From contig JBDRMG010000064.1 in assembly GCA_043812495.1 (NCBI GenBank), forward strand, positions 2,799-66,798: DNA of 64,000 nt, read 5' to 3'. The notes below the pieces were generated by a model. That model worked only from the letters and a program-made list of their open reading frames with translations, had not been told where the DNA came from and did not search any database. Shown here in pieces: positions 1 to 64,000 of the stretch. Both the position numbers and the translations under genes were made by a program. Numbering within the stretch: the first letter of the stretch is position 1; the number at the start of each line of letters is the position of its first letter. This DNA comes from Candidatus Omnitrophota bacterium. GTDB taxonomy: Bacteria; Omnitrophota; Gorgyraeia; Zapsychrales; JBDRMG01.

Positions 1-216
1 TTGATGCGCCCAGTTGCGATGAATGCCCTCATTCTCCATTTTGCGGTGAAATATTTTATCCGTGAATTCTCTAGCAAGCTCGACGGTGCGATCCGTGCTT
101 TCGTCATCGACAATCACAGTTTCATCCACCCAGCCGTGGACACTTTCCAGGCACGTGCGAATATTTTCTTCCTCGTTCTTTGTTATAACAACAACGGAGA
201 CAGGTATTTTATGCAT
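1..216 (-). CDS. GT2-family glycosyltransferase, N-terminal part (gene continues beyond the window start)
   Basis: Minus-strand translation from ATG at 216 gives MHKIPVSVVVITKNEEENIRTCLESVHGWVDETVIVDDESTDRTVELAREF. This is a typical GT2 N-terminus (VITKNEE ... IVVDDxSTD). The ORF runs off the window edge and overlaps the downstream DegT gene by 8 nt. Confidence 0.6.
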   Translation of the reverse strand, partial: MHKIPVSVVVITKNEEENIRTCLESVHGWVDETVIVDDESTDRTVELAREFTDKIFHRKMENEGIHRNWAHQ

Positions 217-1318
217 TTTTCAGAACATCCTTTAGGGTGCTCGCCACATACTCGATTTGGTCTCCTTGCATATGGGGAAACATCGGCAGCGATAATTGTT
301 TATTAGCAAAATCTTCGGCAGCGGGAAAATCACCAGGTTGATATCCTAAATCTTTGTAGGCTTCTTGAAGATGAAGCGGAATCGGAAAATGAATCAGGGC
401 GCCGATTCCTTTTTCCTGAATCTTTTCAACCACTTGATTTCTCTCTCTGACCGCCACTCCGTAGATATGAAAAACATGTGTCCGATCCGGCTTGATTGCA
501 GGAATCTGAAGTCCCGGAATATCTTTCAGTAAGGCAGCGTATTTTTGCGCGCAGGCCTGGCGCATTGCGCTCCATTGGTCCAGCCTCTTTAATTTGGCGG
601 CTAAAACAACGGCCTGAACCGTGTCCAAACGGGAATTATAGCCGATCATAATATGATCATAACGCCCTCGGCGTCCGTAATCGCGCAGCATGCGCACTTG
701 TTCGGCTATTTTGTCATCACCTGTGAGAACCATGCCACCGTCGCCAAAGGCCCCTAAATTTTTCGTCGGATAAAAGCTAAAGCAGGCGATATCGGCCAGG
801 GATCCGATGCGTTTATTCTTGTAAAAGGCCCCATGCGCTTGCGCCGCGTCTTCGATGACCGCCAGTTTATGCTTTCTGGCTATAGCAAGAATCTCATCCA
901 TATCGGCAGGTTGTCCGTAAAGATGGACAGGAATCACGGCTTTTGTTTTTTTGGTCATGGCCTTTTCAAAGGATTGCGGGTCTAGATTGTGCGAATCCTT
1001 TTGAATATCGGCGAAAACGACCTTCGCTCCCGTATAGGTCACAGCGAGCGCCGTTGCAATAAAAGTAAAGGCCGGCACAATGACTTCATCTCCCAATCCG
1101 ATCCCTAAGGCTTTGAGAGCTAAAAACAAAGCATCCGTTCCGGAATTGACGCCTATTCCGTGTTTGGCTTGCGAGTATTTGGCAAAGGCAGCTTCGAATT
1201 CTTTTTCTTGGGGTCCCAGGATAAAGCTGCCTTTCGTAAAAACATCCTTTAAGCCCGCCTGAATCTCATCCTGAATTTCCTTTAATTGTTCGCTAAAATC
1301 AACGAATGGTACTTTCAT
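209..1318 (-). CDS. DegT/DnrJ/EryC1/StrS-family PLP-dependent sugar aminotransferase
   Basis: 369 aa ORF with the family hallmarks GTDALFLALKALG, SFYPTKNLGAFGDGG and YNSRLDTVQAAV. Confidence 0.85.
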   Translation of the reverse strand: MKVPFVDFSEQLKEIQDEIQAGLKDVFTKGSFILGPQEKEFEAAFAKYSQAKHGIGVNSGTDALFLALKALGIGLGDEVIVPAFTFIATALAVTYTGAKVVFADIQKDSHNLDPQSFEKAMTKKTKAVIPVHLYGQPADMDEILAIARKHKLAVIEDAAQAHGAFYKNKRIGSLADIACFSFYPTKNLGAFGDGGMVLTGDDKIAEQVRMLRDYGRRGRYDHIMIGYNSRLDTVQAVVLAAKLKRLDQWSAMRQACAQKYAALLKDIPGLQIPAIKPDRTHVFHIYGVAVRERNQVVEKIQEKGIGALIHFPIPLHLQEAYKDLGYQPGDFPAAEDFANKQLSLPMFPHMQGDQIEYVASTLKDVLKNA

Positions 1319-2393
1319 AAGCTTCTTGAACTCCTTTCATAACATCTTCAACGCTCAAGCGATTCAAACAATTATGATGAGCGCAACTGGCCATGCGAAA
1401 ACGCCGATAACACGGATGGCAAGCTATTGGGTGAGTCACCACAACATGATTATCTTTGGGATACGGGCCATAGACGCGTTCATCGACAGGGCCGAAAATA
1501 GATACCGTCGGCACCTTCATGGCCACGGCCATGTGTAACGGCCCGCCGTCATTGACAATCGCCAAACAGCATTTCGCTAAAAGAGCAAGGGTCTGAGGAA
1601 TCGTTGCTTTTCCGGCGCATTGGATCGCCTCATGATGCATATTGTCGGCGACAAAACGGCACAGCCGCTCTTCCTCTTGGCTTCCCATTAATATAATCTT
1701 GGCGGAAAATTCCTTCACACATTGATCACCAAGCTCGGCAAATTTGCTCATCGACCATTGTTTATATTGAGCGTCTTTGCCCCAGCTGGCCCCGCCACCG
1801 GGAATGATGGCGATCAGAAAATCGTCTTTCTTAATATTATATGTCGTTAAGAGATCTTCTGCCCATTTTTTATCTTCTTTTTGCGGGAAGACCTCAAGCT
1901 TATTTCTCAAAATGGGAACCTTCAATGGTTCCAGCAAGCTTAAATAATACTCAATGACGTGTTGTTTTTCAAATCCTTTTAAATGTATTTTTCGATTCAG
2001 AAAAGGATTCCGGTTTTTGTAATTAAAGCCCACGCGCTTCCTGATACCGATCAGCCACATCAAAAAACCCGTCCAAAAATTCAGCGACAGATCCATGACG
2101 CAATCAAAATTCTCATTTTTGATATCCGCAAGCATTTGCCGCATTTTCTTGAGAAACTGAACTTTGGATTTTTTATATATTTCGTGAAACTCATCGCGCT
2201 CATAAACAAATAACTTATCAATTTTTGGATTGTTCTGAAGAATGCTCAAGGCTCTCTTGTTGCAGACATATCCGATAAAAATATCAGGAAAATGTTCTTT
2301 GAGATTGCTGATCAAGGGAGTCGTAAAGAGAACATCTCCGATGCCGAAGATATTAATAATAAGAATCCTTTTAAGCTTTCTAGACTCAGGCAT
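1299..2393 (-). CDS. Glycosyltransferase family 9 (ADP-heptose:LPS heptosyltransferase-like)
   Basis: RILIINIFGIGDVLFTTPLISNLKEHFP at the N-terminus and GGPLHMAVAMKVPTVSIFGP near the C-terminus are GT9 signatures. Start placed at Met34 of the listed ORF (ATG at 2393), because upstream codons translate a repeat element. It overlaps the DegT gene by 20 nt. Confidence 0.75.
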   Translation of the reverse strand: MPESRKLKRILIINIFGIGDVLFTTPLISNLKEHFPDIFIGYVCNKRALSILQNNPKIDKLFVYERDEFHEIYKKSKVQFLKKMRQMLADIKNENFDCVMDLSLNFWTGFLMWLIGIRKRVGFNYKNRNPFLNRKIHLKGFEKQHVIEYYLSLLEPLKVPILRNKLEVFPQKEDKKWAEDLLTTYNIKKDDFLIAIIPGGGASWGKDAQYKQWSMSKFAELGDQCVKEFSAKIILMGSQEEERLCRFVADNMHHEAIQCAGKATIPQTLALLAKCCLAIVNDGGPLHMAVAMKVPTVSIFGPVDERVYGPYPKDNHVVVTHPIACHPCYRRFRMASCAHHNCLNRLSVEDVMKGVQEAYESTIR

Positions 2394-2426
2394 ACTAAAA
2401 ATAGTTATTAATGAAAAATCGTCTTT

Positions 2427-2567
2427 AAACGCAGATTCTCCTCCTCGCTTTTCGCTCGGAGTCCCGAGCAAAAAGCGAGGGACAGATTGCACGCAGATAT
2501 TCGCAAATTAGATCGTCAAAATAAATCTGCGAATATTTGCGTTTGATTTGCGTAAATCTGCGTTCAG
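2427..2567. repeat. Palindromic repeat built from CGCAGAT/ATCTGCG heptamers (family also at 55762-55848 and 57803-57847), with an embedded extra hairpin CCTCGCTTTTCGCTCGGAGTCCCGAGCAAAAAGCGAGG
   Basis: Read directly: aaacgcagat ... tgcacgcagat attcgcaaat ... atctgcgaat atttgcgttt gatttgcgtaa atctgcgttcag. Head-to-head heptamer arms. Intergenic, between the DUF5989 gene and the GT9 gene. Confidence 0.7.
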
Positions 2568-2585
2568 AATGGTTTTTCATCTTTA

Positions 2586-2744
2586 CTAAAACAGCGTGTA
2601 GATAAAAGGCGTTACCGCCGAGCTCTCCGTAAAAACAATCAAAAGTCCCAATAATACCAGAACAATAATAATGGGCGCGAGCCAAAATCTCTTTCTGATT
2701 TTCATGAAATCCCAAAACTCTTTGATAATCGATAGCTTTGACAT
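2586..2744 (-). CDS. DUF5989-family small membrane protein (52 aa), carbamoyltransferase-associated
   Basis: Internal Met of the listed 143-aa ORF gives MSKLSIIKEFWDFMKIRKRFWLAPIIIVLVLLGLLIVFTESSAVTPFIYTLF. This short single-TM protein is typically found downstream of SxtJ and carbamoyltransferase genes. The long upstream extension of the ORF has no protein-like features. Confidence 0.65.
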   Translation of the reverse strand: MSKLSIIKEFWDFMKIRKRFWLAPIIIVLVLLGLLIVFTESSAVTPFIYTLF

Positions 2745-2758
2745 AATATCCTTTCTGC

Positions 2759-3157
2759 CTAAAATTGCTGGTGGTAGCGCTGTTGGTTGAAGTCTTCTTG
2801 TTTTCTTAAATGCCAATAGGATTCCTTCTGTGGTTCCAGTTTTTGATCGAGGGGATCTTTCTTGAGAATCCGCATGGCTAAACCCGCTATTCCAAAAAGA
2901 ACGAAGAAAACAACCGACAAAATGACGGATGTCACAACGGCGCCGATCACGTGAACAACCGCCATCCATTTTTGATATAAAGGAATAAGCGTCTCCCATT
3001 TCAAAATACTCATGCACAAAAGCATCAAGGCCACGACGCCGAGCGCAAGGGGAATCAATAAATCACCGTGTTTAACCCATAATCGATAACCCACAAAAGC
3101 CAGAATCAGGGACAGTCCATACCCAAAGACAAGAACTTGTTTTTTGATAATTTTCAT
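2759..3157 (-). CDS. SxtJ-like small membrane protein
   Basis: 132 aa with three to four predicted TM helices, immediately downstream (2-nt gap) of the carbamoyltransferase. Size and context match the SxtJ family. Confidence 0.6.
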   Translation of the reverse strand: MKIIKKQVLVFGYGLSLILAFVGYRLWVKHGDLLIPLALGVVALMLLCMSILKWETLIPLYQKWMAVVHVIGAVVTSVILSVVFFVLFGIAGLAMRILKKDPLDQKLEPQKESYWHLRKQEDFNQQRYHQQF

Positions 3158-3158
3158 T

Positions 3159-4985
3159 TCAATCCAGTTCTAAAGAAATTTTTTCTTTTTTGCATTGATG
3201 GTCAACGGATTGTTTTGTTTTATCCAAAACACAAGAACCCATCACGAGAAAATCCATATCGGTGCGCATAAAACAACGATAAGCATCTTGCGGAGTGCAG
3301 ACGATCGGCTCACCTCTTACATTAAACGACGTGTTAATAATCACCGGGCATCCGGTTAACTCATCAAAAGCCTGGATGATCTTATGAAATAGCGGATTGG
3401 TTTCTTGATTGACCGTCTGGATGCGCGCGGAATAATCGACATGTGTGACCGCCGGGATAACCGAGCGCTTCATTTTTAATTTATCAATGCCTTTGGCCTT
3501 ATCATCTTTTGATTCAGGTAATATCTTGTCCTCTTTGACCTGCGCAACCAAGAGCATGTAGGGGCTAGCGCAGCGGATATCAAAATAATCATAGGCCTTT
3601 TCTTCCGTAACCGACGGAGCAAAAGGCCGGAAAGATTCCCGGAATTTGATTTTTAAATTCATGACGGATTGCATTTTCTCGGAGCGCGCATCGCCGATAA
3701 TACTTCGCGCACCCAACGCCCGGGGACCAAATTCTACGCGCCCCTGAAAAAGACCAACCACTTTTTCTTCTTGGAGCAGCTGAGCTATTTTCTTTGCTAA
3801 ATCGATTTCATCAAACTTCTCAGCGACCGCCTGTGTATGGCGAATAAATTCTTCAATAGTTTTGTCGTCAAAGCTCGGCCCTAGACAAGAACCCTTTTGC
3901 TGATCATGAATACCATCGGCCTTTCTTTCGTGATTGAGATAACGGTACCAAATAAATAAGGCCGCTCCCAATGCGCCTCCCGCATCACCGGCCGCCGGCT
4001 GAATCCAGATATTTTCAAATGGACTTTCTTTTAAAATCCGGCCATTACCGACGCAGTTGAGGGTCACGCCTCCGGCTAAGCAAAGATTTTTCTTGCCTGT
4101 TGTTTTGTGAACATGATTCGCCATCTTAAGCATCACCTCTTCGGTGACATCCTGGATCGAACGCGCCACATCCATATAGATTTGCGTAATCGGCGATTCT
4201 GGTTTTCTTGGCGAGGCTCCAAAAAGATCATGAAATTTCTGATTGGTCATTGTCAAACCGGCGCAATAATTGAAATACTTCATATTCAGCTTAAACGAGC
4301 CATCCTCTCTGATGTCAATCAATTCGCGCCTGATGATGTCCGCATAGATGGGTTCTCCGTAAGGGGCTAAGCCCATTAGTTTGTATTCACCTGAATTCAC
4401 GCGAAACCCCGTGTAATATGTAAAGGCGGAATACAGCAAGCCCAGTGAATGAGGAAATTTGATTTCCGCCAATAGTTTGATTGTGTTATTCTCACCCACC
4501 CCATAGCTGGCCGTTGCCCATTCCCCCACGCCGTCCATCGTCAATACGGCCGCGTCTTGAAACGGCGATGGGAAAAAGGCGCTGGCCGCGTGCGCCTCGT
4601 GATGTTCTGTGAAAAGGATTTCCCCTTTGAAGTTCAATTCTGTCTGGATCAGATCCTTTAAGAAGATTTTCTGTTTCAGCCAAAGCGGAATCGCTTTTAA
4701 AAAAGACATCAACCCCAACGGCGCATACGTCAGATACGTCAGAAGAATGCGCTCAAATTTCAAGAAAGGCTTATCATAAAATGCCACGAAACTTAAATCA
4801 TCGGCACTAATACCTTCTTGGCCCAAGCAATAACGAAGCGCGTTCTCTGGAAACGAGAAATCATGTTTTTTACGGGTAAAACGTTCTTCTTGCGCAGCCG
4901 CCATGATTTTTCCGTCTTTAACTAAACACGCGGCGCTATCGTGATAAAAAGCGGAAATGCCTAGAATATAGATTGGTTTACTCAT
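3159..4985 (-). CDS. Carbamoyltransferase (NodU/CmcH family)
   Basis: 608 aa. The N-terminus MSKPIYILGISAFYHDSAACLVKDGKIMAAAQEERFTRKKHD is the classic Carbam_trans_N/YrdC-like start, and the C-terminal domain is conserved. Confidence 0.9.
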   Translation of the reverse strand: MSKPIYILGISAFYHDSAACLVKDGKIMAAAQEERFTRKKHDFSFPENALRYCLGQEGISADDLSFVAFYDKPFLKFERILLTYLTYAPLGLMSFLKAIPLWLKQKIFLKDLIQTELNFKGEILFTEHHEAHAASAFFPSPFQDAAVLTMDGVGEWATASYGVGENNTIKLLAEIKFPHSLGLLYSAFTYYTGFRVNSGEYKLMGLAPYGEPIYADIIRRELIDIREDGSFKLNMKYFNYCAGLTMTNQKFHDLFGASPRKPESPITQIYMDVARSIQDVTEEVMLKMANHVHKTTGKKNLCLAGGVTLNCVGNGRILKESPFENIWIQPAAGDAGGALGAALFIWYRYLNHERKADGIHDQQKGSCLGPSFDDKTIEEFIRHTQAVAEKFDEIDLAKKIAQLLQEEKVVGLFQGRVEFGPRALGARSIIGDARSEKMQSVMNLKIKFRESFRPFAPSVTEEKAYDYFDIRCASPYMLLVAQVKEDKILPESKDDKAKGIDKLKMKRSVIPAVTHVDYSARIQTVNQETNPLFHKIIQAFDELTGCPVIINTSFNVRGEPIVCTPQDAYRCFMRTDMDFLVMGSCVLDKTKQSVDHQCKKEKISLELD

Positions 4986-4986
4986 T

Positions 4987-5826
4987 TTATTTAATTCTTA
5001 TTTTAATTCTCTTCGGACTTTTATATCGCACGCGAAAAACTTTAAAAGGATGCCACCAGTATTTTCTTGAAATTTTAACCCAATCGTCTTGGCTTAATCC
5101 GTGTTCTTCTATTTTCTCGCGCATGACAGCTGGATGCGTCCCAAAATAAATCGGAAAGCGATCTAAATGGTCAAAAGAATTTTGTAACGATTTTTCCTTA
5201 TCGGAGAATCCGATGTCCTGTGCGTTTTCTCGTCTCATTTTCATGATTTCAGGATTTTGAACCCATCCATAATGATACAAGAACTTTCTTGTGTTGATGC
5301 GTTTCAGGGGCTGACCGTCTTTACGCTTAAAAGTATAAGCGTCCTCGCAGGATATAATCTCGCCGTTATTCTTGATAATCCTGTCCTGCTTTTGATACCA
5401 GCCAAGATCGATGCGGTAGCGATAATAGCTGCCGTAAAAATGCAGCCAGGCAAAGCGAAGTGCCTCGGCGTCCTGATTATGCAGATTCTCTTCCATGCAT
5501 TGACGCAGGAAAGGCAAATCCGCTTCATGAATCACTTCATCGCTCTGTAAATAAAAAGCCCAATCCCCCGAACATTCCTTCAAGGCCAAATTTGTCTGAT
5601 GCGAAAGAACCTCTTTGCCTTTCGATAAATCCCATTGATTCTGAACAATTTTAATTTTTTCGTCTTTCAAGGATCGGATAAGCTCTAGCGTGCTATCTTG
5701 GCTATCCCCTACATTCACAATAAACTCATCGCAAATCGGCAAAATCGATTGGATAGATTCCAAAACAGGATATCCAAATTTGACGGCATTTCGCGTAATC
5801 GTAAAGCCGCTAACTTTCATAAACAT
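4987..5826 (-). CDS. Putative glycosyltransferase (GT2-like fold)
   Basis: 279 aa. N-terminal SGFTITRNAVKFGYPVLESIQSILPICDEFIVNVGDSQDSTLE and a DXD-like LQSDEV. Tightly packed between the carbamoyltransferase and the GT4 gene. Confidence 0.5.
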   Translation of the reverse strand: MFMKVSGFTITRNAVKFGYPVLESIQSILPICDEFIVNVGDSQDSTLELIRSLKDEKIKIVQNQWDLSKGKEVLSHQTNLALKECSGDWAFYLQSDEVIHEADLPFLRQCMEENLHNQDAEALRFAWLHFYGSYYRYRIDLGWYQKQDRIIKNNGEIISCEDAYTFKRKDGQPLKRINTRKFLYHYGWVQNPEIMKMRRENAQDIGFSDKEKSLQNSFDHLDRFPIYFGTHPAVMREKIEEHGLSQDDWVKISRKYWWHPFKVFRVRYKSPKRIKIRIK

Positions 5827-6919
5827 CCTTGTAGACCCGGAGGGTCTCCTGCGCTGTTTTTAAGAAAGAAAATTCCTCTGCTCTCCCTAAAGCCTTGATT
5901 CTCAATTCTTGTTCACATTTTTCATCTTCAAGAACACGGATGATGGCTTGCGCAATATCCTCAGGATTGTAGGGATCGACGATTAGCGCCGCATCTTTGG
6001 CAATCTCCGGGCACGAGGAAGCGTTGCTTGTTACAACCGCCGCGCCGCAGCTCAAAGCTTCAAGAATCGGAAATCCGAAACCTTCATAAAAAGACGGATA
6101 TGCAAAGACATCCGCGCAATTATAAAAATTCCTTAACTCCTGATCTTGGATGTAGCCGACAAAAACAACGTCATTCTTAAGTCCGAGGTCCTTGACCATA
6201 TTTGCAATATCGTCGCTCATCCACCCTTTCATCCCGATAACCACAAGCTTCCTTGAAATATTCTTTTTCTTCATGAGCGAGAACGCCAACAGAAGATTCT
6301 TGAGATTCTTCCTGGGCTCAATGGTTCCGACAAATAAAATGAAGGGCTGTTTGATACCCCGCGCCTGAATCGCTTGCCTCCCTTGAGCTTTTTGCTTTTC
6401 ATCGAGGGGATAAAAATTTGTTTTATCCACGCCCTGATAGACCACGCATGTTTTATCCTCTTTAATCGGATAAAAGCGTTGCAGATCGGTCTGCGTGCTT
6501 TTTGAGACGCAAATAATGCGATCGGCTTTCGATGTGATCTCGTTGAATTGCTTTTCAACAGTTTTGATGGTGCTCGGCGTATGCCCTTCAGGATATGTCC
6601 TGTGAATCAGATCATGGACCGTCACGATGATTTTGGCCTCATCGATATCGATCGTATCCGGACTCGGGGAATGATAAAGATCCACCGGCCCCAGCGTTGC
6701 GTTGAGGCCCTGGTTCAACCAATCGTGCTTAATATGAAAGTTTTTCGCCTTGACCTTGGGTGCCTGACGGCTAAAATCAAAAAGACCTTTTTTAATGTAG
6801 AGGCGATAATCGTTGGTCGCGTCGATATCGGATAAAGAAAAAACAAGATTGCGGGCGTAGCGACCGATCCCTGTGGTGTGCTTTTTTAAGAAAGAGCGGC
6901 AATTAATGGCAATGCGCAT
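5810..6919 (-). CDS. Glycosyltransferase family 4 (GT-B, RfaG-like)
   Basis: 369 aa with the C-terminal EGFGFPILEALSCGAAVVTSNASSCPEIA motif typical of GT4/GT1 enzymes. Confidence 0.85.
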   Translation of the reverse strand: MRIAINCRSFLKKHTTGIGRYARNLVFSLSDIDATNDYRLYIKKGLFDFSRQAPKVKAKNFHIKHDWLNQGLNATLGPVDLYHSPSPDTIDIDEAKIIVTVHDLIHRTYPEGHTPSTIKTVEKQFNEITSKADRIICVSKSTQTDLQRFYPIKEDKTCVVYQGVDKTNFYPLDEKQKAQGRQAIQARGIKQPFILFVGTIEPRKNLKNLLLAFSLMKKKNISRKLVVIGMKGWMSDDIANMVKDLGLKNDVVFVGYIQDQELRNFYNCADVFAYPSFYEGFGFPILEALSCGAAVVTSNASSCPEIAKDAALIVDPYNPEDIAQAIIRVLEDEKCEQELRIKALGRAEEFSFLKTAQETLRVYKDVYES

Positions 6920-6931
6920 GAATAATTTTTC

Positions 6932-8062
6932 TTATTTTGTTTCTGATTTTAGGAACTTATCAATCGTCTGAATCACATAGTCGAGATGCGGGCGATCCAA
7001 ATCCTGATGCACGCCGATATGCAGGCCCTGCTCGCCGAAATATTCCGCGTTCGGAAAATCACCCAGTTTGTGACCGAGAAAAGCATATCCCGGACACTGT
7101 GTCGGCATGGAATAGAAAAGATTACGCGAATCAATCCCGGCTTTGTCGATATAATGAACGAATTCATCGCGCGTAAAAGGAACGTTTTCTTTTAAGGTGA
7201 TCGGAAAGGCATGCGGCCCGAGTTTTTCGTAGGGTTCTTCTTTGATGGAGAAAAGATATTTTTCGAACTGCTTAAATTGGTCGATCAAATACAACATATT
7301 TTCGCGTCTTTTCTCGAGAATCTTCTTGAAAATTCGAACATTTCCGAGGCCCACCGCAGCCTCGATTTCATTCATTTTGGCTGAAAATCCCACGCGCTTA
7401 TAAACAAATTTATGCTCCATGCCGTGGTTTCTTAAGGAGCGCAATATGTCTGCCATTTTGGCGTCATTGGTTAGAACTATACCGCCTTCGATCGTGGTAA
7501 TAATGTGGGCTGCGTAAAGGCTAAAGGCCGCCATATGGCCTAAGGTCCCGATTGTCTTGCCTTTGTATTCCGCGCCATGCGCTTCCGCCGCGTCCTCAAC
7601 GACATAAAGATTATGCTTCTTGGCAATTTCTAAAATTGGATCCATATCTGCCGGCTTTCCCATGAGATGCACCGGCATGATGGCCTTTGTTTTCTTGGTA
7701 ACTTTGGCCTCGATCTTCGCAGAATCAATGTTGAGTGTTTCTTTTTGAACGTCGACGAAAACAGGCGTAAATCCGGCATTCAAAACAGCATTACCTGTCG
7801 CAACAAACGATAAAGCCGGAATGATCACTTCGTCACCGCGCTTAGCACCATAATCATAAAGCACGGCCAGAGAAAGCGTATTGGCATCTGTTCCGCTTGA
7901 GACAGCCACGGCCTCTTTTGTACCGAATATTTTGGCAAATTCTTTTTCAAATTCCGCGACATATTTCCCACGCGTGATCCATCCCGTATCGAGAATCTGA
8001 TTAATTAATTCGCGCGCTTCATTCGTCACCGAAATCGTTCCAAAAGGTACTTTGTATTCCAT
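6932..8062 (-). CDS. DegT/DnrJ/EryC1/StrS-family sugar aminotransferase (second copy)
   Basis: Start at Met10 of the listed ORF (ATG 8062), preceded by AAGGAAGG. Motifs SSGTDANTLSL and PVHLMGKPADMD. Confidence 0.85.
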   Translation of the reverse strand: MEYKVPFGTISVTNEARELINQILDTGWITRGKYVAEFEKEFAKIFGTKEAVAVSSGTDANTLSLAVLYDYGAKRGDEVIIPALSFVATGNAVLNAGFTPVFVDVQKETLNIDSAKIEAKVTKKTKAIMPVHLMGKPADMDPILEIAKKHNLYVVEDAAEAHGAEYKGKTIGTLGHMAAFSLYAAHIITTIEGGIVLTNDAKMADILRSLRNHGMEHKFVYKRVGFSAKMNEIEAAVGLGNVRIFKKILEKRRENMLYLIDQFKQFEKYLFSIKEEPYEKLGPHAFPITLKENVPFTRDEFVHYIDKAGIDSRNLFYSMPTQCPGYAFLGHKLGDFPNAEYFGEQGLHIGVHQDLDRPHLDYVIQTIDKFLKSETK

Positions 8063-8075
8063 GTGTCCCTTCCTT

Positions 8076-9281
8076 TTAAACCCTCCCAAGAGGTTTTCTG
8101 AATTTTAACCGCAATAATGCAAAGACAAGCAGCAAGGCTGCGATGGTGACCGAAGACAGTTCTTCAAACAAATTCTCAAATTGATCTCCCACCACCGACT
8201 CCGCGGCCCAACTTGATAAAGCAAAAGCCAAAATCATCAAAACAAGCGTCAGTTTATCCTTGAAGTTCTCCTTCATCAGATAGCTCAATAAATAAATGTA
8301 AACGAATAAAAGGACAACAAAGTTTGTCATCCAGGCATTGGGATTAAAGATAGCCATGCCAATCATCAAAAGTCCGTAATCGATCAAGTTGGTGTCATTG
8401 CGGTTAGCCGCCGGCTGAAGCGTTAAAAGATAAATAAGCACGGCTAGAAAAATACCCGTTAACAAAGCTTCCTGAAATGTCAAGCGACCGACCGGTCTTC
8501 CGTAAGGCGAATCTGGTGATAGATACCTTAAAGCAAACGAATAGACAGACTGGTTTTTATAATCATACCAGCTAGATTGATCCAACGATGTTTTTGTAAT
8601 AAACGGCATCCATTTCTGAAGATAATTCACTTGGTTATCTACGCCAACATAAAGAGCAGGTAATGCCAAGAAAATGCATACAAAACATATCGTTAAAATA
8701 ATAATCCCGGTCCTGGCGCGTAAAAGTAAATACGGCAAAAAAATGGCCGGCATATATTTGAACATGACCGAAAGACCTAGAAAGGCCGACCCAAAGAAAG
8801 CTCTTTTATTTTCGAATAAATAAAGCGCCACCAATACCAAGAAAACCATGATGAGATTCACCTGCCCTGAATCCCACACAAGAAGTATGAAACGCGACGT
8901 GAAAAGAATGGAAAAGAAAAACATCGCGATTTTCTTTCTTAATGATAATTCTTCTATTCCGACTAGCTTAGCGGATACAAAACAAATTCCTATTAAAGAA
9001 AGGAAATTTAACGTAAAAAAGACCAAACTGGCCTGATGCTTGGGTAATAAACTTAAAGGGGAAATGAGCATCGCAAACATCGGTGAATATTTAAATGGCG
9101 TGATTTTCTTATCAGGACGACTATAGATATCCTTCTTTTCAAGAAATCGTTCACCGGTCGCGTAATAGACGCGAAAATCGGAATATTTTCTCTGCGGCGC
9201 GCGATTGGCATAGCGAACGAGATTGCCCGTAAAAACCGCGCAGATAACCAACAGAATGATGATTTTAAGACTCCGGCGCAT
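8076..9281 (-). CDS. Polytopic membrane glycosyltransferase, GT-C fold (ArnT/PMT-like)
   Basis: About 11 predicted TM helices, 401 aa from ATG 9281 (MRRSLKIIILLVICAVF). The 5' extension in the listed ORF overlaps the upstream GT2 gene. It is paired with an ArnC-like GT2 through a 17-nt overlap. Confidence 0.55.
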   Translation of the reverse strand: MRRSLKIIILLVICAVFTGNLVRYANRAPQRKYSDFRVYYATGERFLEKKDIYSRPDKKITPFKYSPMFAMLISPLSLLPKHQASLVFFTLNFLSLIGICFVSAKLVGIEELSLRKKIAMFFFSILFTSRFILLVWDSGQVNLIMVFLVLVALYLFENKRAFFGSAFLGLSVMFKYMPAIFLPYLLLRARTGIIILTICFVCIFLALPALYVGVDNQVNYLQKWMPFITKTSLDQSSWYDYKNQSVYSFALRYLSPDSPYGRPVGRLTFQEALLTGIFLAVLIYLLTLQPAANRNDTNLIDYGLLMIGMAIFNPNAWMTNFVVLLFVYIYLLSYLMKENFKDKLTLVLMILAFALSSWAAESVVGDQFENLFEELSSVTIAALLLVFALLRLKFRKPLGRV

Positions 9282-10002
9282 AATATCCTTTGCAATGATT
9301 ATAGCGTATCCTGAAAAGATCGATAAACATGCTTGTGGAATCACGAATGACATCCACCCGCGAATTTTCGCGATTGACCCACGTGACAGGCACCTCTTTG
9401 ATTCCATAACCCAATAATTTTGCGATAAACAAAATCTCTGCGTCAAAGCAAAAACCGCCGATGCGCTGACGGCTAAAAATGGGCGCGATTGTATTTCTTT
9501 TAAAACACTTAAAACCGCACTGCGTATCGATGATTCCACGAAAGAGGACCATCTGAACAAGCAAATTAAAAATCCTGCCCATGTTTCTTCTAAAGTATCC
9601 CTGTTTTTTGACAACGTTTGAGCCCGGCAGGGACCGAGACCCTATGGAAATATCAATTCTATCTTCGAGGGCCTGAAGAAGGCGGGGGATTTCTTCAACA
9701 GGGGTCGAAAGGTCCGCGTCCGCAAAGAACACATAATCTTTGGTCGCAGCCAGCATGCCCGTTTTGACGGTTGTTCCTTTTCCTTCGTTCTTGGAAATAT
9801 TAAGAACGCGGATATGGTTATCTTTCTTCGCGACATCCACTGCTTTTGCGTAAGAATCATCTGTGCTTCCGTCGTCAACAACAATGATTTCATAGGATCT
9901 GAAGTTCTTCGAAAGAAACTCTTTGGTCTTTATTAAGGCATCTTGAATGCAGGCCTCTTCATTGTAGACAGGGATAACAACAGAAACGCTTTTATTGTTC
10001 AT
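9265..10002 (-). CDS. GT2 polyprenyl-phosphate glycosyltransferase (ArnC/DPM1-like)
   Basis: SVVIPVYNEE ... IIVVDDGSTDDS ... FADADLSTP. Short 245-aa soluble GT2 of the type that charges undecaprenyl phosphate. Confidence 0.8.
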   Translation of the reverse strand: MNNKSVSVVIPVYNEEACIQDALIKTKEFLSKNFRSYEIIVVDDGSTDDSYAKAVDVAKKDNHIRVLNISKNEGKGTTVKTGMLAATKDYVFFADADLSTPVEEIPRLLQALEDRIDISIGSRSLPGSNVVKKQGYFRRNMGRIFNLLVQMVLFRGIIDTQCGFKCFKRNTIAPIFSRQRIGGFCFDAEILFIAKLLGYGIKEVPVTWVNRENSRVDVIRDSTSMFIDLFRIRYNHCKGYYAPES

Positions 10003-10013
10003 TGATAATGGTC

Positions 10014-10733
10014 TTAGAGGTTTTTGATAATGTCTTGTGCAAGTTTATAGCGCTCGGGCGTGCCGATATCGATAAAAGCCTCTTTGGTCTTAAAACCATA
10101 AAATTTCTTTCCGACAAGGGTCGGGAAGAATTCCGTCTCGATGGAAAAGGCATTTTTTTCCGGCATCAAATCAAAAATGTTTTTATTAAAACAGTAAATG
10201 CCGACCGAGGCAAACGGCGTTTGCGTCTGTGTGGCTTTCTCGCTAAAATTTGCGATCTCATCGTTTGGACCGAGGATGATGGAACCAAAATCTTTTTTCT
10301 CTTTGAGTTCGTGGACAGCCAAGGTCGCCAAGGCGTCTTTCTTAAGATGAAAATCAAGGAGTCTTGGATAGGGTAATCGGCAAAAACAATCACCATTGAG
10401 AACAAAAAATCGATCACTCACAATAAGCGGTTGAACGTTCTTAACAGCTCCTCCTGTGCCCAATGGCTCAATTTCTTTGGAAAATTCAATGGATAAAGAA
10501 GATTGCCTTTTCCTGCAGAACTCTTCAATCATGTCCGACTTGTAGCCGACTCCAAGAATCACTCGCCTAAATCCCTGGCGTTCCAAATACTCTAGAAGAA
10601 TTCCTAGAAAAGGCTGACCCTGAATATGCGCAAGGACTTTTGGGATGACAGGCACTTCGGGCCGCAATCTTTTTCCAAGCCCTCCGCAAAGAATGAAAAT
10701 ATCAAGCTGGGATAATATATTATGGTCTCTCAT
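10014..10733 (-). CDS. Sugar-1-phosphate nucleotidyltransferase (HddC/GmhD-like, probable heptose-1-P guanylyltransferase)
   Basis: ILCGGLGKRLRPEVPVIPKVLAHIQGQPFL is the NTP_transferase G-loop. 239 aa, short single-domain form. Confidence 0.7.
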   Translation of the reverse strand: MRDHNILSQLDIFILCGGLGKRLRPEVPVIPKVLAHIQGQPFLGILLEYLERQGFRRVILGVGYKSDMIEEFCRKRQSSLSIEFSKEIEPLGTGGAVKNVQPLIVSDRFFVLNGDCFCRLPYPRLLDFHLKKDALATLAVHELKEKKDFGSIILGPNDEIANFSEKATQTQTPFASVGIYCFNKNIFDLMPEKNAFSIETEFFPTLVGKKFYGFKTKEAFIDIGTPERYKLAQDIIKNL

Positions 10734-10897
10734 AAAGGAGTGTTGAAATTGCTTCGATTTGTGTTATGATATTTTTGCTTAATTTCTGAAACTGACTGAC
10801 TTTCTTGAAATTAAAGATCGTTTAAAGTATACAGGAAGCCGCTGCAATTTTGAAGCAAAAAATATTCTACTTCGCATAATCAATAATAAAGATAGTA

Positions 10898-10990
10898 TGT
10901 GCTTCGTAGAATATTTTCCTTTGAATAATTCTCCGAAGCCTATACCATTATGTTCAATTTATAAGGCGAAGGAGAATAAAAAGCCTTCTG
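10898..10990. mobile_element. MITE-like dispersed repeat, family A copy 1 (ends TTATTCTCCTTCGCC / GCTTCGTAGAATATT)
   Basis: About 90 nt, near-identical to the reverse complement of 33331-33420 and related to 51447-51645. It lies just upstream of the radical SAM gene start. Confidence 0.6.
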
Positions 10991-11004
10991 TCACAAGAGG
11001 TTCC

Positions 11005-12441
11005 ATGAAATTACTCCTGATTTTTCCTAACTGGTGCACATCTTTTGGTGTATTCAAGAATATCGCCAAGAAGGCCTCTTCTTTTCCTCCCTTGGGTCTC
11101 TGCTATATTGCAGCGATTGCCGAAAAATGCGGCTGGGAAGTGAAAATCATCGATGGGGAAATTGACAGCCTATCGATTCCCGATATCATTAAGCAAACCG
11201 CCAATTTTGACCCTGATCTCATCGGCCTGACCGCAACGACACCATTTTTTTATAATGTCGCCCATATCGCAAGAAATTTGAAGTCTCATTTTCCCACGCC
11301 CATTATTGTCGGCGGACCGCATCCCTCTTTGCTGCGCGAGAAAGCATTTCTTGATGTCTTTGATTATTTATTTATCGGCGAGGCCGAAAAAAACCTGCCG
11401 GACTTTTTGAAAAGCTTTGCTCAAGGCCGGGAGGGTCGCGGCATAGCGGGAATTATGCGCCGAGAAAATGGAAAAATTCATTATACAAGCGATCCTCCAA
11501 AAACAGAAAACCTCGATGAGATCCCCTGGCCGGCGCGTCACTTAATTCCCTATAAGAAATATTCCATCGGGACTCTTCAAGGGACAAAAAACTATACATC
11601 GCTTTTCATGAGCCGGGGATGTCCTTTTGATTGTGTTTTCTGCGCTAATGATCTTTACGGAAAACGCGTCCGCAGCCGGGCCGTCAAGGAAGTCATCCGG
11701 GAGATTAGCTACATCGTGCATGAGCTGGGCATCCCCCATATTTATTTTCTTGACGATACATTAACTCTGGACAGGCCTTATATTCTGAGTCTCTGTGAGG
11801 AAATTAAGAAGAATCGCCTCCGTTTTACATTTGAAGGAAGCACCCGGGCTAATCTCTGGGACGAAGAAATGGTCCGGCTGATGAAAGACTGTGGTCTGAT
11901 CCGTATCAGCTTTGGGCTTGAAACCGTCGATCAGCATGTACGAAAAATCATCAAGAAAAATGTTCCGATCCGCAGTTATATGGACGCCAATCGACTCAAT
12001 GAAAGATTAAATATCGAAACGATTAATTCTGTCATGCTGGGACTTCCGGGTGAAAATTTGGAACGTATTCAAAAGACCGTCAATTATTTGACAAAGGCCA
12101 AATTCATTCAGCACGCGACGTACGGCATCGCCATTCCTTATCCGGGGACAGAAATGTACCAGATGGCCAAGAATCAAGAGCATGGCTTGAAGCTAATCTC
12201 CGATGACTTTGAGGATTATCAGCGCTACGGCAAAGCGGTCATGGAAGTGGGCGGCCTGAAACCTCAGGATATCGTCTATCTTCAAAAAATCGGTTTGATC
12301 AAAATCTATGCGCGTTGGTGGCGCCTGTGGCCTATTATTAAACGCCACGGTTTAAAAGCTCTTTTTGTTCCGGTTGTGGATGCTTTTGTAACTGTTATTC
12401 AAACGCTGTGCAGCAAGTTTTCTGGGCATAAATCAAAGTAG
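11005..12441 (+). CDS. Cobalamin-binding (class B) radical SAM protein, probable sugar C-methyltransferase
   Basis: Start at ATG 11005 (AAGAGG 6 nt upstream). B12-binding Rossmann N-domain and CPFDCVFC (CxxxCxxC). The 5' extension of the listed ORF is the MITE. Confidence 0.8.
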   Translation: MKLLLIFPNWCTSFGVFKNIAKKASSFPPLGLCYIAAIAEKCGWEVKIIDGEIDSLSIPDIIKQTANFDPDLIGLTATTPFFYNVAHIARNLKSHFPTPIIVGGPHPSLLREKAFLDVFDYLFIGEAEKNLPDFLKSFAQGREGRGIAGIMRRENGKIHYTSDPPKTENLDEIPWPARHLIPYKKYSIGTLQGTKNYTSLFMSRGCPFDCVFCANDLYGKRVRSRAVKEVIREISYIVHELGIPHIYFLDDTLTLDRPYILSLCEEIKKNRLRFTFEGSTRANLWDEEMVRLMKDCGLIRISFGLETVDQHVRKIIKKNVPIRSYMDANRLNERLNIETINSVMLGLPGENLERIQKTVNYLTKAKFIQHATYGIAIPYPGTEMYQMAKNQEHGLKLISDDFEDYQRYGKAVMEVGGLKPQDIVYLQKIGLIKIYARWWRLWPIIKRHGLKALFVPVVDAFVTVIQTLCSKFSGHKSK

Positions 12442-12451
12442 GAAGGGTTCC

Positions 12452-14212
12452 TTGATGAGAAATTTTGTGCAAAAAATATTCGCTCAGCTTTCCCTGGGTT
12501 TTCATGCCTTGATCAATCAGCAACCCCGACTCAGCGACAGCGTTATTCTTTCCATATTTGTTATCCTGATTACCCTCCAACCTTTTTATTTACACGGACA
12601 ACTCAATATTTTTGAATTTGGCATCTACCTTGGCGGTATCAATGAAATTCTAAGAGGGCATCTTCCCTATCTTGATGTATTCCATTTGCGCGGACCCTTA
12701 GAGCTTTACCCTCCCGCTTGGTTGATGATGATCTTCGGGAAAAATCTTTCTGTTTTAGCTACGTACTTTTATGTCTGTAACGTGTTGAGTCTTTTGATCT
12801 GCGTGTTGATCGCCAAAGAATTACTTCGCACGCGTCTTGCTCTTTATTTGCTTATTCCTGTTTTGGTCGGTCGGACATTCTTAAGGGTTGTATTCACATT
12901 TTGGGGCGGAATGCGCTTTGCGTCGGCTCTTTTGGTTGTTCTTGGTATTATTTATTGCTATAAGTTCAGAAAGCCGCTTTGGCTGTTGTTTTGCGGCCTG
13001 GCGACCGCGATAGCCTTGCTGATTAGCCTGGAGATGGGATTTGCCTGTGCTCTCAGCCTTCTCTCGACTTTTCTTTTTAGCCTTATCTTTCGCATCCAAA
13101 AACCCAAAACCGTGATGCGTCATCTGGGTCTCTGTATCGCCGGGGGAGCCATCATTATTCTTCCCTATTTTCTTTTTCTTCACTTTCATCAGGCTCTGAT
13201 GCCTTATATCCATGACGCTCTGAGCGTTGTATCGAATATGCCGAAGGCGATTCCGGTTCATTTTATAAGAAAAAACCCCCAAACTTTCTTCGAAGTGATT
13301 CGGGCCTTGCATCCGATGAGCGCAGATTACAAGTATATGACGCCCCTATTTTGCTTTCTGTTCTTGTCGGGTTATATTATTTATCGGTTAAAACAAAACA
13401 CAATTAAAGAAAACCAACTTGGCTTTATTGGCTTATCCGCTTTTGGGCTGGTCATGTATCAGCTGGCTTTTCGCAATTTTGAATCGGGCCAATTTGAAAT
13501 GGCCCTTCAGCCTGAGAAAATACTTCTTTTTATTATGCTCGAAGAGATTTTCTTGTGGGTTTGGAAGAAATGGCATGAGTTTTTCATATTCCTAAAAACA
13601 TCATCGGCCCCTCGCAGGATTCTTTACTTAAAAATCACGGGATTGAGCTTCTTGATTCTGGGTTTCTGCGCATCTTCGCTGGGCTACGCCTTGGCCCGTT
13701 TCAATAATCGGTTTATTACTTTTCACTATATGAAAGACTTCCTGACCGGCGGACAATCAAGAAACAAACTCATTCCTCTCTGGGGGGAAAATTCCGTTCG
13801 GTTAACCATTCCAACCATGAAAAATATCGTCGTTCCGGCCTTTCAAGCCCAGGATATTACCTCCGTTTATAAAACAATCCGAAAAAATACAGATCCTAAT
13901 GAGCCGGTTTTCTTCTTTCCTGAGCTGGCCAGTTATCATTTTATCGTCAACAGGCCTGCGATCGGGCGGTTTCCCATGGTGACATTTTCCTGGCTCAGAG
14001 AAGACTGGCAGCAACAGCTTATCGATGATTTGCAAAATGCACCGCCTCGTTTTGCCGTTATCCAAGTCGACCCGGGGGAATCATTTCCCCAATGCTATTT
14101 CAAGGTCCCGCGAAATAAAGAAAGCTATGACCGCATCTTAAGCTTTATCCACGATCACTACGAAGTCTTCCAGACAACGCCATCCTTGTTGATTTTCAGA
14201 AGAAAATCTTGA
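12452..14212 (+). CDS. Large polytopic membrane protein of unknown function
   Basis: 586 aa with at least 10 hydrophobic helices and no motif I recognise. Co-directional with the radical SAM gene. Confidence 0.55.
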   Translation: MMRNFVQKIFAQLSLGFHALINQQPRLSDSVILSIFVILITLQPFYLHGQLNIFEFGIYLGGINEILRGHLPYLDVFHLRGPLELYPPAWLMMIFGKNLSVLATYFYVCNVLSLLICVLIAKELLRTRLALYLLIPVLVGRTFLRVVFTFWGGMRFASALLVVLGIIYCYKFRKPLWLLFCGLATAIALLISLEMGFACALSLLSTFLFSLIFRIQKPKTVMRHLGLCIAGGAIIILPYFLFLHFHQALMPYIHDALSVVSNMPKAIPVHFIRKNPQTFFEVIRALHPMSADYKYMTPLFCFLFLSGYIIYRLKQNTIKENQLGFIGLSAFGLVMYQLAFRNFESGQFEMALQPEKILLFIMLEEIFLWVWKKWHEFFIFLKTSSAPRRILYLKITGLSFLILGFCASSLGYALARFNNRFITFHYMKDFLTGGQSRNKLIPLWGENSVRLTIPTMKNIVVPAFQAQDITSVYKTIRKNTDPNEPVFFFPELASYHFIVNRPAIGRFPMVTFSWLREDWQQQLIDDLQNAPPRFAVIQVDPGESFPQCYFKVPRNKESYDRILSFIHDHYEVFQTTPSLLIFRRKS

Positions 14213-14299
14213 TAGACAGGAACCAAGAAGAAATCAAGCGAATTTCTTCAGCTGAATTTGGCTCGATAGAATAGGTAGGGACATCCAGAGAGGGTAATC

Positions 14300-15298
14300 C
14301 TAAATGACTTTCCCGATATTTGGCTGGTAAAAAAGAATTTGTGTCCCAACATCTTCGAATCGAAAAGGGATCTCTAAGAATTTTTTTAATCGCTCTCTGA
14401 CCTTCTTTTGTTTCTTGGGATCACAATACAATAAAATAAATCCCCCGCCTCCCGCTCCCAGAAGCTTTCCGCCCATAGCGCCGGCCCTGCGGGCCGCCTG
14501 GTAAATCTCATCGATGCGGGGCGTGGTGACGCGATCGGACAATTCCCGTTTGATCATCCAACTTTCGTGAAGAAGTTTGCCGAAGTCGTCCAACCGGTCG
14601 CTTGTCAAGATTTTCATTGCCTGATGAGTCATTTGATACATGGTTTTAAGTTCTTTGCTTTTCTTTGGGATATTCTTGATTTGATGAAAGGCGATCTCCG
14701 ACGCATGCCGCGAAAATCCTGTAAAAAACAACATCAGGGATTTTTGTAAAGATTTTAATTTTCCCTCCGAAACAGTGATCTTTCGCATTTGAAAATCATC
14801 CTTGCCGCGGAATTCTATATAATTAAACCCGCCGAAAGACGCCAGGACCTGATCCTGGCAACCGACGACCTCTTGGCACATGTCCTGCTCCACATAAATC
14901 GCTTCTTGCGCCAGGCGTTCCTTGGTGGGCATCTCGCCTTTTAAGGCATAAAGAGCGTTCAGAATTCCGACGGTAAATGATGAACTTGACCCCAAACCCG
15001 TTCGTGCCGGAAGATCGCCATCATGATGAATCTCGACACCCTGGCGAATTTTAAGGAATCTTAGGACTTCTCGCACAGCCGGATGTTTGATTTCATCCAC
15101 GCTCTTGACGTGCTCAATCAGAGAGTAAGCGATTCTTGATTTATGTTCGAAAAAGGGCGGTAAATAACGGCAGGTAATATAACAGTATTTATCGATGGTG
15201 GTGGCCAAAACTGCCCCAGGATGGTCTTTGAACCAGGCCGGATAATCTGTTCCTCCTCCAAAGAAAGAAATGCGAAAGGGCGTTCGGCTGATAATCAT
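14300..15298 (-). CDS. GHMP-family sugar kinase (HddA-like D-glycero-D-manno-heptose 7-phosphate kinase)
   Basis: MIISRTPFRISFFGGGTDYP N-terminus plus the GHMP GLGSSSSF motif. Confidence 0.7.
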   Translation of the reverse strand: MIISRTPFRISFFGGGTDYPAWFKDHPGAVLATTIDKYCYITCRYLPPFFEHKSRIAYSLIEHVKSVDEIKHPAVREVLRFLKIRQGVEIHHDGDLPARTGLGSSSSFTVGILNALYALKGEMPTKERLAQEAIYVEQDMCQEVVGCQDQVLASFGGFNYIEFRGKDDFQMRKITVSEGKLKSLQKSLMLFFTGFSRHASEIAFHQIKNIPKKSKELKTMYQMTHQAMKILTSDRLDDFGKLLHESWMIKRELSDRVTTPRIDEIYQAARRAGAMGGKLLGAGGGGFILLYCDPKKQKKVRERLKKFLEIPFRFEDVGTQILFYQPNIGKVI

Positions 15299-16797
15299 GA
15301 TAGCGCTCCTGATTGATGAGTGGATAAAATTTTTCGTTCAATCTTATGTTTAAGCATTTCGCGGATATGCTCGACGGTTTCTTCTCCAAACTTTTCTTTG
15401 ATCATGGCCAGATAGCGCGGATCGCTGTAATATTTGACAAAAGCTTCGTCGCGAAAACGCAACACCTCGGCCGCCGAACAATGTTTGGTCGCTAAAGGCA
15501 GGGTCTCGGAACTGAATTGAGAAAATCCGATCCATCCTTCCGGCAAAGGAATGCCTTCTTCGAGCGCATCCTCATAAAGTTGTGACCCCGGGTACGCCAT
15601 GGTGGCATAAAAGTTGACATACTCACAATTCAGTTCCTGAGCCAAGTCGAGGGTCTCCTGCATGGTCTCCGAATCATCGTCGGGTAAGCCAAACATAAAA
15701 TTACCGATAATATAAATGCCGGCCTCGTGCGTCAACTGCATGGCTTTCTTGATCTGTTCGATATTAAAACGGCTTTTAGAGACTCCTTTGCGCACATTGG
15801 TGCTTGCCGCCTCAATGCCATAACACAACCAATTGACTCCGGCTTTTTTCAATTTTCGGAGAATCTCTTCATTGATCGTATCTACTCTGGCATAAGCCCA
15901 AATATTCAAATTGTAGTTGCGCTCGATCAATCGATCGCAAATGTCATAAAGCCGGTCTTTTTTAAGGACAAAAATTTCGTCGAGAAATTTGATATGTTTG
16001 ATTTTATGTGTCCGGACAAGATAGTCGATTTCTTCGATGGCCCGCTCGGGGCTGCGGAAGCGAATGCCCGGCCGCCCGCTATAGAGGGCATGAATATTGC
16101 AGTAACGGCAATTGTACGGGCATCCGAGGCTCGTATAAATGATCGCGTAGGAAGAGCGTTCCTTGAGATGCCCAAAACAATGCCAGTTATGGGCCCGGTA
16201 TTTGTCCATCGGTAAAAGATCCCAGGCCACAAAAGGCAGGCGATCAAGGTCAGAGACAACATCCGCCCAACCTCCGTCAACAACTTGTCCGTCGCATAAA
16301 TACCACAGGCCTTTGATGGAAAGACTTTTCGGATTTTTGTCCGCCTTTATGGCGCTCAATAATTCTGAAACAGGATAAAAGGCTTCCCCACGCGCCAGAT
16401 AATCCACCTGCTCTTCTTTCAATGTCCTTTCCGGTAAGGCCGAAGGATGGATGCCGTACAAAACGGTTTGGATAGCGGAATCTTTTTGTTTCAGAAGGGC
16501 TAAAACATTTTTCACGGCGATCATTTTAGGCGTGGAAGACGCCGAAGGATTCGCGCCGACCGCGCCGATCGCGACAAGACGCGGGTGATCGTGAAGGATT
16601 TGCTTAACGGTTTCTTCCGGCCCCCAGCCGAGCGCATCCGCATCAATGATCTTCACGCTAAAACCTTTTTCGCGCAAAAAACCGGCCAAAAGACCACCCC
16701 ATAAAGGCGGTTCGATTCCTGCCAGGGATTCGCCGAGCTTACCGTACATGTGTTTTTTGTTGCTGGGATTAACAACAATGACGTCGACGGAATTCAT
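15295..16797 (-). CDS. Cobalamin-binding (class B) radical SAM protein (second copy)
   Basis: 500 aa. B12-binding N-domain and YTSLGCPYNCRYCNI (CxxxCxxC). 4-nt overlap with the kinase. Confidence 0.8.
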   Translation of the reverse strand: MNSVDVIVVNPSNKKHMYGKLGESLAGIEPPLWGGLLAGFLREKGFSVKIIDADALGWGPEETVKQILHDHPRLVAIGAVGANPSASSTPKMIAVKNVLALLKQKDSAIQTVLYGIHPSALPERTLKEEQVDYLARGEAFYPVSELLSAIKADKNPKSLSIKGLWYLCDGQVVDGGWADVVSDLDRLPFVAWDLLPMDKYRAHNWHCFGHLKERSSYAIIYTSLGCPYNCRYCNIHALYSGRPGIRFRSPERAIEEIDYLVRTHKIKHIKFLDEIFVLKKDRLYDICDRLIERNYNLNIWAYARVDTINEEILRKLKKAGVNWLCYGIEAASTNVRKGVSKSRFNIEQIKKAMQLTHEAGIYIIGNFMFGLPDDDSETMQETLDLAQELNCEYVNFYATMAYPGSQLYEDALEEGIPLPEGWIGFSQFSSETLPLATKHCSAAEVLRFRDEAFVKYYSDPRYLAMIKEKFGEETVEHIREMLKHKIERKILSTHQSGALS

Positions 16798-16819
16798 GTT
16801 TTGTTTTCACCTTACGGGG

Positions 16820-17749
16820 TTATTTAAGAAAATCTTCCGCGGTCTTTATCACGCTTTTTGCGTCAATGCCGTAATATTCCCGGATAATGTCCCGGCCGCC
16901 GTATTCATAGCAATATCCTTTTTCATGAGAAAGCCCGATACGCTTAACGGGTTTCAAAATACCGTTATCTTCCAAGATTTCGCACACAGCGCTTCCGAAT
17001 CCCCCCGGTAAGAAATGTTCTTCCAGTGTGATGATTTTTTGCGCGTCTTTGATCAAATGAAGAAGGATCTCTTCGTTAATGGGAATCCGATAAACGTCAA
17101 TCACGCCGACGTCCATTCCCTTTTTCTTAAGCCCCTCGGCTGCCTCCAGGGCCACATGCGTCATGCTTCCGGTGGATAGGATAAACGAGCGTCCCGTTTT
17201 GAGCTGAGCAAGACCTTCGGAGAAATCCGTTAGCTCATTATACAGCGGCGGCAAAACCAAGCGGTCGAGCCGGACATAATTCGTCGTCGAAAGCGCGCAG
17301 CACATCTTGGCCACCTCGCGGGACATGAAGCTATCCGAAATGCTGTGAATGGCGATATTGGGCATCGAGCGCATAATCGCTATATCTTCTGTAATATGAT
17401 GCGTGGGGCCTGAATCTTCATAACCGAATCCGGCGCCAACGCCGACAATCGTAATGGGAATTTTCATTACAGCGTTATTGACGCGAATCTGCTCCAGGCA
17501 ACGCAACGTGATAAAAGGCGCAATCGCGTACGCAAAAACTTTCTTGCCCGTGAGGGCCAAACCGACCGAAACAAGAATACCGTTTTGCTCGGCGATACCG
17601 ACATTAACAAACTGGGAAGCTAAATCTTCTCTGAATTGGTCCAACGAGGGCGCGCCCATATCCGCTGAAACCACAACAATATCCTTATCGGTCTTGGCCA
17701 TTTCATACACTTGATTCCAAAAAGCATCTCTTTGCGTAATATTATTCAT
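16820..17749 (-). CDS. Transketolase, C-terminal (pyrimidine-binding) subunit
   Basis: Start at Met69 of the listed ORF (ATG 17749), 8-nt overlap with the N-terminal subunit. Conserved transketolase Pyr and C-domain sequence. Confidence 0.85.
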   Translation of the reverse strand: MNNITQRDAFWNQVYEMAKTDKDIVVVSADMGAPSLDQFREDLASQFVNVGIAEQNGILVSVGLALTGKKVFAYAIAPFITLRCLEQIRVNNAVMKIPITIVGVGAGFGYEDSGPTHHITEDIAIMRSMPNIAIHSISDSFMSREVAKMCCALSTTNYVRLDRLVLPPLYNELTDFSEGLAQLKTGRSFILSTGSMTHVALEAAEGLKKKGMDVGVIDVYRIPINEEILLHLIKDAQKIITLEEHFLPGGFGSAVCEILEDNGILKPVKRIGLSHEKGYCYEYGGRDIIREYYGIDAKSVIKTAEDFLK

Positions 17750-18578
17750 TGCTACACCTTCTTTCCAGCTCGCAGATGGCTTGCTTGGCTTCATCGCCTT
17801 TGGGGGCGATACCGTGGCAAATCGGCCGATAACAGAATGATTCGATTCCTTCGCCTTTGACGGTATCCGCGATGACAACCAAAGGTTTTGCTGATCGTCG
17901 GGAACGAACGCGCTTAAAAGCTTCGATGATCTCTTCCATCTTGTGCCCGTCAATACAAATCACGTCCCAGCCGAATGATTTCCATTTGTCGGCCATGGGT
18001 TCCAAGGCAATCAAATTTTCCGTGAAGTCGGTAACGCACAGAAAATTGCGATCCACAATAGCGACAAGATTATTCAATCGGTTGTGGGACGCAAACATAG
18101 CGGTTTCCCAAATCGAGCCTTCATAACATTCTCCGTCTCCTAAAAGCGTGCAGACAAGATAAAGTTCGCGGTTCATTTTGGCACCCAGCGCGATACCGGC
18201 GGCTGTTCCGAATCCTTGGCCCAGGGAGCCGGCTGTGATTTCAACACCAGGGACGCTATTTTGCAGATGCACGCCGAATTTTCCGTCTTTCTGGGCGAAT
18301 AAGTTCAAATCTCTTGTGCTGAAATAACCGCAATCCGCCAAGACGGCATAAAGAACGGGGCTGGCCTGACCTTTGCTTAAAATAAACCGGTCCCGTTCGG
18401 ACCACTCCGGTTTTTTCGGATCATGATTTAAAAGTCCCCCGTGATACAAGGCCACAAGAATATCCACGCAGGACATGGAGGATGTCACGTGACCCGTGCC
18501 GGCCTTGATGCACATATTCAATACGATTTTACGAATCTGCGAAGCTTTATTTTTTAGCTCGCCAATATCATCAGACAT
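17742..18578 (-). CDS. Transketolase, N-terminal (TPP-binding) subunit
   Basis: GHVTSSMSCVDILVALYH ... GSLGQGFGTAAGIALGAK TPP-binding motifs. Confidence 0.85.
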   Translation of the reverse strand: MSDDIGELKNKASQIRKIVLNMCIKAGTGHVTSSMSCVDILVALYHGGLLNHDPKKPEWSERDRFILSKGQASPVLYAVLADCGYFSTRDLNLFAQKDGKFGVHLQNSVPGVEITAGSLGQGFGTAAGIALGAKMNRELYLVCTLLGDGECYEGSIWETAMFASHNRLNNLVAIVDRNFLCVTDFTENLIALEPMADKWKSFGWDVICIDGHKMEEIIEAFKRVRSRRSAKPLVVIADTVKGEGIESFCYRPICHGIAPKGDEAKQAICELERRCSNE

Positions 18579-18592
18579 GCTTGACCCCCTTG

Positions 18593-19525
18593 TTAAACAT
18601 TTGCATATTGATTTCGTTTAATAATTTTATAACCCTTAACCAATTCCTTGATGCCGTCGGAAAGTGAACAATCGGGTTTGTATCCTGTTTTTTCAATTTT
18701 TTCGTTGCTAACGATATAGTCTCGTTTATCCGGATCCTCGCCGATCTTGGATTCGACAAAATAAAAGTCAGGAACATACTTTTTGATCTCTTCGCAAAGT
18801 TCCAGCTTGCTCAAATTGGCATCGCTCAAGCCCACATTATAAGGTTCGTTTTTCATTTTCTCAAAATTATTCAAAGCATGAATAAATGCCTTGGCCACAT
18901 CACGCACGTGAATATAATTTCGTTTAAAATGGGCTTCAAACAAGACAATATAGCGATCGTAAACCGCATGATAAACAAAATCATTGACCAGAAGATCCAA
19001 GCGCATGCGCGGGCTGATGCCAAAGGCGGTCGCCAATCTTAAAGTGATGGCGTTCCCGGATTCAAGCAGGGCATTCTCTGCTTCCGCTTTCCATTGACCG
19101 TAGGTTGAGACAGGTTTGAGGGGTGTTTCCTCGGTGCAAAACTTATCTTTCTGCCCGATCCCATAACCGCTATTGGTTGTCGGAAAAACAATCATTTGGT
19201 TTTTGCTGCGGCATTCCAGAATCAATTGGATGGCATCGAGATTAATACTTTTTGCGCCCCAGGGATCTTTATTGCACAAAGGCGCGCCTGTCAAGCAGGC
19301 TAAAGGGATAATCGCATCCTTGCCTTTTAAAAGGTCTTTAATCAAGGTCGATTGACGGGCATCCCCTCTTGTGATCGTTAAGCTTGGATTGTGGCAGCAA
19401 TCCAAAAGAGAGGATTGATTGTACATGAAGCTATCAAGAACCGAAACATGATGACCTTCCTGAAGTAATCTGGGAACTAAAACAGAACCGAGATATCCGG
19501 CTGCGCCGGTCACTAAAATATTCAT
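18593..19525 (-). CDS. NAD-dependent sugar-nucleotide epimerase/dehydratase (extended SDR)
   Basis: MNILVTGAAGYLGSVLVPRLL Rossmann start (Met29 of the listed ORF). Confidence 0.75.
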   Translation of the reverse strand: MNILVTGAAGYLGSVLVPRLLQEGHHVSVLDSFMYNQSSLLDCCHNPSLTITRGDARQSTLIKDLLKGKDAIIPLACLTGAPLCNKDPWGAKSINLDAIQLILECRSKNQMIVFPTTNSGYGIGQKDKFCTEETPLKPVSTYGQWKAEAENALLESGNAITLRLATAFGISPRMRLDLLVNDFVYHAVYDRYIVLFEAHFKRNYIHVRDVAKAFIHALNNFEKMKNEPYNVGLSDANLSKLELCEEIKKYVPDFYFVESKIGEDPDKRDYIVSNEKIEKTGYKPDCSLSDGIKELVKGYKIIKRNQYANV

Positions 19526-20466
19526 TGGCGAGACTCCGTTTCCCTTTTCTTTTTGTACCACGCATATGTTTTTTCTATGCCGTCCCGAAGAGATATCTTG
19601 GCTTTCCATCCCAGGCGATGAATACGACTTGAATCCAGAAGTTTTTGATTGGCCCCATCGGGTTTCGAGCGGTCAAAAACGATTTTCCCTGCAAAACCAG
19701 AGACCTCTTTGATCATTTGGGCTAACTCTTGGATGGACACATCTGATCCGCAACCCATATTCATTAGTTCAGGAGAGCGGGCGCGGTCCATCAGAAAAAG
19801 GCTTGCTTCAACAAAATCATCGCAAAAAAGAAATTCTCTTCGCGGACTTCCGCTTCCCCAAACCGTCACGTCTTTCTTATTGTCTTGAACAGCTTCATAA
19901 AATTTTCCGATCAAAGCGTTCAGAACATGCGCATCTTCCAAATCAACATCTTCTCCGGGTCCGAAGACCGTGGCCGGCACGGTCACGACAGTATCGAGGC
20001 CGTATTGCGCGCGATAAGCCTGGCAGAGCTTGACTCCCGAAATCTTGGCCACGGCATAGGCTTCGCTGGTGGATTCAACAGGTCCGTTCAATAAATCTTC
20101 CTCTTTCATGGGTTGGCGACATTCTTTTGGGTAAATGCAGGAACTGGCATAAAAAAGCAGTTTTTTGGCCTTAAACTTATAGGCCGCATGGACAACATTA
20201 TTCTGGCTTTCAAGATTATGGTAGATGAATTCGCCCGGATTCTTGATATTGGCGGCAATCCCGCCGGAGCGGGTGGATGCGAGGAAAATATATTCCGGTC
20301 TTTCGCGTGAGAAAAATTCATAGACGGAAGGTTGAATTGCGCAATCCAGAGCGATAGCCGAGGAAGAAAAAACATGTAGAAAACCATGGGTTTCAAAATA
20401 CCGGACAAGGGATTTTTCGATGATATCGTTATGGCCAATAATGAGTATTTTTGATTGTTTTTCCAT
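19522..20466 (-). CDS. fcl: GDP-L-fucose synthase-like 3,5-epimerase/4-reductase
   Basis: It aligns well by eye to Fcl/WcaG (SSCIYPKECRQPMKEEDLLNGPVESTSEAYAVAKISGVKLCQAYRAQYG, VWGSGSPRREFLF). In this context it may instead act on a GDP-heptose. Confidence 0.8.
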   Translation of the reverse strand: MEKQSKILIIGHNDIIEKSLVRYFETHGFLHVFSSSAIALDCAIQPSVYEFFSRERPEYIFLASTRSGGIAANIKNPGEFIYHNLESQNNVVHAAYKFKAKKLLFYASSCIYPKECRQPMKEEDLLNGPVESTSEAYAVAKISGVKLCQAYRAQYGLDTVVTVPATVFGPGEDVDLEDAHVLNALIGKFYEAVQDNKKDVTVWGSGSPRREFLFCDDFVEASLFLMDRARSPELMNMGCGSDVSIQELAQMIKEVSGFAGKIVFDRSKPDGANQKLLDSSRIHRLGWKAKISLRDGIEKTYAWYKKKRETESRQ

Positions 20467-20603
20467 TTCTTGGGTCAATTTCTTTGAAGCAGAACGGGCA
20501 TGTAATTTCCAAAACAGTATAACTGAATTCTCCTTTAACTTCAACAATTATAAGGCGTTATCAAAGAAAGGTAAAATGACTTATGCCCAGTTTGAAATGA
20601 GCG

Positions 20604-20668
20604 AAAAAAGGGGCGCCTCGCCCGCCAAATCACTTGAGTGATTTGGCTGAGGCGGGCGCCCCTTTATC
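20604..20668 (-). terminator. Rho-independent terminator (24-bp GC-rich stem, U6 tail on the minus-strand transcript)
   Basis: GGGGCGCCTCGCCCGCCAAATCAC-TTGAG-GTGATTTGGCTGAGGCGGGCGCCCC, with the A6 run on the plus strand at 20605-20610. Confidence 0.75.
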
Positions 20669-20692
20669 GACGTTTTCTATATCAATGTTAAT

Positions 20693-20775
20693 AAGGAAGT
20701 CGATATTAGGTCTTTTTTCTCGTATAGAGAACGTATTAGCTACTTTACTATTGGTAAGGAAAAGACCAACAAAAT
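20693..20775. repeat. Hairpin repeat, family B (GGTCTTTTTTC ... GGAAAAGACC), second copy at 33748-33830
   Basis: About 80 nt, roughly 80 percent identical to 33748-33830. The stem is maintained in both copies. It lies in the 3' UTR of the 20792..21445 gene. Confidence 0.6.
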
Positions 20776-20791
20776 CTATTCTTAAATCCGA

Positions 20792-21445
20792 CTAAAATAA
20801 AGATTTTCCGATAAAAAGCAAAATCATAATTAGTAATATTAAAATTAATATGTCTTTCGATTTTTCCAATCCGATCCCCTTAAGCTGATTCAACAATTGG
20901 TCTTTCAGAGAGCATAGACCTTCGCTTCTTTGAGCAACAGCTGGGCCTGTCTGATCTTTTGTGCTTAACAGCGGGCAAAATTGCTGCTTAACCATAGGAC
21001 GCGTCAAAAAGTAAACCAAAACCGCAAAGGGCAGCATCTTTAGAAGAAACATCAGCCCAAGGGTGATCAGGCTAAAGAAGAATGAAAGACTTGGCTGCCT
21101 GCCAAATCTCACGAATGTCCCAAATGGATAAATGATGTACATAACAAACATGTAAGGACCGAATAAAGCAAGATAGATAGTCGACATGGATACAATGATC
21201 ATACGCGCCCAGTTTCGTAAATAAAAAAGGCTTACGCCGCCAATGATATAGAGGGCCGCCGGTAGGAACATGATCATAGCAATCGGCGAAATGGAAACAA
21301 CGGAAATAAACATAACCATAGAAAGCAGAGAGCCCGTTGAGCCCATCAGGATGGAAAGAATTCCACACGCGATAACTCCTTTGGACGGTCTTGCTTTTCG
21401 GCAATTGGGTTTTTGCTCGGTGACCGGATTATTTTCATTTTCCAT
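20792..21445 (-). CDS. Membrane protein of unknown function
   Basis: 217 aa with 5-6 hydrophobic helices. Confidence 0.5.
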   Translation of the reverse strand: MENENNPVTEQKPNCRKARPSKGVIACGILSILMGSTGSLLSMVMFISVVSISPIAMIMFLPAALYIIGGVSLFYLRNWARMIIVSMSTIYLALFGPYMFVMYIIYPFGTFVRFGRQPSLSFFFSLITLGLMFLLKMLPFAVLVYFLTRPMVKQQFCPLLSTKDQTGPAVAQRSEGLCSLKDQLLNQLKGIGLEKSKDILILILLIMILLFIGKSLF

Positions 21446-21447
21446 GT

Positions 21448-22050
21448 TTAATTTCCCTTCCCGCCTTTATTCTGAGAGGAAAAACTCAATACTCTCCTCA
21501 GAAATCTGAACATCGTTTTTAAAAACCATATCGAGAAAATTATAAAAATAATAACAAGAATGGTCGCGATAACAGGATGTTTAATGATTAAATAAATGAT
21601 TCCAGCTACAGAAATATCCTCGGTCACACTCGCCACGGAATTGCTAAAAGGCTCAGGGGACGTGTTGATGGCGGCCCGGGCAGTCGCTTTCGTGAGATGA
21701 GAGTCCATGGAGATTGATCCGGTTAAAAGAGCAACAGGAATTTGAAGGGCTGGTCCGGCATCCGCCATGGCCATATACCCTAAGGCCGCTCCACCAACAG
21801 GTCGAATAAAGGTATGAACCGAATCCCAAGCGGAATCCACATACGGAACTTTGTCCGCTACAAATTCAATCACGTACAAAACAATGGCGACAATAATGAC
21901 CAAAGGGTGAGCCAAGGAATCCATGTTCCCGGGAAGCGTAATCCATTGCATCCTGTGGGCAATCCCCAAGCCGGCAATAGTCAGATACAAATTGACTCCT
22001 GAGGCCCAGGAACTACCTACTAAAACATTTAAGGAATTGAGTGCATCCAT
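21448..22050 (-). CDS. DUF4126-family membrane protein
   Basis: 200 aa. NVLVGSSWASGVNLYLTIAGLG ... PLVIIVAIVLYVIEFVADKVPYVDSAWD matches the DUF4126 pattern. Confidence 0.6.
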   Translation of the reverse strand: MDALNSLNVLVGSSWASGVNLYLTIAGLGIAHRMQWITLPGNMDSLAHPLVIIVAIVLYVIEFVADKVPYVDSAWDSVHTFIRPVGGAALGYMAMADAGPALQIPVALLTGSISMDSHLTKATARAAINTSPEPFSNSVASVTEDISVAGIIYLIIKHPVIATILVIIFIIFSIWFLKTMFRFLRRVLSFSSQNKGGKGN

Positions 22051-22130
22051 ACCTAGATTATTTTAAAATTAAATTTAGATTCTCGCAAGCCTGAAAATAA
22101 CTTATACGATATCCCAAAATCTGCATATAA

Positions 22131-22178
22131 AAACCCCGCACCTTTTTAAAAAGCTATCTTTTAAGGTGCGGGGTTAAT
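22131..22178 (-). terminator. Rho-independent terminator downstream of csp
   Basis: CCCCGCACC ... GGTGCGGGG 9-bp stem, followed on the minus-strand RNA by UUUUUAUA. Confidence 0.6.
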
Positions 22179-22186
22179 TTTCTGGA

Positions 22187-22387
22187 TTAGACTTTCGTTA
22201 CGTTGACCGCCTGCTTGCCTTTCGGTCCTTGTTCGATCTCGAACTGAACTTCCTGGCCTTCGTCTAGAGATTTGTAACCATCGCCCTGAACAGCAGAAAA
22301 ATGCACAAAGACATCTTCGCCGGATTCGGGTGAGATGAATCCATAACCCTTTTGGTTATTAAACCATTTGACTTTACCTTTTTGCAC
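22187..22387 (-). CDS. Cold-shock protein (CspA family)
   Basis: [31 protein letters not shown] cold-shock domain. Probable GTG start at 22387, with a perfect AAGGAGG 9 nt upstream. The listed 80-aa ORF has an unlikely N-terminal extension. Confidence 0.8.
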
Positions 22388-22643
22388 TGAATCTTTCCTC
22401 CTTTCTGACCAAGGACTCGCTTTCATCAAGGCAGAAATAGAAAAACCGCAAGGTCATTTCTTCTTTTTCCCTGCGGTTCAAGATTTCTACTCCCTCATAT
22501 AATGCAAATCCTTCTTCGTTACGATTTAAGTATGCCTAAAGTTACCCTCTTTGTCAATAAATTATTTGCCAAAAATATTCTTCTGGAAAAACACTCATAA
22601 GCCCCATGATCTATGGTAAAATGCGTTCAGCGAGGTAAAATGA

Positions 22644-23171
22644 ATGCCCATTTCCACCTGCCCTCTTATGAACCTTTCAACAGACCTGTTCAGAGACGTA
22701 ATCATCGCATCGCTTGTTCTTGCGCTCATCGTTTGCCTACTCAAGATCCGCCTACTTAAAAGAAATCTAATCCGGGAGATTCATCAAAGATTAATTCCAC
22801 TCTTAAATTTTGAAATTGACAAAGACGAAATGACTCTCTATCTAAAGAATGAAAGTCATTGCCTGGCAAAAAATATAAAAATTGAGGACTTCGACGTGAC
22901 GCTCAAGTATGATTTTCCAAAAACATTGACCTTAAAATTTCCCATGGTGGAATTGGTGAATCCCAATCAACGGGTTGCCTTAAAATTCAGGGCTTTTGAC
23001 GAAACAAGCGAGCTCGATTCCGTCACGACGGAAAATCTGGCGACCCATCTTCTTAATGCCTCGCTTGAGGCCTTCATCTACTACTCCAATATTGAAAATA
23101 CGAGATTTCAGTCTATTATCGTGAAAAATCAGCATCACTTCTTGATCAAAGAAGCCCGCCCGTGTTTGTAG
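22644..23171 (+). CDS. Hypothetical protein with N-terminal TM anchor
   Basis: 175 aa with one hydrophobic helix near the N-terminus. An extended -10-like TGGTAAAAT sits upstream. Confidence 0.4.
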   Translation: MPISTCPLMNLSTDLFRDVIIASLVLALIVCLLKIRLLKRNLIREIHQRLIPLLNFEIDKDEMTLYLKNESHCLAKNIKIEDFDVTLKYDFPKTLTLKFPMVELVNPNQRVALKFRAFDETSELDSVTTENLATHLLNASLEAFIYYSNIENTRFQSIIVKNQHHFLIKEARPCL

Positions 23172-23172
23172 A

Positions 23173-24006
23173 TTATTCTTTTGCTTCCCGCCTGGCCTGA
23201 TTTGATCCAAACAAATTCTTCCAATAATTTTTATCCATCTCTTTACAAAAATAACGGATAAATTCCTTCATGAGCTCAAGTTTCTTTCGCAGGATAGGAT
23301 CTTCCTGTGCCCAGGCATGCATCAATGTGTTCTGGGATTCGATCAATAGCGCCGCATACACCTCGGCTTTATCTTCCTCAATGGACGTCATAGCATAATC
23401 GGTAATAAATCCGGGCCTGGGCGGTGCTGAATAATTCCGGACATTTTTGATCTCTTGCCAGGTTCTATTTTGCCCATACATAAATCCCTCTTCGTTGAGA
23501 TTAGCCCATTCGGAATCTTTCCATCCGGGATAACCGATGGACTGCATTTCAATCATATGGTAAAGCTCATGATGAATGCTATGACGCTGCCGTTTGGGAT
23601 TGCGCATCCCGCGCGAAAAATCAAAAAACATCAGCTTCTCTTTGTGTTGATAAAGACCTTCAGCGGGTTTCTTTTGATGAAAAAGATTCTTCGCAATCAC
23701 AATCCCTTGCAAGCGGCTATTGCGGAAAAAGCTCTTGGGATATTTTCTGATTTCTTCCTCAAACAGCTGAAGGTATTGGGAAAGTTCGGGATGATCTTTC
23801 TTTGAGGCCAATTGATAGACAGCGGTTTTTGCTATAGCCTCCGGCAAATCCTTATAGTAAATCTTAAGAGAGGTTTTATTTTCTATTCTTTGAATGGCAG
23901 AATCAATGGATAGTGTTAAATCATGGGTTGAATTAGCTGCAAAAGCATAAACTGCGGGCATAAGCGAAAGGGCAAATAAGTGCGGAATTATTCTATCGAA
24001 ACGCAT
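23173..24006 (-). CDS. Secreted protein with HExxH motif (putative zincin-like metallopeptidase)
   Basis: Signal-peptide-like N-terminus (LFALSLMPAVYAFAA), then SIHHELYHMIEMQS. Convergent with the 22644 gene. Confidence 0.4.
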   Translation of the reverse strand: MRFDRIIPHLFALSLMPAVYAFAANSTHDLTLSIDSAIQRIENKTSLKIYYKDLPEAIAKTAVYQLASKKDHPELSQYLQLFEEEIRKYPKSFFRNSRLQGIVIAKNLFHQKKPAEGLYQHKEKLMFFDFSRGMRNPKRQRHSIHHELYHMIEMQSIGYPGWKDSEWANLNEEGFMYGQNRTWQEIKNVRNYSAPPRPGFITDYAMTSIEEDKAEVYAALLIESQNTLMHAWAQEDPILRKKLELMKEFIRYFCKEMDKNYWKNLFGSNQARREAKE

Positions 24007-24092
24007 CTTAATTTTTGTTTCATTCTTAATTATGGTGAAAGATTTGTCCTAACTTATTGAAAAAGAAGAAAATAATGAAATTTAGGGAATGA

Positions 24093-24172
24093 CCCTGATT
24101 ACACAGATTATATTCGATGACACAGATAAAAAAATCTGTGTAATCTTTTTTAAATCTGTGAAATCAGGTTCT
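24093..24172. repeat. Nested palindromic element built from CACAGAT/ATCTGTG heptamers
   Basis: CTGATTACACAGAT ... GACACAGATAAAAAAATCTGTGTAATCTTTTTTAAATCTGTGAAATCAGG, with an inner hairpin and a 14-bp outer stem. Confidence 0.55.
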
Positions 24173-24222
24173 TTCATGCACCCTAAATAAGAAAGAACTA
24201 AATTTTTATTCAATGATGAGAA

Positions 24223-24696
24223 TTATTCAAGTTGCGTTGCGGCTTCTTTCGAGGCTTTAAATCCACGATAAACGAACGAGAAGGAGATAAGAAAAACGCA
24301 TAAATAAACGGCGGCCAAAAGAAAAAACGGTTTCTTTCTCTCCACAATGAAGCCACCCATCACATGCGCAAAGGCCAATAAAGGCAAACTAAAAAGCATC
24401 ATTCCGATATGGGCAACAAACATCAGATAAGGCATGTTCGAGAGAAGATCTCCTGAGGGCTTTTGGAATATCGTCGGTATCTGCCCCATTAAGAAAAGAA
24501 CTAACAGATACAAGGGCGAAGACACTGCAATCACATTCCACCATCGCATTTTTGTTGAGTCTGATTTCAAGGATTTTCGTGTTGCCGTGAGAATCCAGCC
24601 GATCCCAAAGGCAATCAAGAGGGCAAAAAGAATTCTTGAGACGAAAAATGCGATATAGGTCGAATAGTCTTGCATGACTTTCTTAATCAGTTTCAC
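24223..24696 (-). CDS. Membrane protein of unknown function (4 TM)
   Basis: 157 aa, last gene of the radical SAM operon string. Confidence 0.5.
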   Translation of the reverse strand: MKLIKKVMQDYSTYIAFFVSRILFALLIAFGIGWILTATRKSLKSDSTKMRWWNVIAVSSPLYLLVLFLMGQIPTIFQKPSGDLLSNMPYLMFVAHIGMMLFSLPLLAFAHVMGGFIVERKKPFFLLAAVYLCVFLISFSFVYRGFKASKEAATQLE

Positions 24697-24765
24697 GAAA
24701 TTGGGGGCCGAAGAGGCTCGGCCCCCAATTCAAGAAGTAATATCTTTCTTATGCTTTGTCCCTTC

Positions 24766-26850
24766 TTATTTCTTGTGAATAATCTTCTTAACCAATTTGA
24801 GAACAAATCCCAGAATTACGATAAAAATGATAATTCGTAGAATTTTCCCGATGTGCTTAAAGATACGCGTATAACTGGCCGTTAGATAGGGGCTTTCTTT
24901 TTCTGTCACCAGTAATTTGGAGAAACGATACTGGCTTCCCTTTTGAGGAATATCGATTTTGATGGGTAAAACACCGACGACCTTCCCTCCGGATTGCTTT
25001 TCTGAATATGTCATTTGCTGCACATTGCTAATAGAAAACTGTTCTCCAATATCATCGGCCGCAGATCTTAAACGACCCTGCACATGACTTAACGGCCTCC
25101 AAGCTGTTGAATCCTTGGTTAACTTGACGTCCCCTCCAAAATTAAAATACTTATAATCAACAGGAAAATAGACAGACCAATAGAGTTGGCTTGCGGGAAT
25201 ATCCGTTTGAGGAAGCCCCATCTTAAGAGAGCCAAAATATTTCATTCTGGATCCCTGATCCAGATAGACGATCTCAACGGGAAATTGGGTCAAGCTTTGC
25301 CCTTGAAGCTGGGATTTCTCTAGGGGAATCAGAATACTACCGTTTTTATCTTTGGCCGGTTTCACAGGCTTGCCGGCGACAAATGTGCTCCACAAAGAGG
25401 CTCCTTTGGGCAAAACCAAATGCAAGAATTGCTTCACATTATTGCGCACTTGATACGTCGCCTTGGTCAAAACTTTCCCTTCTTCGGTATAAAGAGTAAC
25501 ATAATTGGCCGAATCAATAGCCGCAACGAGAACCGGTAATTCCTCGTGCTTGGTGACATCGATGGTGATCGCAAAGGGATGATTAAGATATTTGAAGGCC
25601 AAAAGAATGGGATTGGAGGATTGGCTCCAAATCGACGAAGGAAGCTCTTTGACGTCAATGGCGGTGACTCTTTCGAGTTTATTAACGGCTAGCTCGACAT
25701 TGGTCTTGGCCGCAACACCAACATATCCATTTTCCCGTTCGACTCCAAGGGCTTTGACGGACGGGATATCGGCCACGACGGACCCCTCCCCGATGTTTCG
25801 CTCATAGAGAATATCCAGAATATAATTGCCTTTGATGCCATAATTCAAATACACATCCAAATATTGAACACCTTTGTCGACAGAGACCTTCCAATCGCGT
25901 AAATCCCGGCCACTCACGTCCAGAAGGGTGACATCTTCAGGAATCGCGATGCGCAGATTCGATATCTCGGATTGCAAAATGGAATACTTCAGCTGAGCTT
26001 GATTGCGGACAAGCCCCTCTCCGATAGTCGAGTAGGTTGTTGTTTCCAAATAAACCTTCGGCTCCAGTTTTACTTGTTTAATTTCTTCTTTGGGCAGTTC
26101 TTTGGTCCAGCGTGTAGTGATGCTGTTTGTGTTGGGCATCACAGCCCAAGCTAATGTTTTTTCTTTTTCTTTATTCACTTCCACTTTAATCGCCGGTTCA
26201 ATGAAAATTTCAACACCTGTTTCGGGCATGATAAATTCATATTGAGAAATCGGCGCCGACATTACTTCAAACGAAAAATTGCCGGGACCGCCTTCGCGCT
26301 CACGCGTGGCTTTGATCAGAAATTCAATGTTCAAAGTATAGCGACCTGGCCGGTCAATCATTAAGTAATATTTGCCTCCCTGCATAATCACAAAAGCCGT
26401 GCTGCGATTGATGCTCACGTCAATCAAGCCGACGCTGCTGCGCACCAAAGGAAGCTGTGTCCAGCCTTTGCTAAAAACTTCAAAAATGACTTTGCCGTTA
26501 ACCGTGACGACATTTTCTTCGAGCTCCGCTTTATAGTCTGTTTGGTAAATCGCGTAAGACGAAAGCACGGATGTAGGAATACCCTCTCCTTCTTCTGTTT
26601 TACCGCCAACACGTTCATTTAAAACTTGAGGACCCCGAGGAATTGCCATTTCCTGATCACCACCATAGAGCGTTTGTTGATTTCCTTCGTATCCGCTTTG
26701 ATCAAGATTAAATTGGATGTTGCTGCCTTTTTGCAATCTTCCCTGGATCTTGTCTTTTAGGCCTCCGGCTAAAATGTTTTGAGGCAAAATAAAGACATAC
26801 AATAACGCTGCAGTCGCCAAAGCTATTGTTTTCATAAAATTGTTGTTCAT
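24766..26850 (-). CDS. Large secreted protein with C-terminal TM anchor, unknown function
   Basis: 694 aa. N-terminal signal peptide (MKTIALATAALLYVFILPQNILAGG) and a C-terminal hydrophobic helix plus basic tail (ILRIIIFIVILGFVLKLVKKIIHKK). Confidence 0.55.
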   Translation of the reverse strand: MNNNFMKTIALATAALLYVFILPQNILAGGLKDKIQGRLQKGSNIQFNLDQSGYEGNQQTLYGGDQEMAIPRGPQVLNERVGGKTEEGEGIPTSVLSSYAIYQTDYKAELEENVVTVNGKVIFEVFSKGWTQLPLVRSSVGLIDVSINRSTAFVIMQGGKYYLMIDRPGRYTLNIEFLIKATREREGGPGNFSFEVMSAPISQYEFIMPETGVEIFIEPAIKVEVNKEKEKTLAWAVMPNTNSITTRWTKELPKEEIKQVKLEPKVYLETTTYSTIGEGLVRNQAQLKYSILQSEISNLRIAIPEDVTLLDVSGRDLRDWKVSVDKGVQYLDVYLNYGIKGNYILDILYERNIGEGSVVADIPSVKALGVERENGYVGVAAKTNVELAVNKLERVTAIDVKELPSSIWSQSSNPILLAFKYLNHPFAITIDVTKHEELPVLVAAIDSANYVTLYTEEGKVLTKATYQVRNNVKQFLHLVLPKGASLWSTFVAGKPVKPAKDKNGSILIPLEKSQLQGQSLTQFPVEIVYLDQGSRMKYFGSLKMGLPQTDIPASQLYWSVYFPVDYKYFNFGGDVKLTKDSTAWRPLSHVQGRLRSAADDIGEQFSISNVQQMTYSEKQSGGKVVGVLPIKIDIPQKGSQYRFSKLLVTEKESPYLTASYTRIFKHIGKILRIIIFIVILGFVLKLVKKIIHKK

Positions 26851-26876
26851 AAATCCCCTTCTCTTGTTAAAAATAT

Positions 26877-27470
26877 TTATTCACTTTTTAATACGCTCTG
26901 TAAATCTGATAACGCCTTGGCCACATTATTTTTTAAATCATCTAACACAGCTTTCAAGCTATAGTCTGTGATTTCCATTTCCAGGCTACTAATCGCAAGT
27001 ATTATAGAAGAAATGCTTTGAGGCGTAAAGGGATTTGAGCGCCCCGAAAGTCTTGATAACTGCCGCCAGAAAATCAGGGACGGCTTGCTGTTTTCCAGTT
27101 CCGGTTTTCTTTTGGTGTATTCTTCGAGCACCTCTGCATCCTCAGGAAAAAGTCCGAAATAAAGCTGCGTGACGGTCTGAATAAACTCCTTGGACTCGTG
27201 CTCATTGAGATCAACGCGTATCGTATATCTCATTTCAGTAATGGCAAAAGCCATGATCTTGGACCAGATCAAGTGAGACGAATCCTTCTTTAGCTCAACA
27301 TTATATTCTTTTAAGAAATTCATCGTTTGAGGCAAAACGCTTACGCCCGTCTTAAAAAGCAAGAGGTGATATTCAGCCCAAGCGCGCTTCTTTGTTTCGG
27401 AGAATTTACCGGATTCAAAAACTTCTTTGGAGGATTGATTGAATTTGTCGATCTTTTGTGCAAAACTCAT
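26877..27470 (-). CDS. Soluble hypothetical protein
   Basis: 197 aa with no hydrophobic segment. 4-nt overlap with the upstream membrane-protein gene. Confidence 0.45.
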   Translation of the reverse strand: MSFAQKIDKFNQSSKEVFESGKFSETKKRAWAEYHLLLFKTGVSVLPQTMNFLKEYNVELKKDSSHLIWSKIMAFAITEMRYTIRVDLNEHESKEFIQTVTQLYFGLFPEDAEVLEEYTKRKPELENSKPSLIFWRQLSRLSGRSNPFTPQSISSIILAISSLEMEITDYSLKAVLDDLKNNVAKALSDLQSVLKSE

Positions 27471-28432
27471 GATCGTTTTACTCCTTCGTCTTTCAAGAGT
27501 TGGCGAGTTAAATCCAAGGCGGCTTGAACGATATGTTTGGATGCGCTAAGATTCGTATGATACTCGGAATTGCGTGTTGTTTTCTGCCGTATCACTAAAA
27601 CGTCGACGTCAACGGATGTTGTTTTCTCAAGGGTTAATTTCGATGGTGAACGTTCAATCAACTGTTTTTTCTTCCGGAGGATGTCTGCCCCCTGCTTGGC
27701 AATAAACACACAATAAAGATACGGATAATCGCGACCTTCAACCGTGTTGATCGAAATCTGAATCTGTAATCCCAAAAAGAAATCCGGTGCATCAAGAATG
27801 CGGACCAAAAGCCTTGCGTCCATCGGGATGCGGCCTCCTTTTTGCGCTTCGCATGTCGAGAGCATCGGAAGCACCTGAATATCGCTGGGTTCGCGCAAAT
27901 AGTCCATGATCTTTTCGAGCAATTCGATTTTGATAATCAGTCTGTCTTTTCTCAAGAAGCTTCTTGTCCCCGTAATCCAATGAGGTGCTAAGATCAAAAG
28001 GACATCCCATGTCCAATAACTGGCCAGTCTGTGCTGGCCAAGGCCCTCAATAATCATCCAAATAATAAAACAAACGACGCCGATCAAAACAACAACTGCT
28101 ATGCCCAAAGGATTGGTGATATCAAAGGCATCCCGATCCCATCGTTCAAGCTGTTTTTGCTTTGAGCGGACCTTTTTATACTCATCGGGGGTTACTTGTT
28201 TCCATTCTTCGGTTGTAACGGTTTTCGGCTTCGCGCTATATCCCTGAATCAGGCTAAAGGCCGTTCCGAGGCCGATGAGGATTAATCCAAAAATAAAATT
28301 CAAGAAAAGCTGGATCAGAAACCCGCCGATGAACAATCCTATAATGCATTGCATGCGGGTCAAATACGGGACATCTTTAAAAAAGATGAATTTGATGTCG
28401 CCTTGGCGCTGGGGATCGGGAAAAAAGCTCAT
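27467..28432 (-). CDS. Membrane protein of unknown function (two TM hairpins, then a cytoplasmic domain)
   Basis: Start at Met23 of the listed ORF (28432). 4-nt overlap with the radical SAM gene. Confidence 0.5.
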   Translation of the reverse strand: MSFFPDPQRQGDIKFIFFKDVPYLTRMQCIIGLFIGGFLIQLFLNFIFGLILIGLGTAFSLIQGYSAKPKTVTTEEWKQVTPDEYKKVRSKQKQLERWDRDAFDITNPLGIAVVVLIGVVCFIIWMIIEGLGQHRLASYWTWDVLLILAPHWITGTRSFLRKDRLIIKIELLEKIMDYLREPSDIQVLPMLSTCEAQKGGRIPMDARLLVRILDAPDFFLGLQIQISINTVEGRDYPYLYCVFIAKQGADILRKKKQLIERSPSKLTLEKTTSVDVDVLVIRQKTTRNSEYHTNLSASKHIVQAALDLTRQLLKDEGVKRS

Positions 28433-29757
28433 GGACAGACCCCGTGGGCAGAAGCCATGATTTCTCGATAGCCGACCTGACGGAAATACAAAGGGCATCC
28501 TCCATTACATATAGCCAGATAATTGCACTCTTGGCATAGGGCATGGGCAAAACGTTTTTCTTGGAAATAGGCGAACGCGGGGCTTTTCCAAATCTCTTTA
28601 AACCGTCCTTCCATCTCGAGAATGTTTCCCATCGGCTGCGGAAAGCTAGAACAAGGAAGAATATCACCGTTGGGCGCTATACTCAGAAGTCCGTCGCAAG
28701 CCGCGCAACCTTTGTTGCCAAGCCCATGAATAATCGGATTAAAAATACATAGGGGCGTCGGGGAATACCACATAAACTCAAGATTTTTTTCTTGTGCCGC
28801 ATGAGAAATTTCTAAAACAATATCACCAATTTCTGAATAGGAAACAAAAACATGATCCAGGCGGGACAAGGCCGAACCTTCGGGCATCAGCATATTCATG
28901 GAAAATTTATTAAAGCCAAGCTGAGCGATCAGATCAAGCAGGCCCAAAAGATCATTTTTATTCAGCCCGGAAATCGTGGTATTGGTATGCACCCTGATTC
29001 CCGCTTCTCGAAGATTCTTTAATCCCTCAAGCGTTAATTCAAAAGCACCTTTTGAGCCAACAATCTGATCATGCACAAGCGCTGTCCCTGCTTCCAGGCT
29101 GACTTGTGCCGAATCCAGCCCCGCCCCCTGAAAGTCCTTGGCTGTGTTTGCGTCAATCAGCGTCGCGTTGGTAATCAGGTTTGTCCATAGACCGAGTTCT
29201 TTGGCAAAACGGATCAACTCAGGCAGGTCTTGACGTAATGTTGGCTCCCCTCCGGTAAAGCTCACGGAAGGAATCTCGATTTCTTTTCGGATCATCGAAA
29301 GAATTTTCTTTAACGTATTCGTCGGTAATTCCGCGGCGGAATCTTTTTTGCTGCAGCCGCAGGACGCATAACAAAACTGGCATTCCAGATTGCATCGATA
29401 GGTAATGGCTATTTCGCTTAAGACGGGCAAGGTATTAAAGGGAAGATGAAAAGGTATTTTCTCAACGGCTAGCCGCGCATCCTGTTCATGAAAACACCCT
29501 TTGAGCATGGCACGAAGGTCGCAGAAAAAATGGTGAAGATCGCGAGCCACGCTTTCGCGGTCGGGATAACCGTCAACGATCGCGTAAATGCTCTGACCCT
29601 GAAGAAGATGTTTGAGGATTTTCACGGCTTGCTCGTTTAGCTTATGGGCCTCATTGGGAATTTTGATTAAAAGATGATCCTCTTCTCTCACATAAATGTA
29701 GGGTTTCACATTTTTGATGTATTCATCCACCCAATGTAATTGTCGATAATAATCCAT
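28429..29757 (-). CDS. Radical SAM/SPASM-domain enzyme with about 110-aa N-terminal RRE-like extension (peptide/protein maturase-like)
   Basis: ITYRCNLECQFC (CxxxCxxC) sits at about residue 122 rather than near the N-terminus. The C-terminal cysteine cluster CAACDGLLSIAPNGDILPCSS ... CQECNYLAICNGGCPLYF is SPASM-like. The N-terminal KILKHLLQGQSIYAIVDGYPDRESVARDLHHFFCDL resembles PqqD-like recognition elements. Confidence 0.75.
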   Translation of the reverse strand: MDYYRQLHWVDEYIKNVKPYIYVREEDHLLIKIPNEAHKLNEQAVKILKHLLQGQSIYAIVDGYPDRESVARDLHHFFCDLRAMLKGCFHEQDARLAVEKIPFHLPFNTLPVLSEIAITYRCNLECQFCYASCGCSKKDSAAELPTNTLKKILSMIRKEIEIPSVSFTGGEPTLRQDLPELIRFAKELGLWTNLITNATLIDANTAKDFQGAGLDSAQVSLEAGTALVHDQIVGSKGAFELTLEGLKNLREAGIRVHTNTTISGLNKNDLLGLLDLIAQLGFNKFSMNMLMPEGSALSRLDHVFVSYSEIGDIVLEISHAAQEKNLEFMWYSPTPLCIFNPIIHGLGNKGCAACDGLLSIAPNGDILPCSSFPQPMGNILEMEGRFKEIWKSPAFAYFQEKRFAHALCQECNYLAICNGGCPLYFRQVGYREIMASAHGVCP

Positions 29758-29759
29758 GG

Positions 29760-31406
29760 TTAATGACCGCTGCTAACGCAGGCGCCATGACAAGCCCCAT
29801 GGCAGGCTGAATGACACGCGGAATGACACGCCGAATGACAGGCTGAATGACAGGCATCATGGCACACATTTTGCATAAACGGACCTTCATAACATACCGA
29901 TGTGTTGCGAAACGTCGAGAAATTGTCCTTGAGGTTAGGGATGTTTCCTTCAACCGTTTTTCCGACATCCTGACTTTTCCTGTAATCATATCGATCGGCG
30001 TGGGTTCGCCCATAATAGTGATGATGGTATCCGCCCCAATAAAACGCGTCCTCATCGTTTTTCTTGTAAAGATCGCCCATCTGTTTTTTGTAATATTTCT
30101 TAGTTGCCTCGAGGTCGCAATCCCAAGTCTTCTGCTCAAGACCCGAAGCAATGGTTTTAAACAACAAATTGACTGGATTTTCTTGGATACGTCCGTCGGC
30201 TTCAATGGCACTATAAAGAATGCTCTCGTAAGAGTCATTGCTTCCCATAACGCCGGCAACGCGTTCAACGCGCAAAGGGTCCTCGCTTAGTATTTTAATA
30301 ATCCCCCGGCGTTCCATATTTTGAACAATCAATCCCATGAGAACCGAAAGAGGAATATCCAGAAGAAGGCCCGCTTCAATGGCGTTAAGAGTTTTGCAGA
30401 TTTTCCCTTTCTGCCGGAAGGATCCCACTTGAATCTTGGGAGGAACCCACTCATCCCCTTGCCACTGAATCTTGGAAATCCCGTCCTGGGCAATGAGCAT
30501 TGACTGATGCTTGCGCGTCATCACAAAAAGAGGGAAAAACCCCAAGAATAGTGCGCCAAAGAAAACAATGATAGCGATCGTGACATAATCAAACGGCATT
30601 TCGGCCAAAACACTGCCCGGAAAAAATCGGTTCAAAAGGTAGGATTCCTTCGCTTTTTTTAAATCGCTTTTTTGCCATGGCGCTTTTCCGGCAATGGTGG
30701 AAAGCAGAAAATAAGAAGCATCCGCATAGGTTTGGATCTGAAAATGATAGCGGCTATTAAGATTATTGCGATGGAATCTGACCGTCAGAATATTTTCTCC
30801 TTGAGCATTCTTCACGGAAGGATAATCAATCAGGTAGCGGTCATTGACATACTTTTCCGTCATGAATTTACTCTTTTCCAAATCTTCCTTGGAAACAGAT
30901 TCCGAAGAGAGGGAAATCGGATAATGAACCGTGACTGTTTCGTGCTCAAGGGAATTGTTCCATTGAACCGGCGCCCAGTTAAAAACCGCCAACCGCCCGT
31001 GAGGGCTGTCGGTCAGGGTCACCTGGCCGCTTTGCTGCAAATCCGTTTGATAGCGAAAGAAATAGGTCAGCTCACCGTCTTGAAAGGAGCGGCCTTGGGA
31101 GAGGATAATATCGTATTTCTTATTTGAGAGTTTCTTGATATCGAGAGCGTAGCGGTTACCGTTTTGGTCGAGGGCATAGGCATTCTGATCGTCAAAGCGC
31201 GGTCGCTCTACAAATCCTTCAAAATAAAAACCGTGAAGATTCGCATTCTGGCATACCCAGCGAACAGAATAGGAAATTTGCGCCTTGCCGTCTTTGTCCA
31301 AAACAACATCCGTTTCGACCCAGCGCAGTTTAAATCCATCGGCCCAAGCATGCGAAGGGAATACAAGGCAAAAAAACAATGCGAAGAAAACAAATATTCT
31401 TTTCAT
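29760..31406 (-). CDS. DUF2207-like membrane protein with C-terminal Cys/His repeat tail (ACHS)n
   Basis: Architecture, in order: signal peptide (MKRIFVFFALFFCLVFPSHAWA), an ectodomain of about 270 aa, a TM helix (VTIAIIVFFGALFLGFFPLFVMT), a cytoplasmic domain, and the tail NVCHDACHSACHSACHSACHSACHGACHGACVSSGH. Stop is 3 nt before the radical SAM start. Confidence 0.6.
   Translation of the reverse strand: MKRIFVFFALFFCLVFPSHAWADGFKLRWVETDVVLDKDGKAQISYSVRWVCQNANLHGFYFEGFVERPRFDDQNAYALDQNGNRYALDIKKLSNKKYDIILSQGRSFQDGELTYFFRYQTDLQQSGQVTLTDSPHGRLAVFNWAPVQWNNSLEHETVTVHYPISLSSESVSKEDLEKSKFMTEKYVNDRYLIDYPSVKNAQGENILTVRFHRNNLNSRYHFQIQTYADASYFLLSTIAGKAPWQKSDLKKAKESYLLNRFFPGSVLAEMPFDYVTIAIIVFFGALFLGFFPLFVMTRKHQSMLIAQDGISKIQWQGDEWVPPKIQVGSFRQKGKICKTLNAIEAGLLLDIPLSVLMGLIVQNMERRGIIKILSEDPLRVERVAGVMGSNDSYESILYSAIEADGRIQENPVNLLFKTIASGLEQKTWDCDLEATKKYYKKQMGDLYKKNDEDAFYWGGYHHHYYGRTHADRYDYRKSQDVGKTVEGNIPNLKDNFSTFRNTSVCYEGPFMQNVCHDACHSACHSACHSACHSACHGACHGACVSSGH
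29775..29860. repeat. In-frame 12-nt tandem repeat (GAATGACA[CG]G[CG]N), about 6 units, encoding the ACHS tail
   Basis: Seen directly: gccatgacaagcc ccatggcaggct gaatgacacgcg gaatgacacgcc gaatgacaggct gaatgacaggca. Confidence 0.8.
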
Positions 31407-31444
31407 CGCGCATATTGACTCTTGAGAAAAGATCGCACTCAACA

Positions 31445-31475
31445 AACAAGGACAACCCGCGGAAAGTGGATTGTC
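31445..31475 (-). terminator. Hairpin (AAGGACAA ... TTGTCCTT) followed by a U-rich tract on the minus-strand RNA; possible terminator or attenuator between the U32 operon and the DUF2207 operon
   Basis: Minus-strand sequence aaggacaatccactttccgcgggttgtccttgtttgtt, about 35 nt upstream of the DUF2207 ATG. Confidence 0.35.
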
Positions 31476-31752
31476 CTTATTTTTATTCGACATGGTCGTT
31501 CGCACAAGGTTATTTTACAACCGCAAAAAATGTAAAACAAGAAATATTGGTTTAATTTAGTCGATCGATGAGTCCTAAAAAAAGACCCACGGGGGAGGCA
31601 TGGGGACTTTCTTGATGATCTGTAAAGCGGTGTCAAGAACGCGAAACGGAAGATTCAAAAGAGCGCAACCGCTTTGCGTAAAGCATAACAGGAGAATCAG
31701 AATGATCCAGAGATGTTTCTTCAAAATCTTTTTTGAGATTCTTCGATGCACT

Positions 31753-32100
31753 CTATTGATTCCATTTTTTTCTGGCCACAAGGTAACCGGCTCCTAAGAT
31801 GGAGCCGATCCAGGGGATAATGCCCATATAGCTTGCAATAATTCCCAGAATATAGCCTATTCTCTTTGATCGATACGCGTAGATCGTGCTCACGAGATAG
31901 AGAATCCCAACGATAAAAAAATAGGCGGTCATCTTAAAGCTGAGCTTCGCGATGAGGCTGTTCGGAAATGCTTGGCTCATAACGCCAATGAGATAAGGGA
32001 ATATAACGATGTACAATAGGGAAAGGGTTGCGTATGTTGCTTTCACCGAGGAGATAAGGAATTTCTTCATCGTGATGATATCCCTTGCTTCTTTTTCCAA
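31753..32100 (-). CDS. Small membrane protein (3-4 TM)
   Basis: 115 aa, overlaps the U32 peptidase gene end by 34 nt. Confidence 0.5.
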   Translation of the reverse strand: MEKEARDIITMKKFLISSVKATYATLSLLYIVIFPYLIGVMSQAFPNSLIAKLSFKMTAYFFIVGILYLVSTIYAYRSKRIGYILGIIASYMGIIPWIGSILGAGYLVARKKWNQ

Positions 32101-33299
32101 AGAAATACTTTATCTTTGGGCCGAACGACAAAAGGAAGTTTGACGCCTACCGGTGAGCCTTTGAGCGCTTCCTCAATGCTTCGGTGATTGTCTTGCAATT
32201 CATCGGCGGTCGTCTGATAAGCCGGCGTATTCTTGCCGATAAACAAAATCTGATCTCCTCTTTTGAGAGAGGCATTTCTTATCATTATATCCGCAACAAA
32301 GATCTTTTTATAGAACTTTCTCACTTCTCCTAAGAAGACTTTCTCGTGCGTATGTTCCAAATTTCTGGCCAAAACTTTTTTGGGTTCGCCAAAATAAAAT
32401 CCGTTTGAAAAACCGCGGTTGTAAACGGACCTGAGTTCCTCTTTGAGCTTCTTTTTAAGCTGAGAGGTGAATTGTCCTTGATTAAAAGCATCCAGCGCCT
32501 GGCGATAAACAGATGTCGTCACACCGACATATTCCGGGGAACGCATTCGGCCTTCTATTTTGAAAGCATCGATGCCGGAGTCGATCAGTTCATCAAGAAA
32601 ATCAATCGTACACAAATCTTTTGGACTTAAGAGATAATCTTGGCCAAGAATGTATTCGGATTCACGGTCCATATCCTTGATTGTGAATTCTCTTCGGCAC
32701 GGCTGCAGACAATCGCCTTTGTTGGCGGACCGTCCGAAAGCATCTTGCGACAAAAAACACCGGCCGGAAATACTTACGCACATGGCGCCGTGAATAAAAG
32801 CCTCAATCTGACAGTGAATTTTCTCTTTCTTCAATTCCCGAACTATTTGTTGAATGTCGGCAAGTGTGCATTCTCGAGCGAGAACAATTCTTTTGACACC
32901 CAAGTGAGCATAAAACCGAACAGATTCGGTATTGGATACGCTTTCCTGCGTCGAAAGATGAATACGAAGCTTCAGTTTTTTGGCTAGAGAAAATACCGCT
33001 TTGTCCCACAAAATCACAGCATCGACTTTTGCCCGCTTGGCCTCCTGAAGAGCTTTTTCAACTTTTCCTAATTCTTGATTCATCACAATCACATTCAAGG
33101 CCAAATACCCTTTTCGTTTTTGTACGCGCAAGAAAGCCATCACTTTCTTGATTTCGTAAAGATCAAAATTCGCGGCCTGATGGCGCATATTTAAACCCTT
33201 AATGCCGAAATAAACGCTGTCGGCGCCATTCTCGACGGCTGCGCGCAAAGAAGGCCAATCGCCTGCCGGGGATACTAATTCTGGTTTTATCTTTCTCAT
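32067..33299 (-). CDS. Peptidase U32 family protein (PrtC/collagenase-like; the family also includes O2-independent hydroxylases)
   Basis: MRKIKPELVSPAGDWPSLRAAVENGADSVYFG is the characteristic U32 start, and the conserved E-x-F-x-H-G-A-x-C region is present. Confidence 0.8.
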   Translation of the reverse strand: MRKIKPELVSPAGDWPSLRAAVENGADSVYFGIKGLNMRHQAANFDLYEIKKVMAFLRVQKRKGYLALNVIVMNQELGKVEKALQEAKRAKVDAVILWDKAVFSLAKKLKLRIHLSTQESVSNTESVRFYAHLGVKRIVLARECTLADIQQIVRELKKEKIHCQIEAFIHGAMCVSISGRCFLSQDAFGRSANKGDCLQPCRREFTIKDMDRESEYILGQDYLLSPKDLCTIDFLDELIDSGIDAFKIEGRMRSPEYVGVTTSVYRQALDAFNQGQFTSQLKKKLKEELRSVYNRGFSNGFYFGEPKKVLARNLEHTHEKVFLGEVRKFYKKIFVADIMIRNASLKRGDQILFIGKNTPAYQTTADELQDNHRSIEEALKGSPVGVKLPFVVRPKDKVFLWKKKQGISSR

Positions 33300-33330
33300 T
33301 TGATCGTATATCCAAAGTTTCCGCTTTTAT

Positions 33331-33420
33331 TCTCCTTCGCCTTACCATTACAACATAATGGTACAGGCTTCGGAGAATTATTCTGAAGAGAATATTCTAC
33401 GAAGCATATACCGTTATTTA
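33331..33420. mobile_element. MITE-like repeat, family A copy 2 (reverse orientation relative to copy 1)
   Basis: Its reverse complement matches 10898-10990 over about 85 nt with few mismatches. Immediately upstream of the U32 gene. Confidence 0.6.
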
Positions 33421-33559
33421 CATTGCTTATGCGAAGTAGAATAAAATCTTTGAGCAATTCCCTGGCCGTCTCAAATTGCTCTTCATCCACCTTGATTCTG
33501 GCCGGCGCAACCAGGGGCCTCACCTGCAGGAAATTCTCTCCTTCGATAAAATAGCGAAT

Positions 33560-33830
33560 ATCATTCGCTTCAAAAAGCGATTTATTGGCCTTTTCCTTAA
33601 AAAAGACTTAGCGGTAGGCCAATTTTGACCTTTTTATTTAAGAAAAAAGGCCAAATATTGACTTCCACTAATGCTTTTATTGAGAAGAGGTCAATAATGA
33701 AGGCGATATCTCCGGGATTATTGGCTTTTTCTTTATTAAAGAAACGGTGGAAGCCAATATTAGGTCTTTTTCCTCATATAGAGAGAATATTAATGACTGT
33801 TCCATTAATAAGGAAAAGACCAATAAACGT
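33560..33830. repeat. Repeat-dense non-coding island: several degenerate copies and orientations of the family B motif, including the full hairpin copy at 33748-33830
   Basis: The motifs are ttattggccttttcctta, aaaaaaggccaaatattgacttcc, ggaagccaatattaggtctttttcctc and aaggaaaagaccaataaacg. No convincing ORF across 33300-33948. Confidence 0.55.
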
Positions 33831-33948
33831 TGCGAGAATTTCCTTAAAAATCTTTTGAGCCATGGGCATGACAAAAGGCAACCGCTTTTTCGCGTGTTGC
33901 CTTTCCTTACCTTTTCTTCATCTAATTTCTCAGCCGCCTGATCCAAGC

Positions 33949-35286
33949 TCAAATATCCTTGAGGGCAAGATTCGAGGGAGACTTTTCGATCGTTTCGTTA
34001 AAGGATTTGAGGCTAGCCATGAGCTTATCCACTTCTTTAGACTCAGCGATAGGAATCGTGTCAATTCCCTTCCAGTCTAATATATTAAGGACGCTTTGAA
34101 TGGTTAAAGGGCCGATATCTCTGGCCGGTTGATACCCGATGATCTTATTGTTATCTAATTTGACTTCCGATAGAATTCCGGCTTCGGTTAATTCAAAAAG
34201 GATTTGACGCACCAGGCGGATCGGAATTTCCAACACATGAGAAATCTCCTGGGCGGTCCAAGGTTTTTGGGCCTGGGAAAAATTCTTAATACATAAGTGG
34301 GCGATTTGCAAGGACAATAGCCTCTTAAAAGAATGGCTGACCTTCAGGCAATCCGGCTCAAATTCATAGGTTTCGACATTCTGGTCTGCAAAGGAAATCT
34401 CCGCGCCCAAAAGAACGATAATCCAGCTGATCTGCAACCACATTAAAAAAAGCGGCAAGGCTGCGAAACTTCCGTAAATCGCACCGTATTTCGCTACGCC
34501 GACTTGGAAATATATATAAACCCATTGGACAATCTGGTAGATTGTGCCGCCGATGATGCCGCCGATCAAGCCCGATTTGAAATTAACTTTCGTATTCGGC
34601 ATAAAAATATAAATGAATGAAAAAAGCACCCAAAGCACGGCGTACGGTAGAAGTTTTAAGAAAATCATGATAACCGGACTGAAAGCCCCCAAGAACTCGA
34701 TTTTCCGCATCACCAGCGTGACTTGACTTGCGATCATAACCGTTACACTGCTTGACATAATCAACAAAATAGGGCAAATCAGCATGATGGACAGATAATC
34801 GCTGAATTTACGGCCGATGCTTCTGCCTTTCTTGATCCCCCAAATGTCGTTAAAGGAACTCTCAATATTTCCCAGCACCTTGATCACGGTCCAGAATAAA
34901 ACAGCTACGCCGATGCCGGCGATCAAACCGCCTTTTGTATTTTCCAGAAAACTATTCGCAAAGCCGATAATGTAAGTAACAACTTCTTCCTGGCCGGGCA
35001 GTCTTGTGACGAGCTGATTTTCAAGCATATTCTCAAAACCAAAACCCTTAGCTATACCAAAAGCCATCGCGACTAAAGGAACGATCGACAAAAGTGAATA
35101 AAATGTCAAAGCGGATGCGCGCAATTGGCATTTATCTTCGTCGAATCCCCGTATAGCCACAAGAACAACTCTTAATTGCCGGATCAAAAATGATCTCGGC
35201 CGGGAAAGCTTGCTGGTTCGAATCCGCCAGATATCCGTTGTTAAGAAATCAATAATGGCCGGAATGATTTTCTTTTTTTCTGCCAT
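33949..35286 (-). CDS. YihY/BrkB-family inner membrane protein with C-terminal winged-helix-like domain
   Basis: FLIRQLRVVLVAIRGFDEDKCQLRASALTFYSLLSIVPLVAMAFGIAKGFGFE is the YihY signature. Six TM helices. Confidence 0.8.
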   Translation of the reverse strand: MAEKKKIIPAIIDFLTTDIWRIRTSKLSRPRSFLIRQLRVVLVAIRGFDEDKCQLRASALTFYSLLSIVPLVAMAFGIAKGFGFENMLENQLVTRLPGQEEVVTYIIGFANSFLENTKGGLIAGIGVAVLFWTVIKVLGNIESSFNDIWGIKKGRSIGRKFSDYLSIMLICPILLIMSSSVTVMIASQVTLVMRKIEFLGAFSPVIMIFLKLLPYAVLWVLFSFIYIFMPNTKVNFKSGLIGGIIGGTIYQIVQWVYIYFQVGVAKYGAIYGSFAALPLFLMWLQISWIIVLLGAEISFADQNVETYEFEPDCLKVSHSFKRLLSLQIAHLCIKNFSQAQKPWTAQEISHVLEIPIRLVRQILFELTEAGILSEVKLDNNKIIGYQPARDIGPLTIQSVLNILDWKGIDTIPIAESKEVDKLMASLKSFNETIEKSPSNLALKDI

Positions 35287-35422
35287 GGAATTTTTCCTTT
35301 CTTCTCAATGAGGCCTCGCACCTTTTATCTATTTAAACAAATTAAAGTTGTCGATCTTAAGATATTTAAATGAGAAAAAGGTGCAGGGTATTCAGTAAAT
35401 ATTATCATAATATCTCAACTTT

Positions 35423-36181
35423 TTACTCTCCCAAATGCCGCACAAAGGTATATTGCCGCGGAACGACCACATCCGCTTTCTTGGGAGGGGATTCTTGCGA
35501 TAATCGATAGTTCACATCCATTAGTTCGATATAGTCAGCCGTATAATCTTTAAGGATGCCGACAAATTCATATTTTTTTCCGTTTTTATTGACTTCGAGT
35601 ACCACCTTGGCGCCAATATGGCGCTCTAAAAGCGGCTCATAGGACGTTCCTACAAAGCCGATCATTTCCTGCTTAACCTGTGAAACGTATTTATCCTGAG
35701 AGGTCATGAGAGCGCCGGCCGGTGTTCTTTTCTTGGCTAAATCAATCACCATATTGACCACGTCCATCATTGAATCGCGGACAGTCTTAAAGAGATTCAG
35801 CATTTTTCTTTTTGCGCGTCGATAAAAATTCGGATGATAGGTTTTCTTTAACTCGTTGTCCCTCTTTAGTCGCCTCTTTTCATCCAAATCTTCATGATAA
35901 CGGATAATCGCCTGAATCGTTGGGTATTCACCTTTATAAAGGATATAACTTGTTTCGTCGTGTCCGTCTTGATCTTTGTGCGCCTTTGGATAAATCATCT
36001 CCAGGCCGGTTGTTTCAACAATCAATTTTCCCCAAATGGTTTTTCCGGAGGTTTGCTCCAGCGTCACCCTGTCGCCTGAAAACTCAACCAGACATTTGTC
36101 TTTGCTGCGCCCCTTGATAAAAGCCGCAATAAAAGCCGAACAAATAATAAAAATAATGGTAATGGCAAATGTATCCTGCAT
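35423..36181 (-). CDS. Hypothetical protein with N-terminal TM anchor
   Basis: 252 aa, no motif I recognise. Confidence 0.4.
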   Translation of the reverse strand: MQDTFAITIIFIICSAFIAAFIKGRSKDKCLVEFSGDRVTLEQTSGKTIWGKLIVETTGLEMIYPKAHKDQDGHDETSYILYKGEYPTIQAIIRYHEDLDEKRRLKRDNELKKTYHPNFYRRAKRKMLNLFKTVRDSMMDVVNMVIDLAKKRTPAGALMTSQDKYVSQVKQEMIGFVGTSYEPLLERHIGAKVVLEVNKNGKKYEFVGILKDYTADYIELMDVNYRLSQESPPKKADVVVPRQYTFVRHLGE

Positions 36182-36192
36182 AGCAACCTTTT

Positions 36193-37044
36193 TTAGTCAA
36201 AAACAACGGTCTTATTGTTATAGCAAAGGATCTTTTTCTCTAAGTGCCAGCGCACGGCGTGCGATAAAACCAAACGCTCAAGATCCTCTCCTTTGCACAC
36301 CAAATCTTCAAGAGAATCCCGATGGCTGATCCGCACCGTGTCTTGTTCAATGATCGGGCCTTGATCCAATTGTTCGGTCACATAATGACTTGTCGCGCCA
36401 ATAATCTTTACGCCTTTTTGATAGGCCTGAGAGTAGGGATTTTTTCCCGCAAACGCAGGTAAAAAGGAATGGTGGATATTGATGATCTTATTTTTAAATT
36501 GGTCGACGAATTCAGCGCTCAGAATTTGATGATAGCGCGCCAAGACCACACAATCGATCTTCACTTCTTTTAAGAGTTCGATTTGCCTTTTCTCCTGTTG
36601 GGATTTATTGGCTTTGGTCATCGGAAATTCAAAAAAATGAAATCCAAATTCATGCGCCAATTCTTTGGCGTCCGGATGATTGCTAATCACCAAAGGGATC
36701 TCGCATCGCAGTTGTCCGGATTTTTTGCGATAGAGCAAATCATAGAGACAATGTAGCTGTTTAGAGACAAAAATCGCCACGCTCGGAATATCGTCCGTAA
36801 AGCTGAGGCCTGATGTCATCTTGAATTTTTCCGCAATGGGAGCGAAAGATTCAAGGATCTTTTCTTTCTCAAGCAGGAACCCTTCCAGCGACCATTCGAT
36901 GCGCATAAAGAAGGTGTTGCTTTGCTCGTCTATGTGCTGATCGGCATGCACAATATTTCCATTATGGCTATAAACAAAATCGGTGATGGTCGCCGTAATT
37001 CCTTTTTGATCGGGACAAGAAACAAGAAGAATAGCTTGAACCAT
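36193..37044 (-). CDS. purU: Formyltetrahydrofolate deformylase
   Basis: N-terminal ACT domain, then a formyltransferase core (INIHHSFLPAFAGKNPYSQAYQKGVKIIGATSHYVTEQLDQGPII). Confidence 0.85.
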   Translation of the reverse strand: MVQAILLVSCPDQKGITATITDFVYSHNGNIVHADQHIDEQSNTFFMRIEWSLEGFLLEKEKILESFAPIAEKFKMTSGLSFTDDIPSVAIFVSKQLHCLYDLLYRKKSGQLRCEIPLVISNHPDAKELAHEFGFHFFEFPMTKANKSQQEKRQIELLKEVKIDCVVLARYHQILSAEFVDQFKNKIINIHHSFLPAFAGKNPYSQAYQKGVKIIGATSHYVTEQLDQGPIIEQDTVRISHRDSLEDLVCKGEDLERLVLSHAVRWHLEKKILCYNNKTVVFD

Positions 37045-37067
37045 GACGCATGACCTCCAATCTGATG

Positions 37068-37715
37068 TTACGGACTCACGGGTGTATAGCGGGATGACGT
37101 TTCTTCAAACGCTTCGCATTGATACGTTGTGTAAATATCCTTTCCTTCGGGATCTCCCCGGACAATTCCGTCTGACATAATGCAATAGGAATATGTTCCC
37201 GAAGCTCCGGGCTCAACAGGTTTTGCTGTCACCATAAACGTCTCTCCGCCCAACGGATTAAAATATCGATATTCATAGCCGCTTATGGGTCCATCTGCGT
37301 AATCTTGGTTTATATACGCGGGACTGGCTTGCGTAAGTTCAGATAGTTCCTGGGGGAAGCGCTGATTCGCCGTTTGAAAAGTGTTGGCGGCGATGGCGAT
37401 GGCGCGGACTGTGCTCTGTGCAAGGGCTTCATTGGCGCTTAAGCGGGCCCGTAACAAATTGGGAATAGCAATGGCGGCCATGAGGGCAAAGATAGGTACA
37501 ATAAATATGGAGATCGCGCCTAAAACAATTCCTGTAATCGCCAGACCGTTTCCTTTAAGCGTTTCTTTATTTTTTGATATTTGCACTAACGCAATGATTC
37601 CCAAAATAATAGCTATAATACCAAGCAGCATTCCAAGAAGGGGAATAAGAAAGAACAATCCGCATACCAAACTTGCTATTGCTAAACCTAATGTTTTCTT
37701 TTGTAATTCAGTCAT
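37068..37715 (-). CDS. DUF4190-domain membrane protein fused to a prepilin/pseudopilin-like segment
   Basis: N-terminal GLAIASLVCGL ... LGIIAIILGIIALV (DUF4190-like), then AIAIPNLLRARLSANEALAQSTVRAIAIAANTFQ, which resembles type IV pilin N-terminal helices. Confidence 0.5.
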   Translation of the reverse strand: MTELQKKTLGLAIASLVCGLFFLIPLLGMLLGIIAIILGIIALVQISKNKETLKGNGLAITGIVLGAISIFIVPIFALMAAIAIPNLLRARLSANEALAQSTVRAIAIAANTFQTANQRFPQELSELTQASPAYINQDYADGPISGYEYRYFNPLGGETFMVTAKPVEPGASGTYSYCIMSDGIVRGDPEGKDIYTTYQCEAFEETSSRYTPVSP

Positions 37716-37729
37716 GCCGCTCTCCTTTG

Positions 37730-38683
37730 TCAGTTTGTTGTCGTTTTATTTTTAAACCAGTCAACCGTTATTTGTAGGCCTTCTTTGAGTGATACTTTGG
37801 GTGACCAGTCGAGTTTTTTCTTTGCAAGGGTAATATCCGGTCTTCTGACTTTTGGGTCATCGACAGGCAAAGGCTTGTAGACAATTTTGTTTTGAGCGCA
37901 CGTGATCTTGGAAATCAATTTTGCAAATTGCAAAATGGTGAATTCCCTGGGATTTCCGATATTCACCGGCTGCGTATAATTTGAAAAAAGCAATTTGATG
38001 ATTCCGTTGATAAGATCAGAAACATAGCAGAATGATCTTGTCTGCAGACCGTTTCCGAAAACCGTTAGGGGTTTATGATGTAGAATCTGATCGATGAAAG
38101 CCGGTACGACCCGGCCGTCGTGGAGGCGCATCCGCGGGCCATAGGTATTAAAAATCCGGACAATGCGCGTGTCGATTTTATGTACGCGATGATAGGCCAT
38201 GGTCATGGCTTCGGCAAAACGTTTGGCCTCATCATAAACGCCCCGGGGTCCGATGGGATTGACATGCCCCCAGTAACTTTCTTTTTGAGGATGAACTTTC
38301 GGATCACCGTATACCTCAGATGTGGAAGCCAAAAGATAACGGGCTTTCTTGGCCTTAGCGACACCCAGTGTATTATGCGTCCCTAAAGCACCGACTTTGA
38401 GTGTTTGGATAGGAAAATTCAAATAATCAATCGGACTAGCAGGTGAAGCAAAATGAAGAACAAAATCGAGAGGATCTTTGACGTTGATTGTCTTTGAGAC
38501 ATTGTGATTGATAAAACGAAAGTTTTTATTTTTCTTAAGATGGCGAATGTTCTTTAAGGCGCCGGTGATCAAATTATCCATGCAAATGACTTTAAAATCC
38601 CGCCGGATAAATGCATCGCACAGATGGCTTCCCAGAAAGCCTGCGCCGCCCGTGATCAGTACTGTTTTTTTGCGCATAATCAC
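37730..38683 (-). CDS. UDP-glucuronate decarboxylase (UDP-xylose synthase, SDR)
   Basis: [15 protein letters not shown] and [49 protein letters not shown] match UXS closely. Confidence 0.85.
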
Positions 38684-38695
38684 CCTATTGATTGT

Positions 38696-39997
38696 TTAAA
38701 GCTTAACTATCTTCGGACTCTTCACTTTTGCATAGACATTGCGGATATCAAAGATGACGCGGGCATTTTTTAAAAGCTCTTCATAATTGACACGGGAATG
38801 GTCTGTAGCAATGACCACACAATCATATTTAGAAAATTGCTGTTTTTGAAACTTGATCGATTCCATATCAATGGTATCCACCTTCAGGTAAGGAATAATC
38901 GGATCATAGTAATCAACCTTGCAATGCAGAGCTTGCAGAATTTCAATCAACTTGATCGACGGTGATTTTCTCAAGTCTTTGACATCTTTTTTGTAGGTGA
39001 CACCCATGACCAGAATTTTGGCATCCCGGATCCAGACTCCTCGACTCTTTAAAACTTCCTGGATACGCGAGGCCACGTAAATGGGCATATAGCTATTGAC
39101 ATCCGCGGATAATCGGATGAACCGTGCGTTAAAACCGTGATGCCTGGCCTTCCAATAAAGATACAAGGGATCATCCGGTATGCAATGTCCGCCCACGCCT
39201 AAACCGGGATAAAACGGCATAAAACCAAAGGGTTTTGTTTTGGCGGCTTCAATAACTTCCCAGACGTCAATATTCATTTTATGACACATCATGGCGACTT
39301 CATTGATCCAGCCGATATTAATGATACGAAAGGAATTTTCCAGAAGTTTTGTCATCTCCGCGCAACGGGCCGAAGATACCAGATGCACTTTCTTAATGAT
39401 CTTTTCGTATAATGTTTTTGTCAGCTCTCCTGATTTCTCTCCCACTCCTCCGACAACTTTGGGAATTAAGGTGACGTCATATTTCTTATTGCCGGGATCA
39501 ATGCGTTCCGGCGAGAATGAAAGAAAAAAGTCTTTTTCCGCCTGAAGTCCGCCTTTTTCTAAAATCGGCTTGATGAGTTCCTGCGTTGTTCCCGGATAGG
39601 TCGTGCTCTCAAGGACAATGAGAGTATCTTTCTTGATATACTTGGCGGCTGTTCGAACGGCATTAACAATATAGGAAATATCCGGAGTGTATTTTCTTTT
39701 TAAAGGGGTGGGGACACAAATAAGAATGACATCCGCTGAGGCCAAGCCGTCGAAATTGGTCGATACGCTCAAACGGCCTTTTTTAACGACTTGTGCGATT
39801 TCCAGAGAAGAAACATCAAGGATATAGCTTTCTTTTTTGCGAATTTTCTCAACACGATCTGCGTCTTTGTCCAAGCCAAGGACCTTGAAGCCTTTCTTGG
39901 CAAAACTGACAGCCAAAGGCAGCCCTACGTAACCTAAACCGATCACCGCCAGCCTAGCCTCTTTGGAGACGATCTTTCTTCTTAGTTTTTCTGACAT
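38696..39997 (-). CDS. Nucleotide-sugar dehydrogenase (UDP-N-acetyl-D-hexosamine dehydrogenase, WecC/WbpA-like)
   Basis: RLAVIGLGYVGLPLAVSFAKKGFKVLGLDKD N-terminus and GGHCIPDDPLYL catalytic-Cys region. Confidence 0.75.
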   Translation of the reverse strand: MSEKLRRKIVSKEARLAVIGLGYVGLPLAVSFAKKGFKVLGLDKDADRVEKIRKKESYILDVSSLEIAQVVKKGRLSVSTNFDGLASADVILICVPTPLKRKYTPDISYIVNAVRTAAKYIKKDTLIVLESTTYPGTTQELIKPILEKGGLQAEKDFFLSFSPERIDPGNKKYDVTLIPKVVGGVGEKSGELTKTLYEKIIKKVHLVSSARCAEMTKLLENSFRIINIGWINEVAMMCHKMNIDVWEVIEAAKTKPFGFMPFYPGLGVGGHCIPDDPLYLYWKARHHGFNARFIRLSADVNSYMPIYVASRIQEVLKSRGVWIRDAKILVMGVTYKKDVKDLRKSPSIKLIEILQALHCKVDYYDPIIPYLKVDTIDMESIKFQKQQFSKYDCVVIATDHSRVNYEELLKNARVIFDIRNVYAKVKSPKIVKL

Positions 39998-40866
39998 TGA
40001 ATAAATTCTCCTAACGCATCTTGCCAGCTGCGCATTTTTCTTCCCGTGATTTGAGCATATCTTGAATTGTCTAAAGCCGAATATTTCGGCCTTATGGCCT
40101 GGAAAGGAAAATCTTCGAGTTTTGTTTCTTTCAAATTGATCATGACATTCCTCTTTTCAATAATAAATTTGGCCATGTCATACCAAGAGCATGCACCGCT
40201 GTTGACGATGTGGATGATATTGTTTTTATAAAAATCAAATTTATTTTGCACCATCAAATCAGTCAGCTGATGCAGCGCCTTAGCCAAATCAACCGCATAG
40301 GTCGGGGAACCTATTTTGTCAGCTACAATGTCTAAGGATTTCTTTGTGTTTAGGGACTTGACGATAAAATGCACAAAACCCTTTTGCGCTTCGCCAAAGA
40401 GCCAACAGCTGCGCGCAATCACAAATTCTTTTAGGTTCGATTGAATGATGCTTTCGGCCTGGAGTTTGGACCGGCCGTAGACGCTCAGCGGATCCGGTTG
40501 ATCTTCTTCTGTGTAAGGCCTGTGCGTTTCTCCGTTAAAAACATAATCCGTGCTGATAAAAATTAAAACCGCATTGATTTCTCTAGCGATTTCCACAACA
40601 TGTCTTGTGCCTTCGACATTGACACGATACGCTTGATCCGGATTTTTTTCACAACCGTCGACATCCGTGTAGGCAGCGCTAAGAATAATGATTTCGGGTT
40701 TTTTTGCCCGGCAAAAGGCCTTTGTCTGATCCCGATCTGTGATATCCAATTCGTCCATTCTCGGAGCTATTAATTCACCTGTGCCGCTCAGTTCCCGACA
40801 AAGAGCCTCACCCAAGAGGCCTCTTGCGCCAATCACCATTATCCTTTTTTTATTCTCTTGAGCCAT
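39982..40866 (-). CDS. rmlD: dTDP-4-dehydrorhamnose reductase
   Basis: IMVIGARGLLG ... ISTDYVFNGETHRPYTEEDQPDPLSVYGRSKL. Confidence 0.8.
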   Translation of the reverse strand: MAQENKKRIMVIGARGLLGEALCRELSGTGELIAPRMDELDITDRDQTKAFCRAKKPEIIILSAAYTDVDGCEKNPDQAYRVNVEGTRHVVEIAREINAVLIFISTDYVFNGETHRPYTEEDQPDPLSVYGRSKLQAESIIQSNLKEFVIARSCWLFGEAQKGFVHFIVKSLNTKKSLDIVADKIGSPTYAVDLAKALHQLTDLMVQNKFDFYKNNIIHIVNSGACSWYDMAKFIIEKRNVMINLKETKLEDFPFQAIRPKYSALDNSRYAQITGRKMRSWQDALGEFIQCQKN

Positions 40867-41801
40867 AGCGGATTGTTTTTATACCACTCGATCGTTAAAT
40901 CGAGTCCTTGATCAAAACGATAAAGAGGCTTAAAGCCCAAACACTTTATCTTAGAACAATCGATGGCATAACGAAAATCGTGTCCGGGGCGGTCCTTCAC
41001 CCTTTGGATCATGGACTCTGATTTTTTCATTTTGATGAGCATCTTCTTGGTCAAGGATAAATTCGTTAAATAATTTCCTCCGGCGATATTATAAATCTCA
41101 CCAATCTTACCTTTTTGCACGACACAATCAATCGCGCGGCAATTATCCAAAACATAAATCCAGTCCCGAATGTTCTCGCCATCGGCATACAACGGAACTT
41201 TTTTATTTTTCAATAGGTTCGTCACAAATAAAGGAATAACCTTCTCGGGGTACTGACGGGGCCCAAAATTATTTGAACTTCGGGTGATAAGTATCGGCAA
41301 TTGATATGTTGTATAATAAGATTGGACGAGAAGATCGCCGGCCGCTTTGCTGGTCGAATAAGGACTGCTCGGATGCAACGGGTCATTTTCTTTAAAAAAA
41401 CCTTTGTGTCGGCTGCCATACACCTCATCGGTGCTGATATGAATGAAACGCTTGATCTTATTTCTTACGGCGGCCTCCAAAAGGACATAGGTCCCAAAAA
41501 CATTTGTTTTGATGAAATTGTGCGCATCGGTGATCGAGCGGTCGACATGAGTTTCGGCCGCAAAATGAATAATAGCGTCACAGCCGCGTACGTATTGATT
41601 CATTTTTTTTGCGTCGCAGATATCGGCTTGGATAAATTGATGATTCCTGTGCCTGAAGATATTTTTCAGATTCTCAAGGCTGCCGGCATACGTTAATTTG
41701 TCGACATTAACGATTTTGCAGGAAGGATATTTTTGAATGAAATATTCGACAAAATTTGAACCGATAAAACCTGCCCCACCCGTAATCAAAACTTGTTTCA
41801 T
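40839..41801 (-). CDS. rmlB: dTDP-glucose 4,6-dehydratase
   Basis: Start at Met27 of the listed ORF (41801). [18 protein letters not shown], and YSTSKAAGDLLV containing the YxxxK motif. Confidence 0.85.
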   Translation of the reverse strand: MKQVLITGGAGFIGSNFVEYFIQKYPSCKIVNVDKLTYAGSLENLKNIFRHRNHQFIQADICDAKKMNQYVRGCDAIIHFAAETHVDRSITDAHNFIKTNVFGTYVLLEAAVRNKIKRFIHISTDEVYGSRHKGFFKENDPLHPSSPYSTSKAAGDLLVQSYYTTYQLPILITRSSNNFGPRQYPEKVIPLFVTNLLKNKKVPLYADGENIRDWIYVLDNCRAIDCVVQKGKIGEIYNIAGGNYLTNLSLTKKMLIKMKKSESMIQRVKDRPGHDFRYAIDCSKIKCLGFKPLYRFDQGLDLTIEWYKNNPLWLKRIKKG

Positions 41802-41803
41802 AG

Positions 41804-42538
41804 CTATCTTTTTCTTTGTTTTAAATATTTCCTGGCTACCAGAAGATTGGCCCGGTGAAGAGATTCGAAGGTCCCGCAATCGGTCCAGTTTCCCTTAAGG
41901 ATATTGAAGGCGAGCTGTTTTCGCTTGAGGTACATATTATTGACATCCGTAATCTCCAGCTCTCCTCTTTTGGACAATTTACACTTTCGGATAAAATCAA
42001 AGACCTTAGCATCGTACATATAAATGCCCGTAACGATATATTTTGAGGAGGGATGTTTGGGTTTCTCAGCAATCGAAATGATTTTCTTGCCCTTGAATTT
42101 GACAACACCGAAACGGCTGGGTTGAGCTACTTCTTTAATTAAAATCCGCGCACCTTCTTTTTGTTTCTTAAACTCCTTCACATAAGGTTGAAGCGACTCA
42201 TCAAAAACATTGTCTCCTAAGATAACCACGAATTTCTGTCTTTCGACAAAATGCTCGACCAGCCGAAGCGCATCGGCAATGCCCCCTTCACCTTCTTGAT
42301 AAGCGTAATGAATATCGTTAATACCAAAATCCTCGCCGTTCCCAAGTAATTTTAAAAAATCCCCCGCGTTATTACCGCCTGTCACAATAAGAATTTCTTT
42401 AATCCCCGCATCCACCAAAGTTCGAATGGGATAATAAATCATGGGTTGGTTGTAAACAGGCAATAAGTGTTTGTTGGTGACACGCGTTAAGGGCTCAAGC
42501 CTTGTCCCTAAACCACCGGCTAAGATGACACCTTTCAT
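41804..42538 (-). CDS. rmlA: Glucose-1-phosphate thymidylyltransferase (short form)
   Basis: MKGVILAGGLGTRLEPLTRVTNKHLLPVYNQPMIYYPI. Confidence 0.85.
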   Translation of the reverse strand: MKGVILAGGLGTRLEPLTRVTNKHLLPVYNQPMIYYPIRTLVDAGIKEILIVTGGNNAGDFLKLLGNGEDFGINDIHYAYQEGEGGIADALRLVEHFVERQKFVVILGDNVFDESLQPYVKEFKKQKEGARILIKEVAQPSRFGVVKFKGKKIISIAEKPKHPSSKYIVTGIYMYDAKVFDFIRKCKLSKRGELEITDVNNMYLKRKQLAFNILKGNWTDCGTFESLHRANLLVARKYLKQRKR

Positions 42539-42541
42539 GGA

Positions 42542-42991
42542 TTAATCCTCTTTCCAATTAAAATTGATTGTTGGATCAGATGCGTCAACCCGATACTCAT
42601 CCGGATTCTTATGATCATACGGCCTTGTCACCGTATTGATCACCATGGCCTCCTCTTGGCTGACGCATTTGAATCCGTGATAAACGCCCTTGGGGATATG
42701 AACAAGCTTTGGTTCCTTTAGGCTTAAATAAAAAATATCCGTCTGTCCTTTAGTGGGTGAGTTTTCTCTTGCATCATAGAGGCCAAGCTTGATGCGCCCG
42801 ACCACACAGGTAAAATTATCGTCCTGAAGTTTATGATAATGCCACGCCTTCACAACGCCCGGATAGGCTGTGGTGAAATAGACCTGACCGAATTGACTGA
42901 ACATACAATCGTCCGCACGAAAAATCTCCATTAAGTTGCCCCGGTCATCTGGGATGATTTTTAAAGGCTTTACTTTTAACCCGTCAATCAT
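42542..42991 (-). CDS. Cupin-fold dTDP-sugar isomerase/epimerase (WxcM/FdtA-like or RmlC-like)
   Basis: 149 aa. Cupin motifs VYFTTAYPGVVKAWHYHK and KGVYHGFKCVS. Shorter than canonical RmlC. Confidence 0.55.
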   Translation of the reverse strand: MIDGLKVKPLKIIPDDRGNLMEIFRADDCMFSQFGQVYFTTAYPGVVKAWHYHKLQDDNFTCVVGRIKLGLYDARENSPTKGQTDIFYLSLKEPKLVHIPKGVYHGFKCVSQEEAMVINTVTRPYDHKNPDEYRVDASDPTINFNWKED

Positions 42992-44292
42992 ATCTTTCCC
43001 CTTCCAACGCCGTAATATTCAATTCCGCACCTTTCCATTTCAAGAGGGTCAAATATGTTGCGGCCGTCAAAAACAAGAGATTGATGCAATAACTTCTTGA
43101 TTTTCTTAAAGTCTAACGTCTTGAATTCCTCCCATTCGGTTAAGAACAAAAGGCAATCGCAACCGGATGCCACTTGATACGCATCTTTGCAGAAAGTAAC
43201 CTTTTGGAGCTCCTGTTTGGCTTTCATCATGGCCCGAGGGTCATAGGCCTTGATCTTAGCACCTTCAGCTTGCAGGGTCTTAATGATATACGTCGAAGGG
43301 GCATTACGCATATCATCGGTCTCTGGTTTAAAGGCCAAGCCGCAAACTCCAATAGTCTTTCCTTTAATAATCCAGACCTTATCTTCGATCAATTTCACAA
43401 AAGCCTCCCACTGATAGGCATTGACATTCCTGACTTCTTTTAAAAGAGCAAAATCATAACCGCTCTTTTCGCTTAAGCGGATAAATGCATCAACATCCTT
43501 GGGAAAACAACTGCCGCCGAAACCGATTCCTGCGCTCAAGAATTTTTTTCCTATCCTCTCATCATACCCCATGCCTTCGGCTACTTTCAAGACATCGGCG
43601 CCCACGCGGTCACAAACTTGCGCCACCGCATTGATAAACGAAATCTTCATAGCCAGAAAAGAATTCGAAGCATGCTTAATCATTTCCGCCGAATTGATAT
43701 CCGTGACAACAATCCTGGCTTTTAAAGGCTTATAGATTTGACGTAATATCTCTTCGGCCTTCTTGGATTCTACCCCAAGAACAATGCGGTCAGGATTGAG
43801 AAAATCCTCGATGCCGGAACCTTCCTTTAAAAATTCAGGGTTGGACGCGACATCAAAATTGATTTTATTGCCCTTGGAAAGGTTGAGCTGAATTGTCCTC
43901 GTGATTTTTTTTCCGGTTTCTGCGGGAACGGTTGATTTCTCAACGATCAACTTATAAGAATCCATACTGCGAGCGATTTCGCGGGAGACATTTTCTACAT
44001 AGGTCAAATCGGCATCCCCGTTTTCTTTGGACGGCGTGCCTACCGCAATAAAGATGACGGTTGACTTTTTAGTGGCCTCTCTGATGGATGTTGTAAAAGA
44101 AAGTCTCTTCTGTCTAACGCAGCGCTTTAAGATAGGCTCCAGGCCGGGTTCATAAATAGGGCTTTGAAGATTTTTTAGTTTCTCGACCTTTTCACGATCA
44201 TTATCGACGCAGATCACCTTATGCCCAATATGAGCCAGGCAAACTCCTGTTACTAAGCCAACGTATCCTGAACCAATGATGGCAATATTCAC
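42988..44292 (-). CDS. ugd: UDP-glucose 6-dehydrogenase
   Basis: MNIAIIGSGYVGLVTGVCLAHIGHKVICVDND and GFGGSCFPKDV catalytic-Cys motif. Confidence 0.85.
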   Translation of the reverse strand: MNIAIIGSGYVGLVTGVCLAHIGHKVICVDNDREKVEKLKNLQSPIYEPGLEPILKRCVRQKRLSFTTSIREATKKSTVIFIAVGTPSKENGDADLTYVENVSREIARSMDSYKLIVEKSTVPAETGKKITRTIQLNLSKGNKINFDVASNPEFLKEGSGIEDFLNPDRIVLGVESKKAEEILRQIYKPLKARIVVTDINSAEMIKHASNSFLAMKISFINAVAQVCDRVGADVLKVAEGMGYDERIGKKFLSAGIGFGGSCFPKDVDAFIRLSEKSGYDFALLKEVRNVNAYQWEAFVKLIEDKVWIIKGKTIGVCGLAFKPETDDMRNAPSTYIIKTLQAEGAKIKAYDPRAMMKAKQELQKVTFCKDAYQVASGCDCLLFLTEWEEFKTLDFKKIKKLLHQSLVFDGRNIFDPLEMERCGIEYYGVGRGKI

Positions 44293-44351
44293 TTGACTTT
44301 CCTCCCTTGAAGCAACAAGTTCAATGTTTCTTAAGCGAAATTCAAATTTCT

Positions 44352-46472
44352 TTATTCACCGAATTGTGAACCCAGCTTGCGTCGGTGAAAGCTTGTACTA
44401 AAATCAAAACCCATATCCGGAAACGCCTTCATTTTGAAAATCATCCAAATCTCGCTTCCTTCGCCTTTCGTTTCATTAAAGCTAAGCTCAATATCCCAGC
44501 AATGCAGATCTCTTATTAAAGTGTATTCTTGTTCTTTAACCAAGCCTGCATCTGTATCAATTCGATAATAAGTCCTAAACTTCCATTTTGGATTAATTGT
44601 ATAACTTAATTCTGTCGTTATCTGATCATCGATATCGCGGGTCCAGCGTTTGCCAAAGCCTAAGGTTGTCTTTTCATTGGGCTCAAAATAAACATCGAAA
44701 TTAGATGATTGCAGGTAGTCATTCTGGGTATCGTAGAGTCCGTCCCAATAAAAATTAAGCTTATCTGACGGCTTCAACTCGAAATCAAGGGTAATATTTC
44801 CAAAACCCCCCTTGCCCGTATCTTCTTTCAGGAGGAAATCTGTCCCAACGCTAGTTCTTAATAAATCAACTGAAGTGTCTTTGCGCTTGGTTTGTAGTTT
44901 ATTCTCAAGTGCTAGATGGATAGAATGCGATTGACTGATGCTATCAATGCTGTCAAAAGAGTCAAGTCTATCCGACGGTACTGTTGGTTTTGTCGTGAAT
45001 AAATAGGCCGCCGAAGGCGTTATCACATGTCGAAGCCGATTGATTTCTATGCCCCATCTGTTGCTTTCGATGTCCATCACTTTGAAAATTTTCGTACTTA
45101 AATCAACACCTGTCCGAAACAAACCTCTGATAATCCCATAATTTTCTTTTTGCTTTGCTTTACTGTAATACGTCTCGCGGCCGCCCACATAGGGTCTCAT
45201 TTCGATGAAAGCAATTTTAAAAGGATAAGAGATATCACTATCAGTATCCACGCGCATCGTCTCTTGTCTGACTTCAGAAGGCGAAGCTGTTTTTTTCGTG
45301 AAATTAGAATAGGTGGTTTCGTTTCTAAGATACAGGCCGGTTTTCCCGATTTCCAGACTGCCCAGGGAATATTTGATTTCGGGAAGTTTTTCGAGCATCG
45401 ATTGATAGCGGTTGACGCGTACATCTGTGCGAAAACTTAATGTGCCCGCCGGCAGGCCCCGGGTCAGCTGAAAGAAGGAAGGCGGTGTTTCGTCGGTTTC
45501 GTATTCCCGGCGGAAATAATCCTTCAAAAAGGTCGCACCACTGGTTTTGTAATATTGTAGAATCGCTTTTGTTTTCTTGTCGATATCCCATATGTGTCGC
45601 CATTCGACTTTGAATCTTTCCTTTTCAATAGTGGGAGACGGCCTTTCCTGCCAAAATCGCTTGGACGTAATATTACGCTCGTTCATGTAGTACGTCCTGA
45701 TGAGACCTTTGCCATAATTAAGCATTTTATAATCCACATCGATGCCCCAAGCGAAGTCCTTTTTTTCCCGATAATCGAGATGAATCGTTCCTTTAAAATC
45801 TTCATTGAAGTAATACCGCCATCCCTGCAAAAGATAGGCTCCCCATTTTTTATCAAAACCGGGTGTTAAAATTACACGCTGCCGTGTGTCTCTGAGGTCC
45901 TTGGTATATCGAGGAATAAAGATAACGGGAACTTTCCCGACAACCAAGCTAACATTCCGGGCTACGGCCTTGACGCCGGGATACATATCAACTTTCTTAG
46001 CCCTAAACTGAAAATGCGGCTTATCCAAATCACAGGTCGTGAATCCTCCCCTCTCAATAGAGATATGGTTTTCTCCGACCTTTGACATTTTTTGACCCGT
46101 TCCAAAATAGGGATAGGCCAAAATACGCCCTCCCACGAAGTCTCCTCTCATTTCCTCAAAATTGTAAATCAATTTGTCGCCGTAAATCGTGCTATTCTTG
46201 TATTTCAAAACAACGTTGCCTTCGGCCTCAACGATATTCGTATCGCGATGGAGGACCATCTTATCGCAGGAAAGCTGCGTATCTCCTCGCGAAACGATGA
46301 CGTTTCCTTGGGCAATCATTTTATTCTCTTCGACGCTATATTCGATCTGGTCCCCTCTTGTTTCTATGGGTTTCACGGTTTGTTGAGCTAAAGAGTGAAC
46401 CGGAAAACCAACCATAAGAAGGCTCGCGGTCAAGAAAAGATAAGAGAGTTTATTATTCAAGTTTTTTTGCAT
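44352..46472 (-). CDS. lptD: LPS-assembly outer membrane protein LptD (OstA)
   Basis: Signal peptide from Met31 of the listed ORF (ATG 46472), an OstA-N-like N-terminal domain, and a beta-barrel of about 600 aa with alternating hydrophobic patterns and a C-terminal aromatic residue. Confidence 0.7.
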   Translation of the reverse strand: MQKNLNNKLSYLFLTASLLMVGFPVHSLAQQTVKPIETRGDQIEYSVEENKMIAQGNVIVSRGDTQLSCDKMVLHRDTNIVEAEGNVVLKYKNSTIYGDKLIYNFEEMRGDFVGGRILAYPYFGTGQKMSKVGENHISIERGGFTTCDLDKPHFQFRAKKVDMYPGVKAVARNVSLVVGKVPVIFIPRYTKDLRDTRQRVILTPGFDKKWGAYLLQGWRYYFNEDFKGTIHLDYREKKDFAWGIDVDYKMLNYGKGLIRTYYMNERNITSKRFWQERPSPTIEKERFKVEWRHIWDIDKKTKAILQYYKTSGATFLKDYFRREYETDETPPSFFQLTRGLPAGTLSFRTDVRVNRYQSMLEKLPEIKYSLGSLEIGKTGLYLRNETTYSNFTKKTASPSEVRQETMRVDTDSDISYPFKIAFIEMRPYVGGRETYYSKAKQKENYGIIRGLFRTGVDLSTKIFKVMDIESNRWGIEINRLRHVITPSAAYLFTTKPTVPSDRLDSFDSIDSISQSHSIHLALENKLQTKRKDTSVDLLRTSVGTDFLLKEDTGKGGFGNITLDFELKPSDKLNFYWDGLYDTQNDYLQSSNFDVYFEPNEKTTLGFGKRWTRDIDDQITTELSYTINPKWKFRTYYRIDTDAGLVKEQEYTLIRDLHCWDIELSFNETKGEGSEIWMIFKMKAFPDMGFDFSTSFHRRKLGSQFGE

Positions 46473-46494
46473 GAATCTAAGAAATAGACTTATT

Positions 46495-47430
46495 TTATGA
46501 CTTAATTCCAAGAGCATCTTTGACGAGCACCTGAGCCCCGATAATACCGGCATCATTCCCAAGAGTTGCCTTCTTGAGTACGGCCATCTTGCTCTGTTGC
46601 TTCATGGCGTGGCATTTGATAATCCTTGTGATTTCCCGAAACATAAATCGATGCGCATTGGCTGTTCCTCCGCCGATAACAATCAAGCGCGGATTCAGAA
46701 GATTGACCACGCCGATCAATCCACGACCGAGATGTCCGGCAGTTTCTTTCCAAAAACGAATGGCCTTCGGATTTCCTTGGGCAGCCAAGAATGTGATGTT
46801 CTCAAGAGTCGGATTCTTTTGCTTAAATATTTTCTGAGCTTTCTTTAAAAGATATTGATTTCCTATGGCTGTTTCAAGGCAGGCATAACCTCCGCAATTA
46901 CACTTTTCACCCTCTTCATTAAGAGGCATATGCCCCGCTTCGCCGGCCGCAAATCCTTCTCCGCGATAAATGGCGCCATTGAGAATAAGACCGCCGCCTA
47001 CTCCGGTTCCCAGGGTCAGGCAAATCAAATTGCTTATTCCGCGTCCGCTTCCGTATTTCCATTCACCCAGCGTCACGCAATTCACATCATTATCCAGAAA
47101 GGTAGGAATATGGATTTCCTTTTCAATGATTTTTTTGAGAGGAACATTTCTCCAGCCTGAGATATTTGTCAAATAATGGACAATGCCTTTTTGATTATTT
47201 ACGGCCCCCGGAAGGCCGATTCCGATTCCAACTAAGTTTTTCTTACTTAATTTCTTGGCTTGGATAATGAATTTAATTTCCGATAAGAGGGCTCTGACTA
47301 ACTTTTTTTTATTCCGGATAAAACTCTTTGTCGCCAAATTAGTTCTGGAAATAACCCGTCCGCGCGGGTTCACTAAACCCAATTTAATGTTCGTTCCCCC
47401 AACATCAATTCCTAGGACATATTTTTGCAT
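46495..47430 (-). CDS. ROK-family glucokinase
   Basis: LGIDVGGTNIKLGLV plus the ROK cysteine cluster CNCGGYACLE. Confidence 0.8.
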   Translation of the reverse strand: MQKYVLGIDVGGTNIKLGLVNPRGRVISRTNLATKSFIRNKKKLVRALLSEIKFIIQAKKLSKKNLVGIGIGLPGAVNNQKGIVHYLTNISGWRNVPLKKIIEKEIHIPTFLDNDVNCVTLGEWKYGSGRGISNLICLTLGTGVGGGLILNGAIYRGEGFAAGEAGHMPLNEEGEKCNCGGYACLETAIGNQYLLKKAQKIFKQKNPTLENITFLAAQGNPKAIRFWKETAGHLGRGLIGVVNLLNPRLIVIGGGTANAHRFMFREITRIIKCHAMKQQSKMAVLKKATLGNDAGIIGAQVLVKDALGIKS

Positions 47431-47607
47431 TCAAAGGATCCAGTCAATGATTTTTAAAGAAAAGTGAGAAAGCATTAAAAAACAAAAAACTCAAACGCAG
47501 GATTGAGTGTATTCTACACGAAAACGGTTAGGGATTCAAGATTTTGTAATGTTTTGGAAGGAGGCAGGAAAATCAACTTTTTGGCTATATTTATCTAAAT
47601 ATTAATA

Positions 47608-48624
47608 CTAATTATAAATACCAAAGGAACAAACGCAGTTGCGGCCTCTTTTTTTGGCTCGATAGAGCGCCCAATCGGCCTTATCGATGAGTTCGCTGGG
47701 CAATCGACCGTCGGCAGGTGTCGTGGCCGTTCCGATGCTGACGGTCGCCTTCACGATCGCATCATACGATTTTATAGTTGATTCTCCGACCGCTTGACGA
47801 ATACGTTCGGCGGCAAAGTGGGCCCCTTTATGATCCGTATCGGGTAACACAACGCAGAATTCTTCCCCGCCATAGCGGCCTAGAATATCAATTTCGCGAA
47901 CATTCTCTTTAATAAGTGCGGCAATTTCTTTCAAAATTTGATCACCCACCAGATGTCCGTACTTATCATTAAATCCTTTGAAGCGGTCAACATCAATGAT
48001 GAAAAACGATAATTCTGTTTTGCGATTGTTGGCACGTTTAATTTCCTCCTCAAAGCGATCCATAAAATAACGGCGGGTATGTGTTTGGGTCAAGCTATCG
48101 GTAATCGCCAACGCTTCAACTTCTTCGTAAAGCTTCACCCGGCGCAAGGCCATGGCAAATTGATGGCTGAGGATCAGGGCTTTTTCCTGATCCTTAGCCA
48201 ATAATCCCTTAAACGCAAGATAACCGAGTCTTTTGTTTTTCTCTTTGACTTCAAAAAGAAAATAATCCTCATTGGTTTTGACCGCTTCGTACTCCGGGGA
48301 ATGGATGTGAACAAATTGGCATTCCTGGACATCGACGCTTGCTTTCAATTGTTCCTGAAATACTTTGAAGGCTTGGAGCTCACTGTGCTGTGTTGTGATT
48401 TCTTGTGTCATTTCATAAAGAGTAAAAATCTCGCCGGCTTGTTTCTCGAGAGACTTTTTCTCCTCAATGATCCTCTCTTTCTGCCTCTGAATATGATCAA
48501 AATCTTTTTTGGCCTGCGTCACTCTTTTTACGGCTGTCTGCTCCCGCCCCTTCGCATAGAGTCGTCCCAGCCAAACATTAATCAGCACAAATAAAAGAAT
48601 GAGGAGTCCTGCTATAGGGTGCAT
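47608..48624 (-). CDS. Membrane-anchored GGDEF diguanylate cyclase
   Basis: N-terminal TM helix, coiled-coil region, then RYGGEEFCVVLP. Confidence 0.8.
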   Translation of the reverse strand: MHPIAGLLILLFVLINVWLGRLYAKGREQTAVKRVTQAKKDFDHIQRQKERIIEEKKSLEKQAGEIFTLYEMTQEITTQHSELQAFKVFQEQLKASVDVQECQFVHIHSPEYEAVKTNEDYFLFEVKEKNKRLGYLAFKGLLAKDQEKALILSHQFAMALRRVKLYEEVEALAITDSLTQTHTRRYFMDRFEEEIKRANNRKTELSFFIIDVDRFKGFNDKYGHLVGDQILKEIAALIKENVREIDILGRYGGEEFCVVLPDTDHKGAHFAAERIRQAVGESTIKSYDAIVKATVSIGTATTPADGRLPSELIDKADWALYRAKKRGRNCVCSFGIYN

Positions 48625-49907
48625 ACTTTATTTCTTCCTTGACTCTTGGCGCTATACATGGCCTGGTCGGCCTTATGAATGACTTCTTCTTTAATCTGGG
48701 CATCATCCGGAAAAGACGCTACGCCAATCGAAACTGTAATATGCGTTTTTTGCTTACGTAAAATGATTTCCTGTTTGCTGATTTTCTTTCTCAAATCCTC
48801 GGCCATAGCCATCGCCTCAGGCTTGGAGCAATCCGGCAGGAGAACGGCAAACTCTTCGCCTCCATAACGGCAAACCAAGTGGCCGGGATTTTGGAAATTT
48901 TCTTGAAGAATTAAACCAATGGTTTTAAGAACAATATCACCGGCCATGTGCCCGTATTTGTCGTTGTAGAGTTTAAATTCATCGAGATCGATCATAAGAA
49001 AGGATAAAGGTTTTTTGCGACGCAATTGACGCGAGGTCTCTTCTCCTAATCGTTGTAGAAAATACCGTCGCAAATAAAGCCCCGTCAAGCTATCTTTGAT
49101 CGCGAGCTCCTCAACTCTTTCATAGAGTTGAGCATTTTCTAAAGCCACGGCCCCGAGATGACCGATGGTATTGAGCAGTCGTAAATCTTCCGTATGAAAA
49201 TAATTGTGCTCGGGATTATCGATACGCAAAATCCCTATGGGTTTGTTCTCGATCATGAGCGGTGCGCTGATAAGCGATTGGATTCTTCTTTGTTCCTCAT
49301 CAATGAATTTCTCTCCGTCAAAACGGAAATCGCTTCTAATATCCTCGATTAATAAAGGCTGCAAAGTTTTAAACACCCACTGATCATAGGCATCGCCCTT
49401 TTTTTGTTTTATGTTGATCTGCATCTGGCCTTTGTGTGAAGAAGATAGCGCTAGCTCCTTCGCATAAACATCAAAGAGATATAAAATCGCCGTGTTGTCT
49501 CCTCTGCCGAAGAATGGATTAATTTGGGATGTGATCGTACTGGAAGTATCCGAAAGCGAAAGGCACAAACTTAATTTCTCCGTTAAATCTTTCAGCTGAA
49601 GATAATTCTGGATTTTTTCCTGCCAGGCTTCGACGACAAATCGTTCATTGGCAATATCCGCCTGAAGAAGATTGGAGCGCTCGACAAAATCCTGACGCCT
49701 CAAGTCCACTTCGGTTTCCTTTTCGATCATGGAATAACGCAAAGCAAAAAAATAAACCAAAGTGATGAGTTGCATGAAAATAATAATCAGAAAAAAATCT
49801 GGATCGGTTCGGATGGAATAACGGAACGCCGCTATTAAAAAAGCAGCGTAAAATAGAAGAATCGAAAAGGCGGGATTAAATAATTGAGGGGTCGGGGAGT
49901 TTTTCAT
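48612..49907 (-). CDS. GAF-GGDEF diguanylate cyclase with N-terminal TM helices
   Basis: Two or three TM helices, a GAF-like middle region, and RYGGEEFAVLLP. 13-nt overlap with the downstream GGDEF gene. Confidence 0.8.
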   Translation of the reverse strand: MKNSPTPQLFNPAFSILLFYAAFLIAAFRYSIRTDPDFFLIIIFMQLITLVYFFALRYSMIEKETEVDLRRQDFVERSNLLQADIANERFVVEAWQEKIQNYLQLKDLTEKLSLCLSLSDTSSTITSQINPFFGRGDNTAILYLFDVYAKELALSSSHKGQMQINIKQKKGDAYDQWVFKTLQPLLIEDIRSDFRFDGEKFIDEEQRRIQSLISAPLMIENKPIGILRIDNPEHNYFHTEDLRLLNTIGHLGAVALENAQLYERVEELAIKDSLTGLYLRRYFLQRLGEETSRQLRRKKPLSFLMIDLDEFKLYNDKYGHMAGDIVLKTIGLILQENFQNPGHLVCRYGGEEFAVLLPDCSKPEAMAMAEDLRKKISKQEIILRKQKTHITVSIGVASFPDDAQIKEEVIHKADQAMYSAKSQGRNKVCTL

Positions 49908-49911
49908 GCTT

Positions 49912-49945
49912 TCGACCCCTCATCCTGAGCGAAGCGAAGGATCTC
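49912..49945. repeat. Left 30-bp inverted repeat flanking the GIY-YIG ORF (partner at 50237-50270)
   Basis: CTCATCCTGAGCGAAGCGAAGGATCTC versus the reverse complement of GAGATCCTTCCTCGCTTCGCTCGTCAGGATGAG. Confidence 0.7.
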
Positions 49946-50207
49946 TAAGCAAATCATCATAGAGATCTTTCCAATCTTTGTTCTTTGATTCTATTAATGT
50001 TATTTTTCTTTCCCGTTTCCAACCTTTAACTTGTCTTTCTCTATCCTTTGCTTTATCAATAGGTTCTAATATTTCATAATAAATTAGTCGATTAACACAA
50101 TACTTCTGTGCAAATCCTTTTTGATGCCCTTTTTGGTGTTCCTTAACTCGCTTTTTAAGATCTTTTGTTGAACCTGTGTATAAAACATTATTTCTTTTAT
50201 TTGTCAA
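49920..50207 (-). CDS. GIY-YIG nuclease-domain protein (UPF0213-like), non-ATG (TTG) start or N-terminally eroded
   Basis: YFYILTNKRNNVLYTGSTKDLKKRVKEHQKG. The YFYIL strand lies upstream of the TTG, in frame, with no ATG/GTG available before the upstream stop. Confidence 0.6.
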   Translation of the reverse strand: MTNKRNNVLYTGSTKDLKKRVKEHQKGHQKGFAQKYCVNRLIYYEILEPIDKAKDRERQVKGWKRERKITLIESKNKDWKDLYDDLLRDPSLRSG

Positions 50208-50236
50208 AATGTAAAAATAACCTAATTGCCTATATC

Positions 50237-50270
50237 CATTTGAGATCCTTCCTCGCTTCGCTCGTCAGGA
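50237..50270. repeat. Right inverted repeat partner of 49912-49945
   Basis: See left repeat. Confidence 0.7.
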
Positions 50271-50306
50271 TGAGCAGTCGTAGAGCTTAAAAAGCTCTCC
50301 GACTGC

Positions 50307-51410
50307 TCAAATAATTGTTTTTTCTGTATCTTTATCAAAGAAATGCACCTTGCCCATATCAAACACTAAGTCCATATCTCTATTGATTTCTGGCCGGTCG
50401 TGCGCTCCGACCCGGGCCATAAATTTATGTCGACCAGTATTTAGATACAAATAGACTTCGGATCCCATTGGCTCAACCACTTCGCATGTGGCTGTCACGG
50501 TGCATTCGGGAGAGGCTTCACTGACAAATAATTTATCATAAATATCTTCGGCTCTGATGCCAAAGGACACGTCTTTGCCTTCGTAGGGCGCCATCGTTTC
50601 AAACATTTCCTCAACCAATTTGACTTGGATTGTTCCTTCGTCAAAATAGTATTTGCGTTCTTTCTTAATAATGCGTCCGTCCATAAGATTAATGGGCGGT
50701 GAGCCGATAAACCCGGCTACGAATTTGTTGGCGGGTGAATCATACACGGTAATCGGGTCATCGCATTGTTGAATCTTTCCGCCCTGCATCACCGCAATGC
50801 GATCGCCCAACGTCATCGCTTCAATCTGATCATGAGTCACGTAGATAAAGGTCGTCTGCAGTCGCAGTCTCAATTGATGAATTTCGGTACGCATCTGTAC
50901 GCGTCTTTTGGCATCCAAATTGCTGAGTGGTTCATCGAACAAGAACACCAACGGTTTACGGACAATCGCTCGCCCCACGGCAACGCGCTGGCGCTCACCG
51001 CCGGAAAGCTCTTTGGGCCGGCGATCAAGCATTCCGTGAATGCCTAAGATGGAAGCCGCTTCATCGACCCGGCGAATAATCTCTGCTTTTGGGTAACGTC
51101 TTAATTTAAGGCCAAAAGCCATATTTTCAAAAACGGTCATATGCGGATACAAAGCGAAATTCTGAAACACCATAGCGATGTTGCGATCTTTGGCCGGGAT
51201 ATCGTTGACAATCCTCTCCGCAATCCAGATAGTCCCTTCGGTGACTTCCTCCAATCCCGCAATCATACGCAAAGTTGTTGACTTCCCGCAACCCGACGGA
51301 CCAACCAGGACAAGAAACTCCTTGTTCTCTATATTGAGATTGATGCCATCAACGGCCTTGAAACCGGGTTTATAGACCTTGCTAACGTTTTTTAAACTTA
51401 TTTGAGCCAT
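50307..51410 (-). CDS. ABC transporter ATP-binding protein, MalK/UgpC type (orphan)
   Basis: Walker A GPSGCGKST, signature LSGGERQRV, Walker B LVFLFDEPLSNLD, and a C-terminal TOBE-like regulatory domain. No permease or binding-protein genes nearby. Confidence 0.85.
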   Translation of the reverse strand: MAQISLKNVSKVYKPGFKAVDGINLNIENKEFLVLVGPSGCGKSTTLRMIAGLEEVTEGTIWIAERIVNDIPAKDRNIAMVFQNFALYPHMTVFENMAFGLKLRRYPKAEIIRRVDEAASILGIHGMLDRRPKELSGGERQRVAVGRAIVRKPLVFLFDEPLSNLDAKRRVQMRTEIHQLRLRLQTTFIYVTHDQIEAMTLGDRIAVMQGGKIQQCDDPITVYDSPANKFVAGFIGSPPINLMDGRIIKKERKYYFDEGTIQVKLVEEMFETMAPYEGKDVSFGIRAEDIYDKLFVSEASPECTVTATCEVVEPMGSEVYLYLNTGRHKFMARVGAHDRPEINRDMDLVFDMGKVHFFDKDTEKTII

Positions 51411-51446
51411 AACTAAGATAAATCCTTCATAGTTTCGAATGAGCTT

Positions 51447-51645
51447 TTATTCTCCTTCGCCGAATACCCTCTATCCCAACATCCTGTCGTGACTGAAGGA
51501 ACAAAGTCGAAGGAGAACCCTACGAAGCCAAAGGCGAAAGTTCTGCTTCGCAAAATATTTGTCATATTTTGCTTCGCAGAATTCTTCGAAGCTTCATGCG
51601 AAGAAGAACACTTTGGCGAAGTAGGGTATTCGGCTTCGAAGAATG
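51447..51645. mobile_element. MITE-like element, family A relative, with terminal inverted repeats (TTCTCCTTCGCCGAATACCCT ... AGGGTATTCGGCTTCGAAGAA)
   Basis: The left end is identical to the other family A copies (TTATTCTCCTTCGCC). Internal GCTTCG/CGAAGC palindromes. Intergenic, between the malK-like gene and accD. Confidence 0.55.
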
Positions 51646-51726
51646 AACATACAATCAATTCACAAGATACTCTAGAGCATACTCCAGAGAGGTTCATTAT
51701 AACAAAATAAATCAACAGCGCGATTA

Positions 51727-52593
51727 TTATTGCGTGGCTGTTTTGGCTGATCCGCTCAGGGCATAATCCATAATATGGCTGATCGTTGGTTTTAGATCCT
51801 TGCGGTGAGTAATCATGTCGATTAATCCGTGAGCCAACAGAAATTCCGACCGCTGGAATCCTTCGGGTAATTTCTGGCGAATGGTTTGTTCGATCACACG
51901 CGGACCCGTAAAACCAATCAAAGCTTTTGGTTCGGCGATAATGACATCTCCAACCCCCGCAAAAGAAGCCATAACGCCGGCCATGGTCGGATTTGTCAAA
52001 AGAGAGATATACAAAAGTTTTTCTTCGTGATGACGGGCTAAGGCCGCGCATGTTTTGGCCATTTGCATTAGAGAAAAAATGCCTTCATACATACGGGCCC
52101 CGCCTCCGGAACCCGAAACGATCAATAAAGGTATTTTCTTTTCTGTCGCATGCTCAATAACGCGCGTTATTTTCTCACCAACCACCGATCCCATAGAACC
52201 CATGATAAAACGCGAATCGGTGACCGCAACGGCAATTTTTTTCCCATCGAGTTCTCCCGTTCCCGTAATCACCGCATCTTTGAGCCCGGTCAGCTTCTGA
52301 TCATGCTGGATTTTCTGTTTATAGGTTTTGGGGCCTTTAAAATCAAGTGGATCCGCCGTGGTCAGATTTCTGTCTCTTTCCTCAAATGTTCCCTCGTCAA
52401 TCAAAAGTCGGATCCGGTCTGAAGAGAACAGGGTCATGTGAAACTGACATTTGGGGCAAATATTGAAATTATCTATGAGGGTTTTGTTGTAGATAGGGGT
52501 TTGGCACTCCGGGCATTTCGTCCATAATCCCTCGGGGATATCTTTCTTGCGTATTTTGACTAAAGTATATTTTTGTTTACCAAAAAGAACCAT
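51727..52593 (-). CDS. accD: Acetyl-CoA carboxylase carboxyltransferase subunit beta
   Basis: N-terminal zinc ribbon CPECQTPIYNKTLIDNFNICPKCQFH, then the carboxyltransferase domain. Confidence 0.9.
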   Translation of the reverse strand: MVLFGKQKYTLVKIRKKDIPEGLWTKCPECQTPIYNKTLIDNFNICPKCQFHMTLFSSDRIRLLIDEGTFEERDRNLTTADPLDFKGPKTYKQKIQHDQKLTGLKDAVITGTGELDGKKIAVAVTDSRFIMGSMGSVVGEKITRVIEHATEKKIPLLIVSGSGGGARMYEGIFSLMQMAKTCAALARHHEEKLLYISLLTNPTMAGVMASFAGVGDVIIAEPKALIGFTGPRVIEQTIRQKLPEGFQRSEFLLAHGLIDMITHRKDLKPTISHIMDYALSGSAKTATQ

Positions 52594-52608
52594 GGGAAAA
52601 GGGAAAGG

Positions 52609-53880
52609 TTATTTTGTATTCAACCGATAAATCGTCAGCCCGGATAAAACCTTCGGGTAAAAATAGGTTGTTTTGGGCGGCATGCGTTCGCCATTGAGGG
52701 CAATGGCCTTAAGCTCGGCAACCTTGACAGGATTCATGATAAAACACGCGTCGGCCTTTTGGGCATCCACCAGCCCTATGGCTTCATTGACATCTTTGAC
52801 ATAGATGATATCGTCGCTGCTGATGCGCAAAGGATCCAAGATGAAACATCGCAAAATTGTTGCATCCAATTGGCGAAAATCTGACGAACCTTCTTTAATG
52901 TGTTCATCAATCAAAAGACGGTTCTTGAGGCGCAGCAATTTGATTCCGTCTTTCGAATAAAATCCAATGGCACGCTCATTCTGACCTGCCTTGGCCAGAA
53001 GAATTTTTAGATCCTCTTTATTCTTAATTTTATCAATTCGGAAATAGTCTTCCAGGAAATCCAGTTTATTCCGCAACCGTTTGATGACCCGATGAATCGG
53101 CAAAATAGCCAAATCCCTGGAATCAAGGTTCGTAAAATACGTCAGGATAAAATTGCACGGCTCCTGGTCGTTCACTCTGGTTTTCTTGCCCAAGAGGGAG
53201 CGCCGTAACTCCATGGCGACCTCATAGCGATGATGGCCGTCGGCAATGAAAAAATGCTTGTCCATAAGGGCGTCTTTGATCTGGTTGATCAGGCGCGCGT
53301 CTTCGAGTCGCCAGAGGGTATGGTGAATGCCTTCGACATCCACAAGATCCATAAACGGTTCTGTCATGGCCACGTGCTCATGGAAGACATTCTCCACTTT
53401 TCTTTCTCGATCGGAGAATCCCACAAAAATCGGGCTGAGCTGAGCTTTGGTGTTGCGCCAAAGTCTTAAGCGATCCTCTTTGGCCTTCGCGTGAGTATTC
53501 TCATGTGGTAAAATTCTTGATTCCTCTTTGTCCTGCAAACGCATCAGCCCGATAAAACCGATACGTCGATATTTTTCTCCGCGAATCATGTATTCCTGTT
53601 TATAAAAATAAAGGCAGGGCTTGGCGTCTTCTTTGAGGATTCCTTTCTTAATCCATTCCTCGAAAATCTTTCTGGCCCGGGTGTATTTGTTATCATAACG
53701 GTCATCTTTAGCCTTCTCCTGGCCCAAGAGCACCCGGATAAAATTCATCGGATGAGCATTATGATATTGGGTTTGTTCGGCAGGTGAAATCACGTCATAC
53801 GGCGGGCAAACGACCTGCGAAAGATCATGGATCTTTTCTTTGTTATAACAAGTGGCTTTGAATGCTTTAATCTGTGTCAT
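52609..53880 (-). CDS. DUF1015-family protein
   Basis: IADGHHRYEVA motif and overall length (423 aa) typical of DUF1015. Confidence 0.65.
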   Translation of the reverse strand: MTQIKAFKATCYNKEKIHDLSQVVCPPYDVISPAEQTQYHNAHPMNFIRVLLGQEKAKDDRYDNKYTRARKIFEEWIKKGILKEDAKPCLYFYKQEYMIRGEKYRRIGFIGLMRLQDKEESRILPHENTHAKAKEDRLRLWRNTKAQLSPIFVGFSDRERKVENVFHEHVAMTEPFMDLVDVEGIHHTLWRLEDARLINQIKDALMDKHFFIADGHHRYEVAMELRRSLLGKKTRVNDQEPCNFILTYFTNLDSRDLAILPIHRVIKRLRNKLDFLEDYFRIDKIKNKEDLKILLAKAGQNERAIGFYSKDGIKLLRLKNRLLIDEHIKEGSSDFRQLDATILRCFILDPLRISSDDIIYVKDVNEAIGLVDAQKADACFIMNPVKVAELKAIALNGERMPPKTTYFYPKVLSGLTIYRLNTK

Positions 53881-54227
53881 GACTTAAATAATACCCCTCC
53901 CAGTAATCCTCCGAGACCATCGGCCAAAACATCGAACAGGCTTGCGTCTCGACCGATGACAAAAAGTTGATGGACTTCATCGCTCACCCCATAGAAAAGA
54001 CAAAATATCAAGGTTGTTAGAATAATTTTGTGCTGAGAATAGGCGCCGGGAGCTGAATGAAAAAGAGCCCGGGCAAATAAGAATCCCAAAACCGCATACT
54101 CTAAGATGTGCAAAAATTTATCAAACAGGGGCCATGGCGCGGGTGTCTTCACATTCGGCAAACCTGATACATAGAAAATAATACCAGAATAAAGGAGCAC
54201 AGGAAACCAAAATTTAAGAAATTTCAT
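53877..54227 (-). CDS. VanZ-family membrane protein
   Basis: 116 aa with four TM helices. FDKFLHILEYAVLGFLFARAL resembles VanZ. Confidence 0.6.
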   Translation of the reverse strand: MKFLKFWFPVLLYSGIIFYVSGLPNVKTPAPWPLFDKFLHILEYAVLGFLFARALFHSAPGAYSQHKIILTTLIFCLFYGVSDEVHQLFVIGRDASLFDVLADGLGGLLGGVLFKS

Positions 54228-54274
54228 AGTCTAAGAAAAGGCCTTTTCGACCTTCCTCGTCAAAGATTTCTCGC

Positions 54275-54586
54275 TTACGAAGAATGCGGGCAAGAGGAAG
54301 AATGAGGACAGCCGGCGGACGTGGAGCATTGTGCCGGCTCGCCTTTTTGGGTCTTGTCTTTTTTGTCTTTATCTTTAGTCTCTTGCGGGCGAGAAGAAGA
54401 TTTCCTCTTATAATCTGTTTCGTAAAAGCCGCTTCCTTTAAAAATAATACCGGACCCTGTGCCGATGAGTCTTTGGAGCTTAGACTTTGCGCACTGAGGG
54501 CATTTCTTTAGCGCCGACTCCGTAATCGATTGCAGGATTTCAAACTGATGACCGCAGGATGAACATTCATATTCATAAGTTGGCAT
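54275..54586 (-). CDS. FmdB-family zinc-ribbon regulatory protein
   Basis: MPTYEYECSSCGHQFEILQSITESALKKCPQC is the FmdB CxxC-CxxC N-terminus. C-terminal Ser/Lys/Asp-rich tail. Confidence 0.75.
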   Translation of the reverse strand: MPTYEYECSSCGHQFEILQSITESALKKCPQCAKSKLQRLIGTGSGIIFKGSGFYETDYKRKSSSRPQETKDKDKKDKTQKGEPAQCSTSAGCPHSSSCPHSS

Positions 54587-54597
54587 ATTTCATTTCC

Positions 54598-55743
54598 TCA
54601 TTTAAAAACTTTTTTAATCTTTTCGGTCAAAGACTCGCTTTCGCTAATATCTTCGCCGCTTATTTGTGCATACTCTTCTAAAAGTTCCCGTTGTTTGGCC
54701 GACAAAGCCGTAGGAACCTGAATCATGACGCGGACGTATTGGTCACCGCCGGAACCACCGTGAAGACTTGGCATTCCTTTAGCCTTTAGGCGAAACATCT
54801 TATCGCTTTGCGTGCCGGCGGGAATTCTCATGGAGACATGGCCATTGAGCGTCGGAACTCGGACCTCAGCCCCCAAAGCCGCTTTGACAAAGCTCACGGG
54901 AAGTTCCATGTAGAGATCAACACCGTCGCGTTTAAAAGTTTTGTTCTCTTTAATATGAATATAGAGATAGAGGTCTCCTCGGCCGCCTTTGCCGACTTCT
55001 CCTTCGCCTCGGACTCTCAGTTGAGAATTATTATCCACGCCCGCGGGGAAATTAACCTCAATGTTGCGCGTCACGCGGAGGCGTCCCTGCCCCTGGCATT
55101 CAGTGCAAAACTGCGTAATGATCTGCCCTTCTCCCCGGCAATGAGGACAGGTTTGAGCCATTTGAAAAAATCCTGCTGATGTGACGATTTGTCCACGTCC
55201 GCCGCAGGATTGGCAGGTTTTCGTCTTTGTTCCGGGCTTAGCACCGCTTCCGCTGCAAGTCGAGCAATACTCATAGCGCGGAACTCTGATTTTCTTTTTA
55301 ACGCCAGAAAAAGCTTCTTCCAGGGTCAGGTCAACTTCATATTGAATATTGCGACCTTTTTGGCTTCGTCGGCCGCGTGAACGCGAAGAGCCGCCGCCAA
55401 AGGCGCTTCCAAAGAGATCTTCAAAAATTCCTCCGCCAAAACCAGAATCAGATAAACCCTCAAAAATACTGTTGAAATCAGCCCCGCGAAAGATATCCTC
55501 TGTTGTATAGCGCTGGTCAATGCCCGCATGACCGTATTGGTCATACATGGCGCGTTTTTGCGAATCAGACAAAACGCCATAAGCTTCGGAAATTTCCTTA
55601 AATTTTTCTTCCGCCTCTTTTTTCTTTTCGGCAGGAACGCGATCCGGATGATGAGATAAAGCCTGAGACCGGTACGCCTTCTTGATTTCTTCTAAGGTGG
55701 CGCTTTTCTGAACACCCAGGATTTCGTAGTAATCGCGTTTCAT
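54598..55743 (-). CDS. dnaJ: Chaperone DnaJ
   Basis: J-domain (DYYEILGV ... HPDR), Gly-rich linker, and four CxxCxGxG zinc-finger repeats. Confidence 0.95.
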
Positions 55744-55761
55744 TGTTTTAATTAAGATTTA

Positions 55762-55848
55762 AACGCAGATCTTCGCAGATTGCACGCAGATGATCGCAGA
55801 TTAACATCTGCGAGAATCTGCGTTTGATCTGCGTTAATCTGCGTTCAA
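55762..55848. repeat. Palindromic array of four CGCAGAT heptamers, then four ATCTGCG heptamers (dnaK-dnaJ intergenic)
   Basis: aaacgcagat cttcgcagat tgcacgcagat gatcgcagat taac atctgcgag aatctgcgtt tgatctgcgtt aatctgcgttca. Confidence 0.75.
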
Positions 55849-55855
55849 ATGCCTT

Positions 55856-57782
55856 TTAGCTCTTCTCATTCTCCGCCTTAAAATCCGCGTCAATGACGTC
55901 GTCTTTTCCTTTGTCTTTTGGCTGTTCTTGCGAAGAGGTCCCGCTTGGGCCCTCCTGGTCGCCTGTTTGCTGTTGAGATTGCTGACCGGCCTGTTGCTGC
56001 TGTGCGGAGGCCTTATAAATTTCTTCCGCCAATTTATGACTAGCCTTGGTCAAAGATTCCGACGTTGATTTTATCTTTTGGACGTCTTTGGATTTAATCG
56101 CCTCTTTCAAAGCGTTTAATTCCACTTCAATCGCTCCCCTGTCCTGGTTGGAAACCTTGTCGCCGTATTCTTTCAAGGATTTTTCCGTTGCATAGGCAAG
56201 GGCATTGGCCTGATTGACGACCTCAACCTCTTCTTTTTTCTTTTTGTCTTCTTCGGCGTATTGTTCGGCCTGCTTGACCATCTTCTGAATTTCTTCTTCG
56301 GACAGCTTTTTGGGCGCGGTAATTTTAATCGACTGCTCTTTACCTGTTCCCTTATCCTTGGCGGACACATGAACGATACCATCCGCGTCGATATCAAAGC
56401 CGACTTCGATTTGCGGAATCCCGCGCTGAGCAGGAGGCAGTCCCACTAAATCAAAACGACCGAGCTCGATGTTGTCATTGGCCATTTGTCTCTCGCCCTG
56501 AAGAACGCGAATCGTAACCGCCGGTTGATTATCCTCGGCGGTTGAAAAGATCTGGCTCTTTTTGGTGGGAATCGTCGTATTTCGTTCAATCAATTTCGTA
56601 AAGACTCCCCCAAGCGTTTCGATTCCTAAAGAAAGCGGCGTAACATCCAAAAGCAAGACTTCCTTAGCGTCTCCTTTGATGATCGACGCCTGAATCGCCG
56701 CGCCTAAAGCCACGCATTCCATAGGATCGATGCCGCGCTCAATTTTCTGGCCGATTTCCTTTTCCACAAAGGCCTGAACAATGGGCATGCGCGTCGGACC
56801 GCCGACAAGGATAATCCGATCAATCTTGATATCGCTACCGAGCTTGGCTGAGGCATCTTTGATGGCTTGCTTAATGGGACCGCGGCAGCGGTCGACGATC
56901 GATGCGATTAAACTTTCCAGCTTGGCTCGATCAATGTTCATGGTCAAATGCTTTGGACCGGAGGCATCAGCTGTGATAAAAGGCAGATTGATGTCCGTCG
57001 ATACGGTACTTGAAAGTTCAATCTTTGCTTTCTCGGCTCCTTCTCTTAATCGTTGAAAGGCCATTTTATCTTTGGAAAGATCGATGCCGTTTTCTTTCTT
57101 AAATTCATTCACAATGTGATCGATGAGCACATTATCCATGTCGGTGCCGCCTAGCTGCGTATCGCCGTTGGTGGATAAAACTTCGAATGTCGCGGCCTTA
57201 TGCGAGTCATCCCATCCCATTTCAAGGACGGTCACATCAAGGGTTCCGCCGCCAAAGTCAAAAACCATGATCTTTTGCTCTTTACCGGCTTTGTCCAAGC
57301 CATAGGCCAGGCAGGCTGCTGTGGGTTCATTGATAATGCGCAAAACCTTTAAGCCCGCGATCTCCCCTGCATCTTTCGTGGCCTGCCGTTGATTGTCATT
57401 GTAATACGCGGGGACCGTGACAACGGCTTCTTCGACTTTGTCGCCTAAGAATTTCTCGGCATCCGCTTTGATCTTTTGTAAAATAAACGCGCTGATTTGC
57501 TGCGGCGTAAATTCCTTGCCGCCGGCCTTGAATTTAAAATCGGTCCCCATTTTGCGTTTGGCGGCATAAATCGTATTTTTCCGAATTGATCGCCGCCTGG
57601 CGCCTGGCGGGTTCACCGACAAGACGCTGACCGTCTTTGGTAAAGGCCACAAAGGACGGAAATGCTTTACCGCTTGCGACACCCGCGCCTTCGGCGGATG
57701 GGATAATCGTCGGGCGACCGCCTTCCATGATAGCGGCCGCTGAATTGGAAGTTCCTAAATCAATACCGATGACTCGTGCCAT
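55856..57782 (-). CDS. dnaK: Chaperone DnaK, reading frame broken by a 1-nt indel in an A5 run (plus-strand TTTTT at 57576-57580)
   Basis: The N-terminus [22 protein letters not shown] ... AINSE is in ORF 57534..57782. The rest ([11 protein letters not shown] ... through the C-terminal EEVD-like end) is in ORF 55856..57682. Removing one A restores AINSENTIY, the canonical DnaK sequence. Confidence 0.9.
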
Positions 57783-57802
57783 AATTTTACCCTCCCTTGC
57801 AA

Positions 57803-57847
57803 CCGCAGATATCGCAGATCTTAGATAGATCCGCAGATATCGCAGAT
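57803..57847. repeat. Direct CGCAGAT heptamer repeats immediately upstream of dnaK
   Basis: ccgcagatatcgcagat cttagatagat ccgcagatatcgcagat. Confidence 0.65.
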
Positions 57848-57850
57848 GTT

Positions 57851-58237
57851 CTAGTAATTATTTACCATTCTCTTTATTTTTAATCTATTCTCTGCAAAAT
57901 TTAAAATTAAGCCAACTTTCTTACCCGTTGTTTTCAGATATGATAGCATCTGAGCGTAATGAATATTGCCTAACTCTGAAACACTCTTTAGCTCAATTAT
58001 TACTTCATCTTCAACTAAAAAATCTACTCGCTGGTAACCTAATTCTACTGTTTTATAATTAACCTTGATTTCTGCTTGTTCCTCAAATCTAATCTTATTT
58101 TTCTGAAATTCATAGGCCATTGCTTTCTCATAAATTTTTTCAACAAAACCTGGGCCTAAATTATTGTGTATCTCAATGCCTATTCCAATTATTTTCTCGG
58201 TTAATTTATCAAGTTCATTTCTGTTCATCTGCGTCAT
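57851..58237 (-). CDS. GxxExxY-family protein
   Basis: 128 aa. [14 protein letters not shown] and [27 protein letters not shown] are the GxxExxY/PD-(D/E)xK-like signature. Inserted between grpE and dnaK; its 5' end overlaps grpE by 14-23 nt. Confidence 0.7.
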
Positions 58238-58964
58238 CGGCGTTTACTTTATCTGCGTCATCGGCGTTTACTTTATCTGCGTCATCGGCGTTTACTTTAT
58301 CTGCGTCATCTGCGGTTGCATTATCTGCGTCATCGGCGTTTACTTTATCTGCGTCATCTGCGGTTGCATTATCTGCGTCATCTGCGGTTGCATTATCTGC
58401 GTCATCGGCGTTTACTTTATCTGCGTCATCTGCGGTTGCAAGCTTTGTGGTTGCCACTTTCACTTTACTCGTGCGCACCACGCGATCACCCAACAGATAC
58501 CCCTTCTGAAATTCTTCCACAATCGTACCCTCGGGGTGCTGGTCTGTCCCCTCTTGCATCAAGGCTTCGTGCAAATGCGGATCAAATGGTTTGCCTTTGG
58601 CCTCGATGGGCTTCACATTATTTTTCTTAAGCATGTCATAGACATGCGCCATGACCATTTCGATTCCTTTGAGGAAAGCCGTATAGTCCTGATGATTGGC
58701 CTTGGCCGCCTCGACGGATCTTTCTAAATCGTCAAGGATGTTCAAAAATTCAGTGACGAGTCCTTCATTGGCGTATTTGATGAATTCGAACTTTTCGCGC
58801 TCCATGCGCTTGCGCGCGTTTTCGAATTCGGCGTAAAGACGGATAAATTTGTCTTTATACTCACCGGCCTCTTGTTTAAGCTCTTCGAGTTCCGATTCCT
58901 TGACGGAAACCATCTTCTCTTTTTGCGGCTTGGTTTCTTTATCGTGTTGATTCTCTTTTGTCAT
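58215..58964 (-). CDS. grpE: Nucleotide exchange factor GrpE with C-terminal ADDAD(K/N)(V/A)(N/T) octapeptide repeats
   Basis: Conserved GrpE core (FENARKRMEREKFEFIKYANEGL ... GKPFDPHLHEAL ... GYLLGDRVVRTSKVKV), followed by about 70 aa of repeats. Confidence 0.85.
   Translation of the reverse strand: MTKENQHDKETKPQKEKMVSVKESELEELKQEAGEYKDKFIRLYAEFENARKRMEREKFEFIKYANEGLVTEFLNILDDLERSVEAAKANHQDYTAFLKGIEMVMAHVYDMLKKNNVKPIEAKGKPFDPHLHEALMQEGTDQHPEGTIVEEFQKGYLLGDRVVRTSKVKVATTKLATADDADKVNADDADNATADDADNATADDADKVNADDADNATADDADKVNADDADKVNADDADKVNADDADEQK
58226..58445. repeat. Tandem 24-nt repeat, about 9 units (CTGCGTCATCGGCGTTTACTTTAT / CTGCGTCATCTGCGGTTGCATTAT), encoding the GrpE tail
   Basis: Read directly; two unit variants alternate. 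Confidence 0.85.
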
Positions 58965-58979
58965 TTGGATATTTCCCGA

Positions 58980-59717
58980 TTAAAACTGACTCATCAGTTC
59001 CGACAAATATTCAAGGGCCGACACAACCCGCTCATAATCCATGCGCGTCGGCCCGAGAAGCGCAATACGTCCTGTTTCTCCTGATTTTCGTTGATATTTG
59101 GATACCGCCAGAGAACAGCTTCCCATGTCCTCGCACGCAATTTCGTTTCCGATAAAAAATTCAATTCGCTTCTCGAGATTCCGGTTAATGATATCCAAGA
59201 GGTGTTCTTTTTGTTCAATTAAGCGAAGAATTCCTTGAATTTTCTGAAAATCGTGAAATTCCGGAAAGCCAGCAACAAAATTCATACCGCTGCAATAGAG
59301 ATGCTCGGAATCCCCATCTAAAGAAACAAGACTTGTATATTGCGTCAACTCAGAAATGGCCTGAGATGTAATTTCAAGCAATCGTTCTAATTCTTTCACA
59401 TGAGCCAGATATTCCTGTTCGATGCGCTTTTTCTCCTTTCCAAGAAGCTGGATCTCATTCATGAGGTGATCAACAAAATAACGATAACCTTTTTGTGTCG
59501 GAATCCGGCCAGCCGATGTGTGGGGATGCGTTAAGTAGCCATCTTCTTCGAGTTCAGCTAAGATATTGCGGATTGTGGCCGGACTTAAGTCATAAAAATG
59601 CCGTTTCACAATAAAACCCGAGCTGACCGGTGTGACGTTTTTTGCATATTCATCCACAACGATCGAAAGAATCTTGTCTTTTCTGGCTTGATAATCAGTT
59701 TTTCTTGGCGTCATCAT
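58980..59717 (-). CDS. hrcA: Heat-inducible transcription repressor HrcA (short form)
   Basis: N-terminal winged helix ILSIVVDEYAKNVTPVSSGFIVKRHFYDLSPATIRNILAELEEDGYLTHPHTSAGRIPTQKGYRYFVD. Confidence 0.8.
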   Translation of the reverse strand: MMTPRKTDYQARKDKILSIVVDEYAKNVTPVSSGFIVKRHFYDLSPATIRNILAELEEDGYLTHPHTSAGRIPTQKGYRYFVDHLMNEIQLLGKEKKRIEQEYLAHVKELERLLEITSQAISELTQYTSLVSLDGDSEHLYCSGMNFVAGFPEFHDFQKIQGILRLIEQKEHLLDIINRNLEKRIEFFIGNEIACEDMGSCSLAVSKYQRKSGETGRIALLGPTRMDYERVVSALEYLSELMSQF

Positions 59718-59765
59718 CTTAATTTTAATTATTAATATTAATACCTATCAAATGCTTTCTAAAAA

Positions 59766-59792
59766 TTAGCACTCTAGCAACAAGAATGCTAA
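59766..59792. promoter_or_regulatory. CIRCE operator (TTAGCACTC-N9-GAATGCTAA) upstream of hrcA
   Basis: One mismatch to the consensus TTAGCACTC-N9-GAGTGCTAA. It lies 49 nt upstream of the hrcA ATG. Confidence 0.75.
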
Positions 59793-59907
59793 GGGGGTAT
59801 TTTAGCAAATAATGATTTGATGTCAACAAATTTTGGATAAGGCACCTCATCGATCATTCCCCCCGCCCGCCATTGAACCAATGGCGGGCGGGGCGCATCT
59901 TTACTTC

Positions 59908-60357
59908 CTAATTAATGTCTATCTTGATTTGCTTTGGTTTTTCCTTCTCGATCTTAGGCAGAACGATCTCAAGAACCCCATTTTTGTACGACGCCTTGAC
60001 TTTGTCTTTGTCTATTCCAACGCCGAGCTGTAAACTTCGTTCAAAAACACCGTAGGATCGCTCCACGCGATGATAGCTCCTTTCCTTCTTTTCCGTTTCG
60101 ATTTTTCGCTCTCCTCTGACAGTAAGGATGTCGTCATCTATATTGAGCTCAATTTCATTCTCCTTTAAGCCAGGCAAATCAGCCTTCACGATGACATTGT
60201 CTTTATCCTCATCGACATCAACAGCAGGAAAACCGCGAAAGGGGCTCAGGTTTTTGTCTAAACCGGGAAACAGAGTTAGTTCAAAAGCACGATTTTCCAA
60301 GTCCGACAGTTCGCGAAACGGATCGTAGTTCTTTTGATTCCATTTGATTAATGCCAT
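59908..60357 (-). CDS. Small heat-shock protein (Hsp20/alpha-crystallin)
   Basis: FPAVDVDEDKDNVIVKADLPGLKENEIELNIDDDILTVRGER alpha-crystallin domain. 149 aa. Confidence 0.9.
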   Translation of the reverse strand: MALIKWNQKNYDPFRELSDLENRAFELTLFPGLDKNLSPFRGFPAVDVDEDKDNVIVKADLPGLKENEIELNIDDDILTVRGERKIETEKKERSYHRVERSYGVFERSLQLGVGIDKDKVKASYKNGVLEIVLPKIEKEKPKQIKIDIN

Positions 60358-60401
60358 AACGCACCTCCTTGTTTATTGATTTATCTTTTACTTTTCTTAA
60401 C

Positions 60402-60428
60402 CTGGCACTCACGCTTAAAGAGTGCTAA
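60402..60428. promoter_or_regulatory. CIRCE-like operator (CTGGCACTC-N9-GAGTGCTAA) upstream of hsp20
   Basis: The right half-site is perfect, the left has two mismatches, and the 9-nt spacer is exact. Confidence 0.65.
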
Positions 60429-60446
60429 TTTAAATTTAAAAAATTT

Positions 60447-60743
60447 TTATTGTTCTTCTTCCTCGCTCTCACCTCCTTCTATTTCCAATATAAATTTAAT
60501 CCCACTAATATTCACATGTTTCTTTTCCATTAAATAGCAAACGTAATTTAGTTTCTTAATTTGCACTTTTGAATAACACCGTGTTTTCTTGCCTAAACGC
60601 TTGGGGCAAACAATACCCATCTCGTCGAGCTTCCGGAGCGTCCAAATAGGAATCCCGACCATTTCACTCACAATGCTTATGATAAAAAGAGGATCTTCCG
60701 GTTCAATTTCGATGTCAAAATCATCGAATTCTTTACGGTCCAT
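60447..60743 (-). CDS. MerR-family transcriptional regulator (HspR-like)
   Basis: 98 aa. PLFIISIVSEMVGIPIWTLRKLDEMGIVCPKRLGKKTRCYSKVQIKKLNYVCYL matches the MerR HTH plus wing. C-terminal acidic tail. Positioned directly upstream of hsp20. Confidence 0.65.
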   Translation of the reverse strand: MDRKEFDDFDIEIEPEDPLFIISIVSEMVGIPIWTLRKLDEMGIVCPKRLGKKTRCYSKVQIKKLNYVCYLMEKKHVNISGIKFILEIEGGESEEEEQ

Positions 60744-60815
60744 CTCAATCCCTCCTTTTTATCCAATTGGAATATAGCATAACCTCATTTATCTGTCAAG
60801 TTATTCTTATCTTTT

Positions 60816-60834
60816 TAGTTAGGTAATCTAACTA
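60816..60834. promoter_or_regulatory. Candidate operator palindrome TAGTTAGGTAATCTAACTA upstream of the MerR-like gene
   Basis: 8-bp perfect inverted repeat about 70 nt upstream of the regulator start. Confidence 0.3.
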
Positions 60835-60904
60835 TCCAATCAGAAAAATAAGGCGCTCTTTCTCTTGGCCCAGCTTACTGATTATTCTTCAAGAATGGAT
60901 GCCT

Positions 60905-61003
60905 TTATCGATCTCGACTTACTTCCTCATGCCTTTCAGCTAAAAAGGACGTCGCGCCTAAGCCTACCAAGGCGGAAACTAAACCAACGATGATGTGAAT
61001 CAT
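60905..61003 (-). CDS. Possible small single-TM protein (32 aa)
   Basis: MIHIIVGLVSALVGLGATSFLAERHEEVSRDR. GAGGA sits 12 nt upstream of the ATG. In an otherwise empty 400-nt gap. Confidence 0.25.
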   Translation of the reverse strand: MIHIIVGLVSALVGLGATSFLAERHEEVSRDR

Positions 61004-61088
61004 GCTGAAAGTATATCCTCTCTTTTAAAAAAAACAAGGGGTTAAAGTGCCCATTTAAAAAGCGTTTTCTTATCCCTAAGATACTTTT

Positions 61089-61123
61089 GGGCGGGCCGCC
61101 AATGAATCATTGGCGGCCCGCCC
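61089..61123. other. Perfect 16-bp GC-rich palindrome GGGCGGGCCGCCAATGA-ATC-TCATTGGCGGCCCGCCC downstream of the glycoside hydrolase gene
   Basis: Read directly. No adjacent U-run on either strand, so not a canonical intrinsic terminator. Confidence 0.6.
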
Positions 61124-61155
61124 ATTCCCTCGTCGTTTTGAGGATACTTCCTTTA

Positions 61156-63069
61156 CTACTTCATCATTAAATCAGCTGATTTATTAACCGGCCCAACGGC
61201 CTTAGGAAATTCTCGCCTCAATTCAGGATAAGCGCTAAGAAATTCCTCAAGATTGTCATAATCACCCTTGGGATTTAAATCGTCCCCTGACCTATTTAAT
61301 TTTGTATTCTTTTCGCACACCATCGGCGCCGGTCCACCGGTAAAGATATAAGCAATGAGATAAACAACGTCATCTAAATCAATACTACCACTACACTCGA
61401 CATCACCTATTTTATAAGGTAGTGGCTGGGGTCCTCCGACAAAGATATAGGCAATAAGATAAACAACATCATCTAAATCAATGTTTTCCATTCTATTAGC
61501 ATCACCCAATATATAGGAAAATTTGTCTTTTAACACATTATAACCCTGTCTAGTTGTTGATGTGTCTGTTGATACAAGCCCCCACCATTCTTCATTCATA
61601 TTGGGATCCAGATAGCCTGGGTTATACCAATCTACCACGGTATCATGACTCGATGGAGTCCCGTGACTACTTTTGTACCATCCGTCCTTCCAGGAAAAAG
61701 CTATTCCTCCGATACCTACTTTTGAATTACCTAAATTAGCGATATTACTCCAAATCTCGGGCCACAGCGATTCCAAATATTCAGCCTGAATGGTTTGATC
61801 TTCATGACCGAACCGGCCATCATAGGCATCACAGCCGAATTCGCTGATTAATAATGGTTTATTTGTCAAAGCCGCGAAATCATCAAATACACTTCCGAAT
61901 GACTCGCCTCGATAAAACTGCATAGACCATACATCTAAATAAGATAATGAGGCATCGTCAGCATTTTTTAAAGGGTCCCCGATATCCCAATCTGCCTGAT
62001 CCGCATTTGCGGTTGTCACAGGATGATAATTGGCGCCTTCCTCTAAATGCGCTGCCTGAGCGCACTCATTCACAAGGCTATACCAATCGCTTGGATTAAC
62101 GCCCGCTCCTTCAAGCTCCCGATTGACTTCATTGCCCAAGCTCCACATTAAAATGGCAGGATGATTTTTCCAGTGCCTAACCATTTCCCGAAAGCGTGCC
62201 TTAATGTTTTCGCGGACAACTGGATTTCCAAAATCAACTGCCTGTCCGCTATATTTTGCCACAACCGGAAATCCCATAACGACATATATATCATTTTGGT
62301 ATAAACTATCTAATGCGGCTTTTTGGGATGGACGTATAGAATAAGTACGAATCGTATTAACACCCATTTCTTTCATTAAAGAGATATCGTTAATGTAATC
62401 ATCCTGAGACAATGACCAGTCATAACTTGAACCGTACTCTCCTATCGGAGTAAATTCAGCATTAACGCCCTGGATGGCAAAAACCTTTCCGTCAACAAAA
62501 AGTTTCCTTCCGTTAACGGAAACTGCGGTTGGGTTTCCGTTAATAGGAACTTCCCAGCGGACATGATCAACAAAAAAGACTTGGCTGCTTTCTACTGTTA
62601 TCTTGAAAGGACAATAGGTATGGCTTAAATCTGCGCTGAAATCACTAAGCGGTATAACGATCTCTTGCCATTGGTTTACAAGATCCCATCCGTAATCGGA
62701 TATGTACTTTGTGCGATTAACACCCTGAGGAGCCTCGATTTCCACTTTAAGATCAACAGGCGTTTTAACAAAAAACTTTAAATGACCCCCGTTGTAACGA
62801 GACAAATCTAAAGTATAATTTTGGTCATCATTGAAGAATATTCCCCAACCAGCCCAATTATTGCTGACAGTCGCAAAATACGAAACTCCTTCCGGTGTTT
62901 CCTGGCTAAATCTTTGCTCAGAAAATCCTCCTCCGCCGTCCCAAGTCCACAGTTTCCATACATTGGGTGTACCGCCATCGCGGTAAACATATAAAATATC
63001 TGCCCAAGATAAACTTGCGACGTTTAGTCCGATAAATAGAAAAACCAGTATAATTAATATTTTTCTCAC
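61156..63069 (-). CDS. Secreted glycoside hydrolase (TIM-barrel, GH2/GH5-like) with two C-terminal dockerin-type repeats
   Basis: Signal peptide. ILMWSLGNEVNRE is the acid/base motif region of clan GH-A. C-terminal IDLDDVVYLIAYIFVGGPQP and IDLDDVVYLIAYIFTGGPAP repeats. Confidence 0.65.
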   Translation of the reverse strand: MRKILIILVFLFIGLNVASLSWADILYVYRDGGTPNVWKLWTWDGGGGFSEQRFSQETPEGVSYFATVSNNWAGWGIFFNDDQNYTLDLSRYNGGHLKFFVKTPVDLKVEIEAPQGVNRTKYISDYGWDLVNQWQEIVIPLSDFSADLSHTYCPFKITVESSQVFFVDHVRWEVPINGNPTAVSVNGRKLFVDGKVFAIQGVNAEFTPIGEYGSSYDWSLSQDDYINDISLMKEMGVNTIRTYSIRPSQKAALDSLYQNDIYVVMGFPVVAKYSGQAVDFGNPVVRENIKARFREMVRHWKNHPAILMWSLGNEVNRELEGAGVNPSDWYSLVNECAQAAHLEEGANYHPVTTANADQADWDIGDPLKNADDASLSYLDVWSMQFYRGESFGSVFDDFAALTNKPLLISEFGCDAYDGRFGHEDQTIQAEYLESLWPEIWSNIANLGNSKVGIGGIAFSWKDGWYKSSHGTPSSHDTVVDWYNPGYLDPNMNEEWWGLVSTDTSTTRQGYNVLKDKFSYILGDANRMENIDLDDVVYLIAYIFVGGPQPLPYKIGDVECSGSIDLDDVVYLIAYIFTGGPAPMVCEKNTKLNRSGDDLNPKGDYDNLEEFLSAYPELRREFPKAVGPVNKSADLMMK

Positions 63070-63241
63070 CCTTGGCCTCCTCTTATTCCCTTTTATATAA
63101 TATGTATATACGTACTAAATACTTTTTAAAAGTATAACATACCTTTGGATTGCTGACATAACTTTATTGAACACACACGGGCCTCCGGCCCATCAAAAAA
63201 GATATAATTTTATCGTAGCTGGCCCCGTATTTTTTACTGTT

Positions 63242-64000
63242 TTATCTCATTATCTTGCTTGATTGCATGCCTATGGTCTTTGGCTGATAGACGTAGTCCC
63301 GTACCATCGGATATTCATTTAAGAATTCGTCTAAAGTCATCCCACCTGTCGGATCTCCTGATTTATTCATCGCTGAACCGCTATCACCGCACACTGGTCC
63401 CTGTCCGGAGGAAAAGATATAATTGACCAAATACATGACATCATCGATATCGACAGATCCGTTGCCATCAACATCGCCCACCTCTAGCGGAACAGGAGCA
63501 GGCCCACCAGTAAATATATAATCAATTAAATAAACAGCGTCATCAATATCGACAAAACCATCTCCATTAGCGTCACCGCAGATATTCGTAATGTTAATAA
63601 CGTCGCTAATATCATTAGCTCCGAATCTATCTCTTGCTTCACAGACAAGAGAATATTGGGTCAACGGTATGTGAATGTAGTTATCCGAAGAAAAATCCGT
63701 GTCCCAGATCGCATCATTATTGAAATCGCATCTATATTCCAGCAAGCCATCCCATGTTGTGTCACTATCTAAATCACTCACGTCCATAGATATGATTAAG
63801 CCGGAACTTTTCTCGAGGATGTACATATTGTAATCCACAAGATACGCATAGCCATCTTGGACGGATACATCACGGGAGAAACCTGGGGCCCAATAGGAAT
63901 CGACAAAATTGGGCGCAGAAGGATTACTGATGTCAAGAATTTGGAGGCCTCCCATATAGTCCGCTATATAGGCGTACTGCCCCGAAACTTTGACCCCATA
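63242..64000 (-). CDS. LVIVD-repeat beta-propeller protein with two dockerin-type repeats; 5' end lies beyond the window
   Basis: GQYAYIADYMGGLQILDISNPSAP is an LVIVD repeat. GDANGDGFVDIDDAVYLIDYIFTGGPAP and GDVDGNGSVDIDDVMYLVNYIFSSGQGP are dockerin-like. The ORF remains open to position 64000. Confidence 0.65.
   Translation of the reverse strand, partial: YGVKVSGQYAYIADYMGGLQILDISNPSAPNFVDSYWAPGFSRDVSVQDGYAYLVDYNMYILEKSSGLIISMDVSDLDSDTTWDGLLEYRCDFNNDAIWDTDFSSDNYIHIPLTQYSLVCEARDRFGANDISDVINITNICGDANGDGFVDIDDAVYLIDYIFTGGPAPVPLEVGDVDGNGSVDIDDVMYLVNYIFSSGQGPVCGDSGSAMNKSGDPTGGMTLDEFLNEYPMVRDYVYQPKTIGMQSSKIMR

Follow-up and report, generated by a model that had tools for sequence, protein, structure and literature searches.

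A conserved gene cassette around a radical SAM enzyme that may build a modified GDP-heptose in a Candidatus Omnitrophota genome

As shown in Table 1, a 64-kb stretch of Candidatus Omnitrophota DNA, analysed as a whole (the window), carries a compact block of sugar-nucleotide genes next to glycosyltransferase and DegT-family genes. The ORFs were assigned to families with Pfam and NCBIfam. The original prediction had placed nine genes of named families at 10014-20466; all of them were found with matching families, and the limits of the block match gene ends, since 10014 is a stop codon and 20466 an ATG start. The gene junctions of the cassette are tight or overlapping. The rSAM2 gene and the kinase gene share 4 nt. 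The two genes of the thiamine-diphosphate enzyme share 8 nt, as the C-half begins (ATG at 17749, preceded by a GGAAAGAAGG stretch) before the N-half ends. Just upstream of the Fcl-like gene, terminator-like and promoter-like sites were seen at 20623-20547 (weak evidence). The window also has a GT9 heptosyltransferase gene (Pfam). The block is best explained as the core of an LPS-type surface-glycan locus.

Table 1. Genes of the cassette and its surroundings, with positions in the window
Feature	Position	Strand	Description
DegT-family aminotransferase	209..1318	-	Pfam DegT 425 bits; catalytic Lys intact
DegT-family sugar 3-dehydratase	6932..8089	-	Predicted PMP-dependent, ColD/RfbH type; core cassette member beyond the originally predicted block
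GT87-like GT-C glycosyltransferase	8076..9281	-	Membrane protein, polyprenyl-P-mannose-dependent type; likely ATG 9281
Small GT2	9265..10002	-	Polyprenyl-phosphate glycosyltransferase-like (ArnC/DPM1 type); Pfam Glycos_transf_2
HddC-like nucleotidyltransferase	10014..10733	-	Sugar-1-phosphate type, predicted guanylyltransferase; Pfam NTP_transferase
rSAM1	11005..12441	+	ORF from 10897; Pfam B12-binding and Radical_SAM
X586	12452..14212	+	Polytopic membrane protein, 586 aa; fits no described family
HddA-like GHMP sugar kinase	14300..15298	-	Predicted anomeric kinase for D-glycero-D-manno-heptose 7-phosphate
rSAM2	15295..16797	-	N-terminal B12-binding-type domain and Radical_SAM; core of cassette
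Thiamine-diphosphate enzyme, C-terminal subunit	16820..17749	-	Pyr and C-terminal domain; Pfam Transket_pyr, Transketolase_C
Thiamine-diphosphate enzyme, N-terminal subunit	17742..18578	-	PP domain, diverged transketolase-like; Pfam Transketolase_N 138 bits
Cj1427-type extended SDR	18593..19525	-	Predicted GDP-D-glycero-α-D-manno-heptose C4-dehydrogenase; product GDP-4-keto-heptose
Fcl-like extended SDR	19522..20466	-	First gene of minus-strand operon; ATG at 20466

Is this gene set found elsewhere? I compared 82 distinct loci from other genomes, each with an orthologue of rSAM2; they come from Omnitrophota, Planctomycetota, Desulfobacterota, Nitrospira, Cyanobacteria, Chloroflexota, Methanoperedens, and others. 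At least four of the six partner families lie within 10 kb of the rSAM2 orthologue in 60 of the 82 loci, and in 41 of the 48 whose sequence spans 18 kb or more. The C4 dehydrogenase was found in 64 loci, the His-type DegT protein and the thiamine enzyme in 62 each, the kinase in 59, the nucleotidyltransferase in 52, and the Fcl-like reductase in 47. The clustering of the cassette genes around rSAM2 is not due to chance. Orthologues of rSAM2 (47-70% identity) are present in at least 565 species genomes of many bacterial phyla and archaea.

Of the two radical SAM genes, only rSAM2 belongs to the conserved cassette. Homologues of rSAM1 (46-53% identity; the source annotation, P0001 of 478 aa with 100% identity, starts at ATG 11005) adjoin the cassette in only four of the 82 loci, lying inside it in L005, L021, and L035 and on a short contig in L041; the syntenic L040 and L042, also from Omnitrophota, have no rSAM1. 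In L001, L002, and L089, heptose genes are absent, and the homologue adjoins a gene for a large membrane protein, in some cases together with a small GT2. X586, which was absent from the original prediction, has no Pfam or NCBIfam match. It has at least six hydrophobic segments within the first 410 residues and a soluble C-terminal part, and is possibly a GT-C-like transferase. There are two X586 homologues in L088, on either side of the rSAM1 orthologue, and two more in L042. rSAM1 and X586 form an accessory module of their own, inserted in the opposite orientation.

The top NCBIfam model of the kinase is HddA (146 bits; cut-off 600), with PDB matches to 3k85, 4usk/4usm (WcbL), and 4n3o (HddA) at E ~1e-36 and 29% identity to Campylobacter jejuni HddA. 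Relatives with 53-71% identity account for its 59 loci. The nucleotidyltransferase is closest to HddC (148 bits; cut-off 300), scores 142 bits with the mannose-1-P guanylyltransferase model of NCBIfam, matches the '6-deoxy-D-mannoheptose pathway protein' 5xhw/6jq8 (E 2e-39), and is 35% identical to Cj1423 HddC. Both enzymes and the Fcl-like protein score well under the NCBIfam equivalog cut-offs and share only 29-36% identity with their C. jejuni counterparts, so that their substrates are predictions. As originally predicted, neither gmhA nor gmhB was found in the 64 kb by tblastn or by Pfam analysis of the remaining ORFs, and the same search found no RmlC-like gene. In the related loci, GmhA-like SIS genes lie within the cassette in 18 of 82 cases and GmhB-like HAD genes in 12. 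Together with the HddA/WcbL and HddC relatives and the neighbouring SDR, these genes support the predicted GDP-heptose-type activation.

That SDR is 59% identical to C. jejuni Cj1427 across 307 aa and gives full-length matches to PDB 6vo6/6vo8 (E 1e-123); 6vo6 is the C. jejuni SDR encoded between an fcl-like gene and hddA-gmhA2-hddC. Its counterparts in the related loci show 45-77% identity. Cj1427 oxidises GDP-D-glycero-α-D-manno-heptose at C4, and in C. jejuni HS:5 a C3-dehydratase acts in vitro on the Cj1427 product of GDP-heptose (PMC10680097). The SDR and the Fcl-like protein had been predicted to perform 4,6-dehydration and epimerisation/reduction. This does not hold for the pair: the SDR is of the C4-dehydrogenase type of Cj1427, which retains the C6 hydroxyl. 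The Fcl-like protein scores 370 bits with the GDP-L-fucose synthase model of NCBIfam (cut-off 500), matches E. coli GDP-fucose synthase 1bsv (E 3e-82) and the Cj1428 entry 7m13 (E 5e-65), and is 36% identical to Cj1428. It is predicted to be an NAD(P)H-dependent reductase of a GDP-keto-sugar or a side-chain carbonyl, possibly with C5 epimerisation as an added activity.

Deoxygenation is predicted at C3 rather than at C6 as first proposed, and would be performed by the DegT protein at 6932-8089, outside the block. In the PDB it comes closest to GDP-perosamine synthase (3dr7, E 5e-74), and in NCBIfam to the RfbH 3-dehydrase model (277 bits). It was found that the Schiff-base Lys position is His ('FSLYAAHIITT'), a replacement that is the hallmark of ColD/RfbH-type dehydratases, and the same His is present in 63 of 69 DegT proteins from the related loci. 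L007 and L012 have a Lys-type aminotransferase in place of the His-type protein, and thus the products must differ among lineages. The window's own Lys-type aminotransferase (209-1318), with orthologues at 59-60% identity in L007 and L040, is a possible late amination enzyme, although its link to the cassette is weaker.

The original prediction left two roles to the split transketolase, seven-carbon supply or two-carbon extension. The N-half retains the GDG...N metal/ThDP motif, and the C-half retains the equivalents of Glu411, His473, Arg358, and Arg520. In contrast to canonical transketolase, His461 is Gly and Asp469 is Ser in the C-half. Across the cassette transketolases the cofactor residues are likewise retained and His461 and Asp469 lost, and in the window's subtype the canonical His66 is also lost, being Gln. 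In addition, transketolase-type pairs (26 loci) and PDH-E1-type α/β pairs (36 loci) never occur together among the 82 loci and fill the same slot, also in the two syntenic Omnitrophota loci (L040 and L042), and the identity of the partner enzymes does not correlate with the type of pair present. Sedoheptulose-7-P supply is thus unlikely, since the substrate residues are replaced and the PDH-E1-like substitutes are unable to make this compound; two-carbon addition is favoured. Plm8/9 and AviB1/B2, which are PDH-E1-like pairs, and YerE perform two-carbon branching at C4 of NDP-4-keto-deoxyhexoses. By analogy, the thiamine enzyme probably puts a two-carbon unit on a 4-keto sugar, with both acceptor and donor purely inferred. 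No transketolase-family thiamine enzyme is known to take an NDP-keto-sugar.

As for the radical SAM enzymes, neither rSAM1 nor rSAM2 reaches the cut-off of any curated NCBIfam subfamily, and AprD4 is the nearest solved relative of both. rSAM2 scores 70 bits with Pfam Radical_SAM and has an invariant CxxxCxxC motif (C226, C230, C233); its best NCBIfam models are BchE (165) and HpnJ (164). Its AF2 model (pLDDT 87) matches AprD4 first (TM 0.72/0.79), followed by TsrM, MgmA, OxsB, CysS, and TokK. AprD4, also its best sequence match (E 4e-22, residues 203-444 of the radical SAM core only), is a sugar diol-dehydratase that lies within the B12-radical-SAM similarity network though without bound cobalamin (PMC12931638). 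In contrast, rSAM2 has a B12-binding-type domain of 53 bits (Pfam threshold 32), and this N-terminal domain aligns with the BchE, HpnR, and BzaD models. For rSAM2, a modification of the GDP-sugar at an unactivated carbon is predicted, which may be methylation or AprD4-like dehydration.

The best NCBIfam models of the GT2 are all polyprenyl-phosphate transferases (ArnC at 96 bits, PgfS, AglJ, and dolichyl-P hexose transferase), and it is predicted to load the finished sugar on a lipid carrier. About 10 of the related loci have homologues, and 15 carry GT2 proteins of 236 aa that form a family of their own. The GT87-like protein (Pfam GT87 83 bits; NCBIfam mannosyltransferase PRK13375 50 bits) has an orthologue of 45% identity in the syntenic L040.

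I put at about even the chance that the cassette builds a modified GDP-heptose, namely a 3-deoxy cell-surface sugar with a two-carbon branch and a radical-SAM modification. Sedoheptulose-7-P would be converted to D-glycero-D-manno-heptose 7-phosphate by a GmhA encoded elsewhere, the HddA-like kinase would phosphorylate C1, a GmhB encoded elsewhere would take off the 7-phosphate, and the HddC-like transferase would give GDP-D-glycero-α-D-manno-heptose (step 1). The Cj1427-type SDR would oxidise C4 (step 2), and the His-type DegT protein would remove the C3 hydroxyl by PMP chemistry to give GDP-3-deoxy-4-keto-heptose (step 3). The two-subunit thiamine enzyme may add a two-carbon unit to the C4 carbonyl to give a branched sugar, as Plm8/9, AviB1/B2, and YerE do (step 4). 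The leftover carbonyl may be reduced by the Fcl-like SDR (step 5), rSAM2 may modify an unactivated carbon, most simply by methylation (step 6), and the ArnC-like GT2 and the GT87-like GT-C may transfer the sugar via a polyprenyl-phosphate carrier to a glycan (step 7). Steps 1-3 are based on close homology to characterised enzymes and conserved gene context and steps 4-7 on analogy, and the relative order of steps 3-6 is tentative. Counting against this scheme are the low NCBIfam scores given above, the absence of gmhA and gmhB from the window, the lack of a known transketolase-family precedent, the Lys-type DegT proteins of some loci, and the fact that AprD4, nearest to rSAM2 among solved structures, is a dehydratase without cobalamin. 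In addition, with C4 already quaternary, the Fcl-like reductase would have to act on a non-canonical substrate, and a Bacillota MAG has a Cj1427-like SDR and the kinase without rSAM2 or the thiamine enzyme.

A different route, unlikely, is chain extension. rSAM2 would be an AprD4-like radical 1,2-diol dehydratase acting on the exocyclic C6-C7 glycol of GDP-heptose to give an aldehyde or ketone, thiamine carboligation onto the aldehyde would yield a nine-carbon sugar, and the Fcl-like and DegT enzymes would tailor the ring. Enzymes of the transketolase, DXS, and E1 types usually have aldehydes as acceptors, the Cj1427 route retains the C6 hydroxyl and hence a 6,7-diol, and AprD4, the top sequence and fold match of rSAM2, acts on a sugar diol and shares the B12-radical-SAM network without using cobalamin. 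However, the sequence match is restricted to the radical SAM core, the N-terminal part of rSAM2 looks like a genuine cobalamin domain, and the reaction has no known precedent on a nucleotide sugar. It is less probable still that a hexose or other sugar is activated by a salvage-type anomeric kinase, the Cj1427-like specificity having shifted, to give a branched or deoxy hexose like yersiniose. The low identities of the kinase and the transferase, far under the equivalog cut-offs, the nearly as good guanylyltransferase score, and the lack of gmhA/gmhB in the window and most related loci would fit this, but the SDR resembles Cj1427 over its full length, the SIS and HAD genes lie inside cassettes that include those of archaea with no LPS heptose pathway to borrow, and the organism, to judge by the GT9 heptosyltransferase, produces heptose phosphates in any case.

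The scheme of the original prediction, in which the transketolase supplies sedoheptulose-7-P, the SDR and the Fcl-like protein make a 6-deoxyheptose, and both radical SAM enzymes C-methylate, is quite improbable. The SDR is a Cj1427 orthologue, rSAM1 lies outside the conserved cassette, and neither the altered window transketolase nor the PDH-E1-like pairs of 36 loci suit the supply role. The Pfam and NCBIfam family names are consistent with that scheme, and in L005 (Methanoperedens) a single canonical-looking transketolase pair adjoins a transaldolase, indicating that precursor supply can be clustered with the cassette; this pair, however, comes on top of the cassette-type pair. Finally, polysaccharide loci are mosaics, the flanking glycosyltransferases differ between loci, and rSAM1 with X586 does form an insertion of its own. 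That the genes share no pathway and are unrelated sugar-modification genes in a variable locus is nevertheless hardly credible, as 60 of the 82 loci, spread over many phyla and archaea, have the same six or seven families around rSAM2, and the window's gene junctions are tight or overlapping.

In agreement with the original prediction, no described pathway with this gene set was found. The cassette recurs in hundreds of bacterial and archaeal species, yet it is unstudied.

The genes of the original prediction were all recovered with their coordinates by ORF listing and by Pfam and NCBIfam scans, and a polytopic membrane protein without any family match, which it had not mentioned, was added (X586 in the table). 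The junctions of the minus-strand genes are tight or overlapping, and promoter and terminator scans, with signals near background, lend weak support to an operon start. The block is part of a larger glycan locus with glycosyltransferases of the GT2, GT87, GT4, and GT9 families, two genes of the DegT family, and a carbamoyltransferase gene; rml genes, sugar dehydrogenases, and lptD are found further downstream. The second sugar-nucleotide block (a UXS/GMD-like SDR, two UDP-glucose/GDP-mannose dehydrogenase-family genes, rmlD, rmlB, and rmlA) directly adjoins lptD and a ROK kinase gene, which is consistent with LPS of the Gram-negative type.

Features of the window discussed in the text, in order of position
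Feature	Coordinates	Strand	Basis or remark
DegT-family gene retaining Lys	209-1318		
NodU/CmcH-type carbamoyltransferase	3159-4985	minus	
DegT-family gene of the His type	6932-8089		left out of the original prediction
Small GT2	9265-10002		
NTP_transferase (nucleotidyltransferase)	10014-10733	minus	Pfam/NCBIfam
B12-binding/radical SAM gene (rSAM1)	10897-12441	plus	Pfam/NCBIfam; annotated start is the internal ATG at 11005
Polytopic membrane protein (X586), 586 aa	12452-14212	plus	
GHMP kinase	14300-15298	minus	Pfam/NCBIfam
Second B12-binding/radical SAM gene (rSAM2)	15295-16797	minus	Pfam/NCBIfam
Transketolase-family C-half	16820-17749	minus	Pfam/NCBIfam
Transketolase-family N-half	17742-18578	minus	Pfam/NCBIfam
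Extended SDR	18593-19525	minus	Pfam/NCBIfam
Fcl-like SDR	19522-20466	minus	Pfam/NCBIfam
cspA thermoregulator match	22129-22487	minus	Rfam
80-aa ORF	22187-22429		
Region with four ORFs without Pfam match	24766-31505	minus	
Radical SAM/SPASM protein	28429-29757		
Second sugar-nucleotide block	37730-46562	minus	

Is this gene set conserved in other organisms? Orthologues of rSAM2, 47-70% identical, were found in Omnitrophota, Planctomycetota, Desulfobacterota, Nitrospira, Cyanobacteria, Chloroflexota, Elusimicrobiota, Methanoperedens, and Nanoarchaeota. Such an orthologue is encoded, usually with the same partner genes, in at least 565 species-level genomes of many bacterial phyla and of archaea, and the carriers are almost all uncultured organisms; one that has been cultured is the cyanobacterium Floridaenema fluviatile BLCC-F154 (locus L074). 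I sampled 80 rSAM2 loci and three from an exact look-up, and 82 distinct loci were counted. The neighbourhoods were scored in two ways, with the window's proteins as queries and by unbiased clustering of all ORFs, and partners were sought within 10 kb. The window's SDR type is present in 64 of the 82 loci, the His-type DegT and a two-subunit thiamine enzyme in 62 each, the GHMP kinase in 59, the nucleotidyltransferase in 52, and the Fcl-like SDR in 47; a GmhA-like SIS isomerase and a GmhB-like HAD phosphatase occur in 18 and 12, respectively. Four or more of the six main partners are found in 60 of the 82 loci, and in 41 of the 48 loci for which 18 kb or more of sequence is available; the clustering of this cassette is therefore real and old. 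As the original prediction supposed, no pathway with this gene set seems to have been described: the literature searched, outside which lie most subscription journals, holds no description of it.

An archaeal version of the cassette in Candidatus Methanoperedens (GCA_049303315.1; 2856-17057 of the locus) appears self-sufficient. It contains a PfkB kinase, a canonical-looking split transketolase with a transaldolase, a second transketolase pair of the cassette type, the Cj1427-like SDR (Cj1427 is the GDP-heptose C4-dehydrogenase of Campylobacter jejuni), rSAM2, the kinase, the nucleotidyltransferase, the His-type DegT, an rSAM1-like gene, a GmhA-like SIS, and a GmhB-like HAD; an ABC transporter and NeuB follow. 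In two Bacillota MAG loci (7205-14468), a Cj1427-like SDR, 67% identical to Cj1427, occurs together with a cassette-type GHMP kinase, and no radical SAM, thiamine enzyme, or nucleotidyltransferase gene lies within 10 kb of the pair. A DAO-family FAD oxidoreductase is there instead, and the same family was found in eight rSAM2 loci. The oldest unit of the cassette may be this pair of SDR and kinase.

The SDR points to the probable substrate. It matches PDB entries 6vo6 and 6vo8 over its full length (residues 2-309; E 1e-123) and is 59% identical to Cj1427 over 307 residues. The 6vo6 sequence falls in a C. jejuni protein cluster. Its gene has an fcl-like gene on one side and the GHMP kinase/SIS/NTP-transferase genes on the other, and it sits downstream of an RmlC-like gene. 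Since this neighbourhood is the arrangement of Cj1430 to Cj1423, 6vo6 is Cj1427. The window's SDR is thus assigned, by sequence, as a Cj1427-type GDP-heptose C4-dehydrogenase. Cj1427 converts GDP-D-glycero-α-D-manno-heptose to GDP-D-glycero-4-keto-α-D-lyxo-heptose by a ping-pong oxidation, in which the tightly bound NADH is recycled with α-ketoglutarate (PMC10680097). This assignment backs the GDP-heptose route that had been predicted and at the same time corrects the 4,6-dehydration that had been ascribed to the SDR, because Cj1427 oxidises C4 and leaves C6 hydroxylated; the 4,6-dehydratase reading was dropped.

The activation enzymes fit the heptose route less tightly than the SDR. The kinase has HddA (NF049969) as its top family at 146 bits, short of the equivalog cut-off of 600; its nearest solved relatives are heptose kinases of the HddA/WcbL type, and it is 29% identical to C. 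jejuni HddA. It is best described as HddA-like, short of a proven equivalog. Likewise, the nucleotidyltransferase scores 148 bits against HddC (NF049965), below the equivalog cut-off of 300, and has the HddC-type entries 5xhw and 6jq8 as its best PDB matches, with 35% identity to Cj1423. No GmhA-, GmhB-, or RmlC-like gene was found anywhere in the 64-kb window, in line with the lack of GmhA and GmhB stated in the original prediction. In some lineages, GmhA- and GmhB-type genes lie within the cassette, including that of Methanoperedens, where there is no LPS pathway that could supply them. It is plausible that GmhA and GmhB of the window's organism are encoded elsewhere in the genome, because a GT9 heptosyltransferase is present in the window.

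I compared the cassette with the C. jejuni capsular heptose pathway (GmhA2/HddA/GmhB/HddC, Cj1427, the HS:5 C3-dehydratase, the Cj1430 epimerase, and the Cj1428 C4-reductase). Both have an HddA-like kinase with an HddC-like transferase, the same C4 dehydrogenase followed by a PMP-type 3-dehydratase, and an Fcl-family reductase. The first half of the pathway works like C. jejuni heptose modification, and the SDR belongs to that system. In contrast, the window lacks the RmlC-type epimerase, GmhA, and GmhB, its kinase, transferase, and reductase are only 29-36% identical, and the two-subunit thiamine enzyme and the B12-domain radical SAM enzyme of the cassette occur in no Campylobacter pathway.

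The predicted 3-dehydratase of this comparison is one of the two DegT-family proteins, namely the window's member of the DegT type conserved in the related loci. Among solved structures, GDP-perosamine synthase matches it best (E 5e-74), but in the alignment the Lys that forms the PLP Schiff base is replaced by His (FSLYAAHIITT, against FSFFGNKIITT in perosamine synthase). His occupies this position in 63 of the 69 DegT proteins of the related loci. The replacement of Lys by His is the hallmark of the PMP-dependent sugar 3-dehydratases of the ColD and E1 types. The top NCBIfam model is the 3-dehydrase RfbH (NF011936), at 277 bits, which misses the curated cut-off of 423. A C. jejuni C3-dehydratase takes the Cj1427 product to GDP-3-deoxy-4-keto-heptose, detected at m/z 616.08 (PMC10680097). 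From the His-type DegT, the RfbH match, and this precedent, deoxygenation is now predicted at C3 in place of the 6-deoxy sugar that had been thought possible. The other DegT protein retains Lys and, by this residue, is taken as a normal aminotransferase. A Lys-type DegT aminotransferase replaces the His type in two related loci and is additional to it in the window and in one syntenic Omnitrophota locus; the cassette probably gives amino or deoxy variants depending on the lineage.

For the split transketolase, two roles had been considered, the supply of sedoheptulose-7-phosphate and the addition of a two-carbon unit. A PDH-E1-like α/β pair occupies the transketolase slot in 36 related loci and a transketolase-type pair in 26, while no locus has both. 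The E1-like pairs score 315 and 316 bits against PDH E1 models, and the exchange can be seen between the window and two syntenic Omnitrophota loci. The mean identity of rSAM2 is 53.2% within and 52.5% between the thiamine-enzyme types, and the SDR and the kinase show the same pattern. Because the identity of the partners is equal within and between the types, it is suggested that the two are interchangeable; for the same reason, the idea that rSAM2 is tied to the two-carbon unit by co-evolution with the thiamine-enzyme type, which was looked for in this identity comparison and was not found, was dropped.

The transketolase-type pairs themselves have diverged. With residues numbered as in E. 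coli TktA, the ThDP/Mg motif GDG...N and the equivalents of Glu411, which activates the cofactor, and of the catalytic His473 are kept in all 27 cassette pairs. The residues that bind the sugar phosphate and the donor hydroxyls (His26, His66, His100, His461, Asp469, and Arg520) are partly lost: Gly and Ser stand at the positions of His461 and Asp469. In the subtype of the window, His66 is additionally replaced by Gln; the other subtype has lost His26, His100, His461, Asp469, and Arg520. The two halves in the window score 271 and 153 bits against the NCBIfam transketolase model, whose cut-off is 488. The sole pair with all canonical residues lies beside the transaldolase in the Methanoperedens locus, where it is additional to the cassette-type pair. 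The exchange with E1-type pairs, the interchangeability of the two types, and the lost substrate-binding residues together argue against a housekeeping transketolase or one that supplies sedoheptulose-7-phosphate, and the supply role was rejected. In the lincosamide octose pathway, the LmbR transaldolase builds the ketose phosphate ahead of activation by the LmbN isomerase, the LmbP GHMP kinase, the LmbK phosphatase, and the LmbO guanylyltransferase, and tailoring by SDR and DegT-type enzymes comes later. The likeness is that an enzyme of the central-metabolism type forming C-C bonds is clustered with an activation set leading to a GDP-activated higher sugar, but the swap of E1-type for transketolase-type pairs argues against a ketose-phosphate-forming role here.

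Thus, of the two roles, the addition of a two-carbon unit is favoured by inference. PDH-E1-like pairs have been proposed, or are genetically supported, to attach a pyruvate-derived two-carbon chain at C4 of NDP-4-keto-deoxysugars in paulomycin and avilamycin, and in the routes to yersiniose and erwiniose, which are O-antigen sugars, YerE and ErwE make the same attachment with a 3,6-dideoxy-4-keto sugar as the acceptor. Branching at C4 is favoured because the C4-dehydrogenase and the 3-dehydratase would yield that kind of acceptor. By analogy, the thiamine enzyme would add a two-carbon branch at C4 of the GDP-keto-sugar, and the Fcl-like SDR would then reduce the branched sugar. The systems compared were yersiniose (YerE/YerF), erwiniose (ErwE/ErwF), paulomycose (Plm8/Plm9, which are Pau11/Pau12), and eurekanate (AviB1/AviB2). 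In the proposed common scheme, a 4-keto sugar nucleotide takes a thiamine-dependent carbon unit at C4 before a side-chain reductase acts; the acceptor is 3-deoxygenated in the yersiniose and erwiniose routes, and Plm8/9 and AviB1/B2 are α/β pairs resembling PDH E1, as in the 36 related cassettes. On the other hand, these routes use CDP- or dTDP-6-deoxyhexoses in place of GDP-heptose, and none of them has a transketolase-type pair or a radical SAM enzyme. YerE and ErwE belong to a single-chain thiamine family resembling acetolactate synthase, whereas the window has a two-subunit transketolase-family enzyme; this is not a single-chain ThDP flavoprotein of the YerE type, and the likeness is one of proposed reaction type only. 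The second half of the pathway, as predicted, resembles the acyl-branched deoxysugar routes in logic but uses other enzyme families.

The Fcl-like SDR scores 370 bits against the GDP-L-fucose synthase model, below the cut-off of 500. When 48 cassette homologues were compared with an approximate E. coli Fcl reference, the Lys of the Ser-Tyr-Lys triad was kept in all 48, the Ser in 43, and the Tyr in 37, while Cys109 of the epimerisation pair was kept in 47; the window protein has all four. The position of His179, the other member of that pair in the same approximate reference, is Gly or Asn in most of the homologues and Gly in the window.

What does the conserved radical SAM enzyme do? The original prediction read both radical SAM enzymes as C-methyltransferases. 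Their class B architecture is borne out, since PF04055 and the N-terminal B12-binding PF02310 exceed the Pfam thresholds in both, and the CxxxCxxC motif is invariant among the rSAM2 orthologues. The assignment to a methylase subfamily is not: scores against the curated HpnR, PhpK, KedN5, TsrM, MCR Gln methylase, and RiPP C-methylase models lie far below the NCBIfam cut-offs, and the top models for both proteins are the non-methylases BchE and HpnJ (157-165 bits against cut-offs of 481-578). rSAM2 shares with GenK, GenD1, Fms7, TokK, CysS, TsrM, and MgmA the B12-binding-type domain, the CxxxCxxC core, and the fold (TM 0.62-0.68), but the sequence similarity to class B methylases is at the superfamily level only (E 1e-3 to 1e-13), and the known sugar-methylating members act on aminoglycoside pseudo-oligosaccharides and not on nucleotide sugars of cell-surface glycans. 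No cobalamin riboswitch, sought as an indirect sign of B12 use, was found in the window. A C-methyltransferase function of rSAM2 is possible from these resemblances.

A serious rival is a dehydration like that of AprD4, the apramycin 1,2-diol dehydratase, by which the heptose 6,7-diol would become an aldehyde for thiamine-dependent chain extension. AprD4 acts on a sugar and is the best match of both radical SAM proteins in sequence and fold. For the AlphaFold model of rSAM2 (pLDDT 87) it gives TM 0.72/0.79, ahead of the cobalamin-dependent TsrM, MgmA, OxsB, CysS, and TokK. However, the sequence match of rSAM2 is limited to the radical SAM core, the fold-aligned identity is about 21%, and both proteins here score above the Pfam threshold for a B12-binding domain at the N-terminus. 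AprD4, by contrast, does not bind cobalamin, although it falls within the similarity network of the B12 radical SAM enzymes (2026 review, PMC12931638). The words polysaccharide, heptose, and GDP are absent from that review (PMC12931638), and in the literature searched, the radical SAM step is without a described counterpart on nucleotide sugars.

The placing of two radical SAM enzymes in one pathway holds for rSAM2 and not for rSAM1, whose homologues (46-53% identity) accompany the cassette in only 4 of the 82 loci. Other homologues, 51-64% identical, are found in unrelated contexts next to the gene of a large membrane protein, in some cases together with a small GT2. In one locus (L088), homologues of X586 flank the rSAM1 orthologue; in the syntenic L042 they are present without rSAM1, and in the syntenic L040 both are absent. 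Since rSAM1 and X586 are patchy across the cassette loci, the plus-strand pair is regarded as an accessory two-gene insertion. Among the membrane proteins compared by phmmer, only the proteins of L088 and L042 are homologues of X586; those of L001, L002, and L089 had no phmmer similarity to it, and their kinship was dropped. A pair of an rSAM1-type protein and a large membrane protein (540-706 aa) without a Pfam family recurs in the window (11005-14212), L088, L089, L001, L002, and L042, often near a small GT2 and independently of the heptose cassette; in L089 it lies among glycine-cleavage genes. The rSAM1/X586 module may modify a lipid-linked sugar.

The small GT2 (9265-10002) scores best against the polyprenyl-phosphate glycosyltransferases ArnC, PgfS, and AglJ, and the gene after it encodes a GT87-type GT-C enzyme. 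About 10 of the related loci have a homologue of this GT2, and 15 have a member of a family of GT2 proteins of 236 aa. It is reasonable to suppose from these matches that the sugar is transferred via a polyprenyl-phosphate-linked monosaccharide. Orthologues of the window's carbamoyltransferase (67% and 46% identity) adjoin the cassette in Desulfobacterales (L006, 279-2096) and Planctomycetia (L020) loci, and the L006 orthologue is accompanied by SxtJ-like and DUF5989 genes. This suggests that the glycan is O-carbamoylated in some lineages. Elsewhere in the window, the sole Rfam match is the cspA thermoregulator, at 78.8 bits just over the gathering score of 78, and an 80-aa ORF overlapping with this match may encode a cold-shock protein. 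The radical SAM/SPASM protein lies amid four ORFs without a Pfam match (694, 197, 343, and 581 aa); this region may represent a system for peptide maturation, or another one not yet characterised, that has no relation to the sugar cassette.

The cassette exists, is widespread, and can be tested, while the chemistry of its thiamine and radical SAM steps is predicted. The boldest reading compatible with the evidence, tentative and held with somewhat less than even confidence, is that rSAM2 would be the first cobalamin-domain radical SAM enzyme known to act on a nucleotide-activated sugar of a surface glycan. With a thiamine enzyme recruited from the transketolase or E1 type, it would build a widespread and undescribed branched or chain-extended 3-deoxy higher sugar (8-10 carbons) from GDP-heptose. 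The C. jejuni study (PMC10680097) made or purified GDP-D-glycero-α-D-manno-heptose, Cj1427, and the C3-dehydratase and used them in assays. The first three steps are directly testable and would give the substrate for the thiamine and radical SAM enzymes. If the prediction holds, three things would be without precedent: the action of a transketolase-family enzyme on a nucleotide sugar, the substitution of PDH-E1-like pairs for this enzyme with the same function, and the tailoring of a GDP-sugar by a radical SAM enzyme with a B12 domain. Such a higher sugar would occur widely among uncultured Omnitrophota, Planctomycetota, Nitrospira, anammox bacteria, and Cyanobacteria as well as in Methanoperedens archaea, and would represent a new family of cell-surface sugars.

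Follow-up and report, generated by a model that had tools for sequence, protein, structure and literature searches.

The three dispersed repeats found in a 64,000-nt stretch of Omnitrophota DNA (the whole of which is called the window here) are gene-less copies of a family of hairpin elements that occurs across Omnitrophota and other uncultured bacteria and has apparently not been described before. A literature search on their conserved boxes and on tRNA-linked mini GIY-YIG elements found none; subscription journals lay mostly outside this search and earlier work is possible. The window loci are probably non-autonomous, internally deleted copies of a small mobile family built of hairpin modules and resembling MITEs and REPINs. 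This reading draws on the module structure, the fixed polarity of paired modules, differences between orthologous sites, the placement of modules right at tRNA 3' ends, the direct repeats flanking inserts there and the linkage to a GIY-YIG nuclease gene. A function of the hairpins in host RNA is the main rival. The initial annotation of the window had proposed a non-autonomous MITE-like or REP-like element; the dispersed, non-coding and palindromic nature of the family holds, while the unit proves to be a modular hairpin and the candidate partner a GIY-YIG gene.

The repeated unit is a hairpin module of 26-56 nt and not a fixed 90-nt element, as follows from the complementarity of its paired variable bases in a census of 236 modules among the matches listed (1.27 Mb of collected loci). 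In each module a 7-bp stem, ATTCT-N-C / G-N'-AGAAT, surrounds a pair of CTTCG boxes; the orientation with two CTTCG boxes is termed T-unit and its reverse complement, with two CGAAG boxes, A-unit. The bases N and N' are complementary in 214 of the 236 modules (G:C 71, C:G 68, A:T 61 and T:A 14). Modules are used singly, as doublets or nested, and among the 54 doublets listed the order is T then A in 53 and the reverse in one. The doublets thus possess terminal inverted repeats, box 1 against box 4 and the entire T-unit against the entire A-unit. The four-box doublets of the 19 loci described below come in a 99-nt class and a class of 112-115 nt that has an additional 15-nt linker. RNAalifold predicted a pair of neighbouring hairpins, one formed by boxes 1 and 2 and the other by boxes 3 and 4, supported by compensatory changes in the alignment, and each hairpin is kept in the short natural variants L015, L039 and L014, in which the inner stem is unrelated. 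In the 114-nt class the halves are mutually complementary, single sequences fold best as one long hairpin, and some base pairs between the halves covary. This covariation backs a conserved fold and would be identical if the hairpins formed in DNA.

In the window, a strict module search returned exactly six hairpin modules, which make up three doublets, all ordered T then A (Table 1), with none found in 20 shuffles. Copies 1 and 2 are a genuine inverted repeat pair, which extends over 119 nt at about 83-84% identity instead of the roughly 85 nt at 90% first noted. Their four boxes read ATTCTaCTTCGC ... GCTTCGtAGAAT, then ATTCTcCGAAGC ... GCGAAGgAGAAT, and hairpin B of copy 1 includes a Shine-Dalgarno-like GGAG. 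Copy 3, listed initially as a third member of the same family, is a composite that has only the 12-nt boxes in common with copies 1 and 2; it also holds extra box fragments inside its outer hairpin, and its most economical reading is a nested insertion of modules within an outer module. The terminus TTATTCTCCTTCGCC is indeed common to all three loci. The 12-nt box is present at each of them in two forms, GCTTCG-N-AGAAT and GCGAAG-N-AGAAT, and exact matches to both forms are confined to the three loci within the window. The 12-mers GCTTCGNAGAAT and GCGAAGNAGAAT occur 12 and 9 times, respectively, at no more than one mismatch, against about 2.2 expected.

Table 1. Positions of the hairpin modules, their neighbouring genes and the GIY-YIG element in the window.
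Feature	Position	Strand	Details
Doublet copy 1, whole	10863..10981	+	Covariance model 130.2 bits; RNA MFE -31.9 kcal/mol, z -5.1
Copy 1 neighbours			NTP-transferase gene (minus, start 10733) and B12-radical SAM gene (plus, start 11005); divergent starts
Copy 1 T-unit (hairpin A)	10864..10912	+	ATTCTAC TTCGC ... GCTTC GTAGAAT; N:N' = A:T
Copy 1 linker	10913..10927	+	15 nt, ATTTTCCTTTGAATA; in 114-nt size class, missing from 99-nt class
Copy 1 A-unit (hairpin B)	10928..10977	+	ATTCTCC GAAGC ... GCGAAG GAGAAT; N:N' = C:G
Doublet copy 2, whole	33325..33443	-	Covariance model 130 bits; RNA MFE -44.3 kcal/mol, z -6.9
Copy 2 T-unit	33394-33442	-	Strict module search
Copy 2 A-unit	33329-33378	-	Strict module search
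Copy 2 neighbour			U32 peptidase gene (minus, start 33299); element 29 nt upstream
Composite locus copy 3	51447..51645	+	Outer large hairpin and nested modules; fold z -5.2
Copy 3 neighbours			accD (ends 51727) and MalK-like ABC ATPase gene (starts 51410)
Copy 3 outer module, left arm	51449..51470	+	22-nt inverted arm, ATTCTCCTTCGCCGAATACCCT
Copy 3 outer module, right arm	51623..51644	+	22-nt inverted arm, AGGGTATTCGGCTTCGAAGAAT
Copy 3 nested compact doublet	51540..51609	+	Covariance model 43.5 bits, E 3e-5
Copy 3 nested T-unit	51540-51582	+	Strict module search
Copy 3 nested A-unit	51581-51609	+	Strict module search
GIY-YIG element, possibly related	49920..50271	-	ORF 49920-50207; PF01541 E 6e-15
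Inverted hairpin of GIY-YIG element	50245-50271		ATCCTGACGAGCGAAGCGAGGAAGGAT
Inverted hairpin of GIY-YIG element	49922-49942		ATCCTTCGCTTCGCTCAGGAT

All copies are intergenic, as first annotated, and all three face a gene start. A mechanical ORF that spans copies 1 and 2 is non-coding: other copies break this frame by stops or frameshifts, and the third codon position varies least among the copies. Fragments of a coding gene family are ruled out on these grounds. Copy 1 had been suggested to carry the promoter of the radical SAM gene; a consensus scan of that gene's strand placed no sigma-70-like promoter inside the copy and gave a sole match upstream of it, at 10743-10770. No terminator-like site was called by the scan in copy 1 or copy 2, and the element had no match in Rfam at gathering or E-value thresholds.

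The family extends well beyond the window. Loci were gathered by pattern matching, so their frequencies are biased, and the taxonomy of the MAGs is that of the labels as given. A scan for the inner box pair, using one genome per GTDB species, returned 57 loci, with strong over-representation of Omnitrophota MAGs (at least 11) and of MAGs labelled as PVC, several of which have multiple loci. In 19 of the 57 loci, all four boxes are present as in the window, in the same order and with the same N bases. The doublet of about 99-115 nt was found in 10 or more Omnitrophota-type MAGs, with multiple copies per genome, at varied intergenic sites and in both orientations, and a covariance model trained on 21 doublets recovered these plus more divergent copies. 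In addition, a single-module scan of metagenomes yielded at least 120 loci. The window copies share 83% identity with each other and 85-86% with copies in other MAGs; since they are no closer mutually than to copies elsewhere, there is no genome-specific clustering. Neither the module nor the nuclease described below had a match in the plasmid, phage and viral-contig collections, and a search for contigs encoding the window proteins returned none.

Outside the window the modules are tied to tRNA genes. Among the matches listed, at least 46 tRNA or tmRNA genes of all kinds have a T-unit directly after their 3' end, in every case on the sense strand. Where CCA is encoded the T-unit begins behind it, and in L031 and L040 it begins behind the discriminator base. 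Modules are also present inside tRNA clusters (L073, L077 and L040). Only a subset of tRNAs is affected: none in L013, L033 and L054 and one of four in L031. At least 13 T...A inserts at tRNA ends are bounded by direct repeats of the tRNA 3' end, 9-21 nt and typically 16 nt long. For instance, in our parsing of the tRNA-Gln gene of L133, its repeat comprises the 3' strands of the T-stem and the acceptor, then the discriminator and CCA. In L135 and L071 a second insertion has entered the tRNA-end repeat in tandem, and the mirror arrangement, at tRNA 5' ends, was seen in L007 and L100. The inserts at tRNA ends are either short (61-106 nt) or long (324-366 nt).

Each long insert holds a single ORF, about 80 aa long and on the same strand as the tRNA gene, and the polarity of the two insert ends is the T/A polarity of the doublets. 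With jackhmmer, at least 24 such ORFs were detected in the collected loci, nearly all adjoining modules, and the Pfam GIY-YIG domain PF01541 was present, at 37-71 bits, in each of the seven module-linked ORFs tested. The encoded proteins comprise the catalytic domain only, with no separate DNA-binding domain in the ORFs of about 80 aa, and have a C-terminal YLKSGSGxAF motif of their own. In NCBIfam, a match was limited to the first 35 residues of the group I intron endonuclease model and fell below its cut-off. The closest solved structures, both weak matches, are the UPF0213 protein 1ZG2 (E 0.045) and SLX1, an enzyme that cuts branched and hairpin DNA. In an Omnitrophica MAG (L010) the ORF lies between modules, and in L039 a window-type doublet separates the tmRNA gene from the GIY-YIG ORF. 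A reverse test started from homologues of the L010 protein, with contigs picked by protein identity only. All seven distinct loci obtained lie 70-260 nt downstream of a tRNA or tmRNA gene on the same strand, and in each a CTTCG/CGAAG hairpin begins after CCA; this hairpin is canonical in an Elusimicrobiota MAG and has GC-rich stem variants in a Verrucomicrobiota MAG and other contigs. An all-against-all BLAST limited to ORFs of 90 aa or more, across about 1.27 Mb of loci, revealed no recurrent neighbour gene, and it missed the GIY-YIG ORFs because they are shorter than this cut-off. They surfaced only via the direct-repeat analysis.

The window itself had been annotated as lacking a transposase. 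Matches to classical transposase and recombinase families are indeed absent among the 60 large window ORFs, several of which are without any Pfam match, but a GIY-YIG nuclease ORF lies 1.2 kb from copy 3. It belongs to a different, related subfamily and is bounded by hairpins with ATCCT instead of ATTCT stems and with GCGAAGC/GCTTCGC cores; the different subfamily and stems count against the mobile-family reading, and the ORF is possibly related to the three doublets as their partner. The ABC|GGDEF spacer that contains this ORF and its inverted hairpins holds two T-units without an ORF in L053 and is empty in L049.

We propose that a T-unit and an A-unit would occupy opposite ends of the full element, forming its terminal inverted repeat, and that the gene-bearing form would add a single gene for a GIY-YIG nuclease of about 80 aa, of the SLX1/UPF0213 type. 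Such gene-bearing elements would insert on the sense strand, flush with the 3' end of a tRNA or tmRNA gene, and a target segment of about 16 nt, reaching from the T-stem 3' strand to the gene's 3' end, would thereby be duplicated. If the ORF is then lost, T+A doublets like those of the window would remain; these may have become dispersed among ordinary intergenic spacers or have decayed there in place. The GIY-YIG nuclease could be the mobilising enzyme, one that may recognise hairpin or cruciform DNA, and the window copies may have moved by the same route as the gene-bearing elements. To our knowledge, a nuclease of 80 aa could not perform strand transfer unaided, a point against this reading; insertion would presumably proceed through staggered nicks followed by host repair. 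The window copies have no detectable target duplication beyond the T...A flank, which also counts against this reading, and transposition of these doublets themselves is therefore putative. The same absence applies to 42 of the 54 doublets overall, whereas six of the 54 have longer flanking direct repeats of 10-17 nt. A 16-nt target duplication at the element of L183/L185 was rejected, since the repeat belongs to a longer sequence (40 nt or more) with four occurrences in 3 kb.

A more tentative possibility is that the hairpin modules form the termini of a new class of prokaryotic mobile element, an autonomous unit of about 330 bp whose sole gene encodes an 80-aa structure-specific GIY-YIG nuclease. 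This unit would target the acceptor-stem end of tRNA and tmRNA genes, be expressed from the tRNA promoter and spawn hairpin-doublet MITEs across the compact genomes of Omnitrophota and other uncultured phyla. The nuclease would nick the target at two places separated by about 16 nt, one at the T-loop border and one after position 73/76. If true, no smaller self-encoding transposable element would be known, and a GIY-YIG enzyme would for the first time be seen to drive one in bacteria. Against both this and our main proposal, in which the hairpins are element ends, the ORF follows a T+A doublet in L039, L163 and L182 and does not lie between T and A; therefore the hairpins could be a leader or a target.

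In the main rival explanation, which we consider unlikely, the modules are an RNA element of the host, with transcribed hairpins that process, stabilise or terminate RNA and are selected and immobile, and GIY-YIG genes merely home in on them. This would include maturation of tRNA 3' ends and control of translation by sequestering the GGAG of hairpin B. The position after tRNA genes, flush with the 3' end, in 100% sense orientation and also within clusters, agrees with it, as do the covarying stems and the fact that a transcript from either strand meets the T-unit first. In many loci an ATG or GTG follows box 4 (GAAGGAGAAT) by 2-12 nt. Furthermore, at the orthologous tRNA-Gly|gpsA site of L031 and L040, where the GpsA proteins are only 53% identical, the boxes are conserved and the variable parts have diverged; this, together with the lack of clustering of the window copies, also fits selection for a host function. 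Empty orthologous sites in relatives speak against this rival. L049 and L053 are syntenic with the window at 47.6-55.7 kb, with amino-acid identities of 62-82% and 38-70%, respectively, and in both the accD|ABC spacer, the site of copy 3, is empty; a doublet in L049 lies between two genes whose window counterparts share a 4-nt overlap. Presence/absence differences were also found in the pairs L056/L019 and L008/L054, and no modules surround the radical SAM gene orthologues in four loci (59 kb in total). Orientation relative to the downstream gene is mixed (12:7 for doublets and 15:15 for single modules), the genes downstream of doublets are unrelated to one another, and L048 retains the pairing and loses the GGAG. 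The restriction to a subset of tRNAs, the direct repeats around T...A inserts, the tandem re-insertions and the missing Rfam family likewise speak against a host RNA. Finally, the N:N' pairs that depart from Watson-Crick are mostly A·C on the T-unit strand and not G·U. The mobile family that we favour is nevertheless compatible with a role in host RNA; an element landing on a tRNA end would have to preserve 3' processing.

It is improbable that the modules are REP or REPIN elements mobilised by a RAYT, an IS200/IS605-like Y1 transposase. They are imperfect palindromes of 26-56 nt, their inverted doublets fold into a single long hairpin in which changes in one half are compensated in the other, the clustering and nesting of copy 3 resembles BIMEs, and GTAG occurs within box 2. 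This GTAG, however, overlaps the variable N', where all four bases are seen, and there is no conserved GTAG/GTGG head. A search with IS200, IS608 and YafM sequences gave one match, a RAYT-like ORF in an Omnitrophota MAG locus (L040, 7241-7753), which was confirmed by Pfam (Y1_Tnp, 24.7 bits). No modules flank this ORF, the nearest being 3 kb away, and its family is ubiquitous across phyla. Neither the window nor the surroundings of the approximately 240 modules of the collected loci yielded a Y1 transposase; the IS200/IS605-type partner suggested initially is thus not borne out. In addition, we know of no REP/RAYT system with target duplications of about 16 nt or a position flush with tRNA ends, which counts against this explanation.

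There is equally little to recommend a classical MITE with terminal inverted repeats, derived from an insertion sequence elsewhere in the genome that encodes a DDE transposase, such as an IS630/Tc1-like element with a TA target. The length of about 100-115 nt, the inverted termini (box 1 against box 4) and the dispersal in intergenic sites would suit it, and the T...A flank, invariant on every doublet, would allow TA|TTCT...AGAA|TA. This flank is equally well one more base pair of the stem, though, and boxes 2 and 3, which are internal, show the same degree of conservation as the termini. The members with clear duplications have 10-17 nt and not TA, and no recurrent transposase-like ORF was found near the modules (about 1.27 Mb of loci) or in the window. 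A riboswitch or leader was considered because box 4 is Shine-Dalgarno-like and the window copies face gene starts; as the main reading it is ruled out by the 12:7 orientation, the unrelated downstream genes and the empty orthologous sites. An intrinsic terminator is contradicted by the absence of a terminator-like site in copies 1 and 2, the location of copy 1 between divergent starts and the modules within tRNA clusters, and it was dropped, together with a DNA uptake sequence and an integron attC site, on density, spacing and context.

Among known systems, the REPINs and REP-BIMEs of Enterobacteria and Pseudomonas are also short imperfect palindromes that occur singly, in clusters or as inverted doublets in one long hairpin; they too are intergenic, numerous per genome, persistent across related species and tied to one small nuclease-type gene. 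That gene is an HUH Y1 transposase there and a GIY-YIG nuclease here, and our modules differ further by the missing GTAG head, the flush position at tRNA 3' ends, the duplications of about 16 nt and the ATTCT stem and CTTCG boxes kept across very divergent genomes. The Correia elements of Neisseria (CREE/NEMIS) and other bacterial MITEs share a length of about 100-155 bp, the non-coding nature, inverted termini, the absence of a transposase of their own, intergenic locations near gene starts or ends and hairpins in transcripts. Correia elements are confined to one genus, with 26-bp terminal inverted repeats, a TA duplication and no known autonomous form, whereas here the termini are hairpins, and there are internal boxes and ORF-bearing relatives. 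IS200/IS605 elements and their PATE-type derivatives are likewise very small, with subterminal hairpin ends recognised by structure and non-autonomous palindromic derivatives; they are distinguished by a Y1 HUH enzyme, the lack of a target duplication, ends that are not inverted copies and a size of at least 600-700 bp.

On the side of the enzyme, the free-standing GIY-YIG Seg proteins of phage T4, among them SegB (mentioned in PMC13096335), offer a parallel as selfish genes inserted by conserved genes, including tRNA genes, SegB being located in the tRNA gene cluster. Seg proteins exceed 200 aa and have a DNA-binding domain, and they lack terminal hairpins, target duplication and non-autonomous derivatives. 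The minimal GIY-YIG (URI) nucleases UPF0213/YhbQ and SLX1 are the best matches, though weak ones, and the activity of SLX1 would fit hairpin recognition; no mobility, tRNA linkage or flanking hairpins have been described for them.

Hairpin repeats of MITE/REPIN-like type, a minimal GIY-YIG nuclease and the precise 3' termini of tRNA genes are brought together in this family for the first time. Mobilisation of the hairpins by the nuclease would represent a new bacterial transposition or homing chemistry with a very compact structure-specific nuclease; if the hairpins serve the host, they would be a new phylum-wide RNA processing signal. The small, gene-dense genomes of Omnitrophota and neighbouring candidate phyla have a nearly unexplored non-coding repertoire, and in many of them the module is a sequence-defined, structure-backed mark of intergenic boundaries. 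It may also confound gene calling, through ORFs that run through the element, a stop codon lent to the upstream gene and a Shine-Dalgarno-like GGAG lent to the downstream one; upstream ORFs often end 23 nt inside the element.

In the window, the small GIY-YIG nuclease ORF is accompanied on both sides by inverted hairpins, ATCCTGACGAGCGAAGCGAGGAAGGAT and ATCCTTCGCTTCGCTCAGGAT. At the same intergenic site, one syntenic locus from another genome (L053) carries hairpin modules without the ORF and a second (L049) is empty. GIY-YIG ORFs of the other subfamily, distinct from the ORFs of about 80 aa located at tRNA 3' ends, also turned up in two unusual settings: in L176 such an ORF lies within 23S rRNA-like sequence (12985-13302), and in L113 it separates a partial 5' copy of tRNA-Pro from the intact tRNA-Pro (6032-6337). 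These two placements suggest that stable-RNA genes serve as insertion sites for other minimal GIY-YIG genes too. Doublets, composed of a hairpin module followed by its inverted counterpart, are inserted at the 5' ends of tRNA-Phe (L007, 3563-3715) and tRNA-Gly (L100, 6124-6262), where 11 and 16 nt of the tRNA 5' end, respectively, recur as direct repeats, a mirror image of the 3'-end tRNA insertions. Around a GIY-YIG/Fic gene island that is 98.6% identical across differing genomic contexts (L182-L185), the repeat TATTTAGTTTGCGTCCTCTACTCTCCCCGTGATTTGAACTC, at least 40 nt long, occurs up to four times within 3 kb.

A second repeat family of the window is based on the motif ATCTGCG, and together with the PD-(D/E)XK_3 ORF that its inverted pair encloses it may represent another case of a small nuclease gene accompanied by dedicated repeats.

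Positions of repeats, ORFs and RNA matches in the window and in other loci
Feature	Location	Strand	Remarks
GIY-YIG nuclease ORF with inverted flanking hairpins	window 49920-50271		PF01541
ATCTGCG family, 24-nt tandem array	window 58176-58487
ATCTGCG family, inverted pair	window 57796-57819 / 58419-58442		encloses PD-(D/E)XK_3 ORF
PD-(D/E)XK_3 nuclease ORF	window 57851-58237
ATCTGCG family, dispersed copies	window 2483-2583, 55776-55864
TATTTAGTTTGCGTCCTCTACTCTCCCCGTGATTTGAACTC repeat	L182-L185, about 1117, 1264, 1769, 3118
RAYT-like Y1 transposase ORF	L040 7241-7753	minus	Pfam Y1_Tnp, 24.7 bits; Omnitrophota MAG
cspA thermoregulator (Rfam)	window 22129-22487	minus	78.8 bits, gathering score (78) barely reached
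12-nt tandem repeat, CAGGCNNAATGA-like	window 29779-29874		about 8 copies

No hairpin modules flank the RAYT-like ORF. Perfect 17-nt palindromes, ATTCTGCTTCGCAGAAT and ATTCTGCGAAGCAGAAT, form tandem or paired arrays (L001, L026, L032), with the GCGAAGC mini-hairpin motif on the complementary strand. The contigs carrying them are binned to unrelated phyla, including a Chitinophagaceae MAG (L026) and an Aenigmatarchaeota MAG (L032), which could reflect either mis-binning or a broader distribution.

Between a BrkB/YihY-like gene and the second doublet copy of the window lies a stretch of about 500 nt (33445-33950) in which all ORFs are of at most 91 aa and Rfam returned only weak miRNA-like hairpin matches. 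A repeat of about 120 nt is shared at 75% identity between 20664-20790 and 33718-33840 (regions 20560-20800 and 33620-33860) and includes GGTCTTTTTTC...CTATTGGTAAGGAAAAGACC, which resembles an A-type module (the reverse-complement orientation of the hairpin) in a decayed state. A 33-nt perfect-like palindrome (20602-20669) adjoins this repeat.

Downstream of the cspA thermoregulator match is a cold-shock-like ORF of 80 aa, and the 12-nt tandem repeat is situated at the junction of two ORFs (28429-29757 and 29760-31505).

Follow-up and report, generated by a model that had tools for sequence, protein, structure and literature searches.

The closest described systems to the heptamer arrays reported here are several families of palindromic and tandem repeats. 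Rickettsia palindromic elements (RPE) are single units of ~100–150 bp, and in the attC sites of integron cassettes the R and L boxes of a single arm face opposite ways and the ORF lies beside the palindrome. Bacterial MITEs resemble foldback elements in outline, but we know of no description of such MITEs with arms built of iterated heptamers. RPE were reportedly described by Ogata et al. in 2000, and REP and REPIN elements and the RAYT transposases are said to have been treated by Nunvar et al. in 2010 and by Bertels and Rainey in 2011. The TAACTGA repeats of Beggiatoaceae, Cyanobacteria and Bacteroidetes have a contiguous 7-nt period, are inverted in 1 of 170 sets and have no reported associated gene (PMC4679880). 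A 2012 survey of PD-(D/E)XK proteins listed the GxxExxY family as 'function unknown'. Here we analysed a 64,000-nt stretch of DNA from a Candidatus Omnitrophota bacterium (the window), in which arrays of the heptamer CGCAGAT lie within the dnaK operon (Table 1). These arrays are probably the repeat-built ends and the gene-less hairpins of a selfish family of GxxExxY-nuclease cassettes inserted in the operon, and not a heat-shock control element. In literature string searches on the heptamer arrays and on GxxExxY/PDDEXK_3, no account of this association came up, and the cassette family appears to be undescribed in the searchable literature.

Table 1 Coordinates of the operon genes, operators and heptamer-array elements in the window.
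Feature	Position	Strand	Remarks
Second gene-less palindromic copy	2424..2568	.	Homologous whole element
dnaJ	54598..55743	-	Start codon 14 nt downstream of hairpin element, 20 nt from last heptamer
Gene-less palindromic heptamer-array element	55758..55849	.	dnaK–dnaJ spacer, filled by 4+4 palindrome
dnaK	55856..57782	-	Stop 55856–55858; apparent 1-nt frameshift in A-run (plus-strand T-run ~57576–57580)
3'-side terminal inverted repeat of GxxExxY cassette	57796..57847	-	Identical ends in five closest relatives
GxxExxY / PDDEXK_3 nuclease gene (cassette cargo; nuclease activity predicted)	57851..58237	-	128 aa; database version 125 aa, start 58228
5'-side terminal array of cassette	58224..58442	-	Begins CTTGCAAC-CGCAGAT-GA-CGCAGAT on gene strand
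grpE	58215..58964	-	249 aa; last ~78 residues encoded by cassette terminal array
CIRCE operator	59766..59792	.	Upstream of hrcA, 1 mismatch
Second CIRCE	60402–60428		Upstream of HSP20 gene

Counted on both strands of the window, CGCAGAT occurs 42 times against 8.5 ± 3 expected (~5-fold enrichment), a count attained in none of 100 shuffles of the window, and four clusters hold the entire excess. As the preliminary description had stated, the dnaK–dnaJ spacer contains four direct CGCAGAT copies (55764–55801, spacing 10/11/10) and four inverted ATCTGCG copies (55806–55843) around a 4-nt loop; the complete element reads TTTAAA-(CGCAGAT ×4, spacers 3/4/3)-TAAC-(ATCTGCG ×4, spacers 3/4/3)-TTCAAA. 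The direct-repeat array that it had placed just upstream of dnaK was likewise found, with four copies at 57804–57847, 21 nt from the dnaK ATG (57782), and its third copy, at 2427–2567, proved to be homologous over the whole element, the spacers and the flanks TTTAAAC...GTTCA being conserved along with the heptamers. This copy has a longer loop (16 nt) than the dnaK–dnaJ element, and a 41-nt insertion with a 38-nt hairpin (2443–2480) is nested within it. An unrelated minus-strand glycosyltransferase-like gene begins ~35 nt downstream of this copy. Another Omnitrophota MAG has a matching 4+4 architecture with spacer lengths identical to those of the dnaK–dnaJ element.

Three further features of the locus were absent from the preliminary description. 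The biggest cluster in the window comprises 13 exact heptamers at 58227–58434 (24-bp unit × 8.7 in the assembled sequence), a 24-nt inverted repeat with 92% complementarity pairs 57796–57819 with 58419–58442, and the two arrays, in inverted orientation, bracket a 128-aa ORF (ORF128) between grpE and dnaK. On the gene strand, the 3'-side repeat reads (ATCTGCG-AT-ATCTGCGG) twice and ends in GTTGCAAG, immediately ahead of the dnaK Shine-Dalgarno sequence GGGAGGG and the ATG. ORF128 matches TIGR04256 (2e-41, 140.9 bits, cut-off 35) and PF13366 (3e-39, 134.4 bits, cut-off 22), and its residues D72, E82 and K84 are invariant across 17 sequences, corresponding to an intact D...ExK motif. The AF2 model (pLDDT 94.5) exhibits the α-β-β-β-α-β arrangement of the PD-(D/E)XK fold, and the top compact fold match in Foldseek is Cas4 SSO0001 (TM 0.58), with lambda exonuclease and RecE also matched. 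ORF128 is a confident PD-(D/E)XK fold and a member of the GxxExxY/PDDEXK_3 family, and is predicted to have nuclease activity. A full cassette of ~450–650 bp consists of a small GxxExxY (PDDEXK_3, Cas4/RecB-like) gene with a short array of spaced heptamers on each side, the arrays being inverted relative to each other, with heptamers of approximately C-R-C-R-R-A-K preceded at the outer ends by ...TTAWC (here TTGCAAC before CGCAGAT). One such cassette lies in sense orientation between grpE and dnaK, its upstream array amplified as a 24-bp unit and its downstream array abutting the dnaK ribosome-binding site.

The 58227–58434 array forms the 3' end of the grpE ORF and is read in frame as the C-terminal tail of GrpE. 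The GrpE domain stops at residue 171 and the remaining, repeat-encoded tail is acidic; GrpE relatives are 160–241 aa long, and none of 119 has such a repeat tail. The array is presumably translated as this 78-residue tail because the cassette was inserted within or at the end of grpE, and no excision point tried at the pre-insertion junction of the grpE stop and the dnaK ribosome-binding site yields a clean ORF end. Translation of a palindromic repeat in frame within a host protein, here as 78 extra GrpE residues, is a likeness to RPE, but RPE have neither heptamer arrays nor an associated nuclease gene, and capture in this case would have been a C-terminal extension by gene-end insertion and array amplification. 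The frameshift in dnaK was considered separately. A 7-bp tandem CGCCTGG was rejected as its cause, since this repeat encodes the conserved peptide PARRQAA and the A-run is where the frame changes.

To place the arrays in a wider context, GTDB species-representative genomes were scanned for three CGCAGAT copies at 9–12-bp spacing, which gave at least 120 matches. The matches listed cover more than 12 bacterial phyla and archaea, and the arrays are mostly intergenic, with 23 of 140 lying within called genes against a gene coverage of 83%. Several features of these listed arrays were not imposed by the search pattern: the base at −1 is C in 114/140, the spacers are A-rich despite a median GC content of 60% for the host loci, and an inverted partner lies downstream of 34/140 but upstream of only 3/140. 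Viral contigs also carry such arrays, the real heptamer giving at least 120 stretches and a reversed-heptamer control 33, and an inverted partner follows 41/149 of the real arrays versus 0/34 of the control arrays. Clustering of the ORFs within 1.2 kb of the listed arrays returned generic families only (e.g. ABC ATPases) and no recurrent transposase-like neighbour. An orientation bias towards flanking genes, as expected of a promoter or 5'-UTR element, was absent (the outer edge faces 42 gene starts versus 53 gene ends), and a 10–11-bp helical phasing, true of the Omnitrophota 4+4 hairpins, was rejected as a general trait, other types being spaced by 8–9 bp. The arrays resemble the TAACTGA repeats (PMC4679880) in being intergenic heptamers near start codons with a patchy distribution across distant phyla, but their spacing of 8–11 nt, their pairing in inverted orientation and their link to a nuclease gene set them apart from this contiguous TAACTGA/STRR type.

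This link emerged only when the search started from the protein. Simple adjacency of CGCAGAT arrays and GxxExxY genes was rejected after tblastn (0/120 of the listed loci), a GxxExxY gene within 8 kb is absent at 119/120 of these loci, and a profile search of 837 kb of array loci recovered one weak, degraded GxxExxY fragment. With 119 of 120 array loci devoid of the gene, its product must act in trans, or the arrays spread otherwise. We then selected 80 metagenomic GxxExxY loci by protein alone and checked them for arrays. The density of family-type arrays (consensus CRCRRAK) is 1.21/kb up to 250 bp from the gene versus 0.06/kb elsewhere, a ~20-fold enrichment. Such arrays were found at 32 of the 59 loci with full flanks, as inverted pairs at 19 of them; about half of the GxxExxY genes have no recognisable arrays. 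The heptamers are spaced by 8–13 nt across the family (9–11 nt in the window), the outer end consensus of the elements is TTAWC, and the loops between inverted arrays are bimodal, spanning either 1–193 bp without a gene or 371–445 bp, exactly one gene long.

Comparison of individual loci revealed the boundaries of the unit. Two loci on unrelated contigs share 82% identity that is confined to the stretch from TTTAC and its array to the opposite array and GTAAA, with unrelated flanks (L142 and L171). In unrelated operons (after nusA, between cheA and cheC, and beside response-regulator genes), the five relatives closest to ORF128 are bounded, as in the window, by the ends TTGCAAC-CGCAGAT and ATCTGCG-GTTGCAA. 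At a further locus (L046), only gene residues ~5–37 remain between the arrays, and this locus is a deletion intermediate. Proteins with matching flanking heptamer types are 54.4% identical versus 48.6% otherwise, a difference reached in 1 of 2000 permutations; this covariation is of modest size, and host phylogeny confounds it. At L020 and L062, arrays of different heptamer types are nested concentrically, and no credible ORF was found in the ~375-bp loops of these loci. The robust pattern is that cassettes point the same way as the two co-directional genes between which they lie. A Shine-Dalgarno sequence and start codon in or next to the right end are typical of the CGCAGAT/TTGCAAC subfamily, but they are seen in only 10/46 cassettes overall and were rejected as a general rule. 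Direct repeats of ≥3 bp flanking 100 elements were at no offset more frequent than expected from shuffled sequences, which sets the mechanism apart from that of classical MITEs; the palindromic TTGCAA at the ends of the window cassette was rejected as a 6-bp duplication, as it belongs to the conserved terminal repeat.

The palindromes in the dnaK–dnaJ spacer and at 2.4 kb would then share the heptamer type of the cassette as MITE/REPIN-like elements that lack the gene, with arrays back to back around a minimal loop. They are not simple deletion products of the resident cassette, since both their spacing (10/11 versus 9) and their terminal bases (TTTRAAC versus TTGCAAC) differ. From sequence comparison we infer that the cassettes are mobile, and the nuclease may bind the heptamers as an oligomer and promote movement or copying of the unit without target duplication. 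Binding of the element-encoded nuclease is a plausible form of the iterated binding sites that the preliminary description had offered as one explanation; a heat-shock regulator as the binder is not.

Compared with REP/REPIN–RAYT systems, the elements share short palindromic units dispersed in intergenic DNA near gene ends, a large excess of gene-less hairpins over the form with a gene flanked by inverted repeats, the lack of target duplication and a possible stem-loop effect on mRNAs inside operons. However, the protein is a ~125-aa PD-(D/E)XK (Cas4/RecB-like) nuclease by prediction and not a HUH/Y1 IS200/IS605-like transposase, each arm consists of 2–4 spaced heptamers (CRCRRAK, outer TTAWC) rather than a single unit with a 5' GTAG, the heptamer family crosses phyla and domains whereas REPs are species-specific, and the GxxExxY gene is multi-copy and lies inside operons. 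Terminal inverted repeats, a small non-coding form that can arise by internal deletion (L046), element nesting and insertion near genes are shared with MITEs, and arms of iterated units with eukaryotic foldback elements, but no target-site duplication of ≥3 bp and no DDE transposase accompany the elements described here. With integron cassettes they share a small size, the lack of a promoter, a single gene and a sense orientation in the transcription unit, and like attC sites they are imperfect palindromes of 7-bp boxes with short unpaired spacers and outer ends resembling ...AAC / GTT...; in contrast to attC, each arm is built of direct boxes, and the loop encloses the ORF. There is no cassette array, the cargo is always one protein family, and no integrase or intI was found among the neighbour genes of the array, operon-relative and cassette loci examined.

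We next weighed other explanations. The preliminary description had suggested that the dnaK–dnaJ hairpin could set the DnaK:DnaJ ratio by attenuation or processing; on this reading the hairpin would be under selection, and the upstream array would be the operator of a heat-shock regulator. The extended RNA stem-loop that it had predicted was borne out by computed folding: the minus (transcribed) strand of the spacer forms one long interrupted stem of −59 kcal/mol, compared with −22.6 kcal/mol for shuffled sequences (z = −11.3). Such a role would also suit the array end 13 nt from the dnaK Shine-Dalgarno sequence, the lack of an obvious Shine-Dalgarno sequence for dnaJ, whose start follows the hairpin so closely, and the different perfect hairpin in the dnaK–dnaJ spacer of the syntenic Omnitrophota relative L203, which suggests that a hairpin may be tolerated or useful there. 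However, L203 and a second syntenic relative, L201, have no arrays in the grpE–dnaK or dnaK–dnaJ spacers or across 12 kb, and L201 has the identical gene order with a grpE–dnaK gap of 2 bp and a dnaK–dnaJ spacer of 62 bp. A homologous element adjoins an unrelated gene at 2.4 kb, and across many phyla the genes next to the arrays are unrelated, with neither a preferred neighbour nor a preferred orientation. The hairpin has a stem but not the U-tract of an intrinsic terminator or attenuator, its tail UUUAAAUCUUAAUU being partly paired in the stem; no canonical terminator follows it, and no minus-strand terminator-like site was called at 55744–55858. Rfam 15 gave zero matches in the window at gathering thresholds and zero in 55600–58600 at E ≤ 1. 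The CIRCE motif (TTAGCACTC-N9-GAGTGCTAA) matches only at the two operators in Table 1 and at none of the heptamer arrays, in agreement with the earlier statement that the arrays are not CIRCE, and CIRCE/HrcA control is separately present. A dedicated role in the dnaK operon is therefore quite improbable. The arrays largely behave like REP elements with no link to stress genes, an outcome that the preliminary description had named as speaking against its own proposal, with the exception that they hug gene boundaries. The RNA hairpin may nevertheless affect dnaK and dnaJ expression incidentally, as a by-product of insertion, for example as a 3' stabiliser of the dnaK mRNA or as an RNase III site.

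It is unlikely, though less so than dedicated regulation, that the arrays came first, the hairpins being an independent REP-like family (moved by another enzyme or serving as host structural sites) whose centres were invaded by homing-type GxxExxY genes. Hairpins far outnumber genes, as the single degraded fragment in the array loci indicates, the gene is positioned exactly in the loop, the nesting at L020 and L062 points to hairpin centres as preferred insertion points, and target-site duplications were not found; moreover, PD-(D/E)XK homing endonucleases exist and I-Bth0305I is among the weak Foldseek matches of ORF128. Against this order of events, arrays and gene are similar as one unit between unrelated contigs, the ends are conserved along with the closest protein relatives, the L046 intermediate reflects gene loss from a cassette and not gain, and protein similarity tracks heptamer type. 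The two models overlap, as homing into cognate hairpins is compatible with this counter-evidence. Least credible, and already disfavoured, are plain slippage-made mini- or microsatellites that contain CGCAGAT by chance and are unrelated to the nuclease gene. The grpE array has clearly grown by unit duplication, orthologous cyanobacterial loci differ in copy number (L040 has 3 and L016 has 4), and cross-phylum heptamer repeats of unexplained origin have a precedent in TAACTGA (PMC4679880), but slippage does not account for the specific boundary base and the polarity of the inverted partner, both missing in the reversed-heptamer control, nor for the array enrichment beside GxxExxY genes, the bimodal loop lengths and the ends common to elements in unrelated contexts.

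Insertion of a cassette and its gene-less derivatives is the reading that we favour for this operon. A wider generalisation is conceivable, although we put it forward tentatively and at somewhat less than even chances: GxxExxY (PDDEXK_3/TIGR04256) proteins may be the nucleases of selfish cassettes that occur in bacteria, archaea and viral contigs and have so far escaped recognition as a class. Such a cassette would be a promoter-less single gene placed in sense in an operon spacer between inverted, type-specific heptamer arrays recognised by the nuclease, with abundant gene-less hairpins as a PD-(D/E)XK analogue of REPIN–RAYT, no target duplication, and nesting. Now and then it would also remodel a host protein, as in the GrpE tail, or an operon mRNA, as with the dnaK–dnaJ hairpin.

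For the dnaK operon, these findings suggest that a tempting regulatory story is wrong, the repeats being insertions and heat-shock control lying with CIRCE/HrcA. For the very large, uncharacterised GxxExxY/PDDEXK_3 family, they provide the first genomic context found, with genes as the cargo of compact array-ended cassettes whose putative non-autonomous hairpin derivatives occur in more than 12 phyla, archaea and viral contigs. If the nuclease recognises its heptamer arrays, it would belong to a new class of enzymes that drive families of REP-like repeats. Spurious ORFs and protein tails encoded by repeats in metagenome-assembled genomes would then have one of their common sources explained, and small nucleases whose 7-bp specificities vary in nature would become available as a set. 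Elements lying between co-directional genes and abutting the ribosome-binding site of the next gene would also form a natural experiment on the tolerance of operons to insertions.

The CGCAGAT heptamer occurs 42 times on the two strands of the window, against 8.5 ± 3 expected and a maximum below 42 in all of 100 shuffles, and the excess is confined entirely to clusters. The palindrome of four direct and four inverted copies previously noted in the dnaK–dnaJ spacer is present as described, as are the direct array of four copies just upstream of dnaK, 21 nt from its start codon, and a third site at 2.4 kb. The latter is homologous to the spacer palindrome over the whole element, with the spacers and the flanks TTTAAAC...GTTCA conserved alongside the heptamers, but its loop is longer, and a nested insertion of 41 nt splits the element. 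Within its second heptamer lies a near-perfect hairpin, CCTCGCTTTTCGCTCGG-AGTC-CCGAGCAAAAAGCGAGG, which has no other copy in the window and could represent another mobile repeat, of very small size. The biggest cluster, 13 exact copies in a 24-bp unit repeated 8.7 times, was absent from the preliminary description, which also missed its location inside grpE; beyond residue 171, where the GrpE domain stops, the last ~78 residues of the protein are array-encoded. A 128-aa ORF between grpE and dnaK, likewise not described before, has the grpE array on one side and the dnaK-proximal array on the other; together the two arrays form a 24-nt inverted repeat (92% complementary).

Positions of heptamer elements and other features in the window and in compared loci
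Sequence	Position	Strand	Feature
Window	2427–2567		Homologue of the spacer palindrome
Window	2443–2480		38-nt hairpin nested in the 2.4-kb element
Window	10863–10981 / 33325–33443		Inverted repeat of 119 nt, arms 84% complementary and separated by 22 kb
Window	20602–20669		Palindrome with 33-nt arms 2 nt apart, 73% complementary, core rich in G+C; candidate bidirectional terminator or further repeat element
Window	20664–20773 / 33718–33827		110-nt direct repeat, 75%
Window	22129–22487	−	Rfam cspA thermoregulator (RF01766), 78.8 bits, barely over the gathering score of 78; an enterobacterial family, unexpected in an Omnitrophota genome
Window	29787–29855		Tandem repeat of the 12-bp unit ATGACAGGCTGA, ~5 copies, outside the heptamer family
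Window	55743	−	dnaJ start
Window	55764–55801		Spacer palindrome, left arm: 4 direct CGCAGAT, spacing 10/11/10
Window	55806–55843		Spacer palindrome, right arm: 4 inverted ATCTGCG, after a 4-nt loop
Window	55856–55858	−	dnaK stop
Window	55856–57682 and 57534–57782		Overlapping ORFs into which dnaK is split
Window	57563–57584		Contains the dnaK 1-nt shift, in an A5 run (T-run about 57576–57580, plus strand); reads ...INSEKYDL..., where the relative differs; reflects a misassembly or a genuine pseudogene
Window	57804–57847		dnaK-proximal array
Window	57851–58237	−	128-aa ORF
Window	58215–58964	−	grpE
Window	58227–58434		13-copy array
Window	59717–59908		Interval between the HSP20 gene and hrcA, clpB missing
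Window	59766–59792 and 60402–60428		CIRCE operators
Window	61331–61482 and 63402–63553		53-nt unit, 4 copies, as two pairs with 99-nt spacing; probably encodes a repeated domain in paralogues
L201	2553–5156		Interval between the HSP20 gene and hrcA, with clpB
L203	8645–8705		Unrelated perfect hairpin, ~22-bp stem, in the dnaK–dnaJ spacer
L020	6030–6665		Three concentric array types
L062	2180–2735		Three concentric array types
L147	1709–2157		Cassette, host flanks similar to L178
L178	1646–2120		Cassette, host flanks similar to L147
L016 (Nodularia)	3560–3720		Intergenic CGCAGAT array
L040 (Dolichospermum)	~120–280	−	Orthologue of the L016 array, flanks conserved

The ORF encodes a GxxExxY protein (TIGR04256, E = 2e-41; PF13366, PDDEXK_3, 3e-39) that is identical to a protein annotated in a Candidatus Omnitrophota MAG, a match that places the window in this phylum, and its D72...E82-x-K84 motif is invariant among the 17 homologues compared. 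The AlphaFold model is confident (pLDDT 94.5) and resembles the nuclease core of Cas4, lambda exonuclease and RecE, the best compact match being Cas4 SSO0001 (TM 0.58); searching solved structures by sequence gave no match. A 2012 survey of the PD-(D/E)XK superfamily listed the family as of unknown function and as transferred repeatedly between bacteria and archaea (PMC3424549).

When the search begins with the protein, arrays and gene prove strongly linked. Of 80 metagenomic loci chosen solely for encoding a GxxExxY relative, 59 have complete flanks; short-period heptamer arrays lie beside the gene in 32 of these 59, and in 19 the upstream and downstream arrays are mutually inverted. The units belong to one degenerate family, roughly C-R-C-R-R-A-K (CACAGAG, CACGAAG, CACGGAG, CGCGGAG, CGCAGAG, CACAGAT, CACGGAT, CGCGGAT, CGCAGAT and CATGAAG), with a density across the 80 loci of 1.21 arrays per kb up to 250 bp from the gene versus 0.06 per kb elsewhere. 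Arrays abut the ORF, typically 0–30 bp from its start and 0–60 bp from its stop, and the loops between inverted arrays are bimodal, either 1–193 bp and gene-less or in a tight cluster of 371–445 bp that corresponds to one GxxExxY gene. Proteins that share a flanking heptamer type are 54.4% identical versus 48.6% otherwise, a difference reached in 1 of 2000 permutations, and a distant array of the same type as the local cassette was present in 5 of 8 loci. Starting from the CGCAGAT arrays, tblastn found a GxxExxY gene near none of the 120 listed loci, and a profile search found one fragment. This fragment (L046) lies between two CGCAGAT and three ATCTGCG copies and encodes residues ~5–37 of the protein before running straight into the right array; it is a deletion intermediate, and gene-less forms derive from full cassettes.

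The arrays were surveyed in a collection where each GTDB species is represented by one genome; the pattern, three CGCAGAT copies spaced 9–12 bp, gave at least 120 matches. Those listed include Verrucomicrobiota, Planctomycetota, Chloroflexota, Cyanobacteria, Acidobacteriota, Nitrospirota, Bacteroidota, Proteobacteria, Omnitrophota and other bacteria, together with the archaea Methanoperedens, Methanosarcinales and Thermoplasmatota. Among the matches listed, a C precedes the first heptamer in 114 of 140 arrays and position −3 is a purine in 127 of 140; spacers are A-rich (GAA, TA, AAA) in host loci of median GC 60%, and an inverted partner within 300 bp lies downstream of 34 of 140 arrays and upstream of just 3. 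None of these features is imposed by the search pattern, and they mark the arrays as a real family. As a control, viral contigs yielded at least 120 stretches with the real heptamer versus 33 in all with the reversed one; 41 of 149 real arrays among the matches listed have an inverted partner versus 0 of 34 control arrays, and the latter show no base bias at −1. An orthologous cyanobacterial array has four copies in Nodularia and three in Dolichospermum, so that copy number changes by whole units. Across the scanned loci (for example L020, L062 and L026), arrays also yield long spurious ORFs with the repeat peptides ICVICG, HEDTKA and ADDAD, which annotations of high-GC MAGs are likely to list as hypothetical proteins.

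Comparison between loci bears on the boundaries of the elements and on their movement. The syntenic Omnitrophota locus L201 (GrpE 72% identical) has the gene order of the window, MerR-HSP20-...-HrcA-GrpE-DnaK-DnaJ-Zn-ribbon-VanZ-DUF1015-AccD, and a 62-bp dnaK–dnaJ spacer without arrays; its grpE ends 2 bp before dnaK, placing the dnaK ribosome-binding site within the grpE coding end. Arrays are likewise absent from the related Omnitrophota genome L203, leaving empty sites in both relatives, and the GrpE repeat tail occurs in none of 119 GrpE relatives. The unrelated hairpin that L203 carries in its own spacer indicates that hairpins may recur there independently. Two cassettes (L142 and L171) are 82% identical solely from TTTAC-array to array-GTAAA, with unrelated flanks. 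The five closest relatives of the nuclease gene (71–80% identity) all have the ends TTGCAAC-CGCAGAT... and ...ATCTGCG-GTTGCAA in varied contexts (after nusA, between cheA and cheC, beside response-regulator genes), and in 4 of 4 with a downstream flank the right end leads into GGGAGG-N6–9-ATG belonging to the following host gene, precisely the arrangement seen at dnaK. Across 100 elements the inverted symmetry reaches only ~3 nt past the heptamers, with the outward consensus T-T-A-W-C. A same-strand ORF stops no more than 60 nt upstream of the left end in 24 of 39 cassettes versus 23 of 149 shifted controls, and one starts no more than 45 nt from the right end in 28 of 39 versus 75 of 162; cassettes therefore lie in sense orientation between co-directional genes. 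The four-plus-four hairpins are a dispersed subfamily, with at least two copies in 6 kb of another Omnitrophota MAG (L112), where spacer lengths of 3/4/3 are conserved and the sequences are not. In L020, four CACAGAG, three CACGAAG and three CGCAGAT copies face two ATCTGCG, three CTTCGTG and four CTCTGTG copies; here and in L062 the three types surround a ~375-bp non-coding core, as if elements repeatedly insert into the centre of earlier ones, and the foreign hairpin in the 2.4-kb copy shows nesting in the window as well. In the L147/L178 pair, where the flanking sequence agrees on both sides, one cassette carries CACAGAT and the other CGCGGAT, with all six heptamers differing together; the two arms may have evolved in concert, or a hot spot may have received independent insertions.

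The preliminary description had suggested that the intergenic copy could be an attenuator or processing site setting the DnaK:DnaJ ratio, or that the arrays could be binding sites for a regulator. The proposed RNA stem-loop does form in silico on the mRNA strand, as one interrupted stem of −59 kcal/mol, where shuffles gave −22.6 (z = −11.3). The dnaJ AUG lies 14 nt past the element and 20 nt past the last heptamer; no dnaJ Shine-Dalgarno is visible, no U-tract terminator was found after the hairpin and the arrays have no Rfam match. CIRCE is indeed separate, its two operators providing canonical control. Among the matches listed, arrays are mostly intergenic (23 of 140 within called genes versus 83% gene coverage), their outer edges lie 10–30 bp from 42 gene starts and 53 gene ends, and no recurrent gene family was found beside them. 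Intergenic, at starts or ends alike and lacking a recurrent neighbour, they behave like REP elements, largely the outcome named beforehand as refuting; they are specific neither to this organism nor to dnaK, an association with stress genes was not borne out, and a dnaK-specific regulatory interpretation is not supported. By analogy with the REP stem-loops of operons, the spacer hairpin could, as a by-product, stabilise the dnaK part of the mRNA or serve as an RNase III cleavage site.

Instead, the arrays are insertions from a widespread nuclease-linked palindromic repeat family, REP/MITE-like selfish repeats. The closest analogue is the REPIN-RAYT relationship, from which they differ in protein class, unit structure and cross-phylum sharing. 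They depart from classical MITEs in target duplication, none of at least 3 bp being found above chance across the 100 elements, and from integron attC sites in box orientation and cassette topology. TAACTGA repeats are also unlike them, being contiguous, direct-only and without a linked gene (PMC4679880). Our search found no description of heptamer arrays around GxxExxY/PDDEXK_3 genes; most subscription journals lay outside it, and an earlier report may exist. The family appears so far undescribed.

We propose that a CGCAGAT-type cassette inserted at the grpE–dnaK junction, just upstream of the dnaK Shine-Dalgarno. Insertion within the grpE coding end would have removed the grpE stop codon, so that grpE would read through the left array to stop at 58215, and this array would since have been amplified as a 24-bp unit. 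Gene-less hairpins of a different CGCAGAT subfamily (10/11 spacing, TTTRAAC ends) would have inserted in the dnaK–dnaJ spacer and at 2.4 kb. The nuclease probably recognises the iterated heptamers, because all copies in an element, whichever arm they lie in, are identical while spacers vary freely, because spacers of the window hairpin are non-complementary despite symmetric lengths, and because heptamer type tracks protein similarity. On this view it would help elements to be copied or moved with no duplication of the target, and gene-less hairpins would be served in trans; this action may be transposition-like or a homing into cognate hairpins, two models that overlap. The chief interest of these elements lies in what they suggest about the GxxExxY family.
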